DNA from: Takakia lepidozioides
Taxonomy: Eukaryota > Plantae > Bryophyta
Reading direction: 5' to 3'
Length of the DNA stretch: 64,000 nucleotides
Assembly (NCBI GenBank): GCA_030704615.1
Contig: CM060734.1
Span: 59,148,001-59,212,000, forward strand
A program made the position numbers and the translations under genes. Of the stretch, positions 1 through 64,000 are shown piece after piece. Numbering within the stretch: position 1 is the stretch's first letter; the number at the start of each line of letters is the position of its first letter. The notes under the pieces are model-generated. The model saw only the letters and a list, made by a program, of their open reading frames with translations, searched no databases and was not told the DNA's origin.

Positions 1-3000
1 CCCCCTTCTCCCAGGGCGCTTGTCCGAATGTCGTCCTGGCAGTCTTGTGTGCACAACTCCCATGGCAGAAAACCCGAGCGCTATAGTGTACTGCCCTCCT
101 CACGAGCATAGAGCTACATTTCCGTGCAGAGGGGAGATCTGTCGGGTGATGGAGAAATATCTCTGCGTTCGATACCACCTGAAACCGGGGTCGGTATTTT
201 TGGAGGAAGAAAGGAAGGATTCAAATGGAGTTGTAGTCGAAAGTATTGTTGTGCTCCACGATGATTTCGGCGACGGCAGGGAATGGCGAGTTCCACCATC
301 GGACAGCGTCATATACAAGGCTGTTGGGGACTTCATTTGCCCGCCAAATGCGCCTTCTATCCTGGCGCCTTCCACGAAACAATTCGCGAATCAGAGAGTG
401 GGTACCTCAAAGAGAGAAGTCCGCAACGAAGTAAATCCAGAGCCGAACCCATCAATGAAGACGAGCGAGAACCGGGTTGTTCACAACCTGTCCAACTCCA
501 ACGAGGTCATGGAAGTTCCGAGATCATCATGGAGATCAGGCAAGTCCTCAATGAACATCAGCGGATGAGGGAGTCATATTCCCAGCACGAACACAGCAGT
601 TCGATCCATTCTTGAAATTCTGCGAGGGCTTCACATGGAGGGACGCCGCTCGGAGCTGGCTGGGCTGGACTACAGCAAGTTCGCCATTAAATCCGTTATA
701 TGTCTTCCCGCAGACGTCGACGGTAATATGTTCTTTGAGTTCTATCCTCGAACGGACTATTCGAGGGCGTCCGGAATGTTGACAGATATGGATAGGAAAC
801 ATGACGGTCATCCTTGGTGCGTCACCAAAACCACCAGCATGAAGATGCTCGATGGTGTGCGGGTGCGCTACGTTGTTTGTGCGGGCGCGTTGCGGTGTTT
901 CTCCCCAACTTGCTTCCACTTTAAATCCAGAGGTCACAGAAACAAGACGGATTGGATAGGCACAGCTCATCAACCATTTCGAGCTCAGGAGAAGGTTCCA
1001 AACTCCACATTTAAGTGTGCGCATTGCAAAGAACCACCACATTGCATGTCTGTTTGTAATGCCAAGCAGTTCTATGTGTTGCACCGTTTCCCTGACCTCA
1101 CACGAGCTTGCATACACGTTAGTTCCCATTGTCACAAATTGGCGAGGGAGAACTCGCGGGAGGCTGCCCATGAGGCAGAGCAGCTCGTTCAGGAGGAGGT
1201 TAGGTTGAGACCTGGTGCCAAACCCAAACAGATATAGCTGCAGGCCGCCCATAAGATGGCATTGCCCAGAATTATGTCGGAAGACGGCTCCGACAGAGTT
1301 TCTCTCGATGAGAAAGAAATGGAGGCATTGCTGGAGTCAGTGTCCCACGTCTGTTCACCGAATGTCCGAAACCACATTGTCTCCTGCAAACAGAAAATTG
1401 GGCGTGGCTCGAATATGCACTCTATTCTGGAGGTGAAACGACGATGTGGATATGACTACATTCATGGAAGTAGGTTTCCTGGACAAGGGACTGAGGCAGA
1501 TCGTTGTCTCGTATTCAAAATGTCCACGTGTGGGCCTGGCAGCGGCGTCGAACTGGTTGACCGGATGACGAGTGGGGACTTGTCAAACAATTGGGTCATG
1601 TTCGACCATATCAAGCAAATTACAAATTACCAGTGGGTGACAATGGCTGCATATGTCTACGACACGCACTGCAGGATGCTAATGACAATTGCTATTTGTG
1701 AGATGAAAGGAGAGGACACACAATCGGAGATGCTTCTTTGGCAGGGAATAAACGAACAGATGGCCAGGGCGGGATTGCCCCCTCCCAATTTCCGTGGTTT
1801 CATGGCGGACAACGCACAAGCAAATTGGGCTGCCATCCGAAGGGTGTATGGGGAAGACCCCAATGTTCCGATGGAAGGCAAGGAGAGATCATGTGGGTTC
1901 CATTTTTTGCAGAGCTTGTCGCAGTACACAACCCGGCTCGTGGCGCCAGATTTCAGAGAGGAGCACCGTTCTATGTGTCTTGCGTGGAAGCGTGCTCCCA
2001 CCTTGGATGATGCAGAGACACAATTTGCATGTATACGGGCTTGGTGGACAATGTCAGGTGCTGTAAAGAAATCAGACGAGTGAGCAATGGTCAGTTGGCT
2101 AGCATGGTGGCATTATCGTTTCCTCCAGTTCGGCGACTATATGCAGGAGGCGAGTTGGACAAATTCGCGTCCCGTTGAATATTATGCTACACATTATTTG
2201 TAACTTGCTTGTAACCTCAACATGTGCATGTGCAGGAAATGTGTCTGGACTCCGACACTGACATGCCGACAACAAACATGGCCGAATTAGTACATTCTTC
2301 CTGGCGTGCCTCCTCTGCGGCGCATCTGGTGGACATCCTCACTGCCACAACGGAAGACATTGTGAGGTCAATTATGGAGCAATGCAGGTACAACGAGTTC
2401 TTGAAAGGGAAACAGTGTGGGGCTTGGGGCCGGACAGGCAGGAAATGCTGATGCGGACTGCCTCCAGATCAAAGAATCCTCGCAAGTGGGCGGCAGCCTT
2501 GCGAGAGGGCCTTCGGAACACGCCATTGCTTTGAAGAGGCCAACACTTGGAAGGAGATGTTCACACCCGTCCAATGAGACGAAGACTTGACGAGGCACTT
2601 GGCGGAGAAGAGGATTCATGGCGAGCTGACAAAAATATTCACACGCTCCCTCGTGGTCCCGTGATGTTGCCCGAGGAGGTCTTGTTGAGCACCGCAAGTC
2701 CTGCACGTTCAAGATCGTCATCTCCTTTGAGCACAGGGCACGTGCCCGAGGAACATAACGAGCCATCTGTAGTAATGCAGTACAATATACCCATTGTGGA
2801 GACAAGGTGTCGGAGTCACAGTGGAGAATTGCAAGGACATTGCCGGCATTTCGAGGGAAGTGTTGCGCCATCTGGGTGGATACGATAGCACACTGTGGTG
2901 AGATGATTCGGAGGAACCCACACGGTGCTGTACCTGTACCTTGTTTCAGCGGCAGATTTTTGACTCCCACATTCTCTCACGCCGCAACGCAGACGTTTTG

Positions 3001-3650
3001 GTTCTGTAGGCACGACATAATGACCTGTGTATTTGGCAAGCCCAAGTACGGGATTCAGGGAATGCCGAAGCCTCCGGGCGTCTGGCCTGTTGCACCGGGT
3101 TGCAACCTCTCTCAGAATGAGGCGGATGCTCTTTCTGCAGCAGGATTTCGAATGGTGCAACGCACAGATATCCCGGCCCACTCGTTTCCAGTTCCTCAGA
3201 CCCAGCCATTGCAGACTGCTCGGTCCAGTAGAGACGGATTGGACAATTCTGCACATCCCACAATGCGATTCGGAAGAGTGAAGAGACGACACCCTCCCAA
3301 CAAGTTGAATGAGACTCGGATTGCCAATGCTCTTGGGATGGCTTGCACTATTCAGAGCTCCGTGGACATACCCCCACCCGGCCTTGGGCGTGTTTATCGG
3401 ATGACAACGGCCGGCTCAGCTGTACGCGACGACGTATACACAATTACGATTGGAGTGGAGCCGACTTGCAATTGTACGGACTTCTCGTTAATGGAAGCAA
3501 AGAAGGGGTCAAAGTATTATCCGTGCAAGCATCTGTATTACATTTATCTGAAGAGGTTGAGGATGAACTATTGATGACTTTATTCATGCACCAGCGTTGA
3601 GCGTGAACGAGCTGCACAAACTCCTCCGCCAAGATTCCAGAAATCATTTG
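1..3650 (+). pseudogene. MULE transposase with GCM/WRKY-like Zn DNA-binding domain, DDE core and SWIM finger; inactivated
   Basis: ORFs 20-568, 635-1237 and 1256-2083 share one frame, broken by single stops (TGA 566, TAG 1235, TGA 2081). GCM-like region: DGHPW..CAGALRC..C...CAHC. Core: WVMFDH, FMADNAQA, CGFH (CxxH), PTTNMAE. Probable GC-AG intron 2150-2235. SWIM: CNCTDF...CKH (about 3465-3535). Confidence 0.85.
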
Positions 3651-4489
3651 ATGGGGCAAAGAGAATCCACCATATGGATATTTGCAATTGCATTTTGATG
3701 CATTAGACTTTGTTTTGCAGTGTAATGAATTGCACCCCAAAACTCCTGGAATGAGACAGACAATATTAAAGTGATGTCTTTTAAACACTATGTACTGCTG
3801 GATATCCGTTGACGTCCAATGGCAATTCAATGTCGAAACAGAATCAATACAAAGATGGCGGCAAGAAAAATTTGCAAATCTTCTAGAAAACTGAGTTCCA
3901 ACAGTTGCAATTGAGGGGGCCATTTCTGGAAAAATGGCGCCGAATTTCCCTATTTTGGGCCGAAAACTGGCTAAGTCCCAACATTGTCTGGAAACGATGT
4001 CTGGAAAAATGGCACCGAATTTCCAGTTACATGGTCCAGAACTGCCCAACATTTGTGCAATGCCCGGCACCATGTACCGAAATTCAGCGCCACATTTCCA
4101 AATTTTGGGCTTACACTACAATCAAGTTGGGACCTATAACCGCGAAATTTGGCACCATTTTTCGCCGGAGACACCTATTACCGCGCAATACGTCGCCGAT
4201 TTCTCCGCTTGCGGAACATATTACCGCGAAATTCGGCGCCATTTTTGCAGATGTCGCTCGGAATTCGCATGAGCGGAAGACGAAATATCATGAGCACGGC
4301 TCTCAAAACTACAATTTCTACTTCAAACAATGAATATTATATTGGTTTTTTTTTTTTTTTTTCCTGACACATTTCATTAAAATAATGTTTTTAATGTTTT
4401 TTATTTCCAGAATTTGTACTTCTGCTCATGAAAACCGATTGTCTTACTACTCCGCTCATGCCGCTCATGCTCATGAAATAGCTAACCTC
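1..4489 (+). mobile_element. Mutator-like (MULE) DNA transposon, right part (left end lies outside the window)
   Basis: Contains a MULE-type transposase. Subterminal repeats of the (A)TTTCGGCGCC/GGCGCCGAA(A)TT motif at about 3930-4250 and CTCATG repeats, ending in GCTCATGAAATAGCTAACCTC (4469-4489), whose reverse complement matches 31886-31906 at 19/21. Confidence 0.75.
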
Positions 4490-4739
4490 AAAGGAAGGGG
4501 ATGAGTTATAAGCCACCAGTAGCAATGTCAAAAGCAATTTGTCACAGCTTCGAAAGCTTGTCCAGCTAAAATCAATGACTCATGGCGTGGATCCCTAAAA
4601 GAGATCGATGGGCGCTACAGATGTAAAGTGCTACAGTGCCTTCATGAGCTTGGGTGACTGTGTTAGGTCATTAATTATGCAATAGAAGAGCATCTATACA
4701 TACGCAAAAGGCATGGTATCAATGGAAAATGTTGAAGTA

Positions 4740-5620
4740 CCTTAACAGGTACCTTGGATTTCCCCACATTTTTTAATCGGGCGCTTTGACATTTGGGGCA
4801 CCTCTCTTAAGTTGTCAAGTTCCCCCTAAACAACACACATCCCTTTGGGCAAGCATTGATCTTCTTATAAACAAGCCCAAGCTTGCTCACCATGGTCTCT
4901 GCATGGTAGAAAGATGTGGGTAGTACGTTCGGTTGTGGCAACAAGGTTTTCTGTAGTGAAGAGAACATTTCATCCGCAAATGCATTTGTAACCCCATGTG
5001 TTGTGCATAGATTCATTATAAGCATGGTGGCTGCAAGCTTGGAGGATTTACAGCCTTCATATAAAGGTAGACTGCCTCTTCCAATGAGATGGGATCATCA
5101 GTGTGAGAGTCCCCACCTGCGACCAGGTTATGGGCTTCTGGTGGGGTGTTCGTGTCACATTGAACATCTATATCATCTAACTCCACTTCTGCCCCATTTG
5201 CAATTTATAATCTGAAAGGTCTCTTGGATCATGCGCTGCACCTCGACATTCATGTCCAATTCTCCATATGTCCGGTGAGGCTGTCCTACGATTGCAGCAA
5301 CACGATCCCGATTAATCCCTCCATTTGCTGAAGCTACGTCCTCACCGACCTCCATGGCCTCCTCTTCCCACTCATCGTCAGAAAGCATGCCTCCTTGTTC
5401 CTCTCTAGGATCTGAACGCAGGGGATCTGCCAATGTCCATTAGATGTTTTCTCACTGTGTCTAACGCGACAGGTCGTCCACCCTTACACCTCTTGCAAGG
5501 GCATCTTAACTTGTTGATATCATACTCTCGACACCAGGCCTCCTCACATTGCCAAAGAGCATTGTCACGCTCTTGACACCGGAGCAGGTGGGCAGCTGCT
5601 CTGTGCGGCTCCATGATGCT
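4740..5620 (-). pseudogene. CACTA (En/Spm) TnpD transposase N-terminal remnant
   Basis: CPCKRC..VRKHL (transposase-associated domain) and LYEGC..MLIMNLCTTHGVTNAFADEMF..LLPQPNVLP..LGLVYKKINACPKGCVLF..CPKC, typical of CACTA Tnp2/TnpD; fragmented by frameshifts. Confidence 0.85.
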
Positions 5621-6325
5621 AAGGAATTCCTTGCCTGGTATGAGGGGGAGAATCGGGATTAATAGACTAAGTCCCTAAGAAGGACTTACAACAACCTACT
5701 GTCACTACTCACAGAGTTGTAAAAAACTATTTGTGAGTGATTGTTTCAAAGGTCATCATTCTACTTTACAGCTACACAAAGAGTGAGTATGACTGTGACA
5801 GTGCATAATTTATGGAAAAACATGACTGTTGTCATCTACAAACCACCTTCCTAATAATATTTGGAGTGGATTTAACCACTCATTTAATGAGCTAGCAGAC
5901 CCTACTTCTAGCTACAAGGTATAGTGCTTTAAGATAGGATATCTTGAAGGTGATAAGCAGCAGCCCAACCCATTCACTACATCTCTTCTTGGCATCAAGC
6001 GTCAGCCCATTTGTTGTCGTGTGCTTGTATCTACAGCCTAAGCCATCAATCAATTTGAATGTTGACATTGTAGGGTGTACTTTACCTCTTTCTCTTCCCA
6101 ATTTTGCAAAAGGCCGAGAGGCAGATAGTGAACGCGAATGACTCCTACCAAGCGGCCTGCTAGGACAGCCACCCCCACTAAGGAGGCTAACAAGAGCATG
6201 GTGGGATCCCAAAGACCTCTCTCTGATTTTATTTTTATTTTTTTATTATTTTTTATTTTCCTCTCTCTCTTCTCCAAGGTAAGACATATTACCTTTCCAA
6301 CCCCCTTACAAACCTAGTTTCTGAA

Positions 6326-7325
6326 CATGTTGAATTCTGTAAGTTAGCTTGTTGGGTGGTGGTGAAGGCATCTTCTTCTTCAACCTATTGCAGCATGTTT
6401 TGCCTCTCATCAGACTCGGCCCTGAATGCATGATGAATTCTGAAGTTAGGTGGTTGGGTGGTGGTGAAGGCACCTTCTTCTTTGACGTATTGCAGCCTGT
6501 TTTGCCCCAGTATTATCAGATTCGGCCCTGAATGCATGTTCAATTCTGAGGCTGATTAGTTGGGTGGTGGCGATGGCACATTCTTCTTTGAACTATTGCA
6601 GCATGTTTTGCCCTCTCATCAAACTCGGCCCTGAATGGATGTTGAATTTTCTGAAACTTAGCTGGTTGGGTGGTGATGAGGGCACCTTCTTCTTTGACGT
6701 ATTGCAGCCTGTTTTGCCCTGTCATCAGACTCGGCCCTGAACGCATGTTGAATTCTGAGGCTGATTGGTTGGGTGGTGGTGAGGGCACATTCTTCTTTGA
6801 ACTATTGCAACCTGTTTTGCCCTCTCATCAAACTCGGCCCTGAATGCATGTTGAATTTTCTGAAACTTAGCTGGTTGGGTGGTGGTGAGGCACCTTCTTC
6901 TTTGACCTACTGTTGCCTGTTTTTCCCTCTCATCAGACTCAGCCCTAAATGCATGTTGGATTTTGTAAGTTAGCTGGTTGGGTGGTGGTGAAGGTACCTT
7001 CTTCTTTAACCTATTGCAGCCTATTTTGCCCTCTCATCAGACTCGGTGCTGAATGCATGTTAAATTCTGAAGTTAGCTGGTTGGGTAGTGGTGAGGGCAC
7101 CTTCTTCTTTGACCTACTCTTTCCTGTTTTTCACTCTCATCAGACTCAGCCCTGAATGCATGTTGAATTCTGTAAGTTAGCTGGTTGGGTGGTGGTGAGG
7201 GCACCTTCTTCTTCAACCTATTGCAGCCTGTTTTTCCCTCTCATCAGACTCGGCCCTAAATGCATGATAAATTCTGAAGTTAGCTGGTTGGGTGGTGGTG
7301 AGGGCACCTTCTTCTTCAACTTATT
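6326..7325. repeat. Tandem repeat, about 104-bp unit x about 9.6, inside the CACTA element
   Basis: Unit CATGTTGAATTCTG..GGTTGGGTGGTGGTGAGGGCACCTTCTTCTTTGAC..CTCATCAGACTCGGCCCTGAATG starts at 6326, 6429, 6535, 6638, 6744, 6847, 6952, 7056, 7159 and 7263; the last unit resumes at about 7669-7702. Confidence 0.95.
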
Positions 7326-7394
7326 GATTTACTGTCTAGGGTTTTTTAAAGCAGAGAGACCTTCTTCTCAGATCTATCAACATGAAGTTGTGCC

Positions 7395-7668
7395 TGTAAG
7401 AATGAGTGTACTCCCAAGACGTTGTTTGCCATTGTTTTGCCATGGCCATTGACCCCGCGCCTAGATTGTTTGGTCAACAAAGGTACAGGTAGAATTCCCT
7501 TGGTAGATTTGATGAGAGGGTCTGTCTGCTTAGAAAACCCCAGACAGTTTAGATTTTCAGAGAGAGGGAGGGAGGCAGCTGCAATACAACTTGGTTTTGT
7601 TATGGGTTTTTCAATTACGACAGTGGGTACAAATAGGCTACCCCCACTGAGTTTAAATTCAGTCTACT
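7395..7668 (-). mobile_element. Degenerate 3' fragment of the same LINE family as 13109-15530 and 19270-22672
   Basis: Shares AAGACGTTGTTTG..GGCCATTGACCCCGCG and CTGAGTTTAAATTCAGT with the 3' end of the LINE copies. Confidence 0.6.
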
Positions 7669-8369
7669 TTGCCCTCTCATCAGACTCGGCCATGAATGCA
7701 TGAGGAAGGATTTTGGATCACGCAGTGTACATTTTTTAATATGAAAATGGATGTGGGTCATTGTAAGGTTGCCAGAGCATGATGTTCCATGCATTCACAG
7801 CATCGGATGCCAAACATTCTAAGGCACTTTGGCCCAAGGTCTGTATGCGTTCATTGCTAGCATGCAGGTTCAACTTTTGCCCAGGCCACTTCCTTTTTCT
7901 CCTATGGGGTGGAGGGGCTTGTGTTAGGCTGCATCAAAACGTGCAAAGGAAGGGGGACCTCAGGCTGTGGCTCCTGCTGCTGGTCCACCTACGACATAGG
8001 TGCAACAAGGCCCGAATGGGCCATAGATACAATCCACAGGCAGGCACACGTGGCTGCAGCAAGGACTGCCTACCTAGCAGCAGCCCATGGCCCCACCACC
8101 CACAACCAATTCATGGTCATGGATTTCAGGTGGGTCCAATTCCAGAGGTAATAGAGCATGGGTACAAGGGCTACCCAAACTTGGGCACCTCCTTGTCCCA
8201 CTGCTGGTGGGCAGTGGGCAGGCCCACCTTTTAATGGTGGTCCTCTCCATTCATACCCCCTCATGGTGATGATCACGATTCCACACAGCAAGGGGATGTG
8301 CATTTTGAGGCTGCAAACAAAAAACGTGCAAAGAGGCAGGCCTCAAAGGCACAAGAAACTAATGTCAAA

Positions 8370-8850
8370 TCTCGAAAGGCCGCTGGGCTGAAGGGCTCCG
8401 CACAAGGTACAACTAAACTCTAAGGGAGAAGTAGACCAGGGGTGTGAAGGAAATGATTGCTGGCAGAGCTCCTTGCGGGGATTGTGCATCAGATATCTTG
8501 ATCCTAGCATTTTGCTAGCAGACAAACAAGAACCCAGTGACATGGCCAAGGTTAAGGAAGCCATGGACGAGGATTTTGAGTACTATCCTGAACCTATGAG
8601 CGTATCCAAGTTCCATGCAACATGTGGGAGGATTGTAAAAATGTACCGCCAAAAACTGAAGTTGGGGTGGAAGGCTGGAGGTTCATGCCCTCCGAGTGTA
8701 GAGTCCACCCATTGGGATGCATTGGTGAAGTATTGGGAGTCCCCCAAGGGGCAGAAAAAGAGTGAGAACATGAAGAGAGCAAGATCCAGTGTTACCAACC
8801 CATCGAAGGTTGGAAGAGCAGGGATGGCTAGAAATATGAATACCTGCACC
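8370..8850 (+). pseudogene. CACTA TnpA-like (Ptta/En/Spm, Transposase_24-type) ORF remnant
   Basis: CPPSVESTHWDALVKYWESPKGQKKSENMKRARS..SKVGRAG matches the W..LV.YW.....S..NK.AR signature. Confidence 0.75.
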
Positions 8851-10899
8851 ACATCTATTAGTATACGTATATGTGTATACATATTTATATGGTCTATGTG
8901 CATAGAGTAGGACAGTGGAGGCGCCCTGTGAGTTTGTTGCTAAGTGGTGGTACAGTCTTGACTCTGTAACTTGGAAATGATTTCATGAGTAGGGGCGTAC
9001 TTGTTTTTGTTGTGGCACTGGCAGAAGAAAGACCGAGCAAGCAGTCCAAGCTTGACTGAGCTGACACACGCCGCAAATGTGGACAAAGGATATGGCTCCC
9101 AATCATGTCATGACCTTGAGGTAAATGTCGTGCCCTTACTTTGACACTACTTAGATTTCTTGCATCAGCAGGCAGACCATACAAACTCATTATCTCCATG
9201 TTGTTTGGGTTTGTAGGGAGGAGGGAGTGTGATGCAGGCTCAACTGTCGTGTCTTGAGGGCAGTGTGCTTGTCTTGTTAGAAACCCAGATGGATCCCCAC
9301 CATTGAACACTATAAAAGCTGAAGTGGCTAAGGCTTCTGAGGATAATGCCAGAAAACTGGATGCATTGATGGAATGATGGTGGGAATATTGACGTTCGCC
9401 CCTCCTCCAATTGCTATCCCAACATGTACTCTATATAATTGCACCACTGGATGATGATGCAGGCTTGGAAGGCAACACTTTTGTGCAAGAGGTGGGTTGT
9501 TATCCTTCACCTCACGTTTTTTTTTTTGCGTCCCTAAAGTGTTTCTTGAGTTTGAGATGAGCTGTTGTGGTATGTTTTGCTCAGGTGCAGGAAGAAGCTC
9601 CACAAGTTGGGGAAAAGCTAGTTTCAGTGGTTGAGGACCCTCTAATCACTATGTACGAGTGGGGCGCAAGGGGGCTCCTGAAAAATTGCCACACAGGAAG
9701 GGAGGTGGAGGTGGGACAACACTGGCTGCTGGTGATGACGTCTGCTCCACTGAGAGTGCTGGTAAGGGTGACAGTAGGGTGTTGACAGACAAGAATGTAC
9801 TTATTCCTCACCATGCAACTTCCCCACAGAAAGAGGTACCTCCTCCCAAACTTTATCTTGTTTCATTTTCTTGGGCCGATTGTCCATCACTCTGTTACTC
9901 TCATGTATGATATATTTAATGGTGTACGTGACACCAATAAAGTCATGAATGCATTATGAACATGTTGTTAAGTACTCATGTACTATACCATGTTGTTTCT
10001 GGCATGTAAACAGGGGAGTACAAAGCTAAGGAGTCTGCCCCAGCCGTCGTGAAGGGAGCTGAAAAGAAACACGCACAAAAAGCTGAATGTGTGACCAGAG
10101 CCACTCTGGCCAAAGACAGTTTGAAAATGGCTGATGCAATTGGCGACATAACACCAGCATCTAGCGGGAGTAAGGATCAGGTGGGCCTTGAGGAGACACC
10201 TGATCCTGCTGTAATTCCCGTACTAGAGATGAGCACCCATAAGCCTTCCATGTTGGCTACATTTGTTGTACAATGTGGAGTCATTTAGCCATGTTGGGTT
10301 ATGGTTGTGACATTTACAGGACTTTAGAGTTCTAAGGGGTGTTGGGGGGGGTGATGTTTGCAGGTTGAGAAAGCTGTTCTTCATACTTCCACATGTAGTG
10401 CACCAATTGCGCCTACATCAAAGCCAACCCCCAAAATTCAACCCCCTGCCACTGTCACAAATCCACTTATGATACCAAAAGTACTGTAGTCTTTTCAGTT
10501 TTTAATTGTAGTTGACGTTCCTCATTCTCTAGTTTTAATACCATCAGTACATGTATGTCTTCATGGGTTTGGTTCGCCCGGGCATAAGAATTGTTGGCAG
10601 TGAGGAAAAGGCAGGAAAGTAGTTCATGGCTTTTAGCATGCTTGCGGAGACGTAGTGTACATGTAGTATGTCACCCTTTATCATGGCTGGGTTTTGTTGA
10701 CTTTGTTCCAGCACTTTCACTCTTGGATTCTATTCTGTTTTTTGAATGGTGAATCTTCAAGAGTATTTGGGTATGCATATTTGCTTAGAATGTATGGGAA
10801 TTGTATGAGAATGTATAAATCACTTACACACCACTCTGTTAGTGGTATATGTAAGACTGTTGCAGTAGGCAAGAGTGGTTGTACTCCTCCAGATGCAGC

Positions 10900-11763
10900 C
10901 TTAACCACTTATATACCACTCTTGGCAGTAATAATTCCAAAACACATCTGGATGACCCAGTAAGTGGTTTTAGCACACAACCTAACCACTACATCAATAC
11001 TGGTACAACCACTGAGTCCGTGGTTTTAGCACACAAACTAACCACTACTACAATAATGCTAGAACCACTCAGTAGGTGGTCTTAGCACACAACCTAACCA
11101 CTACTTCAATACTATTAGAACCACTCAGAAAATGGTTTTAGCACACAACCTAACCACTACTGCAATACTGGTAGAACCACTCAATAAGTGATAATATACA
11201 TTGTTTATTCTCGTATCATGACTATTCATGGTATTTAATACTCCCTCACAGAGTTGTTTGTGAAGTCATTGCATTTTTCAGCGCATCCCTAAAATATGAC
11301 ACGTGCTCATGTTTGCAATATCGCCACGTGTTCATATGATGGTCAACATAACTTTGTAATTGGATTCGTCCACGTGTCCATATGAATACGGACACGTGTC
11401 CATCCATTGCTAAATATGATCGACGGAATTGCTGCGTCCACGTCACATATAGTGGAAGTGGTTGGAATCACTATGTTCTGAAGTGGTTAATATACCATTG
11501 TGACAGGTTAGACGTGGTTTGGCTTACCACTGTGACACGTCATAAGTGGTTAGTTTACCACTGTAACACGTAAGCGAATAGCTGGACTTGGAGGCAAGTG
11601 ATCGTAACCACTATCTTTAACCACTGCGGACACGTCATGTTTTTTACCACTGCTTAGTCACGATCCACCGGTTCTTCGTCACTCTGGGCCAGAGTGGTTG
11701 GGTGCCTTTTCTCATCAAAATGAGTAGTTACGAGAGTGGTTATTCCGTGTTTTCCTTCTAGTG
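10900..11763. mobile_element. CACTA right terminus with subterminal repeats
   Basis: Ends TTTCCTTCTAGTG at 11763 (reverse complement CACTAGAAGGAAA). Many (TA)ACCACT/AGTGGTT motifs in both orientations, including about 4 copies of a 57-bp unit at about 10960-11190. Confidence 0.75.
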
Positions 11764-12835
11764 CTAGACATCGTATGAGAAAGGTTACTGGGCTTATCTT
11801 ACACTATGCCACATTGGTTGGACACGTCGATTAAGGGACTCAGATGTGGCATGCTGACTAGACATGATGTGAGAAAGGTTACAGGGCTCATTTTACACTA
11901 GTGTGGATTATGCCACATTGGTAGGACATGTGGATAAAGGGACTCAGGTCAACTGTATGACTATGCGTGTTGACCAAGGCTTATCTCACAGCGGTGTGGA
12001 GTAAGTCACATTGTCAGTACACGTAGATCTGTGAGAATTACAGGTGATAAGTATGGATGATTTAGCTCATATGAGCAAGTATGGATGATTTAATTCATAT
12101 CTGTGTTGGGCAAGAGACATGGGAGAGGTGGGGCAAGAGACATGCCTAGTCTAGTACCTTTCGTACAATATTATAGAGGGGTCGTGGGTCTCGTGAAATA
12201 TCTCGAATGTGTGAGAAATCATGTTGCATGACTGTGACGGTATATATAACTATGACTAGACGTGTCACACTCTTTATATTTCAAAATTTGTTATGTTTAT
12301 ATACAATCAAACCACTTATGTTGTGCATATATGTGTAATAGGTGTGTTAGTTAGTGTATAGTGACTTAGCAATGCCATAATGAGGAGGACTTTCAAATGT
12401 GTATAGTCTAGTAATGTGTGGGATGATGTGCAGTCAACCGTTGACCTGGGATGGGGGGGGGGTCCAACGGTCAACATATATATTTCAAATTTTGAATGTT
12501 TGAACCACCAAAATTTAAATTTTAAAATTTGAATTTGAATTTTGAATTGTGAATTTCGCCACATTGTCAAGCAGTGTGTAAGATATGCCGTAAAAAAATC
12601 CAGTCGAAACGGATATAAGAAAAGTCAGTCAAAACGAATGTAAAAAAAACCATGTCAAAAAGGCCAGACAGGCCGGGCGCCACGTCAGGATGTAGATAGG
12701 TGTAAGATGGCTTTTTCGACAGGGTGGTGGAATCGACACGGTTTACCTGACACCCAGGGGGGTGTGAGCATGTGGCTTTTCTTACACCTGCAGGTATAAA
12801 AAAAGGTGTAAAAAAAGCCAGTTTCTCTTGTAGTG
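11764..12835. mobile_element. Second CACTA right terminus (element into which the first is nested)
   Basis: Ends GTTTCTCTTGTAGTG at 12835 (reverse complement CACTACAAGAGAAAC), with GGTGTAA/TTACACC subterminal motifs. Confidence 0.7.
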
Positions 12836-13108
12836 AATTGCATATAGGGTTTAGGGTTTTTACGTTGTTTGAGAAAACCTGCTACAAGAAATGATTCAGC
12901 TTTAGATCAACAAGCTAGGCTCTATGTAGATAGTCCATTCAGTTGAAATGATACCATTTGTAAAATATAAATAACATACTTGAGTTTGAGTTTGAGTTCA
13001 CCCTCAATGCGCAATTGATCGAGGTCCCAAATGCGTCAATTGGGCGAGAATTGGGCTCATCAAATACGTCAAAGTGCACATTTTTGAGAAATCCTTGAAC
13101 AAATATAT

Positions 13109-15530
13109 CAGATTGTACTCATAAGACGTTGTTTGCTGTAGCCTTGTGGCCATTGACCCCGCGTTCAATATGAGCGGAACACAAAGGGACAGAACCTACC
13201 TCTGTTAGGGGCTGACGTCGGTAGTAAGACTTACCTTGATATAGAACATTGATCCGGGTTTTCAAATATCCTCTAGAAATCCCTTCACACAAGCATCAAT
13301 CTGATGTCTGTGGTTTGCCCATTAACTAGGCCCTAGAAGGGCCTGGGCTTTTGGCTTAACCTCGAGACTTTCAAAGGTGGTAAACAAAGGAATAGGCACA
13401 ATTCCCAAGTGGTAGATTTGAGGCGAGCATCTCTTTGATGAGAGAACCCCGGACAGTGAATCAAGAAATGAATATTGTCTTTGGGTTGCCCACACAACGG
13501 GCAATTGCTCTCTCTCTTTCTTCTCTGCTTCTGTTTGATGTTCAAATGTAGATAAATTCCTGCCCTGAGTTAAAATTTCAGTTTGGTGCCGAGAGTGGGT
13601 AGAACCTTGAGGTCATCCATGATGTCCGCCCCCATGTCATAGACTGGAAACAAGTTCAGGGAAGTTTTCTGCCTAACTTCATTTTCATCAGACAGTTTTT
13701 TGGTAACAGACATGGCTTTGGACACTACAGCCTCTAAGTCAGATTTATCCAGCAAGGTCAAGACTTGCGGATCCAAATTCAGATCCTTGAGAATCTCTTC
13801 TACTCTATTCTACCAGGGCTTAGCCTGTTTGACAGGACGATCCTGTTTCCAAGATATAGAGTCGATTAACTTAGGATATCTGGTGTTGGACATGTGTTGC
13901 AACTAACCCCACCATCTGATCTTGAAATCATCTCGTCGGGAGCTTAAGGAAGGGATGCCAAACTCACCCCGAACAACCATTGGCTGTTGGAGCATGCTCA
14001 TGACACTTAAGCACCCCACTTGAATGTAGGATTCTAGAGACTTAGCATGGTTGGAGTTATCAACCCAAATTGAAGATGCGTACTCTAAGGCAGGTCAAGG
14101 AACGCGACAAAACAGAGTTGATCCCTCTGCAATGGAAAAATTTAGTGAGGCCCAGCGCTTTGCCCTTGCCAGTTCGAACAACTTTATGAATATGTGCATC
14201 CCAGTTACAGTTGGAGGAAAACTCAACGCCCAGCTATGTGTAAGGGAGGACTGTAATCTCTTGGCTACCCCACTGCCATTTGATATCACTTCCTCTCTCT
14301 CCTTTGTCGTTGAATGCCACCACTGCACATTTACTGACGTTAGCGTCTAGCCCCCAAAGATCAAAGTATCTCTTCGCGCAATCAATCAATTCCTGGCTCG
14401 GTTGGAAGGAGTCTCCCCTATGCCTGCGAAGTCATCCGCAAACATAAGGACTGGTATGGTGACATCACCCACCCTTAACCCAAATCCCTCACTTTCCACA
14501 TCCACGAGGAGTTGATTGATGAAAACATTGAAGAGGCGCAGATGGGAGACGGTACATCTTTGAGCTACACCCTAGGGTCTATGTCAAAGAAGTTAGACTT
14601 CTGTCCATTTATAACAATGACACAACTTTGGGTGTGAGCAAACAAGTTATGTACAACTCTCCACATCTTTGCCTTGATCCCAGATGACGAGAGGCGGAGC
14701 CATAGACCATTTCTCCACACTGTGACATAAGCCTTTTTGACATCCAAGAAAAAAACATAAGTGGGTTTCCCTTCTTTTTTCTTTCCCTAAATAATCTTGC
14801 TTAGAGTACAGATATGATCCACACAGCCCATGTTTCGCCAAAAGCTAGCTTGGCCTTCGTGGAAACAACCTCTAGATTCCAAATCAACCTCGAGACGAGT
14901 ACTTATAACTCTACAAAATATCTTGCCAACAACATTGAGGAGCGTGATGCCACGGTAGTTCCCCGGTTCTTCTCTCTCACCCTTCTTGTATAGATTGACA
15001 AAGGGGATCATTTTAGTCTTCCAAATAAGGTTAAAGAGGAGAACTATGCCCTCTATCATGGGATCGCCACCGTGCTTGATAAGCTCGTTGACTGTGCCAT
15101 GAGATCCACCAGCTTTAATCCGTTTAAAGGCTTGCTTCCGCAATCTTAGAAGAATGAATGGGAGCGTTGTAAGCCTTTGGAATATACTCCAGTTCATCTT
15201 AGGTGTTTTGAATCATAGAAACAGTTTTTCCAACTGTGTCCTAATTCCATTCTTTAGAGAACCCCACACTGTTAGACCTAGAAGTTCTGCCAAGGATACT
15301 GTAGTGGGTTTTGAAGGTTTTTGACAATGTCAACCGTTGAAGTCACCACTGCATCCTTAGTAGTCTTCAACGCCTGTACTTGCTGACAGTTTTTTGGCTT
15401 GTACAAACATTGAAGGCCCGACCAGAATCTCTTGTCATTACTACCATGGTGATTTGAGTTTATTTCACTGTATAACTTTTCCTAGTATAATTTTTTCTGA
15501 GACCTTACAAGCTGATTGATATCTTTGCGG
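13109..15530 (-). mobile_element. 5'-truncated degenerate LINE (RTEX/RTE-like), second copy of the 19270-22672 family
   Basis: RT motifs PGNYRGITLLNVVGK and DVKKAY, CPLC..H..C; nucleotide similarity to 20255-22672; same 3' end ...TTATGAGTACAATCTG. Confidence 0.9.
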
Positions 15531-16567
15531 TTTTACGACAAATGTAAGGCGTTTTCTAGGGCCCATGGATAAGAGCATCTCCATCGCACCCCAAATGAAT
15601 GCTCCAGCAGTGGTTGGCACGGCCCGCGGCCAACGGCGCTCCCCAACGCAGACCCACCACCGCCATTCGCTTGGCGGGACACGCCATATTTCCCCCCTCT
15701 CCCTAAAAGGTCCAGGGACGAACTTGTCCCTCTATATGCCTCTCTTTGACCTTGACTTCATTATGTTTTTGGATTTTGAAAAGCTGAGGGGTAGAGGAGA
15801 GCAGGGAGATGGAGCTAGGAAAGACACGTGGGATTGGTGGGACCCAAAAAGGGCGGGTAAGTTGGGGTTGGCAAGGCCATGCGCGGTGGGGAGCTGGAGG
15901 TGCTGGCGTTCCTGAAAATATCCGCTCCATACCAGCGTTGGCCCGCTCGTTGGAGTGGATGCATTGGAGATGCTCTAAGAGCGTCCCCACTCTACGCCTC
16001 TATGGACCCCTGCACCCGTACTTCTCGTATACAAGTTCAGATTTCCCTCCAAACGTACCACACCCAAGCCCCGCTACCGTATATGCCGTGAAGGGGGACC
16101 TTGAACCCATTCTCTTTCACTGTATCCGTGCACAATATTCAGTGACCTGAACCCATCCCGCAACTAAGTCGTCCCGACCATGGATATGTCAGAGAGCGTG
16201 CCATAAGCTTACGAGAAGAGCCTATGAGAACCTTGCTAGGAACTCCAGCAAGGTGGGGATATAGGATAGAGGGGCGTAAAGAGGGGCAAGGGTGTGGCTA
16301 CGAGTAGAAGACCCCTTCAGACACCTTTCGAGAGTCCTGAACCTTTTCAAAAACGGACATAGAGGGGCCATTTCAGTGAGAAGGGTGGATTCTCTAAGCG
16401 TCCTAAAACTGCAAAAGGAATTTCCAACCGGTGCTTTACGCTTTAATGTTTTCTTCTTTAGTTGCCAGGTTTTCATCCTTCCGTTCTTTACCTAGGCTGG
16501 TACAGGTTATTGAGAGTTAGAGTTTTGACTCGCACAGGATGGCAGGTTAATTCTTGTCTGAGATCAC

Positions 16568-18974
16568 AATGGCAGCTGGGGTAGTACCTGCTTCAGTCGC
16601 CACCACTTCTGAAGGAGGGCCAATGAAGGGAATCTACAAGACTGTGAATGGAACATATGCGGATGTGAGGACACTGTGTAAGGAGGGAAAGCTGAAAGAG
16701 GCTCTGCAGACTTTTTACCAAGGAGGCATTCCGGCACAGTCCAGTACATATGTGTGTCTCTTGCAGGGATGCATCAACATGAAAGCTCTAGCAGAGGGAA
16801 AGCGGCTGCATGCCCACATTCTCCGAAATGAATTCTTGACGGACATATTTGTAGCAAACACCCTTATTACCATGTATGCCAAGTGTGGGAGCATGAAGGA
16901 TGCGCATCTAGTGTTCGACAAGATGGTTAAACGAGATGTGATCTCATGGAATGCAATAATCGCAGGATATGCTCAGTGTGGGCATGGTGCAGAGGCTCTC
17001 AAAATATATGAACAAATGCAGCAGAAAAGGGTGGCACCCAACAGGGTCACATTCATTTGCATTCTAAATGGGTGTGCCAGCATTGGAGCCCTCCAAATGG
17101 GCAAGCGTGTCCATGCAGAGATCATCAAAGCTGGGATAGCCTCATATCTTAATTTGGAGAATACCCTTGTTGACATGTATGCAAAGTGCAGGAGTATGAT
17201 GGATGCACGTATAGTGTTCAACAAAATGGTTAAACGAGATGTAGTTTCATGGAATGTGATTATTGCAGGATATGCTCAGCATGGATATGGGGAAGAGGCT
17301 CTCAAACTCTATGAGAAAATGCAACAGGAAGGCGTGATACCCAACAGGATCACATTCATTTATGTTCTAAATGCATGTGCTGGCCTTGGAGGCCTGGAAA
17401 TGGGAAAGCGGGTCCATGTTGACATCATGAAATATGGAATAGTTTCATCGATTAATTTGGGGAACACCGCCCTTGCAGGCAAATGCTTGAACAGCCATGA
17501 ATTGAATCGAAACATCTTGCTATTCAACACCCTTTTGAACATGTATGCCAAGTGTGGGAGCATGGTGGATGCACGACAGGTGTTTGAGGACATGCCTGAA
17601 AGAAACATATTCACCTGGACTTTGCTGATGGTAGGATATGCCAAGCATGGGTATGCCCAAGAGGCTTTCAGAATCTACAAGCAAATGCATGAGGTAGGGA
17701 TGACACCAGACAGGGTCACGTACATTTGTGTTCTCAATGCATGTGCCAGCATAGGAGCCTTGGAAAACGTCAGGCAAGTCCATGCTGACATCATCGATGC
17801 TGGAATTGTATCATGTATTAATCTAGAGAATACTCTTGTTGACACATATGCCAAGTGTGGGAGTGCAACAGATGCACGTCAAGTATTTGATAAAATTGTC
17901 GAACGAGATGTGGTCTCATGGAATGTGATGATTGCAGGGTATGCTCAGGGTGGGCATGGTGACGAGGCTCTCAAGATCTATGACCAATTGAAACTAGCAG
18001 TGGGGATGCCCGACAGGGTCACTTTCATTTCTGTTCTAAATGCATGTGCTAGTATAGGAGCCCTCGAGAAGGTCAAGCAGGTCCATAGGGACATCCTGAA
18101 AGCTGGAATTGCACCATATATTAATCTGGAGAATACCCTTATTGACTCTTATGCTAAATGTGGGAGCCCGGAAGATGCACGAAAAGTGTTCTACAACATG
18201 GCCCAACGCGATGCAGTCTCATGGAGTGCAATGATTGCAGGATATACCCTGGGTGGCCATGGTGATGAGGCTCTCAAAATCTATGAGCAAATGCAACTGG
18301 AAAGGGTGACACCCGACAGGGTCACATTCATTTGTGTTCTTAATGCATGTGCGAGCCTAGGAGCCCTGGAAAAGGGCAAGCGGGTCCATGCTGACATCAC
18401 CAAAGCTGGAATTGCACCATACATTAATTTGGAGAATGCCCTTGTTGACATGTATGCCAAATGTGGGAGTGTAATGGATGCTCGTCAAGCGTTTGACAAA
18501 ATGTCTGAACGAGATGTGGTTTCATGGAATGCGATGATTGTAGGGTATGCTCAGCATGGGTGTGGTAGGGAGGCCCTCCAAGTATTAAAACAAATGCAAC
18601 AGGAAGGCTTGAATCCAAATGGTGTGACCTTCACTGCTGTTCTCTCTGCATGCAGCCATGTGGGCCTAGTTGATGAAGGCCGTCGCTACTTCGACTCCAT
18701 GAGTCAAGATCATGGCCTTACCCCTACAGTTGAGCATTTCGGTTGCATGGTGGACCTTCTTGGCCGTGCAGGGCTAATGGATGAGGCTGAAGACTTGCTT
18801 ACCAAAATGCCAATCAAACCGGATGCTTCAGTATGGGGGGCCTTGCTTGGTGCCTGCAGAGTTCATGGCAATGTGAAGGTAGCAGAACGTGCTGCAAAAT
18901 GCATTCTCAAGTGGGATCCAGAGAATGCTGCTGCAATTGAATATCTATTCTCAAGCTCGCAGGTGGTATGTTAA
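16568..18974 (+). CDS. PLS-class pentatricopeptide-repeat protein (organellar RNA-editing factor type), E domain truncated
   Basis: Uninterrupted ORF of about 800 aa of P-L-S triplets (NTLVDMYAKCGS / DVVSWN.IIAGYAQ / PDRVTFICVLNACA), then P2-L2-S2 and the start of E (WGALLGACRVHGNV). First ATG at 16568. Confidence 0.9.
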
Positions 18975-19260
18975 AGCAAAGCTGAAAAATGACTAGGGAT
19001 GGAGGTGTGTGGAAGGGAGCCAGGGTGCCGCTGCGTTGAGGTGAACAACCGGTTGCATGCGCACGGTGTAGAAAAACTACACCCACGTTGAGTAAATCCA
19101 TAACTAACTGAAGAGATTGTCTGGACAGCTAATCACAGTCTTCGCACGTGAAGGTGGAGGAGCATTTTAAGTCTCTTTGCCACGACCATGCAAACCTGGC
19201 CATTGCTTCTAGGCTCATTGGTACACCCAGTGATGCTTAGCAAGAACCACGAGACCTCCA
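18935..19260 (+). pseudogene. Eroded E/E+/DYW tail of the preceding PPR gene
   Basis: Shifted frames give LNIYSQARRW, EPGCRCVEVNNRLH (PG box) and LCHDHANLAIASRLIGTP (cf. LCHHSEKLAIGFGLISTAP of the 62699 gene). Confidence 0.75.
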
Positions 19261-19269
19261 CAGCCACTC

Positions 19270-22200
19270 GAGTACCCGTCCAGGATTCCAACAGTGTTTG
19301 AGGGAACAATTCAAGTAATGTACAGGGTCATCTCAAACACTGGCAGTGAAGTCACGAATGTAACAATCAAGTTAGGGAAGGAGTTGGTGAAGGAGGTTTT
19401 GCATCCTCATTACGAAGTGGTGGTGTACTGGGAGGGACTTTGACAGTCCATTTGAATTTGCTACAACCCAGATCCTCTGGGAGGTGGTCTGGGCTGCCTG
19501 GAGTGGGCCTTTTCCAGCCCAGAAGTCGGACCCAAGAGAGAGACAGCCACTTTCCTGATTGTTTCAAGCTGGCCAAACTGAATAGACAAACAATGTGACT
19601 GACAAATGCCCTTGCCGAGGTGGGCACAAGCTACGAGATCTTAGAGAGATCCATTTCCGAGCGTAGAAAGGTGACTTGAGGACGCCATATGTATTCATGA
19701 TAAAGAAAACTCCTAAGATCACAAATTTGTTGCCTGGAATCCATCTCTGTTGCTCATGGTCGATCAACACATTGGCACACTGGGGGAACCAAATTTTGTC
19801 CATTATGATATAGTCCACAATGGAACTGTATTGGTACCTCTGACCACTTCCTGGTTTGGACTGAGATCAAAAGGTGTTTTCCCACCACCAAGAGATCTGT
19901 GAAACGTTTGATTCGGAAGTGGCGCATAGAAAAATTCCACAATGAGGAGGTCAAGGCTGAGTACGTCCAGGCCTTGCAAGAGGCTCTCCCTCATTTTGTC
20001 CAATCGCTCCAAGAACTTCAGTCACGCTCTGTTAACGCAAGAAATGAAGTCGAAAGAGCAGTGGACTCTTGGGAGAGTTTCGTTTCCTCCGTGGCTGACA
20101 AGATCATTGGGAGGAAACTAATTGTCTGCGGTAGAGCAGTTAATTGGTGGACTAATGAGATTAAACTCAAGATAGCTGAGAGACGAGCCCTCTATAAAGA
20201 GTGCTGCAATTTGGAAACCAACAGAGAATTGTGGGCGAGGTACTACCAGCTCCGTAAAGATATCAATCAGCTTGTTAGGTCTCAGAAGAAATTATACTGG
20301 GACAAGTTATACAGTGAAATAAACTCAAACCACCATGGTGGTAATGACAAGAAATTCTGGTTGGCCCTTCAACGTTTGTACAAACCGAAAAACGGTCAGC
20401 AAGTACAAGCGCTGAAGACTACTAAAGGTGCAGTGGTGACTTCATCGGTTGACATTGTCAAAACCTTTGAAACTCACTACAGTATCCTTGGCAGAACTTC
20501 TAGGTCTAACAGTGAGGGGTCTTCTGCTGAATGGAGGGACACAGTTGGAAAAACTGTTCCTATGATTCAAAACAGCCCTGATGAACTGGAGTATATTTCA
20601 ATGGCTTATAATTCTCCCATTAGTTCTTCTGAGATTGTGGAAGCAATTGAACATTTAAATGGATATAAAGCTGGTGGACCTGATGGTATTGTCAACGAGC
20701 TTATCAAGCACGGTGGCGATCCCATGATAGAGGCCCTAGTTCTCCTCTTTAACCTTATCTGGAAGACTGAAATGATCCCCTTTCGCTGGCGACAGGGGGT
20801 CATTGTCAATCTATACAAGAAGGGTGACAGAGAAGAACCGGGGAACTACCGTGGCATCACGCTCCTCAATGCTGTTGGCAAGACATTCTGCAGAGTTATA
20901 AGTACTCGTCTCGAGGTTGATCTGGAGTCTAGAGGTTGTTTCCACGAAGGCGAAGCTGGCTTTCGGCGAAACAGGGGCTGTGTGGATCATATCTTCACTC
21001 TAAGCCAGATTATCCAGGGAAGGAAAAAAGAAGGGAAACCCACTTATGTCTTTTTCCTGGATGTCAAAAAGGCTTATGACACAGTGTGGAGAGATGGCCT
21101 ATGGTTCCGCCTCTGGTCTTGTGGGATCAAGGGAAAGATGTGGAGAGTTGTCCACAACTTGTATGCTCACACCAAAGCTGTGTCACTGTTAACGGACAGA
21201 AGTCCAACTTCTTTGACATAGACCAAGGTGTAGCTCAAGGATGTACTCTCTCCCCTCTGCTCTTCAATGTTTTCATCAATCAACTCCTCGAGGATGTGGA
21301 AAGTGAGGGATTTGGGTTAAGGGTGGGTGATACCACCATACCAGCCCTTATGTTTGCGGATGACTTCGCAGGCATAGGGGAGACTCCAACCAATCTCCAG
21401 GAGTTGATTGATTGCGCGAAGAGATACTTTGATCTTTGGGGGCTAGAGGCTAATGTCAGCAAATGTGCAGTGGTAGCATTCAACGACAGAGGAGAGGGAG
21501 GAAGTGATCTTAAGTGGCAGTGGGGTAGCCAAGAGATCCCGGTCCTCCCTTCCTACACTTACCTGGGCGTTGAGTTCTCCTCCAATTGTAATTGGGATGC
21601 ACATATCCGGAAAGTTGTTCAAACTGGCAAGGGCAAAGCTCTGGGGCTCACTAAATTTTTCCACTGCAGAGGGGTCAACTCTGAGGTTAAGAAAACCATG
21701 CTTTGTCGCGTTATTAGACCTGCCTTGGAGTACGGATCTGCTATATGGGTTGATAACTCCAACCAGGCTAAGTCTCTAGAATCCATTCAAGTGGGGGTGC
21801 TTAAGGAGTGTATGTCAGCATGCTCCAAAACAGCCAATGTGGCTGTTCGGGGTGAGTTTGGCATTCCGTCCTTAAGCTCCCGACGAGATGAATTCAAGGT
21901 CAGATGGTGGGGTCAGCTGCAACATATGCCCAACACCAGATATCCTAAGTTAATCGACCGCCCTGTCAAACAGGCTAAGTCCTGGCAGAAGAGAGTAGAA
22001 GAGATCCTCAAGGACCTGGACCTGGATCCGCAAGTCTTGACCCTGCTGGATAGGCTGTAGTGTCCTCAGCCATGTCTGTTGCCATGAGATTGTCTGATGA
22101 AAATGAAGTTAGGCAGAAAACTTCCCTGAACTTGTTTCCAGTCTGTGACGTGGGGGAGGACAGCTTGGATGACCTCAAGGGTCTACCCACACTCGGCACT

Positions 22201-22672
22201 AGACTGAAATTTAAACTCAGGGCAGGAAGCCTACCTTTGAACAGCAAACAGAAGCAGAGAGGAAAGGGAGAGTGCAATTGCCCGTTGTGTGGGCAATCTG
22301 AAGACAGTATTCATTTTCTGATACACTGTCCGGGGTTCTCTCACCAAAGAGACGCTCTCTTCAAATCTATTAAGGGAATTGTGCCTGTACCCCTGTTTAC
22401 CAACTTTGAAAGTCTCGAGGCTGAGCCAAATGCCCAGGCCCTCCTGAGGCCTAGTTTTTGGGCAAATCACACACAGCAGATTGATGCTTGTGTGAAGGGA
22501 TTTCTAGAGGATATCTGGAAAACCCGGATTAATTCTTTATATGGAGGTAAGTCTTACTACCAACGTCAGCCCCTGACAGAGGTAGGTTCTGTCCCTTTTG
22601 TTCCCGCTCAAACTGGGCGTGGGGTCAATGGCCACAAGGCTACGGCAAACAACGTCTTATGAGTACAATCTG
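19270..22672 (+). mobile_element. LINE (APE-RT-CCHC; RTEX/RTE-like), near full ORF2 with frameshifts
   Basis: APE motif GTSDHFLVW (about 19830); RT motifs NYRGITLL, LDVKKAYD, QGCTLSPLLF, FADD, YLGV; C-terminal CPLC..H...C. No poly(A); ends TACAATCTG. 5' boundary approximate. Confidence 0.9.
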
Positions 22673-22949
22673 TTGCTCATGGTGTTAAGCAACACTGGTT
22701 TTTGCAACTCTGTTCTTCTCCCAGAGCTCTCTATAAAGTATCAACATGTTTGGTCTTATGATGGGTAACTATTCTCCTGTGTACCCTGCTCTCATGCAAA
22801 GTCTGTTTCAATACCATTGGTTGTGGACATATAATGTGACACAGTTCTGTTCTTTTCTTCTGTTTTGCGGGAGTATGGTTTTGGAGAAAATGTAATCTCG
22901 CCACTTCTCAAGTTGTTTTCTGCTAATAAAACTGTCATCTTCTTTGCAG

Positions 22950-24735
22950 ACACAACGAAGGCAGCAAGGGGAGAGGCTCAGGTGGTAATGCAGCCACTTT
23001 TGAAGAGGCTTCAGCTGCTCTGTCTGCTTTGGAAGAGAAGATCCTCGGTGGATATAATTTTGCCAAGGTCATTCTCACACTTCCTTGGATATACTCAAGC
23101 ATGAAAATGTCGATTTTGAGGGGACTTGTTCAGTTGGTTTTGCCATGATGGAAGAAAGTAGCAAGTCTACTTGTCCAGGTGCATTTGTGCTGAAATACCT
23201 GCATCAAATGTATGTGCATGCAGCTTTTGGCTCAGTTGCTCAGATTTAGCCTGTTCCAATCTTTTTATTGTAGTTCTCATGATGGGGTATTACATGCAGG
23301 CCACAGCTGTGGGAACAGCGGCAGCAGCATACCTGCTGGATGATGGAATCCGCCTGTCAAGGTCATGTAGTTGGATGATTCCTCCCTACTATTTTCCTTT
23401 CTGCATTTCTTAGTTCCTCTGCTGTCGTTGTCCTCTTATATCAAGGCATGGTGTCTCTTGAACAGGCATTATACCTTCAAACATCTCTTGTTATATACTG
23501 AATGGCAACATCAATCTCGATCATTGTTTTGAGGAACTGAAGGTCCTATGTTGATTCCAGGGTATCCGAGATGAGGTGGTGGAGTTGCTGCATCCCCTTG
23601 TGTCCCTGCATGCGGAGGTTTGTTCTCTGTCCATAGTCATGAAAGTCCCTCTATTCAAAATGGGAGTGCAGCAGTTTGGGAGAGTGCGTAAGGGGAATCA
23701 AGTCCATCCACCCTGGGCCCATAGTATGTTTTGTCTTTTGTAGTTCCGAAGATCAAATTTTGAAAAAGACCAAGTTGTATGTTATCCTAGTTGTACTTGG
23801 CTCATTGTCTTGCTTGTTCTGCATTACAACTTCTATTTTGTGCTTCGACAGTGGTACCTGTAAGTTTGGGAAGAAAACCAAGGCTGTGCAGGGCCACCGA
23901 TTAAGTAGGTTTCCCTGGTGATTGGATGTCAGTATAGTTTTTTCAATGCGTCTGCTCCGTTGATGCAACTCATGTAATTTTTCTGCTCTTCTTATCAACT
24001 AGAGGGGTATTCTTGCTGAAAACAGTGGGCTCACTCTGCTTCTACTATGGAAGCACTCCTGTAGATTTTTTTCACCAAGTTCCATGCAAAATGTGCACAA
24101 AAGGATTTGAGCATGGTTTGTTGGTTGGGCAGGTTTATGTAGGAGCAAAGCCCTTTGTTGAGAATGTGATCAATCATATTGTCGAGGGGCTAATGGATGC
24201 GCTACTGAAATGCTTTTACTGAAAATAAGACCAAGGTTCTCAAAGTTTTGGATGCCAATGGCTATTGTCAACTAATGCTTGAGGTGGGTTGTCCCTGTGC
24301 ACTAGTTTTGCATAGTGGGAATTCAGAACCCAGACATGAGAGGTTGCACCGTCCTAGACATCAACTGACCAACAAATGTTGGTCTGTATTGTGAGCGTAA
24401 CTGTATGTACAATTATATCCCTTTGATCTGTGAATCTAGTATTCTTCTGTTGTACTTAGTTAGAATGTTGAATGGGTGGTTTTTCTTGACTTGACTCCCA
24501 CCTATGGGTTTCTGCTTTCAGGACTTCAAGAGGAACAGTTCCCTTGGTAGTTAAACCCACCTTATCAACAGACGGGTCAGGCTGCGCTTTGGCTTATTGA
24601 AATGTTTTTTTTCTGTTCACAGGTAGAGTACATAGAGGCTGTTCTTCAAGGTTGTTTAACTGGGCCAGCTCACGAAGCAGCAGGACAGCTGCGGGACTTG
24701 CTTTCGGAGAAACTGCTGGAGTTTGTTGGTGATAA
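22950..24735 (+). pseudogene. SEC5: Exocyst subunit SEC5/EXOC2 C-terminal fragment (5 exons), frameshifted and cut by an L1
   Basis: GT-AG exons 22950-23067, 23300-23361, 23561-23617, 24133-24283 and 24623-about 24735 encode AAAAYLLDDGI / GIRDEVVELLHPLVSLHAE / VYVGAKPFVENVINHIVEGLMD..LDANGYCQLMLE / VEYIEAVL, matching plant SEC5 as recalled. Exons 2 and 4 carry frameshifting indels. Confidence 0.8.
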
Positions 24736-24739
24736 AAGC

Positions 24740-25380
24740 GAAGCTCCACTCTACTTTATCAAATGCTTTCTCGAAGTCCAAGAGCAAGAGAGCTATAGCT
24801 TGATTGGTTTTGAGAGCATAGTGAGGTAGCTCTTGAGCAAGCAAGAGATTGTCCAGAATATATTTGCCCTTAATGAAGCCAGTTTGGTTTGGGCGGATAA
24901 GAGAGGGAAGAAGAGGTTGCAGTCTGAGTGTCAGGGCCTTTGCTATGATTTTGTAGGCAACATTCAGCAGTGTTATTGGCCTATAGTTGGAGATATTTGT
25001 TCTATCTCCGTTTTTGTAAAGAAGTGTAATGACCCCCTGAGACATCGAGATGGGGCATTGCACCAATGAGGAAAAGATTGTTGGCCATTTCCGAAAAATC
25101 ATCACCAATGTCTTGCCATAGGGCCTTGTAAAACTCAACCGGAATCCCATCCATTCCAGGGGATTTGTGGTTCTGGAGTTTATCCAGAGCATCTCCTAGC
25201 TCCAGGGTTGAGAATTCTCCTTCCAAAACAGCAGCTGTCTGAGGTGATATGATCCTTGGGGTGTTCTGGAGGCATTCAATCTGGATAGGGGATGGGGAGA
25301 GGTCGACCGACTCAGTCTGGAACAGCCGGCTAAAGTGAGCTGCAGACAAAGCTGCCATACCTCTGGGGGTGGTGGCTAAA
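24740..25380 (-). mobile_element. L1/Tx1-type LINE RT fragment (domains 0-3)
   Basis: KSPGMDGIPVEFYK, NYRPITLLNVAYKIIAK, NQTGFIKG, LDFEKAFDKVEW. Confidence 0.9.
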
Positions 25381-26769
25381 TTTTCAATGTGATTGTGTTT
25401 TGATTACTACACGTTTCTGAATTACTAAGGAAAAAACGTCTTTTTTCAGTTTTAGAATATGAAGACGACATTGACGTCCACAACAATTGGACTGACCAAA
25501 GCTTGCACACTGATGAAGACATTTCCCGTCAAGCACTGACTCATTTGCAAGAAACTACAATATCTATTACGGAAGAATGCATAGGAGGCGACTTTAGACT
25601 TCGTGAGCATACTTTGTCTATGCTCAAGTCTGTACATGGTAATGTAAGGTCATTGCGGGCACTTGCTGTAGAAGATATATTGCACCCTGCACAAACATCT
25701 CAGAAAGTGAACGATGTACTTGGTGACTCTTCGGTTCGTATGAAATATTTTCTTGAGCGTAGTAGGAAGTGCAAGTGCAATAAAGTTGCAAACAGTACTA
25801 TTAATGTGAATCATATAAGAGAAAATTCCAGGGCCTTTTTCTGGCCATCAAGTCCTCTTGCAGAAGGGCCCCTGAAGTTTAGTTTTTATGATTCCACGGA
25901 CAAGGCTACATACTGAATCTACATGTCAAAACGGGCCAGGTGGAGAGCTCCAATACCTACCAAGAATCCTGGAACAACCAACAAATTCAGCCTGTGCGCC
26001 AATTTATGTACCGATGCCTCTCTTATTGAAGGGCCAACAAAAGATACTGTGGCCAATGTGGATTCCTGCCTATCTTACATGTACAAGTCGCTCAGAGCAC
26101 ATTTGTGAACAATGATGCGGTAGACAAGGAGCAGAGAGAGATATAGGGCACATCCTTACCTTACAGATCAATTCATGAACACTCGGAGTCTGCAACAATG
26201 AGAAAGAGGAAGGGGGCTAGAGGGCAGCCTTGGCGCACTGACCTCTGAAGGGGAAATGATTTGGATAGGTGACCATTCACTATTACCCTGCTTGAGGAGG
26301 TGACCAGTAGAATTTTAACCCATTGGCAAAAGGATTGAGGGAAGCCGATTCTGTTGAGGGCTGCCGCCAGTTCCAGAGATCAGTCCTGAAATGCTTGGGA
26401 GGCGCGGTGGTGTCCTCCAACATAGAAATCGGTCTTCAGGCCATCTGGCAGGAATGGCAGTCTTAAACTATACCAGGCACCGTCGCAAAAATTCGGGCTC
26501 AAGTCTGACTGATTCAGACTCGGGGAAGCCTGGTAGTGGGCTTCCCCCACTCTCACCCTATGACAGTTATGCAAGCTCTGAGATAGGAAGCGCCACTGGC
26601 AGCGGTGATTTCCGTACTCGGGGAGTTACCAGCACTGCAGATCGCTTTTACGCGGCCAATCTGACCTACGGTGAAGCACACGGAGGTCTACTTCACAGAT
26701 CTTTCATAATGATGGATGAGACGATAAATGGAATAATGAAACTTATGATGTATTATCAGGAGGTTGGTG

Positions 26770-29148
26770 TTAATAAATTGATGGTAACAGATGCTATGTT
26801 TGTAGATGATACCTTCTTGATGCTTCAGGCAGATCAGCATAATCTGGACATAGCCTCCACTACCCTCAACACCTTTTGCTCTGCATCAGGCTTTAAGGTG
26901 AATTGGAACAAAACAACAGCTCCGTTGGTGGTGGATCTGTCTGCATCCATGATAGGGGTCAATCCTTCCTGGGGTGATAACCAGGGTCTTAAATGGCTCA
27001 AACCGGGTGAACCTACAACACTATTAGGGTACACTTTTGGTATTGATCTCTTGGACGAGCAGATTTTTAGACCCATTATCTCCAAGCTAAAACTCAGGCT
27101 CTCTCAGAGGGGAAGCAAGTACCTGTCTATAACCGGGGGGGCTCTGGTAGCCAATCAGATCTTGGAGGCTGGCCTATGGTATTTTGTTGCTGCCTGGAAG
27201 CCCAACTCCTCCCAAATTCAAGAGACAAAGAGACTTATCAGGAACTTTATCTGGGGGCAGAGCACTCGACCGATAAGAAAAGGCTTCACGTGGCTTGGGC
27301 TCAAATCTGTTGTCCCAAAAAGAAAGGTGGTCTAGGTGTCATAGACCCAGACATCCAGATAACAACTCTTCTAGCAAAGTGGATCCCCAGATTTCTGGGG
27401 CCGGAAGGGGGACTTTGGAAATTTCTGGTGTTTGACAATATAGCCCTTTCGTCTCCACTGAAAGCTGTCCAATGGAAGCCTTCCATCAGGTGGATCACTC
27501 AAGGATTCAACCTTAAACCTGGCTATGGATAAATATCTGGATGGCTTGGGGGAAATTTCGCCGTTTCCTCGTTAAATCAAACCCTGTCTCATATTACGAG
27601 ATGCTCAGGCAGCATCTATTCATCAATACCAATAATCCATCTCCCCAGCAAAAAAAAGAAGCTAGACGCTGGTCTGCCTGGGATACTCTCGGAGTCAGCT
27701 CTGGCAAAGTACCCTTCGTGCTGGACCTGCAGATCCTGCTCCCCGCCTATGGGCACTTGTAATTCTCCAAAACCGCCTCTCTATCATTTATGTCACTGAC
27801 TCTAACCCTTCTCACCACTCAGTCTTTGCCTTCAATATTGTCCCTATTTCTCTGGTTCTCTCTCTAGCATCTCCCTCCCCGCTGGACATCCCTACCATTC
27901 CCCTAACCCCAGTAAGGATCTGGGCTTGGTCTATGCTAGATAGGCCTTTGGACCCCAAACCTGACCTCTTGACCCCTCTGGAGAGTTGGCTATCTGGAAA
28001 TACCTTTGTTTGGATCTTGGGGTGTCCGCTAGCAGAGATGGATATCGACCCTATGGAATGGTCCTGGAAGTTTGCAAGATCGCCAGAGCCTTTCTTCACC
28101 TTCGCCACCAAGAAAGGTTATAAAGCTCTTTCTAACTTTCAATGCTTCAAGGTTAAGTGGGAAGCCAGATGGGAGCTTTACGGCTTTCGCGACAAAAATT
28201 GGTCAGCTATTTGGAGCTCTGTATGGATTAAATCTCGTCCTACAAAAATAGCCGCTTTCCTTTGGCAGATAGTCAACAGGGTGTTAAAGGTAGGGGAATG
28301 GCTTCAGTTCTGAACATAATGGAATCCCTAGAGCACTGCCTGCTTTCCTGCCATGCACCCGCCAAAGTCTGGCCGCTGGTGAAAATTTTCTATGGCCATT
28401 GGAGCTCCAAACCCCTTCAATCCCTTCATCTTCTTCTCAACTACGACCAACGTTCCAAGAACAAAGCCTTCAATTGTCCTGTTTTTGAGGCCCTCAGAAG
28501 CTCGGTCCTCTGGCACCTATGGAAAGCCAGATGTAGGAAATCCTTTTCTAGAGAAACTACCACCATCCCTCCCTTCTTTCTAATGTGTTCTATGATCTGG
28601 GAGTGGAGTCAAGGAAAGCGTGGTCAAAAACCTGTGCAGATATCGAGCGGAATTCTGGAAGCGCAGCAGCTATCCACGCTAACTTCAAGGCCACCTGGGG
28701 CAATCACGGCCTTATCTACTTCTCCCCTGAGCAAGACTCATGCATTTGGACAGAGCTCCCCCCTTCTTGCTAGCGAGACCACCGGGCAACACTCCATAGT
28801 GTCCCCTGAGTTTGAACGGGACGTCAACTGGAAACATCTGAAGCCACCTCCATAGTTTCCAGGCTCCACTATCGCTTTTCCTCATGGTAGCATAGTAGTC
28901 TAAATGAACCTTTTTCTCCTTAGCCGTTACTCGCCCTTAAGAATAGATCCATCGTCAAGTATTGTCAACTTGCTTGGTTCTTGATCTCTCTCCTGATATG
29001 GGAGGAAAAGGTCTTCATTCACTGAAATCGGTGTGTGTACCTCATGGTGTAATCGGGGTTTTAATTTTTTTCCCCACAATAAACTTAATAAATGACTAGG
29101 GCCTTGACCCCTGTTATGCTTTAAAGAAAATAAAAATAAAAATAAATT
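26770..29148 (+). mobile_element. L1-type LINE 3' half with A-rich tail
   Basis: FVDDT, FCSASGFKVNWNKT, CCPKKKGGLGV, zf-RVT-like KIAAFLWQ..ESLEHCLLSC; tail AAAGAAAATAAAAATAAAAATAAA at about 29123-29147. Confidence 0.85.
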
Positions 29149-29399
29149 ATGTCATCATTCAACATTAATAGAATACATGAACATGGTAAATATGATCCAA
29201 AATATTCTATCGAGAAACCAAAGAATACATAATACATAATGTATTTACCTCGACATTGTCCATGTTTTCATGTTGAGGAGAATTGTTCAAATCGATACAT
29301 TTTTCAGATTGTACACCACCTCGTGCAGATCCACATTATGTGCCACAAGCATGTACAGTGAGAGATCGGGTACGTTTTTCAACATTCTCAAGGCCAAGT

Positions 29400-29800
29400 G
29401 CACAAGCTTGGAGGGGCAGTGGCAGTGGGGATTGCCTTATGTGCAAACGACAATGCTCATCCTGGACGACGAGCGGCGATGTCAATCATTGAGCACACTC
29501 GTCCACCGAGTACGAGATCATGACTTTGATCTGATGCTTGCAAATATTACCACGTTCTGCCCATTCACAAATACAGCTTGCCCATTCCCCAAAAATATGG
29601 TGTAGAATTTCACATCAGACTGTGAACTACGTACTTGCCAAGGCTCCCCAATAGTGTTTGGAAAAATGACGGCTGAGTCAGGGATTGATGTTGCTCGGAC
29701 TATCACCGATTCCACTAAACCCTCAACTTTGGAATTGTTCATGATAGAAGGGGGAATTTCATCTCTAAACACTCATTCCAAAATTTTCTCTCTAAAGAGT
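29400..29800 (-). pseudogene. SWIM zinc-finger fragment of another MULE-type transposase
   Basis: WQVRSSQSDVKFYTI then, frameshifted, GEWASCICEWAERGNICKHQIKV (CxC-x7-CxH). Confidence 0.7.
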
Positions 29801-31885
29801 TCACCGCAAACGAATATTAGGAGGGGAGGCGCCCAGAGCAGGGCATTCAGCGAGTTCATTACTGTTCCACTCCAAAACAGTGCAAAAAAATCGCGGAAAT
29901 TTTGTGGGAATTTTGTGGGAATTTATCGTGGACACAAAAAAAAAAATTTATCGTGGAATTTTTTTTGCTCTTCTCCACGATATCCTAGATCCCTTGTCTC
30001 ATCCTGTTGTGCACCTGAACGTCCTGTTGGATCTCATGGTACATATTCTTGCTCAACCTGCGTCAATTGCTGCATTATGCGGCCCTCGATCGCAACGCTC
30101 TCCATCGCAACGCTGAAGGAAGGGGAAATGAATTCGTCCCGGTCCCAAACATGGCCAAAACAATAGCAACACAAAGAGGTCCACCACAGCCCAACAAAGA
30201 ATAAAGATGCAGCCCCCAGCAGACTACAAAGAAACATGAAGGCTACAAAAAACTACAAAGACAACAATACTAGTAGCTCGTGCTTGCGACCCTCTCGAAG
30301 GGGAGGAAGATTGCGACTTGATCTTAAATTTTCAGAAATATAAAAATTAATCCCTCTAATAATCCCAATCGAACATGTGAGCGTGGCCTCCATGGGTTTA
30401 AGAGTTTAATTAATATAAAATAAAATAAAATAAATCCAGATAGAGTTTTTTGGGAACTCGTGTGAACTCTTTGGGAACTTTTGGGAACAGAGTCCATAGG
30501 TTGGGAGAGCCCATAATGGAAAGTTTTCATATGAGTAGTGTAGGATAACATCTCCCACAATAATTGGCAAAACCCATCCACTCTTCTACCTCAAAGAGTC
30601 TTTTTTTGACTCGGACCATCTCGACTTCAAGTTGCCATGATATGCTTCAATTTCTGCATTCGTTTATTGACCTGCAGGCGGTACCTTCTGTGCACCAATC
30701 ATCCACATTCAAGCAAATGATGACAACATAGAATACATGATAAAACCATAATTCATATTTCAGATGAATGATAACGAAATGAAATACAAATAGAAATCAT
30801 AAATGTAATTATATATATTCTAATGATAAATAATGAAATCTAAACAGAAACCCAAAATTAAGTTTCAAGTCATGAACGTTACAATGATGAAAACAGAGAT
30901 TAAAAAACATGACCCAAAAAATCACCTGCTGCGTAGGTAGGTATTAACTTGGGAAGGTAGATCAAGGGAAAACAATCACAGCAGCCAATAAATGGAACTT
31001 TATGTTCCCAACAAGTTTCATTGGGAACAACCTTGATGTACCCACTTGGCCAAGTGGATGCATAGGTACTCTATCGTCGTGGAAGGAGGGCAGGCCAACA
31101 AAACAAGAAGTACGCAGGCTTTGATGAAAAATTCAAGTCCTCCCCCTTGCTTCAAAACTTACTCAAGCGATCCAAAGACAATGCACCATTGTAATTTGTC
31201 CCATCACTTCTCTCAGGGGTACATGTGTACTTCTTTTGCCTTTGTTTCTTAGAAGTGTGCGTATGATAGGTGGTCGTCATTGTATGAACACTATGATGCA
31301 ATGCACAAGTCCAACGAAGAGGATGTCTCCCATGTGCACTTTGCCTTAAGAACAATGATTATGGGTATTGAAACAACAATGCAAGCATCCACAGGTTGAA
31401 CTTACTCACATGCAAAGTCGGAGTCCAGCTCCTGTCTCCCCTGTATCAATATCACCGGGAAGGGGCTTCGGAAGGACTTGAGCAGTGTGTCCACCCAAAC
31501 CCATCAGGAGATTCTTGTAAATCTCGGCATCCCCTTCAATCCCAAAGAGATGTCGCGCACTGGCCTTACAAGCGTGGTACAAAGCACCTGCAGTGGAATA
31601 GAATGAAGGAAACAGACATTGAAGACACATTTGGAACGGTGGGAAGTGCTGAAAGTGCAAGCTCAAACAAACCTCATGAAATGTGAATGTTGAAGAGACG
31701 AACCTGTGCCCATTGACAAATCCAAAACTTTGGCGTCTGTGTAGGTGCAGCACTCCACAATCGTTTGAATGAAAGCCGGGCTCCTCTCCATGGCCCCTCT
31801 CCAAGGAACCCCATTCCCCCTTCGCAAGCACACGTTGCACTAGCACAGATTAACGTTTTTATGACTACGGATATCACTGCATTTG

Positions 31886-34800
31886 GAGGTTTACTATTTC
31901 ATGAGCCCATGAACCTATGAGCCTATGAGCTCATGAGCGGGCATCCGCGGAATTGGAATTTTCCTGCCTTTATTGACGGTGTTATGTCCTCTTACCTCGG
32001 TAATAGGGTCTGTTTCTCCTGGTCCAGGATGCGGAATGAGGAATTTCGGCGCCGTTATTCCCAAGAGCAGTGTGCTAAAATGGTGTTTTGAAGACATCCA
32101 CTGGGGTATTTCGGCACCGAAATTACCTCTTAAAATGTGATATAGTGCGGTATTTAAAGGCGCAGAACGGGCAATTTCGGCGCCAAAATACCCAAGTGGA
32201 ATGTGGTGAAGTGCCTTGTGCTGAAGGCTTCCATCGCAATATTTTGGTGCAGTAATTCATCCGTGGAATTTTTGAGGCCCATATAACGAAGGCGCAAACT
32301 GGGCTATTTCGGCGCCAAATTTCTCAGTAGGAATGTTAGAAACGGCAGGGTTTTCATGGCTTCAAGTTCCCGGCTCGATGGTGTGCATAAATTACTTGTA
32401 GGGTTCTTCACTGAAGTTTGCGTCTCTTCTGCTTTTATTATAGATTTTGGTTGGCGGAAGAAATGTAGGGAATGGACAAGCAGTCTGAACACAATGATTT
32501 TTCAAATCGTCAATATATTCATTAAGTGTTTCAGAACTGTACAACAAAAGGATCCAAATGAGACTTTGCTATGGTGAGGATCCGCTATCACTGTTCGATG
32601 CATCCCCGCCCTCATGCAAGGATGGCTGCCTTCCACCTGCCTCCGAACCTGCACTGCCGCTACCGCTGTTACTCTGAGAAGCCCTCCCCTCAAAAATACC
32701 ATCCTCACCAGCCGGAACTGTCCACCTGGGTGCGGAAGTGTCCTCAACATTCCCCTCGTTCTCGGGCGCGGATTCTATTACGAACTTCCCTACTCTGCCT
32801 TTCACAATTCTATGTTTGGCCTCACGCCTCATTATAATTCTCTGCTCATTCCCGTATGTCAATTGCTCTAACCGAGTAGGCCTATCCTCCCTCCTGATGG
32901 CTTCTTTGGCAGCCGTGTCTGCATAGGCTGGTAGAAAAAATGGCTTCAAGGGACTCGCGAGAAACGATTTTCTGGCAAAGAATGGCCGATGCGATTCTGT
33001 CTCCTCCTCTGCAACAGGGTCCGATTCGAGCAAGTCTCCAAGCTTCTCCTCGTCGGACGACTCTGCAAGGCTGAGTGTACGCACAAACATAGAATGAAGT
33101 ACATTAGAGAATTCAAACAGGGAATCATCGGTAGGTTGCATGGTCCCTACAACCGAAACCAATACACTTACTATGGTGCAACTCACTCGAAGACAGGCAT
33201 TGGGGGAAGCGGCTTCGGGCGCCCCTGCATCGAACGAATTTCCCGGACTTCCTCCTCTTCATCTTCCTCCTCTCCTTCCACGTCCTCTTCTGCGTTTTTG
33301 GGATCCTCAGTCGGAGGCAGACGCTGAAGGCCCGCCAAATTGTAATCATACAAGGCCGTATCCCCCTCAAATGAGAACACAAATCGGTTCGACATCCTTC
33401 CCGCCCACATACAGGCACCTGCGAATTCATACGACACAACCACAGCCAAACTCAAGAATGAGTCGCTTCCTCGCACAAGCAAACATACAGAAACGGAAAT
33501 GGTGTCAATTTCAGTGCCGCATTCAATTAACGTTCTCACCTGTATTTGCAGTGACGTCAAGGACCCTGCCTTCAACATCCGTACACGTTTCCATGAGCGT
33601 CTGGATGAATGCAGGACTCCTGGTCCTGCCATACCTCCATGGCTTGCCCGACAAATCACAAAGAATGTCCTTCTCTCCCACATGGTTGAACAGGACGTTA
33701 TACTCCAGTGGATCAACTGTGGAATCAACAAGTCTTCCTGCTTCACGTAATTTGAATTTCGAATGTTCCTTCACGAAGCAAAATGCCTGAAAGATAAGAG
33801 TCTGCAGAGAAGGAAATGAAAACGTCAGAGGTGGCCTACATGTACAGGGGCAATTTCGGCCCAGAAATTGACATAGCAGAGGAGAACCACAGCATACCTT
33901 CTGGCCATCGTTGAGAAGACCCTGCGTGTTGATGCAAGTCCAGATCTTTTTCAGGATGGGTGCTGCACTTCTCCCCGTCCATACTTTGATATCATTCTCA
34001 GTGACTTCTCCATCGGCTGCTAGCACAACAACACAGCCAACGTCGTCCAACATGTTGGCTGCGAACCCGAATGTGTGGCTCCAGTATCTTTCGCCGTACT
34101 TGTTCCACCAGGGAACTGAGCCCAGCCCCAGTATCTCCTGCCCATCCGGGATATCCACAAGGATCATGTCGATGGAGGCTTTCACCGCCCTGCCCCCGAT
34201 TGTGCTCTTTTTGCCGTGGCTCATCGCCACAAAATACTCCATCATCTTTGTGTAGCCAGGAGTGTCCTCCATATCATTGCCAGTGGCCTTCTTCTTCCCC
34301 TTCCCCTGGTGGGCCTCGATCGCCTTCCTCAATCTCGTTATCTCCAGCCTTCTGGTCAGAGCAGTTAGGAAATTTTCATTAACACACTCCACAATTGTGG
34401 GTGTTTTGAGGACTTCCCTGCCCGCAATGTGCACCGCACGGTAGGGTCTGCCAGGTGCATCCTCGTATAGTGATCTCTTCGCAGCCGACCCCCCGGAGCG
34501 CTGGCCCTTGTGAATTTTCGGACGAGGTGTGGCCCCCTGGGTGTTTTCCTGCTGGAAATCGTCGTCGGAATCCTCCTCATCTGGCTGACTGTGTTGCTGC
34601 TTCTTCTTCTTGGGTGTGGGGGTCTTCGTCTCTTGCCCCTGTTTGCGCGTTCTTTTCTTCCTGTCCTTGGGCTGCTCAGCTGCCTGCTTCTCCATCTGCT
34701 CCTTCGCCAACGCTGCCGCCTTGGCTGACTTTCTCAGTGCTTTCTGCTTGGCTGCCTTCTCTGCTTTCAGTCTTTCCGCGTCCTCTGGTTGGGGATCCGA

Positions 34801-36230
34801 TTGCGCCTTCATAGCCCTGGCATTCGCTTCCTTCTTCAAGTTAACCTCCGAGAGGTCAACGGTCCCACTTGGGAGATCCACATACCAGGGGCAGTCTACC
34901 AAATGCTCGGCATGCCACTTCTTCGCCATTATTTCTGTGTACATCGTTCCACGACCTCCAGGTGTCCTCCACGCCAGGAAGAATGGTGGAACCCTTTGAA
35001 TGGCTCCGGACGGAATGAGTGCAAAGTTTATGTACCTGCAATCACGAGGCAGTTCAACAAAAATCATAGGAGAAAATTATACCTGATGCCACCAAGTCAT
35101 GACATTGAGCCAGTCGTTCATTTTGTCGTCTGTTGGCTCGATGGGAAAGTGGTACAACAGCTTCGTGTTTGTATGGCCGTTCCAGATTCGCAGCCACCTC
35201 GTCTGCAGCCACCTCACATCGGTCAGACAAGAACTCCAACATAAGAATCGCGAGAAGTCACAAAACAAAAATAAACACATGCTTACCTTCTCCGCCGGCT
35301 CAACACAGAACACTGCGATGTGATGAAGTTTCTCCATGGACATTTCCGGTTTCATGGGTCTGGAGTAATGCAGTCCTATCTCCGCCAGGAACTCGGCACC
35401 AAGACCAGGGTCAGCGATTGCAACTTGCTTAACAAGTTTGGACCTGTACTTGGCCGGGATTGCTTCCCTGCCTGCACAATATGACACTCTATCGACGCGT
35501 CCGCCTTGTTGGGGGCATCATTCTCAAAGAACTGCCTTTTGGCATAGGCCAAGTCATCCCTGATGTTCATCTGCATTCCCATACCCAGCAGATACAGTCA
35601 GGCCACGGATCCCTGCAACAAATAACATTAAATTGATATTGAAATTTGAGATGAACCTCACCGAATAGAAGATCTCCACCATGGCGTCCAGTGTTGGTCG
35701 GTACCAGGTGCGATCTGCTTTCGCTAGGGACTTCCTGTACAGCTCGGGATCGAGGGACTTTTGGAAGTCCGTCAGCGGAGCGTGTGCCAGATGAGTTTCC
35801 ACAAAGGCCCTCTCTGTTACCCTGCCATGGAGAAAAAAAACAACATGAAAATATGATTTCGGCACAACAATCCAATTTCCAGTTCATAGAGTGCATGACA
35901 TTGGTGAACATTGCCTATTTCGGCGCCGCAATAGGCAGTACACAAGGATATAATTGTATACTTACAGATTTATATCCGCCATGGCACCCTTCAACAGTCC
36001 TCTGTCCCTGACGTCCACCTTCACGACAATGCAGTCCACCATGTAATGCCAACTGATATCTTGCGGATGCATTTCAGCAATGTACTCTGTCCAGGCAAGC
36101 ATCCTGTGGTTCCCGTCTTCCACAATGACATTATGTTAGACTGTCAAACATGTGGTTTGCCCCTTGTTAGTCACCAGGTTTCGATGGCTCCACTATACTT
36201 AAAACAGTGTGTTAACATGATCTACTTGAG
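31886..36230. mobile_element. Left part of a Mutator-like element of the same TIR family as 1-4489, carrying the ParB-MTase-like gene
   Basis: Starts GAGGTTTACTATTTCATGAGC (19/21 to the TIR at 4469-4489), followed by ATGAGC repeats and ATTTCGGCGCC motifs at about 32040-32320. Right end not found. Confidence 0.6.
32569..36130 (-). pseudogene. Multi-exon gene: ParB/Srx-like domain + coiled-coil/acidic linker + beta-class N6/N4 DNA methyltransferase-like domain
   Basis: IVEDGNHRMLAW (36103-36117); GT-AG introns (e.g. 35965-35822, about 33897-33803, 33539-33419); SIDMILVDIPDG (motif IV position, 34144-34155); spliced RSPAFIQTLMETCTDVEGRVLDVTANTG/ACMWAGRMSNRFVFSFEGD (motifs X-I-II). Stops or frameshifts near 35480-35600. 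Confidence 0.7.
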
Positions 36231-37857
36231 ATGAACTAGAGCAGTCTTCAGGGGAGCCCAGGCCGGGAAGTCGCCTTGTCCCCGATCCTACAAATTATCC
36301 TGTGGGGCCTAAATTTTAAGGGAATTTGGCATCAATTGATGCTCTGAGAGAAGCTCATGAGAATATTTGGAAGGCTATGGCCACTAGTTTCAGTTTTACA
36401 CCCAAGCCAGTTTTACACCCAAGCTTCACCTGCCTACTCCCCAGTTGATCCCTAATCCTTCTGCTCCATGAATTTGAGCCCTTTTTTTTTTCTTTTTTTT
36501 TGGAGCCTTTCTGGATACCAAAGGTCAGTATATATACCAGCTGGTATTCATTAATCTTACTCAAATTGATACCAGTGCATAACCAATTCAAAAAACTGTC
36601 ATTAACCCATAATGGACGCGGCGACCCATTTCGGGTCACGTCAAAAATCATCCACGATGGCAAATCGTTGGATGACCTTGGATGAAAACACTTTCTGAAC
36701 GAAAGTTGTGCACCTTGATGTCATGCACCTGCCCGTCTTTATGGCACCCTAAAATAATGAAAGCCCTGTTGTCAGTAATTTTTTTAGTGTGCAAGGGTGC
36801 CCGAAATTGGTCGTCCAGCAGGTTTGACTTGCTGACGTGGCAGGCTGACGGGGTGATAACAAGGCAAAAGTACAAATGGAAACAAATGCAAATCTCTGCC
36901 TGAATTTTTGTTAGAATTCTGAATTTCTTTTTGGAGGTAGTAGTTCATCATTCAAGGAACATTTTCACCGCAGCAATTGTGATTCCAAGGAAATTTCAAC
37001 CCTCTAAGCCTAAATTACATGTCATTTGAGCTTCATGGTGTATTTTTGACCCCCATGTTTTTCCATACAAAACAACCTTATCAAGATTTTAGAATTCTGC
37101 TTTGAAATTTTGGGGCAACATGCTTTAGGTGCCACATAATTGGAATCTGGATGGGGTCTCGCGAGGAAAAAATATTTTGTCGATCCAATTTCCTGGTCAA
37201 TCCATTTTTCCACTTTAAATTTGGAGTGTACCCCAAATTTTGGGCTTGCAAATTTCTTATATTCTTCCAAACGACACGGTGGAATGAGCTGAAATTTTCA
37301 CAGAAGCTGGATGAAGTAGGTAGCCTCCCATTCATACGGTTCATCCCTGTGGATGTTAGTTTCCTGAGAGATATACCCTCATCCCTGAGGGTATGTCCTG
37401 TTTTGGAGGGGGCCCACCAAAAACTGCCTCGTCAATTAGGGGTTAATGGATACCAGGCTGGTGTCTAAATTGAAGCAGTCCCCTAGTACCAGTTTTCCAT
37501 GATATCTCACTTTTGGCATGCACCCATATACCAGGACCAACCTTGTATCACAAAATATCTAGACCAACACTCATAGAGACGGTTGTGAAAGAGGTTATCA
37601 ATGAGAGTGAAGTCTCAGTCAGCAGTTTTGTTTTGGAAATCTGGAAAATAGCACGAGTGGCTGCAGGAAATAGCCATACATTATGTTCATCCATGGAAAT
37701 CTGGATAGAATCATCCTCCTCGGTATTTCCATCCATTGATATCATCCATATTCGGCAAATTCATCCCTATTTAATTTTTTATTTGGAAAAGTTTGGCGAT
37801 TTCATCCATGCAAAATTGAACGGGGAATTTGCTACAGAATGTTCCGGCTTAATTTCT

Positions 37858-37967
37858 TGAGGTCAAAATTTTGCGATTATTCGCCACTAAGAGTGGCTAG
37901 TCTCAGTCATACAATCTTTGTAGCAGCCATTCTTTTAGTGGCGATTAATCGCAAAATTTCGACCTCA
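37858..37967. repeat. Small foldback / MITE-like inverted repeat
   Basis: TGAGGTCAAAATTTTGCGATTATTCGCCACTAAGAGTGGCT pairs with AGCCATTCTTTTAGTGGCGATTAATCGCAAAATTTCGACCTCA (arms of about 40 bp). Confidence 0.8.
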
Positions 37968-38215
37968 CAAAACAAATTGGAATATAATTCCCTGTTTTCT
38001 CACATCAAGGGAAAACAATCAGAGCAGCCAATAAATGAAACTTTATGTTCCCAACAAGTTCCCCTTGATGTAACCCCCTGATGTAACCCCTGATGTGACC
38101 CCTATCGTGGTGGAAGGAGGGCAGGCCGACAAAACAGAGAGGACGCATACCTCACTCATCTCTCGCAGTGTCTGGCTTGGTGCAGGGGTTGTGGGTCTGC
38201 AAGAGAGCCGCAGCG

Positions 38216-39076
38216 ATGGAGAAGATGTTCGGGCCCGCGTATACTGGCGACTCCGGTGTGCCTCACTCTGACAAGGAGGGATTCGCCTCCATCTTCTGGG
38301 GCTCTGTGGCATTCTCAGCCTACTCCATCGTGTGTCCTTACTACTGGGAACAGTGCAACAACACGTTCAAGTGGGAATTTTTCTCTCTCCTCTTGCTTCC
38401 CAATGCTGGGCTTTTGGGGTGGTCGGCCGTCACCAGTATGCTTGTGCAGCACCTCTGAGAGACATTTCCATGAAGAGCAGAATAGGGTTTAGAGGTCCAG
38501 CAAACCATCTCGTCTCTGAAACATACCCTCTTGAGGAATTGAGTTTGACTGTGCACAGGGTGTGATGGATAATGGGTTTCTAAGTGCAAGAGTGTCGGTG
38601 TTACAGCTGGCATGATCATGCTATGGTGTGCGAGAATCATCAGCTGAAGCGAGCCATGAAGAAAGGAAAGCCTTACGAGTTCAAGGTCTGTATGTCTCTC
38701 TTTCTCGATTGGCCGTGAGGTCTATAGTGTCTTTGGCTTGAATCTCCACTTTTCCTCATTATGCTTGCGGTGTGAGGCTTTGATTCTTTTGCAGAATGGT
38801 CGGTATTCTTTCGAGATTTTTTCTCCACAGTGAGGGTCAAATCAAGTCTCACTCACTTGAAGAAATGCATGTAGCCGATGCACGAAAAAAGGCTCAGTGT
38901 TGTGACCCACTAGATTCTTATTTTCATGCTGGTCTAAGTATGTTGAACACGCCCTCACCTGGCTACTCGTGACCGGGGTGGACGGATACTGGTTGGGTCG
39001 TACGCAGTGGAACAAATTCATGAACAAGGAGCAGCGCGAGGCATACTACCATAACTGGCGGGACTATTTCCCCTAG
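38216..39076 (+). CDS. Conserved small plant protein, 100 aa, 3 exons (38216-38370, 38607-38685, 39008-39076); possibly a small subunit of the chloroplast Ycf2-FtsHi import motor
   Basis: GT-AG splicing gives an open 303-nt CDS: MEKMFGPAYTGDSGVPHSDKEGFASIFWGSVAFSAYSIVCPYYWEQCNNTFNWHDHAMVCENHQLKRAMKKGKPYEFKWNKFMNKEQREAYYHNWRDYFP. It is colinear with an Arabidopsis protein I recall as MEKYFGNAYRGDPGVPH...PYEFKWNK...YYYNWPVYFP. The functional label is from memory and needs BLAST. Confidence 0.85.
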
Positions 39077-39224
39077 ACGGCAGCTTTGGCCAAGGCTATA
39101 TTGAAAAAGTAGCAGACTGCTACAGGTTCTGCAAATGGATCTGTGCAAGTACCTTTTTATTGGAATTTCGAACCCCCTGTCATGTCTGTATGGCACATAG
39201 CAGCTGTCAAGCCACTATGGTGCA

Positions 39225-39360
39225 TTTTAAGCAAGGCCATCCACACCATAGCATTTGATGTTGTTGGTATTTTGTTAATGAAGTCCTCCACCTCATCCAA
39301 TTGACCTACGCGGCCAAGAAGGCCAACCATGCAGCCAAAAGCACTCTATTGTTGGAGTGA
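39225..39360 (-). pseudogene. PPR (S2/E motif) remnant
   Basis: FGCMVGLLGRVGQLDEVEDFINKIPTTSNAMVWMALL. Confidence 0.75.
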
Positions 39361-39994
39361 CATGAGAGAGAGATGAGAGATGATGTGAACCGGAAGTAGG
39401 TAAGAGCCTCTTCCCCGGAAGGGGAATTGTACCAGAGATCTTGCTGCCCAGTGCTTGACAGAGGTGTTTGCAAGAGGGCCAATCTGCTACCTCATACTGA
39501 GGGCCTAAACTTTTGGTCTCTTTTGGGGCTCGGTTTATTAATTGCTGTTATTGATATGTTCATTTTCTTTTTCCGTTTCTCCCTCCCAATGTTTTGTACT
39601 TTGATGTTGATCTTAAGTCTTTGCATTCACACATGCACATTGGAGGTGCTTGCACTCCCAGAAGACACATTAGTAGTGGCTGCTCTCTGGCGCAAATTGC
39701 AGTTGGTTTACAAAAGAAGGGTGGCAGATCAGAAAAGAGAATGTCATGGCCATGGTATGTGTCATCTCACTATTCTTGCCACCAATTGTTAGAGAGAGAG
39801 AGAGGGAGAGAAGCAGGAGGGGTGAGGAACATAGCTACACTACCAACACTTTCATTAACTACTAGCATGTTTAACAGTATCACTATTTGCATAATGCCTG
39901 AGTCAGCAACTGACATTGCCACAGGTATAGTGATCTGAAGATGCCTTGGTTCACCAGAGGTGGAACATAGATTAGCAAGATTTTCTCTGCACTT

Positions 39995-40155
39995 GAGCAG
40001 GTAGCCCAGTGGTTGGGTGTTTGTGCCTTGCCTGTGCATCCTAGGTGATCCTGGGTTCAATCCTTCAACATGTGCCTTCAGACCGTCCGTTGGGCCCTAC
40101 ATGGCCTGTGTGTTGAGCAGTAGGCTCTGTAAAGTCACTGGACGTTAAAAGAAAC
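39995..40155 (+). mobile_element. Putative tRNA-derived SINE
   Basis: Pol III A box TAGCCCAGTGG (40002-40012) and B box GGTTCAATCC (40054-40063); ends GGACGTTAAAAGAAA. No cloverleaf or TSD seen. Confidence 0.55.
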
Positions 40156-41799
40156 TTTATCTTTTATCTGATATGCATAAATTATGGGGACAAGCGTGAA
40201 AGATTAGGATAAAAAGATAAAAGGACTGGTCTAACAGAATCTGAGAGGGATGCACACAGCCACCACAGCCAAATTACAGTTTTGTGGCCAACAGTGACAA
40301 TGCATCTACCACATTCTGCCCACCCTTGATGTAGAGCAGCAGACCATACTCTTGTTGGAAGCCTGCTGACACTTAGAACAGCTTGATGCAGTTTCTAACA
40401 GCACTTGCAGGGGGTGAAGCATGAAATTACATCCCACTGACAGGAACACCACACAATTATCTGCATTCGAAAGAAGATTTGTGCCAGGGGATGACCCTAC
40501 CTGCATGCAGTCATGGAGTAAAGAACTTTTGGCTTCAAAGGCTTGCAAACAGCCATACAGTCCAAATATTGCCACCACCAAGAAGCCACACACATAGCTG
40601 AATGCTATCACAACCACCTTGCAAACAGCACATCTACCAATACCAAATTCAACCTGGAAATCGATTAAAAGGTCGGCAGAATCCAGACAGTCTTAGGAAC
40701 TCTTAGGAACTCATGTATAATACTAAGTGCCTATCAAGAGATTCCTCATTGATCACCCATTGTGCATCCCGCCACCTCATCCATCCACCCACCTGCAATG
40801 TCCTCAGCCCAAAAGTTGACACTTACAGCTTAAATTCTTAGTGGAGGTCTACAGTCTACACTCACAGCAGTCTTGAAATCCTCTCACCATTCATGTCATA
40901 GAGCACCTGACCCACACCCGGCAATGCGTTCAATACGAAACTGCAAGTGCAATCAACCTGCTACATACAAGGGTCACTCCCTGGACCCAGGTATCCACCC
41001 TTTGTATTTGGTCCCCAAAACACACTTCATGCCATCCACGCACATCGAGACGAAATCAACCAGTACAACATACTTCATGTGCATTCAATTTGAGATTCTT
41101 TAAGGCCCCTAGACCAGCCTCCAAACCCTAGAGTGCATTAATTCGCCTGATGAGTATTCTCATTCTTCCATTTCCATGCGTGTGGAAGATATATCAGTCC
41201 TTCAGGTGCTGTAAACGCAGTAGACATACGGTATGTGGAAATGATTCAGTGTCAATTCTTCTGCAATCAAATCTATTACAACCCCAAAACAAATGATACA
41301 TCATATGAGTTCCTTTGCGGTTGCCTCCAAACTTCTTGCATTAAACTGCTCAATGAGACTCCACTGGGACTTTATCAAAATTCTGAATCACTTCAAGCCT
41401 ACGAAAGAGTCGTACAGGACTCCTTGACCAGGACTAAAACCTTGGACATTAGGTAAACCCTAGACTGTATCCACAATCATATACAGAGATTCTCGCAAAC
41501 TCATACACATCACTCTATTCAGATGCAGTACATTACCAATTCGTGGATCAGAGCTCGCTCTCCACTTTACTTCTAGTCTACCATCCTAACGTACGAATTG
41601 TCTCTTTGAGAGCTGTTGATTCCGTTGATATCAGATTAGGAAGATGTAGCCGTTTACAAGTTCTGAATCCATGCTATGATCTTCGAGTTGCATGTTATAT
41701 TCATCACGGAAGTTCACATCTCAACGAGTGCAGCTGACAACCCAAACAACCCAAGATGTCGAAGCTCAATCGATGTATATTTACTTGTAGTCAATTGGA

Positions 41800-44700
41800 A
41801 GTACAAAAATATAGGACGTTACAAATACAAGTGTCAACTTTCTAGTCACAAACCCTCCATAGCTTTAAAGGAAGATCCAAGTGGGGTGACTGTACAAATG
41901 GGTGTACCTGTCCCCAAGAGGAAACATCCAAAGCTCGTAGAGCTACATATATTAACACAAATAAAGAAATCAAACTATTCTAGTATCACCTACAGCCTGA
42001 AGAAGGTCAGACAACAGGAAAGAGGGTGGATCAGAGAGTGCGGGGAGGCGAGATGAAGCCGCCCCAACAACCTCTTCCCGACGTAAAATAGATTGAGCTT
42101 GACCCTTTTGCAAAGCAACAGAAACTCGTTGTCTAAAGAAAGCTACAAGAACAAGGCGTATGGGCTTCCAAGGCTTTTGTTTTCTGCTGCACGATGGGCA
42201 CATGTGCGAAGGAACTCGTTGAACTGATGATGCAAACAACCAAAGATCTCGACTGCCAAAGGAAGGAATGTGTCTGTGGAATGACGTGCCCGATAATCAT
42301 GCTCCTTTCCCTGCGCAGCTACTTAAGCGGCAACTCCCGGTGATGAGGTTGTGCGGTGCAGGAGATCCGACCTAGTAGGATCAACGATGACAACGTCCGC
42401 CAATGTACGCAATCCGTCCTGTGAGAGAACAATGTCAACCCGTTGTCGAGTGGAATGGTGATTGTGGGTCGATGGGACTATGTGCACCTGCTCTCGAATG
42501 ATATGTATCTCAGCATCACGAGCAACCGCAGCTATTGCATCCCAGACGACGTCATGGGTCGCAGTGCGTTCTCCACCGCAGGGGCAACGAAGAAGATGTA
42601 CGCCAAGTGAATCGAGAGGATGACGACAAACACACTGTTGTAGTCCTAAAACAGAGGGATGTGGAAGACCCAGTCAAACTCCTAGGGAGGTGGTAAATAC
42701 AGCAGAAGACATACGGAAGGGTGCAATGGTTGGTCGTACCGTGAGCCACGCACCTGCTCCGGGCCTTGCGCACGAGAGAAGTCTGGCCCGATGTGCATCT
42801 GAAGGAGCGTCGGAAAGCATGCCGACAAATGAGTGTCGGTTCACGCGCGTTCCATGATGGTATCCTGTAAATGCTCCAGACCTTGAGTGACCAACTGTTC
42901 AAATGGTGGCAGACAAACCCGTGTTGGTGTTGGGATGAGGTCCCGCGCTGAACGAAGATGTGGCTGGAAGAACAAAAAGCCATTGTCGATGTGGGCAACC
43001 ATCTCCATGAGAAAAGGGCGTTGCTAATAGAGAAACCGAGATGTCAAGGCTAGAGCGACTAAAGCCCAACTACCTAGGAAGGCAGCAGGGGCAGTGACGA
43101 CTGTGGATAGTAAACCCACTCCTCCAGAAGAGATCGGGAGGGTAGCCTGACGACATGCCAAGGGCCCCTGCTCACTATCAAATGCACCTGGGCCTAATAG
43201 ACGACCAAATATCTCCCTAACAGTCGTATCAAAAGAAGACAGAAGCTCCACAAAAGGAAGTGGGGGGGGGGGAAACAACGCAAAAGATAAGAAGGTCGCT
43301 GTAAAAAGCATTTGGTGAGAATGCCATGGGCTACCTGCATATCGCCTAGTTTGGGAAGAAGCTCTATATGGCTTGTATCCTGTAGCAAAGCGTCTTGGAG
43401 GAAAGATGTTGTGTAAGGGGTACTACCAAAGGGAACACCTAACACTCATATACCCTCAGATGGTGCTAGAAAGTCGACAGGGGGCACAAAATCTGAAGGC
43501 AGACCAGAGGGTGACCAAACTGTGGATTTGCGAGGTTGAACAGTGAGCCCAAGAGAGTGAAGTTGGGTAGCAAAGTGATGGAAAGCCAAAATGATATCAG
43601 TGGGAAGGCCAGTGATATGGGTATCATCAGCAATAGAAGGAAATATACAAGATTGGAAGGCTTGCGCAAATGAGCGAAAGGCTCGGAAGTGGGCAAAAGC
43701 AAAAAGAGGTCCCCCTAATAGATCGCCCTGACAGGTTCCTATTTCGGACTGGATTATAGAAAGATCTCCGGTACGGGTGTGATAACTGTAAAACAAAGGG
43801 GTGGAGGAAGCATAAAACAATCTCACAAAGGGAATGAGTTGATGGCATGCGCCGCCGGCTGATCGCAGTTCTTGAAATATTGCTGATCTGGACACCGTGT
43901 TGAAGGCGTTGGTCACATCCACCTGAAGGACGACCCAGTCTGGATGAAGGTCAAGGGAAGCCCGAATCCCATGCACCACCGCTTCACAACCTCCCTGAGT
44001 AGCGACCCCAAACTGATGTGGAGAAAAGTGAGAAGGAAAGACCTCCTGAAACTGGATGCAGATAGAGTGGCTCACCAAGCGATACAGAACCTCCCCCACT
44101 ACAATAGGACAAATCCCACATGTGTTCTTGGACATGGCCAAGAGTCGTGCTGCTCCAAGCAAACGTGCTACGGGGGTAGGTATATGTCCCATCACAATGA
44201 AAGAGCAAACTTGGAACAGCTGGGAAAAGCCACTAGCAGAGTCATGTGGATTGAGACAGTCATGGAGGTGTTCATACACCAAACCAGATGGACCTGCTGC
44301 TGCAAGATAAGAACTACGAGTGAATGCTTGTATGAAAGTATCGCGATCCAATTGAAGGTCCTCATCAGGTTCAAAGTCCTCCACAAAGCAAGGAATGATG
44401 TCGTCCGCACTGGGGTGGAGATTCTCCAAAGCTGTGACAGTATCAGCCGAAGGCGGTGCTGGAGTAAGAGGAGCAAGAGCTCGACCTGCACGGGAATACT
44501 CTCCTACCCGGCCTAGCATAAGACTCCGACAAAGACGCATGTGGATGGATGGAGATGCCTGGAGTGGGCTATCATGAGTTATTCGTGCCGCAAGTGCTGG
44601 TGCACGTAGATAATATTCGTCTTGAAGGGTTTCCCAGTCCCCAGAGAGAAATCTATGAAGACGGGCACGCGTCTCTCGATGTCCGGATTCACCACCACGT

Positions 44701-45760
44701 GGAGGCAAAACTAGACCCAATAGAGGAAAAAACAGAAAAAGGTGCCAAGCAGCAATGTCGTAAGGGTCCCGAGCAAGGCGGTCCAAGGGTAAGCGAAAAG
44801 CATGTTGTACCTCTCTGCGGAGCGCCATTGGGATGCGTGTATAGAGCCGGGGACGGGGCAAACCCAAATGAAATGCTCCCAAAACATCAAGGGTCGCAAT
44901 CCAAAGCCATGCCTGGGCAGAAAGAGCTACTAACGGGGTAGGCAAATGATTGTCTGGAGAAGACTGATTGAGTGTAGAACACGTGTGCCGATGACGCGCA
45001 CGCCCCCCTGATACAGGCAAACATCCGACCACAACCTGGACAAAGCACTTGGTCTGGTGGAGAAGATGGTGGTGCTGGTGGTGGGAGATAAGATGGAGCA
45101 AAAGGACGGGCGGTCTGATCAGGTGAACATGTCCGCTGTCTAGAAGGAGGTGGCGAGCCAGGTGGAGAGGTAAGCTCTGTGGGAGGCCGCCGTGAACCTG
45201 AAAGGCGAATTGGGGAAGGGCCACTGGCCCCATGATTTGGAGTTGTTGTGCCTCGCTTGGGGTTGTCCGGTATCATTCCTGTAGAGCTGTGACCTTGGGT
45301 AGAGTGGGAGGGTTCACCATCACCAACGCTTCCTCTCCACCGTGGATGAGGGCTACTGTGACCGAAGAGGGAGGGTGTAACACTACTCTTGGCCCCATTT
45401 CTACTGCTCCTAGGATTGTCTTGAAAGGAGGGACAGGGCCCACCACCAATATTCCCCCTGGCTGTACTATGTCTCTGGCGGATGTGCCTAGTGTAAGGGG
45501 GTTGACCACCCTGGCATCTAGGGTTACCTTGTGTGGCAGAGAAGGGCCCACCATTATCACGTTGAAGGCTGGTGTGCGAGGAGTGGGTGGGCCCGACACC
45601 ATCCTGCACAGCTGCTGTGTTCCGTTTAGACCCACGGTTGGGGTGTCTACCGCCTCTAGCTACCCGCTGTCCGCCATCGGCCTCTGCCCGCTGTCGGCCA
45701 TCGCTTTCCATGAAAGGCTTCTCGAAGACACTGCTCTTTACTACTCAATTCTTACCATAA
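41800..45760 (-). mobile_element. CRE-clade-like non-LTR retrotransposon with restriction-like endonuclease (RLE), degenerate
   Basis: N-terminal CPGC zinc finger; RT QFGVATQGGCEAVVH, VDVTNAFNTVSR, GTCQGDLLGGPLF, IADD, LGVPFG; C-terminal HLLRCPCGGERTATHD..RVDIV..ADVV..K..Y..FLPLAVE (CCHC + PD-(D/E)xK). Boundaries approximate. Confidence 0.85.
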
Positions 45761-46042
45761 CTCCGGAGGATTCGAAGGCATCCAGCTACTTTCCTCACTT
45801 CTACTGTTTCTGTCTCTACCACCCTAAGTTGTTTCTAAACAGTGCTGCAGTTTGACATCTCCTTCCATAGGTGACACGAAGGCTCCACCAAGCTCAGTGG
45901 TCATGCATCTCCACAAATCGCTCTAGTCCCAACATTTCTCTACAAACTGTACACAATTTGGACAATACAAATTCCTCAGATCTACACCAAATCTGTACAG
46001 TCTACATCGTCCCAACGATGACTAAGTCTGATGGCTTGCAAG

Positions 46043-46330
46043 TTACATGTGTCCGTAGACTGGGGCATGGAGGAACAGCTCGGTGACGATGAGAGAGAAG
46101 AAGCCGATCATGGCAAGACGACCATTCCAGCGCTCAGCCCTGGCGTTGAAGGGACCGAAGCTTCGGGCGTCGTGGCATTCATGATTGGCACCAATGACGC
46201 GTATATGAGCGGTTGCATAACAATCAAGAAATATATGAGGCCGGTAGGTCCGGAATTGAACAACTGCTCTAGCACTGTCAATCTGGTCATCTTCTCCGCA
46301 ACAGCCGCCCACACGAATCCCACCATAGCA
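46043..46330 (-). pseudogene. ELIP: ELIP / LHC-like three-helix protein, 5'-truncated and frameshifted
   Basis: AMVGFVWAAVAE..LIYASLVPIMN, frameshift near 46175, then DARSFGPFNARAERWNGRLAMIGFFSLIVTE (chlorophyll-binding ExxNGRxAM motif). Homology stops abruptly at 46330. Confidence 0.8.
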
Positions 46331-48532
46331 TGTAATGTGCCACCGAAAGAGCCTCCAGCTATAGACCTTACTGTTCAGAAAACTGGATCGCATCAGTAAG
46401 CAGTAACTGTGTCAAGCATCGGTGTCTATCATCACTTCTGTTTTTTTTTTTTTTTTTTTTTTTTACAAAAAACCGGGATTTAAAATTTATTTTAAATTTA
46501 AAAATAAAATAAAATAAAATAAAATTTTAAGAAAAAAACAGCGCACAAGTGATGATCAATGCCGATCATCACTTACAGTGCTTCAAGATTTTGCAGAGCA
46601 TTTTTTATTTCGGCCAGAAATGTGGTTCACATTGTTTTTTGAGTCCTGCATCTTTCCCCCTTGCAAAATTAGTTGTCCATCAAAACATGATCTTAGGGCT
46701 GGAAGAAGTGATGCTCACCGATCATCACTCAAACTGCTGTGTGCTTTTGTAGAGATATCTTCATTTCGTCCAAAAATGTGAATTGCATCGTTTTGCTTTC
46801 GTGTTTCAGTCCTACCTTTCCTCAATTGAAATTGAAATCTTCAAGAAAATGTGATGATCGGCGGTAATCATCACATTTAGACCTTCTTCAGGGTGGTACT
46901 TGTGAGGTAGTAGAATTCCCATCAACAGTCACTCTCTGTAGGGAATGTGATGAACGCCGCCGATCATCATATTCTCATGTTTTGTGAATTGACATGTTGG
47001 GAATTGCATTGGGTTTGTGAGTTAGCAGGTACACAAAATATGTGTTGAGGGGAAACACTTAGCGGTGTCCCTGATTGTCTCGACATGTGGTCGGATCCTC
47101 ATTTAGGATCACAAACTGATTCCGTATTTGACAGCCCCCTGCCCAGATTTTTGCTTCGTGTGTATGCAGAAGAAATGACATTTCGCATGTCCGAGGCTCC
47201 ATCACCTGATCCCAGAATGTCTGCACGCGCGAGTAGACATCCCATATCCGGAGTTATGATTTTTTTGGACTTGGATGCAGAGGATGCGGGGATATGTTAT
47301 GATGAGGCCGAGTCAGATTGACCTTTAACCACTAAAGGACAAGAGGTGTTTTTGGGTTTTTGGACAATTCCGGGACCCACCCTCACACTTCAGCGGCTAC
47401 CTGCCCACTAACGTTCATCCACGTGAATGAACCGTACAAACTGCTTCCTACCTACCAGATGCACAAGCCCCCCAAATTTGGGGAGATTCCATAGTGTAGT
47501 TTGGGAGATTATAACATTTGAAGATGGTGCATTTTTTTGGAAAATGGAAAAAAAAAAAGCAAAAGTTCATGTTTGACCAAGCAAATTATCCATGATCCAA
47601 AATTTTCCTGGGAGAAAAAGTACTATATTCCTGTGAAGTGCACAATCCCAAACCCTCACACCAATCTGCCAAAATGAAGGGGTATGTGACTGGAATGGGG
47701 GTCCAAAAAGAGAATTTGCAAAGAAAATGGTATAGGCCCCATTGGGACCCCAAATTCTACTTCAATTGGGAATTCCAATGGTCAGTCCCTCATAGGCCAA
47801 GAACTACACAAGCCTGCCCAAGAATTTTCCAAAAATTCCCTAAATTGCATTTGGGATGTGGGATTTTGTGAAATTTCCGGCTTCCTCCAGGTCAGGCAAT
47901 CGGTGGCCGGAATTTCGCTTGAATCCGGCGACGTTTTCTGGGCCACGTTGAGGTTTCCCATTGTTTGCCACGGCCAGCTCATTCGAGCCGTCCCCGTGTT
48001 CCTCGGCCTTTTGGAGAGGGCCTCACAACCCCTGCATGGCCCCCGCCGCAAAATCCCACCCGCGTGGCCGCTGCCACCTGCCACGTCGATGGTCAACCGC
48101 CGTGGCCTCCCCCATCCACCCAAAATCCTACAATTTTCAAACTTCAAAAAATTCCCAACGGCTGAGTTTTTCTCTGCTGGGAGCGCCATAAAGACCTGCG
48201 TGTGCAACTCGTTCCGCGCTACATTTTTTGTTCAAGCCATTCGTTCATCGGACTTCATCCATGCATGCTATGGATGGATGAAAAATCGGGCCGACCTTAT
48301 TCGGGTCGGCTCGTCGTTTAGGGGTTAAAGTTTCTATGTACTCTTTCTTCATCCTCATAAAAGTATTTTGACTTGTTGCGACTGTTCATCTGTCCTAAAT
48401 ACGAAAGGAAAGACTAATTACAAAACACACATTCATGGGTTGACATGGCCCCACATAATATTGAAAGACAAGAAATCCAACAAAGTTCAAAATTGCCTTC
48501 AGGGAAAAAAAACTACATCAATCCATCGTAGT

Positions 48533-49012
48533 TGTCGTGCACCTAAGCATCGTGCCACAACATACATCGTTGTCCACCACACAATCTAGATAATGGAAGT
48601 GGACACACAATGGAAACACTCCACTCATGAATCCACTCAATCACATAAACTAAGTCAAGCCGAGGGCACCTTTGCTAAAGGAATCCACCCTACAAAGCCC
48701 TCACCACACTCCCTCTCAATACCTAGAGCTATGGAGGTGGGAGAGGCTCATGGAGGCTCATCTACAAGAAGATGAGCCTCCTCAACACTCACAAGGGGAA
48801 AACCTATCTCCATGTCTCAAGTGAGGCTCGACACCTCACTTGGCATGTGAGACCAAATGAAGTTCCAACACACAAAATATAAATATAAATATCTAAAATG
48901 TCATAGTTAACTAGAAGTAGGTAATTCTAGATAACCATGATTAAAACCATGACAGCTGTCGTGCACCTAAGCATCGTGCCACAACATACATCGTTGTCCA
49001 CCACACAATCTA
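48533..49012. repeat. Repeat A (56 bp, identical copies at 48533-48588 and 48957-49012) flanking repeat B copy 48606-48954
   Basis: TGTCGTGCACCTAAGCATCGTGCCACAACATACATCGTTGTCCACCACACAATCTA occurs twice; junction CATGACA-GC-TGTCGTG at 48948-48963. Confidence 0.95.
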
Positions 49013-49041
49013 AGCACACAATCCTAGAAAGCTATACCACA

Positions 49042-49053
49042 ATCGCCCCCCTA
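49042..49053 (-). promoter_or_regulatory. Putative polypurine tract
   Basis: TAGGGGGGCGAT followed immediately by TGTGG on the element strand, downstream of the pol stop codon. Confidence 0.6.
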
Positions 49054-49298
49054 GCTGGTGGTTAGGTCCCTCTAACTCCAGATAGCTACAAGATGTAATA
49101 GCCACAGCCGTACTAAGTCCTCTATCACTATCCCTATTGTACTCAAACTCTATAGACCAAGAGGTCGGGTACAAGAGCAACCCCATCGTTAGTCGCCGTC
49201 TTGCAATTTGTGAACTTGAGTCAGGATCTCGTGTATTGGTCTCCTAGTAGCTTGGCCTTGCATTTCTTGTTAGCCTTCCATGGTTGTATCCACTCCCA

Positions 49299-52200
49299 CT
49301 AACCAATGCAATGCGGACATAACCAATCCCCATCAGGAACCATCTCAAGAGGTGGAGTCAAGCATCCCATATGCCAACCTCTAGAGCATTGATCACACAC
49401 CAGCATGGTGGCTGCCCCTCTAGCAGACCCACACGACATGCACCTCAAACTTGCAGGTACCACTGCCAAGTTTGGGTCAACCCTTCCATAAACATTTGGA
49501 AAGTGACATGGCGCGCAATTACGCACATGGTCCTTCCAAATCATGCCATCCTGACCCTCCAAGATCAGGACTCCTGAGGGCAACACCTCTCGAACCCTCA
49601 AAATAGTACGTCCTGCAGTCACATCCAAGGTCGTAGGAGCAATCTGCTGCAGATAAACATAGTCACCAGGGTTAAATCTCCGAACCCCAGAACGATAGCC
49701 CCCACCACGTATGGTAGCATACCTCAACGTATCACGATGTTGGGCAATAGCAAGGTTCTCAAAAGCCATAGGCATGACTCTCTTGAACAACTCTGCCCGC
49801 TGGGCACATGCTTGTGTCCACACATCCGGATCATCAAGGTTGATAACTACTGCAGTCTCCCTGCGAATAGATGCAGTCAAATCTGGCTCTCGACCAAAGA
49901 TAGGAAAATACGGTGAGAACGAGTCAAGTGATGCTTGTTTGCTAAACCTGTAGCCTATGGCCAACCAAGGTAGCTGAAGGTCCCAATCTCCTAAGTGTCC
50001 TTTCTGCAAGCCATACTTGTGCAAGCCTCGCTTGACTGTTTGTACAACCCTCTCTGCCAGGCCATCAGCCTCGGGATGATCCCGAGAAGTAGTGCGGTGA
50101 TCTATCAAGGCTTGCTTACACAAAGCCTGAAACTCCCCCAATAACTCTCTCCCCTGGTCCGTGAGTACCTCGGCTGGAGCACCAAATTGGCTAAGCACTC
50201 GATCTAAGAATGCATACGCAGCCCCCTCACTTGCCTTGTCAGGCAATGTCACCAGTTCAATCCACTTGGAGAAATGTTCCACCATCACCAGCACATCTTT
50301 GTTATGGCGAATCGTCAGTAGCAATGGGCTTGCAAAGTCAAGACTCCAACGATAGCCCAAACCCATAATGGGTAAAGTATACAATTGTGGAGTAGGTGCA
50401 TTGAAAGAAGCTCGCACTCTATCACACACCATGCACCTTGCCACTAACTGTTGCACATCCATGTGCATGCCCCGCCACCAGTACTGTCCTTGCAGCAAAC
50501 TATGAGTGCGCCGCACCCCAAAATGTCCCAACTCCTCCTGGGCATGGCGTACCAATTGCGCTCGTTGTGTTGGATGAGGCACAATCCTCACTCGTCCATC
50601 CTCCCATACTCGGAGTAGGTGAGTCCCCTCCCACTTGAACCTTTTGGCTCGTTGTAGGATCCGATCTCTCTTCTTAGCAGTCACACTGGCTGCTGACTCT
50701 CCAGTACAAAGGTAGGCCAACACTGCTGCATCTTCATGTACATCCTTAGCACCACCAAGCTCATCACTGATCTCCGGATCGTCATGCACACCATCTACAT
50801 GACCAATGCTATGGGATGGACCAGCTTTAGCTCCCATTGCTAGGATGCACAAAAAGACATATGCATGCCATCCTGGCACCATCTCCTCATCTGTCTCACC
50901 ATGCCACCGAGCTCCAGTATCATCATGCTTGCTCGTGCATGGATTACGACTCAATCCATCTGCATCCCGATTGACAATACTGGCTCGATGCACCACCTAA
51001 AAGTCGTATTCTTGAAGCATAAGTGCCCACCGTGCAAGCTTCTTTGTAAGCTTGTCTGACTCCATTAACCACTTCAATGGTTGGTGATCCGTGACAAGGG
51101 TGAAGAGATTGCCATAGACGTAACATTTGAAATGTGCCATTGCCCATACCGCAGCTAGACACTCCCCTTCATAGGAACTATACTTCGCCTCGACATCATT
51201 GTTTGAGCGGCTAGCATATGCCACTACGAACTCTCTTCCCTCATCATCCATCTGTGTGAGCACTGCTCGAATCCCCAGCATACTCCAATCCGTATGTAGC
51301 TGGAAAGGCCGCCCCCGAATAGGTGCAGAAGTCAATCGAGCCTTGAGTTCCTCAAAGGCTTCCTCCTGCTCCTCCTCCCACTGCCACTCCTGGTCCACCT
51401 TGGTCAGTTTGGTTAGAGCCTTTGCAATGGCACTAAATCCCTTAACAAACCGTCTATAATAGTTTGCTAACCCCATGAAAGCTCGAACTCGGCTCACATC
51501 CGTGGGGCGTGGAATCTGTGCAATGGACTCTACCTTAGTCTGTTGTACCTCCAATCCTCCAGGATATATCATGTGACCCAGATACTCAATTTGGTTGTGG
51601 AAAAACTTGCACTTCCCCGGATGTAACTTCAATCCGTGTGCCCTCAAGCGCTCAAATATCACCTGAAGGTGTCTCTCATGCTCCTCCACCGTAGCACTAA
51701 AGATGATGATGTCATCTATATAGCACCGAGCAAACTCCACCCCTGCTAGAATCTTGTTCATGATTATCTGAAACTCTGCCGGAGCGTTCTTAAGCCCAAA
51801 TGGTAAGAACCGCCACTGGTATAGGCAATCCTTCCCGTGCTCATTGATCCCCCAGAAGGCAGTCTTCTGCTTATCCGCCTCCTTGATTGGCAACTGGTGA
51901 TATCCGGATCGTAAATCCAAAGTGCTAAAGACCTTGGCATGCCCAATGGCATCAAAGATCTCCTCTGGTGTCGGCATGGCATACCTATCGGACTTGGTCT
52001 GACAATTTACAGGCCGGTAATCACCGCACATACGTCTCTCCGTCCAATTGCCATAGACATCCTTCTTGGCTGGCATCATTGTGGCTGAAGCATACTCTCC
52101 CCAAGATAGCTCCACCAAACCAGCCTCCTAAAGGTCCTGAGTTCTCATATGAATCAAGGACCTCTCCATGTCACTGTATCTATAGGGTCTCTGAAAGATT

Positions 52201-52370
52201 GGCGTGTCAATAGCCAATTCAATGCGAATCTCTTGACCCTTCAGTGCTCCTAAGTCCTTCAAACTGAAGGCAAAGCAGTTCCTGTAAGCCCTCAAGAACT
52301 GCCGTATACGTCGTCTTTCTCCTCCGGTCTTTCTCCTAGGTCCAACATCAGGCTCCCAGTTGTCCTCCAC
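49299..52370 (-). pseudogene. pol: Pol: reverse transcriptase, RNase H, integrase, C-terminal PHD finger
   Basis: RMCGDYRPVN, LDLRSGYHQ, PFGLKNAP, YIDD; TDWS, YEGECLA, TDHQPL; H..LGH..CMVC, WSLDF, TDQG, GLAER; PHD CMSC..VCDQC..WHMGCL..P.GDWLCPHC (49305-49442). In-frame stops at 52128 and 50997. Confidence 0.95.
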
Positions 52371-52729
52371 GACTGCAACCTTGAGTCCAGCAGGCTTAGA
52401 GGTAGAAGACGCGTCCCGTGGTTGCTATGCTGCAACCTCTTGAGCAGTGACCACTGCCTCCTCTGTCAGTGACAATGTCTCATCCTGCCCCATCATCCCA
52501 TCCTTGAGGACCTCCTCAACCCGAGAAAAATCCCCAACCTCATCCATCACGGCCGCCTTGGCTGCCAACTCCTTTTGAGCCTCGAGCACCTCCCATGTGT
52601 GCCATGGATGCGGCCTGCACCTCGTGGTCCTCACCTGTTTGCCCCCACTTGCTGCCTGTACCGTCTCGGTAGGCAGGGAGACCATCAAGGGAAGTGTACT
52701 CCGTACTCTGCGCTGCTCAGCCATAGCCA

Positions 52730-53680
52730 AGCTGATAATCCAGGTCAAGCAATTGAGATCCATTGCTTGCCCCAATACCTGACGACGTGATGCCTCGGAA
52801 AGAGATGGCACCGCCGTGGTACCAGTGGTGAAACCCATTGCCCGCTCGCGCTCGTCAGCATTGGGCTCCACTAACTGCTGCAACTGGCTATCCCACAAGA
52901 GGCCAGGTCCACCATCCCGGAAAGCATGAGATCCTGGAAAGCTGAGGAGTGTAGGCAATGCTCGTGGGTGACCCACCTTATTGACCACTATCAAAGGTGA
53001 TCGGTCATCGTGTCTCACACGCTGAGATTGCCTCCCTATGTCCAAAATGCTATCCACCGTTAGGTTTGGTGGCCGCTGCACCCCATCAAATGTACGTTTG
53101 AGCAATGCAGGTGGTATCAAGTTGGTCCACCATAGTCGTGGGCGATGAGCCCGTGACCCCACTGCAGCTGCATCCAGCAACACTGCTGACCCAAGCCAAG
53201 ACCGCACTTGATGTACACTGGCCATCACCTTGGCCCGAGAATCACCCATCAATGGCACATTCTCCAAGATATATGCCGGAGAGTCTGTCTGCTGAAGCTG
53301 TAAATAGCGCAGGACCCTCAACATCTCCCAAAACAGGCGTGACCTTGAGTCTTGTAACCCATGGCCATACCCAGCTGATGAAAGCCCTTGGCAGGGCCAA
53401 CCTACCACTACTAAGTGAATAGGGCCAACCCGCTCCAAATCATGCGCCTCCAGCAAAGAGATGTCTGTTGGCAAGGCTTGTTGGTATCCACGAACTGCAG
53501 ACACTGGCAACAAATCAGGGTACTGCTGCACCAACTGAGCAACATGGCACAGTGAGATGCGTCATGCAGTCTCATCCCTCTCTACATATAGGTAACGTCG
53601 AACTCGTACATCTGCCTGCAGCACTGCAGCCAATCCAGTGTTAATCCCGCCAAACAAGTCCAGAAGGCATATGCCTTCAT
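52730..53680 (-). pseudogene. DNMT3-like C5-cytosine DNA methyltransferase domain within Pol
   Basis: Motif I LLDLFGGI; II YLYVE; IV GWPCQGLS (53391-53399); VI ILENV; VIII AHRPRLWWTNL; IX ERERAMGF; X LGQAM. Same frame as RT/INT; one TGA at 53562-53564. Confidence 0.93.
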
Positions 53681-54069
53681 CCGGGCACTGCCACACAAGA
53701 GGTGTGGTGTCCAATGGCGACAACTGAGGTGGTCATGGTGCAATCACCGCACTCTCCTCCTCTCCTGACGGTACAAAGGCCTCTACCCAGGCTTGTTGCA
53801 CCCGTCTATCAGCGCCTGCTGCAAATCCTTGCTCGTACCCCACAATGGAGTGTGAGCAACCATGGCAGACAACTCCGCCGTACCATGCATGTCATCCTGC
53901 TCTGCTAGAGGTGGCACATCCTCTGCATGGGCATTGCCCTCCAGCAACTCTCCATGCCAACTAACTGCAGCTGTGAAGGCTGCTAGTGTTGGCATCTTGC
54001 TCCGTTGGGCAGCAGCAACACCCCCAATGAACGTCACAGGGAGTTATACATGACGACCATCCCCTGACT

Positions 54070-54350
54070 GCCATCCAGGCCTGTAGGATGCTGACTTCTC
54101 CCAAAAATCCACGGTGAAGCCCATGGGATACAACACTGCCCCACCAACGAGGACATCGTAAGAGACCGCGTCTGTTACAATGGCCTTGGCTTACATCACT
54201 GAGCCATCTATAGGATGATCCGGTTGTAGTCTAATGGCCAACTCACGCCGTGTCATGCCCCGAGCCTACTCTGATCCTCTTAGAGATGTCTGTATCTGGA
54301 AGGGACAAGGCTCCATACCCGCAGTGGCCAGTACCTCTTGCCTGCCGGTC
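54070..54350 (-). pseudogene. Aspartic protease remnant lacking the catalytic D(S/T)G segment
   Basis: YWPLRV runs directly into MEPCPFQIQTS...AIVTDAVSYDVLVGGAVLYPMGFTVDFW. The C-terminal retropepsin-like motif is present and the active-site motif is missing. Confidence 0.55.
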
Positions 54351-55249
54351 CATTCAAAGAGAAAATGCCATCCTGGTTGTCTAACAAGACAACTCCAGGT
54401 GTCATCATGGCGCGCTCAAAGGCTGGCCTAGCTGGCAGCTCCGTCAACCTGACAGCTGCAGCTTGCCATGGCGCAGCCGTGGCAGTCTTGACCCTCAAAT
54501 CCGAGGATCCCTCTGCCACTACACCTTCCACTAACTCCGCAGAAGATGAAATGACCTCCCCACTCTCGCAGAGTGTTGCTGCTAGTCTGAACACTGTAGC
54601 TGGTCTTACCCTGGCGTCGCAATCATGGTTGCCGAGAACAGTGGGGCCTGACACACAAAGGTGGCCGCCCCCAACAACACACTGGCTGCACTAGCCTTGG
54701 CAGCAGGTGTCAGTGCTGCACGTGTAGCTCTTCCCAATGGCACAATAACCTCGCCTCGGTATCCGTGGGGCGAGAATTAGGTGCCATGGATGTCGTCGAC
54801 ACTGTCTCCGCCAAGATGAATGATTGAGGCAACCTAGCCTGACGGCTTGCCTCCCCACGTTGTGAATCCAACTCCACCTGTGCACCTCGTGGCTCAGGAA
54901 CTCGTGCTGCTCCTCGAGTGACGGCTGCAGCAGACTCCACCTGCACTAGTGGTAGTGCTGCCCCACCCATAAATCCCATGCCTCCCATGTCTCCTCCTTT
55001 AGGATGACGCTAATGAGGAGGAACAGGAGGTGGACCCTCAAGTCTTGGAGCTGGTAACACCTGAGCTGTGGCCATGGCAGCGAGCCTTTGCTCTAGCTGC
55101 TGAAGCCGGTTGGCCATACCTTGGTCAACGCCCCGACCTCCACGTCCTTGGCCATACTGTGCTTGCCCTCATCCTGCACCTCGTGCCTGAGCACCTCGTC
55201 CTCTCTGAGGTGCTCCACCTTGCCCTCGGCCACCATTGTTCCCTTGCAA

Positions 55250-56540
55250 CTGGCCTCGCCACAACTTAGGGTGCAAGTCATAACACTGGGCATCTCCATG
55301 CCCATACTTGCCACAATGCCCACACTGCAACTGTGCAGGCTGTTTGTGCCGGCCTTTTGCCACTTTCTGGGCAATCTTTCTTGATATGGGGTCCTGCACA
55401 TGTCCAACATACCACCCCTGGTTGTTGTTGGCCTACAAAAGAAGCTACTGGCCTCTGCACCTGAGGTCCCTTGTAAGCTCCATGGAATTTGGGTTGGGCA
55501 ACCTTGCCCCCCTTACCACGCTGTTGGGCAGTCCCTTGTACCTGTTGGCTGGCAGCTGCGCCTCGTGCAGGCATGTCCTTGCAAAATCCAATGGTAACAA
55601 CTCGCTCTTCCACCATGTTGAGCTCAATCCGCTCAGCCAGCAGAAACATATCCGCTAATGTGGGTTGGGCAACAGGGTTGCATCCCGCACCCTTCTCCTG
55701 AGCTCCTTGTCCAAAATTCCATACTAGAACTGGACTGCCTGAGCTTCAGTAACCCCTTGGGTCACACTTATCAAGCGCCTCATACGAGTGTAGGCCTTTT
55801 GCACTGGATTTGCGCTGGAAGTCTTGCAAACTTCGCAGCTTCTCTGTCCGTACACCTTGGTAGTTCCTCCACAACTCCTGGAAGAACTCCACCACCGGGT
55901 TGAATCTAGGCACATGTGTTGTAGTCGTGGCAGGAGGAATAGTAGCACCTTTTGAACTAGTACCACCTACAGAAGTACCGACACTACTTGTTCCACTACT
56001 AGTGCTTGTAGTTGGAGATGTTTGTGTAGCTGCTGGTGTCACCGCTGCCCTTGTGCCTCTAGTGATGGAGACATAGTCAGGTGACCAATACACCCGCCAT
56101 TCCTCAATGTCCACCTCATGTCCCTACCTAAACTCATGGTAGTCATCCATGGGCGGCCCCTCAAGGTGCTGAAACAACCCCTTCCACATCATAAAAGGCG
56201 TAAACAGTTGTGGATTGCGCATTTGCTGCAAATCACACCAACTATCAAACTCATGTATGAAATCATCAAGCTCGATGGTGCCCACAGCTCCAGAGTACCG
56301 ACGTGGCCCCATGGTAGCTCCATACATTTCCTCCATCGTATCCCACAACAATGGCACGGAAATGGCTTGCACCCTCGGCGAGAATCCTCTAATCTGAGTC
56401 TGAACCTTCCTCAGAAGACACTGAAGGTGAAGGTGGCCTAAACTACATACCTCGTCTTGTATACCTATCGCTGGTGCTCGTACCGGCACTCTCCTTAGCA
56501 ACTGGTGGCACCTCCGTGATGAAAACTCACAACCACACAT
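55250..56540 (-). pseudogene. gag: Gag with two zinc knuckles
   Basis: LDDFIHEFDSWC..GLFQHLEG, LRSLQDFQR, AYTRMRRLI; knuckles CWTCAGPHIKKDC and CGHCGKYGHGDAQC; stops and frameshifts. Confidence 0.8.
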
Positions 56541-57416
56541 GTTGTAAACTTGTCTCTAATCCCCCTTTCCACAAGGTAATTGGGTAGAGAATCTGTTGCA
56601 ACTTATGGCTTAGACTATTAGGTTCATAACATAAACCTGCACCTGCATCCACCGCAAACACTCATATGGTCTGCTGGTCATCAACCCAGCCTCACCATAA
56701 GAGAAACAATGATGGTTTGATTGGTCATCACCCCAGCCTCACCACCGACAACATGCTCTAGGATTGGCCGGTGATCAAATCCGGACCAACCTCCTATGAA
56801 AACAAGCGCCCACACAAAACTGACATGGCGCACAGTCAAGCATGCAGGTGTGGGGGGGATCCAAACACAAGAAAATCAAGACAATAACTCCCCCACACTA
56901 AAAAAAACACTTCACATTGTCGCTCCTGCAAGGACACCCCAGCCCAAACCCGGACTGACTCTTGCCTCCACCTACGGAAAGGTTTTGGCCTATATAGAGG
57001 GTGGAAGACTACGAGGAAGAGAGACTAAAGCAATTCCTAATCCCAGAATGCTCTCATCCCACTAGTCTCCTATCTCTAAACGCTCTTGCTCATGACCAAC
57101 AGACATAACTACCTTCCAGGGTCTCTCAAATAACTCTCCAAGAGCCAAATATTAGCCTCCAAGGACCCCAAAATAGTCCTCCAAATAGCCCTCCAAAGGC
57201 TCCAAATGTTTGCCAAATATTGGTCTTCAAGAACCCCCAATAGTCCTCCAAATAGTCCTCCAAACACCCCTTCAAGAGCTCTTCAAGTGTCTTACAAAAG
57301 CTCCTCAAAGGACCCCCCAAAGATCCTCCAAAGGCAATACTCCTCCAGATACACCCTAGATGTCATACACTTTTAATGAAAACGTATGGTAGGAAAAGTC
57401 TCTCCACTTGTATCCT

Positions 57417-57590
57417 TACACTGTTCACAAAAGTGTATGGTGGGGCAGAGGGAGCCCATACACTGTTCACAAAAATTATGTTGGGCAGAGGGGGCCCGTA
57501 CACTGTTCAAAAAAGTGTATGTTGGGCAGAGGGGTTCCATTCACTTTTCACAAAAGTGTATGGTGGGGCAGAGGGAGCCCATACACAGTT
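57417..57590. repeat. Tandem repeat of about 40-42 bp x about 4 in the retrotransposon leader
   Basis: TACACTGTTCACAAAAGTGTATGGTGGGGCAGAGGGAGCCCA variants. Confidence 0.9.
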
Positions 57591-58937
57591 TCTTGAAGAG
57601 TATGGAGACTAGGGTTTGTAGAATATAGTAAGAAACACCTTCTTCATGGTATCTTCCTCCCTAACATGCATGCAAGATTGCATTATCTTACTTTGCAATG
57701 CATTCATCCCAAATTGCCAAGTTCCTCTTGATCTCCTTGGATCTCATAGCAAGCTAATGTGCCCAATGACAAGCGCCAAGCCTTACTTGAATTTGAATTT
57801 TGTATGTCATCTTCCATATGCTTTCCCTTGCATGGGCTAGTCACATACACTTCCACCTCTTGACCTAGGTGTTGTCTTCATTCATCATAATAGACACCTT
57901 TATTCAAGAGCTCATCTTCTCAAACTTGAAGTCACAAGCCCCAAAAAGCATGCTCCACATAAGCATCACTTGCTTGATCAACCATCCACCACAAAACTTA
58001 AGCCTTCCTTGTCTTGTCACATGCTAATGTATGGTTGAAGTTGCTATGCATGCCGTGAGCCACAATCTCCTTTCTTCATGAAGACCACCTCCAATGATCT
58101 CCCACATGTGCTCCAAGCTCTTCAATACTCTAGGCTTGGTTTCACATCATCATGGATAGAATTCTCACCCACATGCTTCCCTTTGGAGTCATCTTGAGCT
58201 TCTTGATGCTCTCCAAGTGGTTGCTTTTGTTGTCTTCAAGCCCTAGCCTATGTAGCTCCTTGGCTTTTCTTCCACAACATGCACCACCTCATACACAAGG
58301 AATGAACTTGCTCACTTCACCTTCTAGCTCTCCTCAAGCTTGAATTGGAAGCCACACTTGGAAAGCATGCTCCACACATGCGCCACTTGCTTGGTCAATC
58401 ACTTGCTTCACCAAGAGCAATCCAAGAACTCATAGAACTAGCAAAAGCACTCCCTTCTAGCGCCGCCTTCGCTTGCTTGTTTGTCAACCAAATGAAACCC
58501 CACTTGGCTTCATTTCACCATGGATAAAACAACCACTTCTTAGCTTCTCTTGAGCTACTCAATGCTCCTCAAGCTACCCTTGTTGTACTCCTTCTATGGT
58601 GTTTCCAACCCAAGCATGTGCCGCTCTTTGGCTTCTCTTTCACACCATGAATAACTAGAGCTTGTTCTTGAGACCCTAGTGTCTATCTTCTCCGCACACA
58701 AGACGCTTCTCTTGTGATGCAAGAGCTCTTTCAAAGTTCTCCACCTTTATAGAGCAAAGTAATGCTTCTCAAACCCTAACATCCATGTTCTCCACGCCAC
58801 AAGGATTTTCCTTTGCAACACCTGCAATACCTTGCAACACAAGAGCTCTCTACCAAGCTCTCTCCAACACACAAGTGCTAAACTAACCCTTACACTCCGC
58901 ACTCACAAGCATAAGGAGATCTTCTTGTAGTGATAAT

Positions 58938-59286
58938 CACAATGGAAACACTCCACTCATGAATCCACTCAATCACATAAACTAAGTCAAGCAAAGGGCA
59001 CCTTTGCTAAAGGAATCCACCCTACAAAGCCCTCACCACACTCCCTCTCAATACCTAGAGCTATGGAGGTGGGAGAGGCTCATGGAGGCTCAACTACAAG
59101 AAGATGAGCCTCCTCAACACTCACAAGGGGAAAACCTATCTCCATGTCTCAAGTGAGGCTCGACACCTCACTTGGCATGTGAGACCAAATGAAGTCCCAA
59201 CACACAAAATATAAATATAAATATCTAAAATATCCTAGTTAACTAGAAGTAGGTAATTCTAGATAACCATGACTAAAACCATGACA
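58938..59286. repeat. Repeat B (349 bp), 5' terminal LTR-like repeat; copy at 48606-48954
   Basis: Direct alignment by eye: same length, about 7 mismatches (about 98% identity). Confidence 0.95.
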
Positions 59287-60699
59287 TAGTGTTCGTACTC
59301 ATTTCCCGTTACATTCATCCATTCTACATTCATTCATCCTGCATTCAAGAATCGTTCGCATTGTTCACACTCATCCATGTTATATTCTTCCATGCTACAT
59401 TAATCCATATTGCATTCATCCAATCGATCGGCTGGATGTTAAAGATATAGTCTGCAATGATTGGAAATGGTAAAATATTCCGCGGAAATAGGCACCTACC
59501 TTCTGTTCGCGGTTATAGATCCGTGCCTTTGGAAATGACGTGACGTCAACCACGCTGGCGAGGACTGCTGATGTGACGTCACACCCGTGCACCAACGTGG
59601 CGACAACTGCTGACGTGGCGTAAGCCTAACTACGCTCACGTGCTCACACGCTCACCCGGCCAAGCTCACGCGGGGGAATGCGGAGGCATTCCCCCAGCCT
59701 CGCACCGCACTCTTCCGGCAAGGGAGGTCAGTAACCTGGGAGACCTAACCGTGCGCTTCCTAGTTTGCTAAACCTAGTAGACTGGATAGGCAAAGCCTGC
59801 AGGCCTCCGAGCTGCGCAGTAGCAGTGCGCGACATTGTGGCTGCCATCTGCTCAAGTCACACAACAAATGCAGAGCTGCAAATGCTGGATCAAGTGAGGA
59901 GAGTGACTTGTTGAAGGTGACGAGCAAAGAAAGTGCAGACGGGGAATAGTAGTCGAAGAATGTTGCGGTGGATGTTGAGAAGAGTTGAGAGTTGGAGACG
60001 ATGCGTTGCAGTGAGACAAGCACAAGTATATGTAAGGAGAGTGGGAGAGTCCGGTGACACCAACGTACTTTCCAGATCAGTTGGTTGACGTGTCACAGAG
60101 TAAGGAATCCAACACGCATAGTCTGTGCACTTTCACGAGAGTGAGAAAACGGACAATCCTCTCTCGACCGATGGATTCACTTTCGTTGCAAACATTTTCG
60201 CACGTATCCGCCCAGTTTTGCAGAGGCTGAATGTTGAGGAGGAGAGCGGCCATGTAGCGAGTAATACTTTACACGTGGCCCACCTCGCATTGCAATGATT
60301 GCTAATATCGACCGTCTCTCCATTTATGTCAGTCGGACAAGATTTGCAAGAGCGTGGATGCTCCGTTCTGACTTGTTCTTTGGAGGGCGCTTGGAACAGA
60401 CTCACCATCAGAAGGACGACACACGTGGCTTTACCGATCCGAAGGGGTGGTGAATATAAACCGGTGCGCATGAATGACTACGATAGCACCAGGTGTCATA
60501 GATACTTGTGATCCCACTGTCAAAGTATCTACCGCCGTTGTGAGCACCCAACTCCCACCCCTGCCTGTCAATCGGTGAATCTTAGGTTGATCAGCGGCAG
60601 TCTCCTTGTGTTTCAGCACTGGGCAGTTCAGAACTGTCCAGATACATAGTACACAACGACTCCTGCAGCCATGGTGAAATTGCTCAAGGCTCATGGGTC

Positions 60700-60950
60700 T
60701 GAGGTAGCAGTCAAGGGCAATTTGCAGGAGATGTTTCAATAGCAGCACAGCAACCTGCATTGGATCACTCTTTAAAAAGGTATCTGCCGCACCTCAACAC
60801 ACCTCAGCACCTGGTTTGATTTGGTTGTTACTGAAGTCCTCTGCCTGAGCTGATCGCCCTGCACGGCCAAGAAGGTTTGACACGATGCAGGTGTGAGGCC
60901 ATAATCTTGGCGCCGGATCTAACGGTGTAAGATGTGGAGCGGCTTTTTCT
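60700..60950 (-). pseudogene. Highly degraded PPR (L2/S2/E) remnant
   Basis: QDYGLTP..CIV..LLGRAGRSAQAEDF..IKPGAEV, resembling QDHGLTP..CMVDLLGRAG..AEDL..IKPDA. Confidence 0.6.
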
Positions 60951-62698
60951 TTCCTTGAACATTGTAGTGATGTACTTAGCTAGTGAACTGGGTAAGCAAA
61001 TGTACTCCGAGTAGTTACATATGAGTTACGTCTATATCATGGGCAAGTTATTGTTGAGATACGTAAACTACTACTTATAGCAAACGCCCCAACATCTAAA
61101 GTTGATGTTCCAATACAGTGAGATTTGTTCCAAGGAGATGTACTTCCTGGAATTCAAAGATTGATATTAGGGGGCCACCACCTCATTAACATACGAGCAA
61201 ATTACCTGCATGGATAAGGACTTAGAACTTTTTTTGGCTCAGGAAATTTACAACTACCTCCATGCAGGTAGTTACAGCATTTCCTGCATGAAGGTAGTTG
61301 TAAAAATAGGCTGAAGTACCTTCATGCAAAAACAATCACAAACTACCTATAGAGATAGTCAACGCCTACCACTACATCAAGCAGGAACAGGAAATGGAAG
61401 CCACAACCTCTAGGGTAGCAGCAGTATCCTCTTAAGTAGGACTACTATCTCAGCCTTACCGCCAACCTATCGTTTATTGGCAATATAACAAAAACAGGGT
61501 AATAGACCTAAGAGTTAACCTGTTGGTCCTATCTGCATGCTACTTTTTCCCCAAAAACTTGCCTGTCCTACGAAGGACCACCCTTAATACAAGAGTTGAG
61601 TATCATCCCACATCTCACTGAAAAGCACAGTGGTCCTTGAAGTGACAAGACCCAAGGGTATCACAGCCAAAGGAGGACTAGTCAAGTATATCTTCACTTA
61701 TCCCTTAGTTTGGTGTAGTTTTATTGGCTCTGTTGTAGAGAGAGACTTTGCAACATGTTGAAGTCAACGGAGAAAATGTGGTCAAAGGACCTTACACCGT
61801 GTCAAGGCTCGGATTGGTGTGTTGTGCTGACTCATGCCCCTCACCCTTACCTCTTATGTTTTAAGCAAGAGAGCCCATCGCCGTTTTAGGCTTGTTGAGC
61901 TGACATGCCTCACCCATAACTTCTTGGGTCCAAATTTGAGATATTGGACAATCACTGGAAGTAAGAGATTGAGATAAAGAAAATATGGATTAACTTTAGA
62001 GTCGATGCAGCTCATGTAGTTATTGAGAACACTGGGAGTCATGCTAGCAATCAGCACCTGCTTCCTGGGGCGCTAGTAGTATCGCTGGTCGTTGCATGAA
62101 ACTATGCACAATTGTTACTATGTAGTTGTTTCGTATGTGCTTCCAAATCTGGTCTCAAACTGTAGGCAATTGTTCCGAAGTGGGTGGAGTAGGTTGACTG
62201 TCCCCCAACCTTGAACTCCAACATGAACAAACCGATGTTTTAGTGTGAGGCAGTCGTGCAAATCCAATTCATGCCGCATGGGATTAGATCTTGGTGGGTT
62301 ACGGCTAGTTTTCAACAATATTCATGAAGCAGCACCACAAGAAACATAAAAACATGTCCAATTTAAGATACTAAAGAAAGTTGTGCACAAGGGCTGCCCC
62401 TCAAGGTCGTTATGAATCCTATTCACTTTCCTTCGGAGAAGCTCCACCACCTACACCAGAATTAGGATAGCACTCTGATTTCCTCCCAAGTCAGTAAAAA
62501 TACCCCCTGCTCCAGTCAAGTGCAATCATGTGCTGACTTCCCACCTAGACCCCATTGCCATTTCCTGTGAATATGCCAAAGGAAATGCCCTCAACAGTAC
62601 ATCAAGGTCAATATTCTCAGGAAATGGTGGATAATCTGAGCAACTACACAGATCAAAGAATGAAGCAAGCACTCGCACATTTCCAGAAGAACGTAGTT

Positions 62699-64000
62699 TC
62701 ACCAGTAATCCCCACAAGAACAAACCCCATCTTCAAAGTGGTGAAAGCGGTTAGCGTCCCGTACCACAATTGCTCGGCCAACAATCTTTGAGATGAACTT
62801 AGTGGAGGTATGGCAGTCACCACACACCCCAAGATTCTTGATGAGACGGAGAGGCGTACTAGGGGCCGTGCTGATCAGCCCAAAACCAATGGCCAGCTTC
62901 TCACTGTGGTGGCAAAGAGCAAAATCCTTTTGCTCCTCCCCCACATCAGGCAATACAAAGCGCATGTCAGGCACATACCCTGCCTCCTTCATCTGCCCAG
63001 ACAATCTTCGCAGCTCAGCATGGATTTCCACAATTTTGGGATGCAATTTGTCACCCACAACAAAGGTGTGCACCCTGTTGCCCACCTCAATGCAGCAGTG
63101 ACCTGGCTCCTTACTAGCCCCTCTGACCATCATCATTTTTCTCACCTTTGCACTATCGTCCCACCTGCCAGCTGCACCATAGATGTTTGATAGCAGCACA
63201 TAGGTCGCAGCATCCCCTTCATCCCACTTGAGAATAGATGTTGCCGCACGTTCAGCCATTTCCACATTGCCATGGATGCTGCAGGCACCAAGCAAGGCCG
63301 TCCAAACCACAGCATCCGGTTTGATTGGCATTTTATTAATGAGGTCCTCTGCCTCATCCAATCGCCCCGCACGTCCAAGAAGGTCCACCATGCAGCCAAA
63401 GTGTTTTACTGTCGGAGTGACACCATGATCTTGACTCAGGGAATCAAAGTAGCGTCTTCCTTCATCCAGTAGGCCAACATGCCTGCATGCAGAGAGAACA
63501 GATATAAAGGTGATACTGTCCGGCTTCAAGCCTTCCATTTGCATTCCTTCAAATAATTGCAGGGCCTCCCTATGACAAGGGCATATCCTGCAATCATCCC
63601 GTTCCAGGACACCACATCTCGTTCAGCCATATTGTCGAACACTCCCTTTGCATCTTCAATGCTTCCACATTTGGCATACATGTCCACCAACGCAGTGTTC
63701 AGAATGACATCTGGTACGATTCCAGCTCTTACGATGTCACCATGAACCTCTTTGCCCTTTTCCAGAGCTGCCAGGCTTGCACAGGCATTGCAAATGCAAA
63801 CAAATGTGATGTGGTCGGGCTTCACTGCTTCCCGCCTCATTTGCTCATAGGTCTCCAAAGCCTCCATCCCGCACCCCTGTTGTGCATATCCTGTGATCAT
63901 CGCATTCCACGACACCACATCTCGTTCAGCCATATTGTCAAACACTCGCTTTGCGTCCTTGATGCACCCACATTTGGCATACATGTCCACGAGGGTATTG
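62699..64000 (-). pseudogene. PLS-E-DYW PPR protein (C-to-U editing deaminase type), 3' part; single frameshift near 63575
   Basis: PLS repeats, E domain, PG box (EPGHCCIEV), HSEKLA (HxE), CGDC, terminal CSCGDYW. The two ORFs are joined by a small deletion in GYA..GHREAL. Gene continues beyond the window. Confidence 0.9.

Follow-up and report, generated by a model that had tools for sequence, protein, structure and literature searches.

A dead Ty3/Gypsy retrotransposon copy from Takakia lepidozioides with a DNMT3-like methyltransferase, a PHD finger and split terminal repeats

The 64,000-nucleotide stretch of Takakia lepidozioides DNA analysed here (the window) contains a dead copy of a green-plant Ty3/Gypsy retrotransposon. 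We propose that elements of this kind prime their own reverse transcription, make a DNMT3-like methyltransferase (DNMT) in bulk ahead of a leaky stop, integrate by cutting an internal palindrome and would methylate their own new DNA, a reading to which, taken as a whole, we assign a probability of about 0.55. The architecture is retained family-wide and under selection, between split repeats and inside a 4-bp target site duplication (TSD). The parts of the element are as follows, in window coordinates and in the direction of its transcription:

59287..59290 (-), 5' copy of the 4-bp TSD (ACTA)
48533..59286 (-), whole element, 10,754 bp, ends TGTC...GACA
58932..59286 (-), repeat A1, predicted 3' part of U3 plus R and U5; shares 98% identity with A2 across 349 bp
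59093..59105 (-), 13-nt stretch of A1 that can pair with the primer-binding site, predicted to act as self-primer
58919..58931 (-), primer-binding site immediately following A1, predicted to be self-primed, with no tRNA-type TGG start
57417..57590 (no strand), 41-nt unit in the long 5' leader, present in 4.2 tandem copies
54749..56463 (-), gag with a CCHC zinc knuckle (55283-55324), frameshifted in this copy; found by tblastn with Marchantia and locus ORF1 proteins and by translation
53816..54748 (-), protease region, frameshifted, lacking about 25 codons near 54316, where the active site would lie
52728..53675 (-), DNMT3-like C5 cytosine methyltransferase domain, with a near-private stop at 53562
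52419..52427 (-), conserved stop TAG with CAACCA after it, a TMV-type leaky-stop context; separates Gag-PR-DNMT from RT-RH-IN-PHD
51567..52034 (-), reverse transcriptase (RT) core (YIDD); closest solved structure Ty3 RT
51006..51311 (-), RNase H (RH; Pfam)
50073..50573 (-), integrase (IN), zinc-binding domain and catalytic core; D, D and E present
49308..49442 (-), C-terminal C4HC3 PHD finger on the integrase
49044..49052 (-), polypurine-tract-like run directly before B1
48957..49043 (-), repeat B1, 87 bp, predicted 5' part of U3; full length at A2|B2 joints in run X1
48951..48960 (-), internal palindrome GACA-GC-TGTC, predicted integrase attachment site
48589..48954 (-), repeat A2
48533..48588 (-), repeat B2, 56 bp; matches the 3' part of B1 exactly and lacks about 30 bp at its own 5' end
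48529..48532 (-), 3' copy of the TSD (ACTA)

These limits replace those of a preliminary description of the same DNA (49299..56540), which were too narrow. As it had reported, the DNMT3-like domain, RT, RNase H, DDE integrase and PHD finger share one minus-strand frame (53732-49302, 1477 codons) with exactly four stops, at 53562, 52425, 52128 and 50997. The Pfam matches on this frame, among them the four families it had proposed to search (DNA_methylase, E 1.5e-10; RVT_1, 2e-33; rve, 2e-11; PHD, 1e-9), were all over the curated cut-offs, as were RT_RNaseH (4e-34) and Integrase_H2C2 (5e-14). Its view of a Pol broken by four decay stops was right for three of them, which are nearly private to the window copy; the stop at 52425 is conserved in the family. 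Gag and protease lie in frames other than the DNMT-PHD frame, and the stretch aligning with the protease active site is lost in this copy, while an aspartic-protease motif was found in the proteins of relatives.

The order gag, protease, RT, RNase H, DDE integrase, together with the TG...CA ends and the TSD, is that of Ty3/Gypsy (Metaviridae-type) elements, and among solved RTs Ty3 RT was the closest (E 5e-65; next-best family 3e-35). 4-bp TSDs and TG...CA termini were found in 7/7 loci having both ends, and one contig of run X1 carried the two flanks joined with a single 4-mer, the empty site in a paralogous repeat. Two full identical flanking LTRs are absent; the terminal repeats are split, in the layout A...B-GC-A-B, and the element would work like an LTR element with a permuted repeat. 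The 98% terminal-repeat identity noted earlier is real (7 differences in 349 bp) but concerns only the A part of this system; the window copy is dead, whatever the 2% divergence, from which recent activity had been read, says of its age.

The motifs of the C5 methyltransferase were found in unrearranged order (I LFGGINTG, IV GWPCQ, VI ENV, VIII AHRPR, IX ERERAMG, X LGQAMD). The closest solved relatives were DNMT3A/B (E 7e-10), then M.HhaI (1e-3) and DRM2 (0.17), so that the domain is nearer to DNMT3 than to DRM or bacterial enzymes; the fold model was weak (pLDDT 57, TM ~0.45 to DNMT3). The catalytic Cys was kept in 289/297 covering proteins and the motif VI Glu in 319/331. Among relatives of less than 45% identity each of these residues was present in 180/181 and, in distant relatives, both motif VIII Arg were near invariant, which favours catalysis. 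Against the window copy dN was ~0.22 with saturated dS; dN/dS was 0.12 for L035/L036, 0.11 for L035/L046 and about 0.1-0.23 between families. Close copies gave 0.58 for the DNMT and 0.97 for the PHD, as expected of decaying copies and in itself no evidence of constraint. By these comparisons the DNMT is under purifying selection with its catalytic residues retained, and the neutral evolution that the preliminary description had named as grounds for rejection is not seen between families. The domain is probably an active C5 methyltransferase. We put even odds on the element's own cDNA being its main substrate, in which case new copies would arrive pre-marked.

At the C-terminus of the integrase the window element has no chromodomain, and carries the PHD finger there instead. 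The closest solved relatives of this finger, the PHDs of CHD4, PHF12, ATXR5, KDM5A/B (PHD1) and PHF21A, are readers of unmodified H3K4. Trp two residues before the His, which we take to be the H3K4me3 cage position, occurred in 0/39 PHDs. We lean slightly towards a PHD that would bind the H3 tail unmethylated at K4 and steer integration off active promoters.

The UAG-CAR-YY motif at the conserved stop was present in 49/54 loci, as compared with 138/4000 random windows, and Marchantia ORF1 models terminate in the same linker. Thus, the DNMT ends the Gag-protease ORF, and RT-RH-IN-PHD is likely made via readthrough of the UAG. The commonest context, CAACCC, is one base from CARYYA; when 49 distinct contexts were walked in frame, 7 had the exact CARYYA and 22 had CARYYN, while a nearer stop or a frame change was met in 20. 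In plants, CAR YYA after UAG drives readthrough (PMC2754532), and the Tj1 element combines self-priming with an obligatory Gag stop (PMC4600332). There is good reason to expect that the conserved UAG would halt most translation, yielding abundant Gag-PR-DNMT and rarer RT-RH-IN-PHD, so that particles would be DNMT-rich; the stop would then predict the site and the amount of DNMT production. Bulk DNMT is not universal, since relatives without the stop exist (P0025, P0038/P0077, P0101, P0103, P0105).

A self-priming complement of 10-17 nt was found in 13/20 loci, in none of which a control window gave a complement as long, and one of only 5-8 nt in the other 7/20; a second family has a self-primer/primer-binding site pair with different letters. 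The polypurine-tract-like run holds the same position in L010, L035, L044, L058, L067 and L069. The internal palindrome, which equals the two termini of the element joined by 2 nt, is present in the window, L010, L044 and L046, and with one or two changes in L018, L034, L035, L058, L067 and L069. The copied repeat unit is likely B-GC-A, with the integrase predicted to open its internal palindrome. In the scheme that we very much favour for priming, the RNA would start inside A1 and its 5' end would pair with the site after A1 to prime the minus strand as in Tf1; the purine tract would prime the plus strand, and the product would be [B-GC-A]-ORFs-[B-GC-A]. The later steps seem likely too, with somewhat less assurance: the integrase would cut both strands of the left internal palindrome after CA, producing the usual ends with 2-nt overhangs, inserted 4 bp apart, and the original cDNA ends would be joined together, either beforehand (as a 2-LTR circle) or after insertion, to give A-ORFs-B-GC-A-B. 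Foamy-virus integrase does cut palindromic LTR-LTR junctions (PMC1180852). Equal cutting of both palindromes predicts that half of the insertions have the mirror form A-B-GC-A-ORFs-B, which was seen in 0/20 loci with A1 (19 distinct flanks); the route therefore needs an unexplained bias.

Copying in the manner of the Ngaro/PAT-type DIRS elements would explain the absent mirror form without an extra rule: the B1-A2 block would template both ends, the A2|B2 joint would be inherited and the integrase would open the resulting circle. The layout is that of the DIRS-type repeats noted for KnitGypsy-Dnmt3 (PMC5890265), and 5 loci have a precise A2|B2 joint, as inheritance by templating would also produce. 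We nevertheless hold this alternative to be improbable, because the purine tract lies exactly before B1 and the self-priming site exactly after A1, which is canonical for a B-GC-A repeat, and because the joints vary: that of L048/L051 (one insertion, rearranged) holds 10 nt of primer-binding-site sequence at A|B2, as in end-joined cDNA, that of the window lacks ~30 bp of B, and those of run X1 contigs are variable. Moreover, the RT is Ty3-like and no tyrosine recombinase was found among the proteins scanned. L037/L038 and L048 are rearranged loci.

The same element might also use its DNMT for something other than cDNA, either in trans on host or rival DNA or as a non-catalytic DNA-binding part or decoy. 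A defence role of transposon methylases has been put forward as speculation (PMC6338049), and the element (o/e 0.50) shows no stronger CpG depletion than two other sequences of the window, a LINE (0.42) and a host PPR gene (0.37). The isolated DNMT of KnitGypsy-Dnmt3 gave no methylation of yeast DNA, a test that its authors deem inconclusive and that human DNMT3B likewise failed (PMC5890265). With the near-invariant catalytic residues of distant relatives and a Gag-protease fusion that puts the DNMT among the particle proteins, we consider such a role unlikely compared with self-methylation. That the element is a product of chance, with a host DNMT3 recently captured by one copy and the odd repeats due to nested insertion or recombination, has next to nothing in its favour beyond the heavy damage of the window copy and the few rearranged loci. 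It is already contradicted by the single TSD around the whole unit, the empty site, the spread of the family and the trees: the DNMT is intronless and keeps its position across dozens of loci and in several host genera, and the nine DNMT-before-RT proteins group as a single clade in the DNMT tree (0.998) as well as in the RT tree (0.99), which were built from 40 proteins. The Marchantia host gene MpDNMT3b (Mp5g09290) was not among the named matches listed.

Relatives were found in Marchantia, Riccia, Calypogeia, Sphagnum, Closterium and Monoraphidium. Separate searches returned 43, 62 and 238 related proteins, and 353 clusters were obtained at 50% identity (E up to 1e-30). All five domains (DNMT, RT, RNase H, integrase and PHD) occur together in 30 natural proteins. 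Among 61 new representatives of at least 900 aa, RT, RH or IN was in the same chain in 58, and 38 of the 48 with IN had the PHD; in runs X1 and X5 the read depth of the DNMT equalled that of RT and IN. As the preliminary description had held, the DNMT is part of the family and no passenger: other copies retain it across loci and genera, and DNMT and PHD are stable across relatives. It had known of no characterised land-plant family; this kind of element has been known since 2018, and there are land-plant hosts that can be named.

Among known elements, KnitGypsy-Dnmt3 of Klebsormidium nitens (de Mendoza et al. 2018, PMC5890265) comes closest. Its Gypsy polyprotein likewise contains a DNMT3-like domain that is intronless, unrearranged and under purifying selection, and its split repeats are there called DIRS-like with Gypsy domains. 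Common descent with the window family is likely. It was presented as an acquisition of the K. nitens lineage, whereas the window family is found in liverworts, Sphagnum, Closterium and Monoraphidium; the consulted parts of that description mention no PHD, TSD, leaky stop, self-priming or integration route (PMC5890265). No protein named as K. nitens was among the matches listed for the window family. Tf1/Sushi and Tcn1 chromoviruses share a primer-binding site complementary to a 5'-repeat stretch (here a sequence signature only) and a chromatin reader at the integrase end (PMC6317226, PMC4600332), and Tj1 the need for a stop at the Gag end (PMC4600332); the window family differs in having a PHD for the chromodomain, an added DNMT and split instead of flanking repeats. 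In foamy virus and HIV-1, integrase can cut the palindrome of 2-LTR circles into processed ends, yet there the palindrome arises by joining the true cDNA ends, in a debated side route (PMC1180852, PMC1905944, PMC4372172), whereas in the window family the repeat itself encodes the palindrome, which delimits all the insertions examined. In the same plant groups, a DNMT3-type catalytic domain is also found in the host enzymes MpDNMT3b and PpDNMT3b, the latter, from moss, with shown de novo CG and CHH activity (PMC6453930, 10.1101/2021.02.12.428880); the element's predicted enzyme is by contrast intronless, multi-copy and fused to Gag-protease. Troyka was rejected as a relative, with its CG...CG termini, 3-bp TSD and animal-only hosts (PMC12440569) against TGTC...GACA and 4 bp here.

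Ngaro/PAT-type DIRS elements have split direct repeats in the layout A-ORFs-B-A-B, and some DIRS carry DNA methylases. The window family differs in its DDE integrase, TG...CA ends, 4-bp TSD, purine tract and Ty3-like RT; with rve and Integrase_H2C2 present and no recombinase family in the proteins scanned, membership in DIRS/Ngaro was rejected.

A review lists DNA-methylase-encoding transposons as absent from land plants such as tracheophytes (PMC6338049), and the 2018 paper drew its Gypsy-DNMT3 fusion from one alga, with the split repeats as a figure-legend remark (PMC5890265). Our literature search found no bryophyte members, PHD, leaky stop or palindrome integration route described for Gypsy-DNMT3 elements. 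Copies of the family are plentiful in bryophytes, Marchantia polymorpha among them, and in that species carry the annotation of hypothetical proteins; with the host methylation mutants of this model plant, the role of a transposon's own methyltransferase becomes testable. The primer, purine-tract and attachment sites now defined predict specific cDNA intermediates and a non-textbook integration route, and tools seeking two flanking LTRs are expected to overlook split-repeat elements. A broader proposition appears doubtful to us, namely an ancient green-plant LTR superfamily with an attachment palindrome inside the LTR, a Gag-level DNMT3 that would pre-methylate cDNA, methylation that might decide which of the two palindromes is cut and a PHD that would target H3K4-unmethylated chromatin. 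If true, de novo methylation in land plants would have an unrecognised source in the very many copies present in bryophyte genomes.

The look-alikes of a Marchantia homologue are gag-like, which we take as a lead only. Finally, the read depth of the long 5' leader was far below that of the coding part.

Translation of the minus strand confirmed that 1477 codons of the element (window 48533-59286) form one frame (53732-49302) interrupted by four stops, as the preliminary description had reported. All Pfam matches in this frame exceeded the curated cut-offs, in the order DNA_methylase, RVT_1, RT_RNaseH, Integrase_H2C2, rve and PHD. The C5-methyltransferase motif set that had been placed between protease and reverse transcriptase (RT) was recovered as motifs I, IV, VI, VIII, IX and X in unrearranged order. 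By sequence, the methyltransferase (DNMT) is nearest to DNMT3A/B (E 7e-10), with M.HhaI (1e-3) and DRM2 (0.17) behind; its fold is also nearest to DNMT3A/B, in a low-confidence AlphaFold model that lacks motif I. The nearest match of the RT is Ty3. Upstream, gag and protease are recognisable but spread over several frames, with some 25 codons (about 25) gone at the protease active-site position. The window copy cannot be autonomous and is dead.

The four stops had been taken as mere breaks in the frame. This holds for three of them, which are sense codons in most relatives (71/72, 56/56 and 35/38 covering loci), but not for the stop at 52425, a TAG followed by CAACCA. This fits the CAR YYA context, described as the driver of TMV readthrough in plants (PMC2754532, available portion). 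We surveyed 81 loci, not de-duplicated, and the conservation seen comes from loci of other samples rather than from the host's own copies. Among the 54 loci, the window included, that extend to the RT start, 49 carry TAR-(C/T)AR-YY 75-130 nt before that start, against 138/4000 random windows; in two of the five misses (L037 and L038) the stop site adjoins the DNMT, displaced by an insertion. A strict in-frame walk over 49 distinct contexts gave 7 exact and 22 near cases, and 20 with a nearer stop or a frame change. CAACCC, the most frequent context, differs from the consensus at one base, and in some relatives the frame is open throughout, without the stop. Several Marchantia gene models stop in the DNMT-RT linker, at 1278-1281 aa. 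Since the stop is conserved and these models end in the linker, ORF1 of the clade with DNMT before RT is Gag-protease-DNMT, with RT, RNase H (RH), integrase (IN) and PHD next in frame. The stop at 52425 is likely leaky, in which case RT-RH-IN-PHD would be made by readthrough.

The family was surveyed in protein, contig and read collections. A search with the DNMT region returned 43 proteins of 812-2585 aa, 15 of them from Marchantia polymorpha (identity up to 75%) and others from Sphagnum fallax, Closterium and Monoraphidium. Profile searches added 62 long proteins and 238 shorter ones (120 of the 238 listed), Calypogeia fissa, Sphagnum troendelagicum, Marchantia paleacea and Riccia sorocarpa being named among the matches listed, and 353 clusters at 50% identity matched the DNMT, with E up to 1e-30. 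Among the matches listed, none is named as a fern, hornwort, seed plant, Physcomitrium or Klebsormidium; most of them carry no species name, so the missing groups are not evidence of absence. Together with a PPR gene in the window, the nearest named relatives suggest that the host is a seed-free land plant. One DNMT match, P0126, is labelled a bacterial MAG protein on a 2.4-kb contig, and we take it as presumed eukaryotic carry-over. An IMG/VR scan with 54 pattern matches gave a single weak locus (L081, 44% over 61 residues), which as far as examined lies outside the family. In sequencing run X1, summed contig depth reached about 3e5-1e6 over the coding part including the DNMT and 70 for the exact flank contig; summed depth is not copy number, and it shows a highly repeated family in this run. 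In run X8, under another organism label, one 5009-nt contig is collinear from PHD to DNMT.

That the DNMT is no passenger of this one copy is borne out by its relatives. DNMT, RT, RH, IN and PHD lie in one chain in 30 natural proteins, plus the window read-through, among 244, and alignment-based counts of covering proteins found the catalytic Cys retained in 289/297, the motif VI Glu in 319/331 and the motif VIII Arg pair in 315/345 and 328/345. The preliminary description had left room for a DNMT lacking from other copies or evolving neutrally; it is present across relatives, with a dN/dS of about 0.1-0.23 between families and 0.58 among close, decaying copies. Trees of 40 proteins placed the 9 that have DNMT before RT in a single clade, for the DNMT as well as for the RT; patristic distances of the two domains correlate (Spearman 0.83), and the two trees share 13 splits out of about 37. 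The other 31, Monoraphidium among them, have the order RT-RH-DNMT-IN-PHD (P0028, P0029, P0033, P0034, P0037, P0039-P0041, P0121 and others). The DNMT has shifted position within the polyprotein at least once. P0121 has a weak Tudor-like match after its PHD.

Repeat comparison showed that the end repeats are split, with the minus-strand order A1, internal region, B1, GC, A2, B2.

Split end repeats of the element, from repeat comparison.
59286-58932, minus strand, repeat A1
49043-48957, minus strand, repeat B1, followed by GC and then A2
48954-48589, minus strand, repeat A2
48588-48533, minus strand, repeat B2

The unit has the termini TGTC...GACA and ACTA on both flanks, and an X1 contig is the empty site with a single copy of the 4-mer. 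A 4-bp target site duplication (TSD) was found in 7/7 loci having both ends (L078 being read across a decayed end). The full split layout also occurs in L044, L067 and L069, and the 3' block in L010, L018 and L058. At the B1|A2 junction both termini are joined by two bases into a palindrome, which is also conserved in relatives whose DNMT is about 50% identical. A1 and A2 differ at 7/349 positions, B1 and B2 at 0/56, and by sequence the insertion appears to be of modest age. The 98% identity first described for the terminal repeats is thus real, but it concerns only part A of split repeats, in a dead copy. The flanks (47900-48532 and 59287-59900) have a summed depth of 3,000-4,700 per bin in X1; as this depth is high and an empty paralogous site exists, the element is nested inside another repeat.

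A purine tract lies immediately before B1. No tRNA-type primer site was found directly after A1; the 13 nt there are complementary to a stretch within A1. Such self-complement measures 10-17 nt in 13/20 loci and 5-8 nt in 7/20, and a second family has the same self-pairing in different letters. The fold has a z-score of -4.5, biased in that the stretch was chosen to begin at the helix. The signature is like the self-priming of Tf1, Tcn1 and Tj1 (PMC6317226, PMC4600332, available portions).

Primer site and purine tract define the copied repeat as B-GC-A, so the product expected from ordinary reverse transcription is [B-GC-A]-ORFs-[B-GC-A]. To reach the integrated form, this cDNA would be opened at its left internal palindrome and its original ends joined to each other. 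A cut after CA on both palindrome strands would produce ends with a 2-nt overhang, the kind of end used by DDE integrases. The foamy-virus integrase cleaves palindromic junctions (PMC1180852, available portion). Five loci have a precise A2|B2 joint; the joint is about 30 bp short in the window and variable in X1 contigs, and in one rearranged insertion it contains primer-site sequence. Variation of this kind would be the outcome of end-joining. A short form, A-ORFs-B without an A2-B2 block (L007 and L078 with both ends and TSD; L021, L025 and L034 with the 3' end only), is expected if one cDNA is cut at both palindromes, from a 1-LTR circle, or from B1 x B2 recombination. DIRS-like templated copying of the split repeats stays as a rival: the mirror form was found in 0/20 loci, and palindrome opening leaves its absence unexplained. 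Downstream of the element in L034, at 16423-17075, an unrelated-looking B-A-B block with a purine tract and a GACA-GT-TGTC junction suggests a second split-repeat family nearby.

In the available text of de Mendoza et al. 2018 (PMC5890265), KnitGypsy-Dnmt3 of Klebsormidium nitens has DIRS-like repeats and is described as having been acquired within the lineage of K. nitens; a text search of the main text and three supplement files found neither 'PHD' nor 'Marchantia'. Later papers name 'streptophytes (Gypsy-DNMT3)' in the portions available (10.64898/2026.05.21.726589; PMC12344493), and their trees and supplements may already include bryophyte copies. Also from partial texts, the wider phenomenon of PHD-transposon fusions has been reported (10.1101/2021.11.30.470311), and land plants, tracheophytes for example, are stated to lack methylase-encoding transposons (PMC6338049). 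In the full-text literature that we searched, to which subscription papers and Repbase reports do not belong, neither a bryophyte family nor a combination of DNMT and PHD was described, and the same holds for the leaky stop and the palindrome route. Troyka was ruled out by its CG...CG termini, 3-bp TSD and restriction to animals (PMC12440569, available portion), versus TGTC...GACA and 4 bp here. In the available descriptions of Phygy/Selgy there is no word of a methyltransferase or of a homeodomain finger. The element is of the KnitGypsy-Dnmt3 type, which is shown here to span green algae and bryophytes; the variant described here has a PHD, a conserved, likely leaky stop and defined signals that point to an unusual route of integration.

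Given the conserved catalysis and the fusion to Gag-protease, the DNMT may act within the particle on new cDNA. The PHD resembles the fingers of CHD4, PHF12, ATXR5, KDM5 PHD1 and PHF21A, and the Trp two residues before the His is missing in 39/39 PHDs. Fingers of the CHD4/PHF12 class, like the ADD domain of animal DNMT3, read H3 unmethylated at K4; the PHD is predicted to bind this form and to target integration. The closest tested relative, the KnitGypsy-Dnmt3 enzyme, was inactive in yeast (PMC5890265, same text). CpG depletion, a possible footprint of self-methylation, is not specific to the element: within the window, CpG o/e is 0.50 for the element, 0.42 for a LINE and 0.37 for the host PPR gene. 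The boldest reading, an ancient green-plant superfamily with palindrome-encoded integration, a Gag-level DNMT3 methylating cDNA before insertion and a PHD aiming at H3K4-unmethylated chromatin, is a tentative one, to which we give about one chance in four.

Elsewhere in the window, three consecutive long ORFs (569-3574, plus strand) end in Cys/His-rich and SWIM-like stretches; two of the three were scanned with Pfam, both without a match, and the ORFs are possibly a decayed DNA transposon. Two tandem arrays (6326-7316, 103-nt unit x 9.5; 10958-11190, 56-nt unit x 4.2) enclose a Ptta/En/Spm transposase fragment (8392-8910). A non-LTR retrotransposon RT region occurs twice, inverted and 86% identical (19809-22662, plus; 13109-15530, minus), and there are additional RT fragments (26358-27335 and 43446-45272). 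A small chlorophyll a/b-binding-type (ELIP/OHP-like) exon (46043-46411, minus) lies about 2 kb downstream of the element. An 807-codon PPR protein ORF (16551-18974, plus; Pfam PPR), by eye presumably of the editing-factor PLS type, has an inverted paralogue, 73% similar, at the window end (63069-64000).
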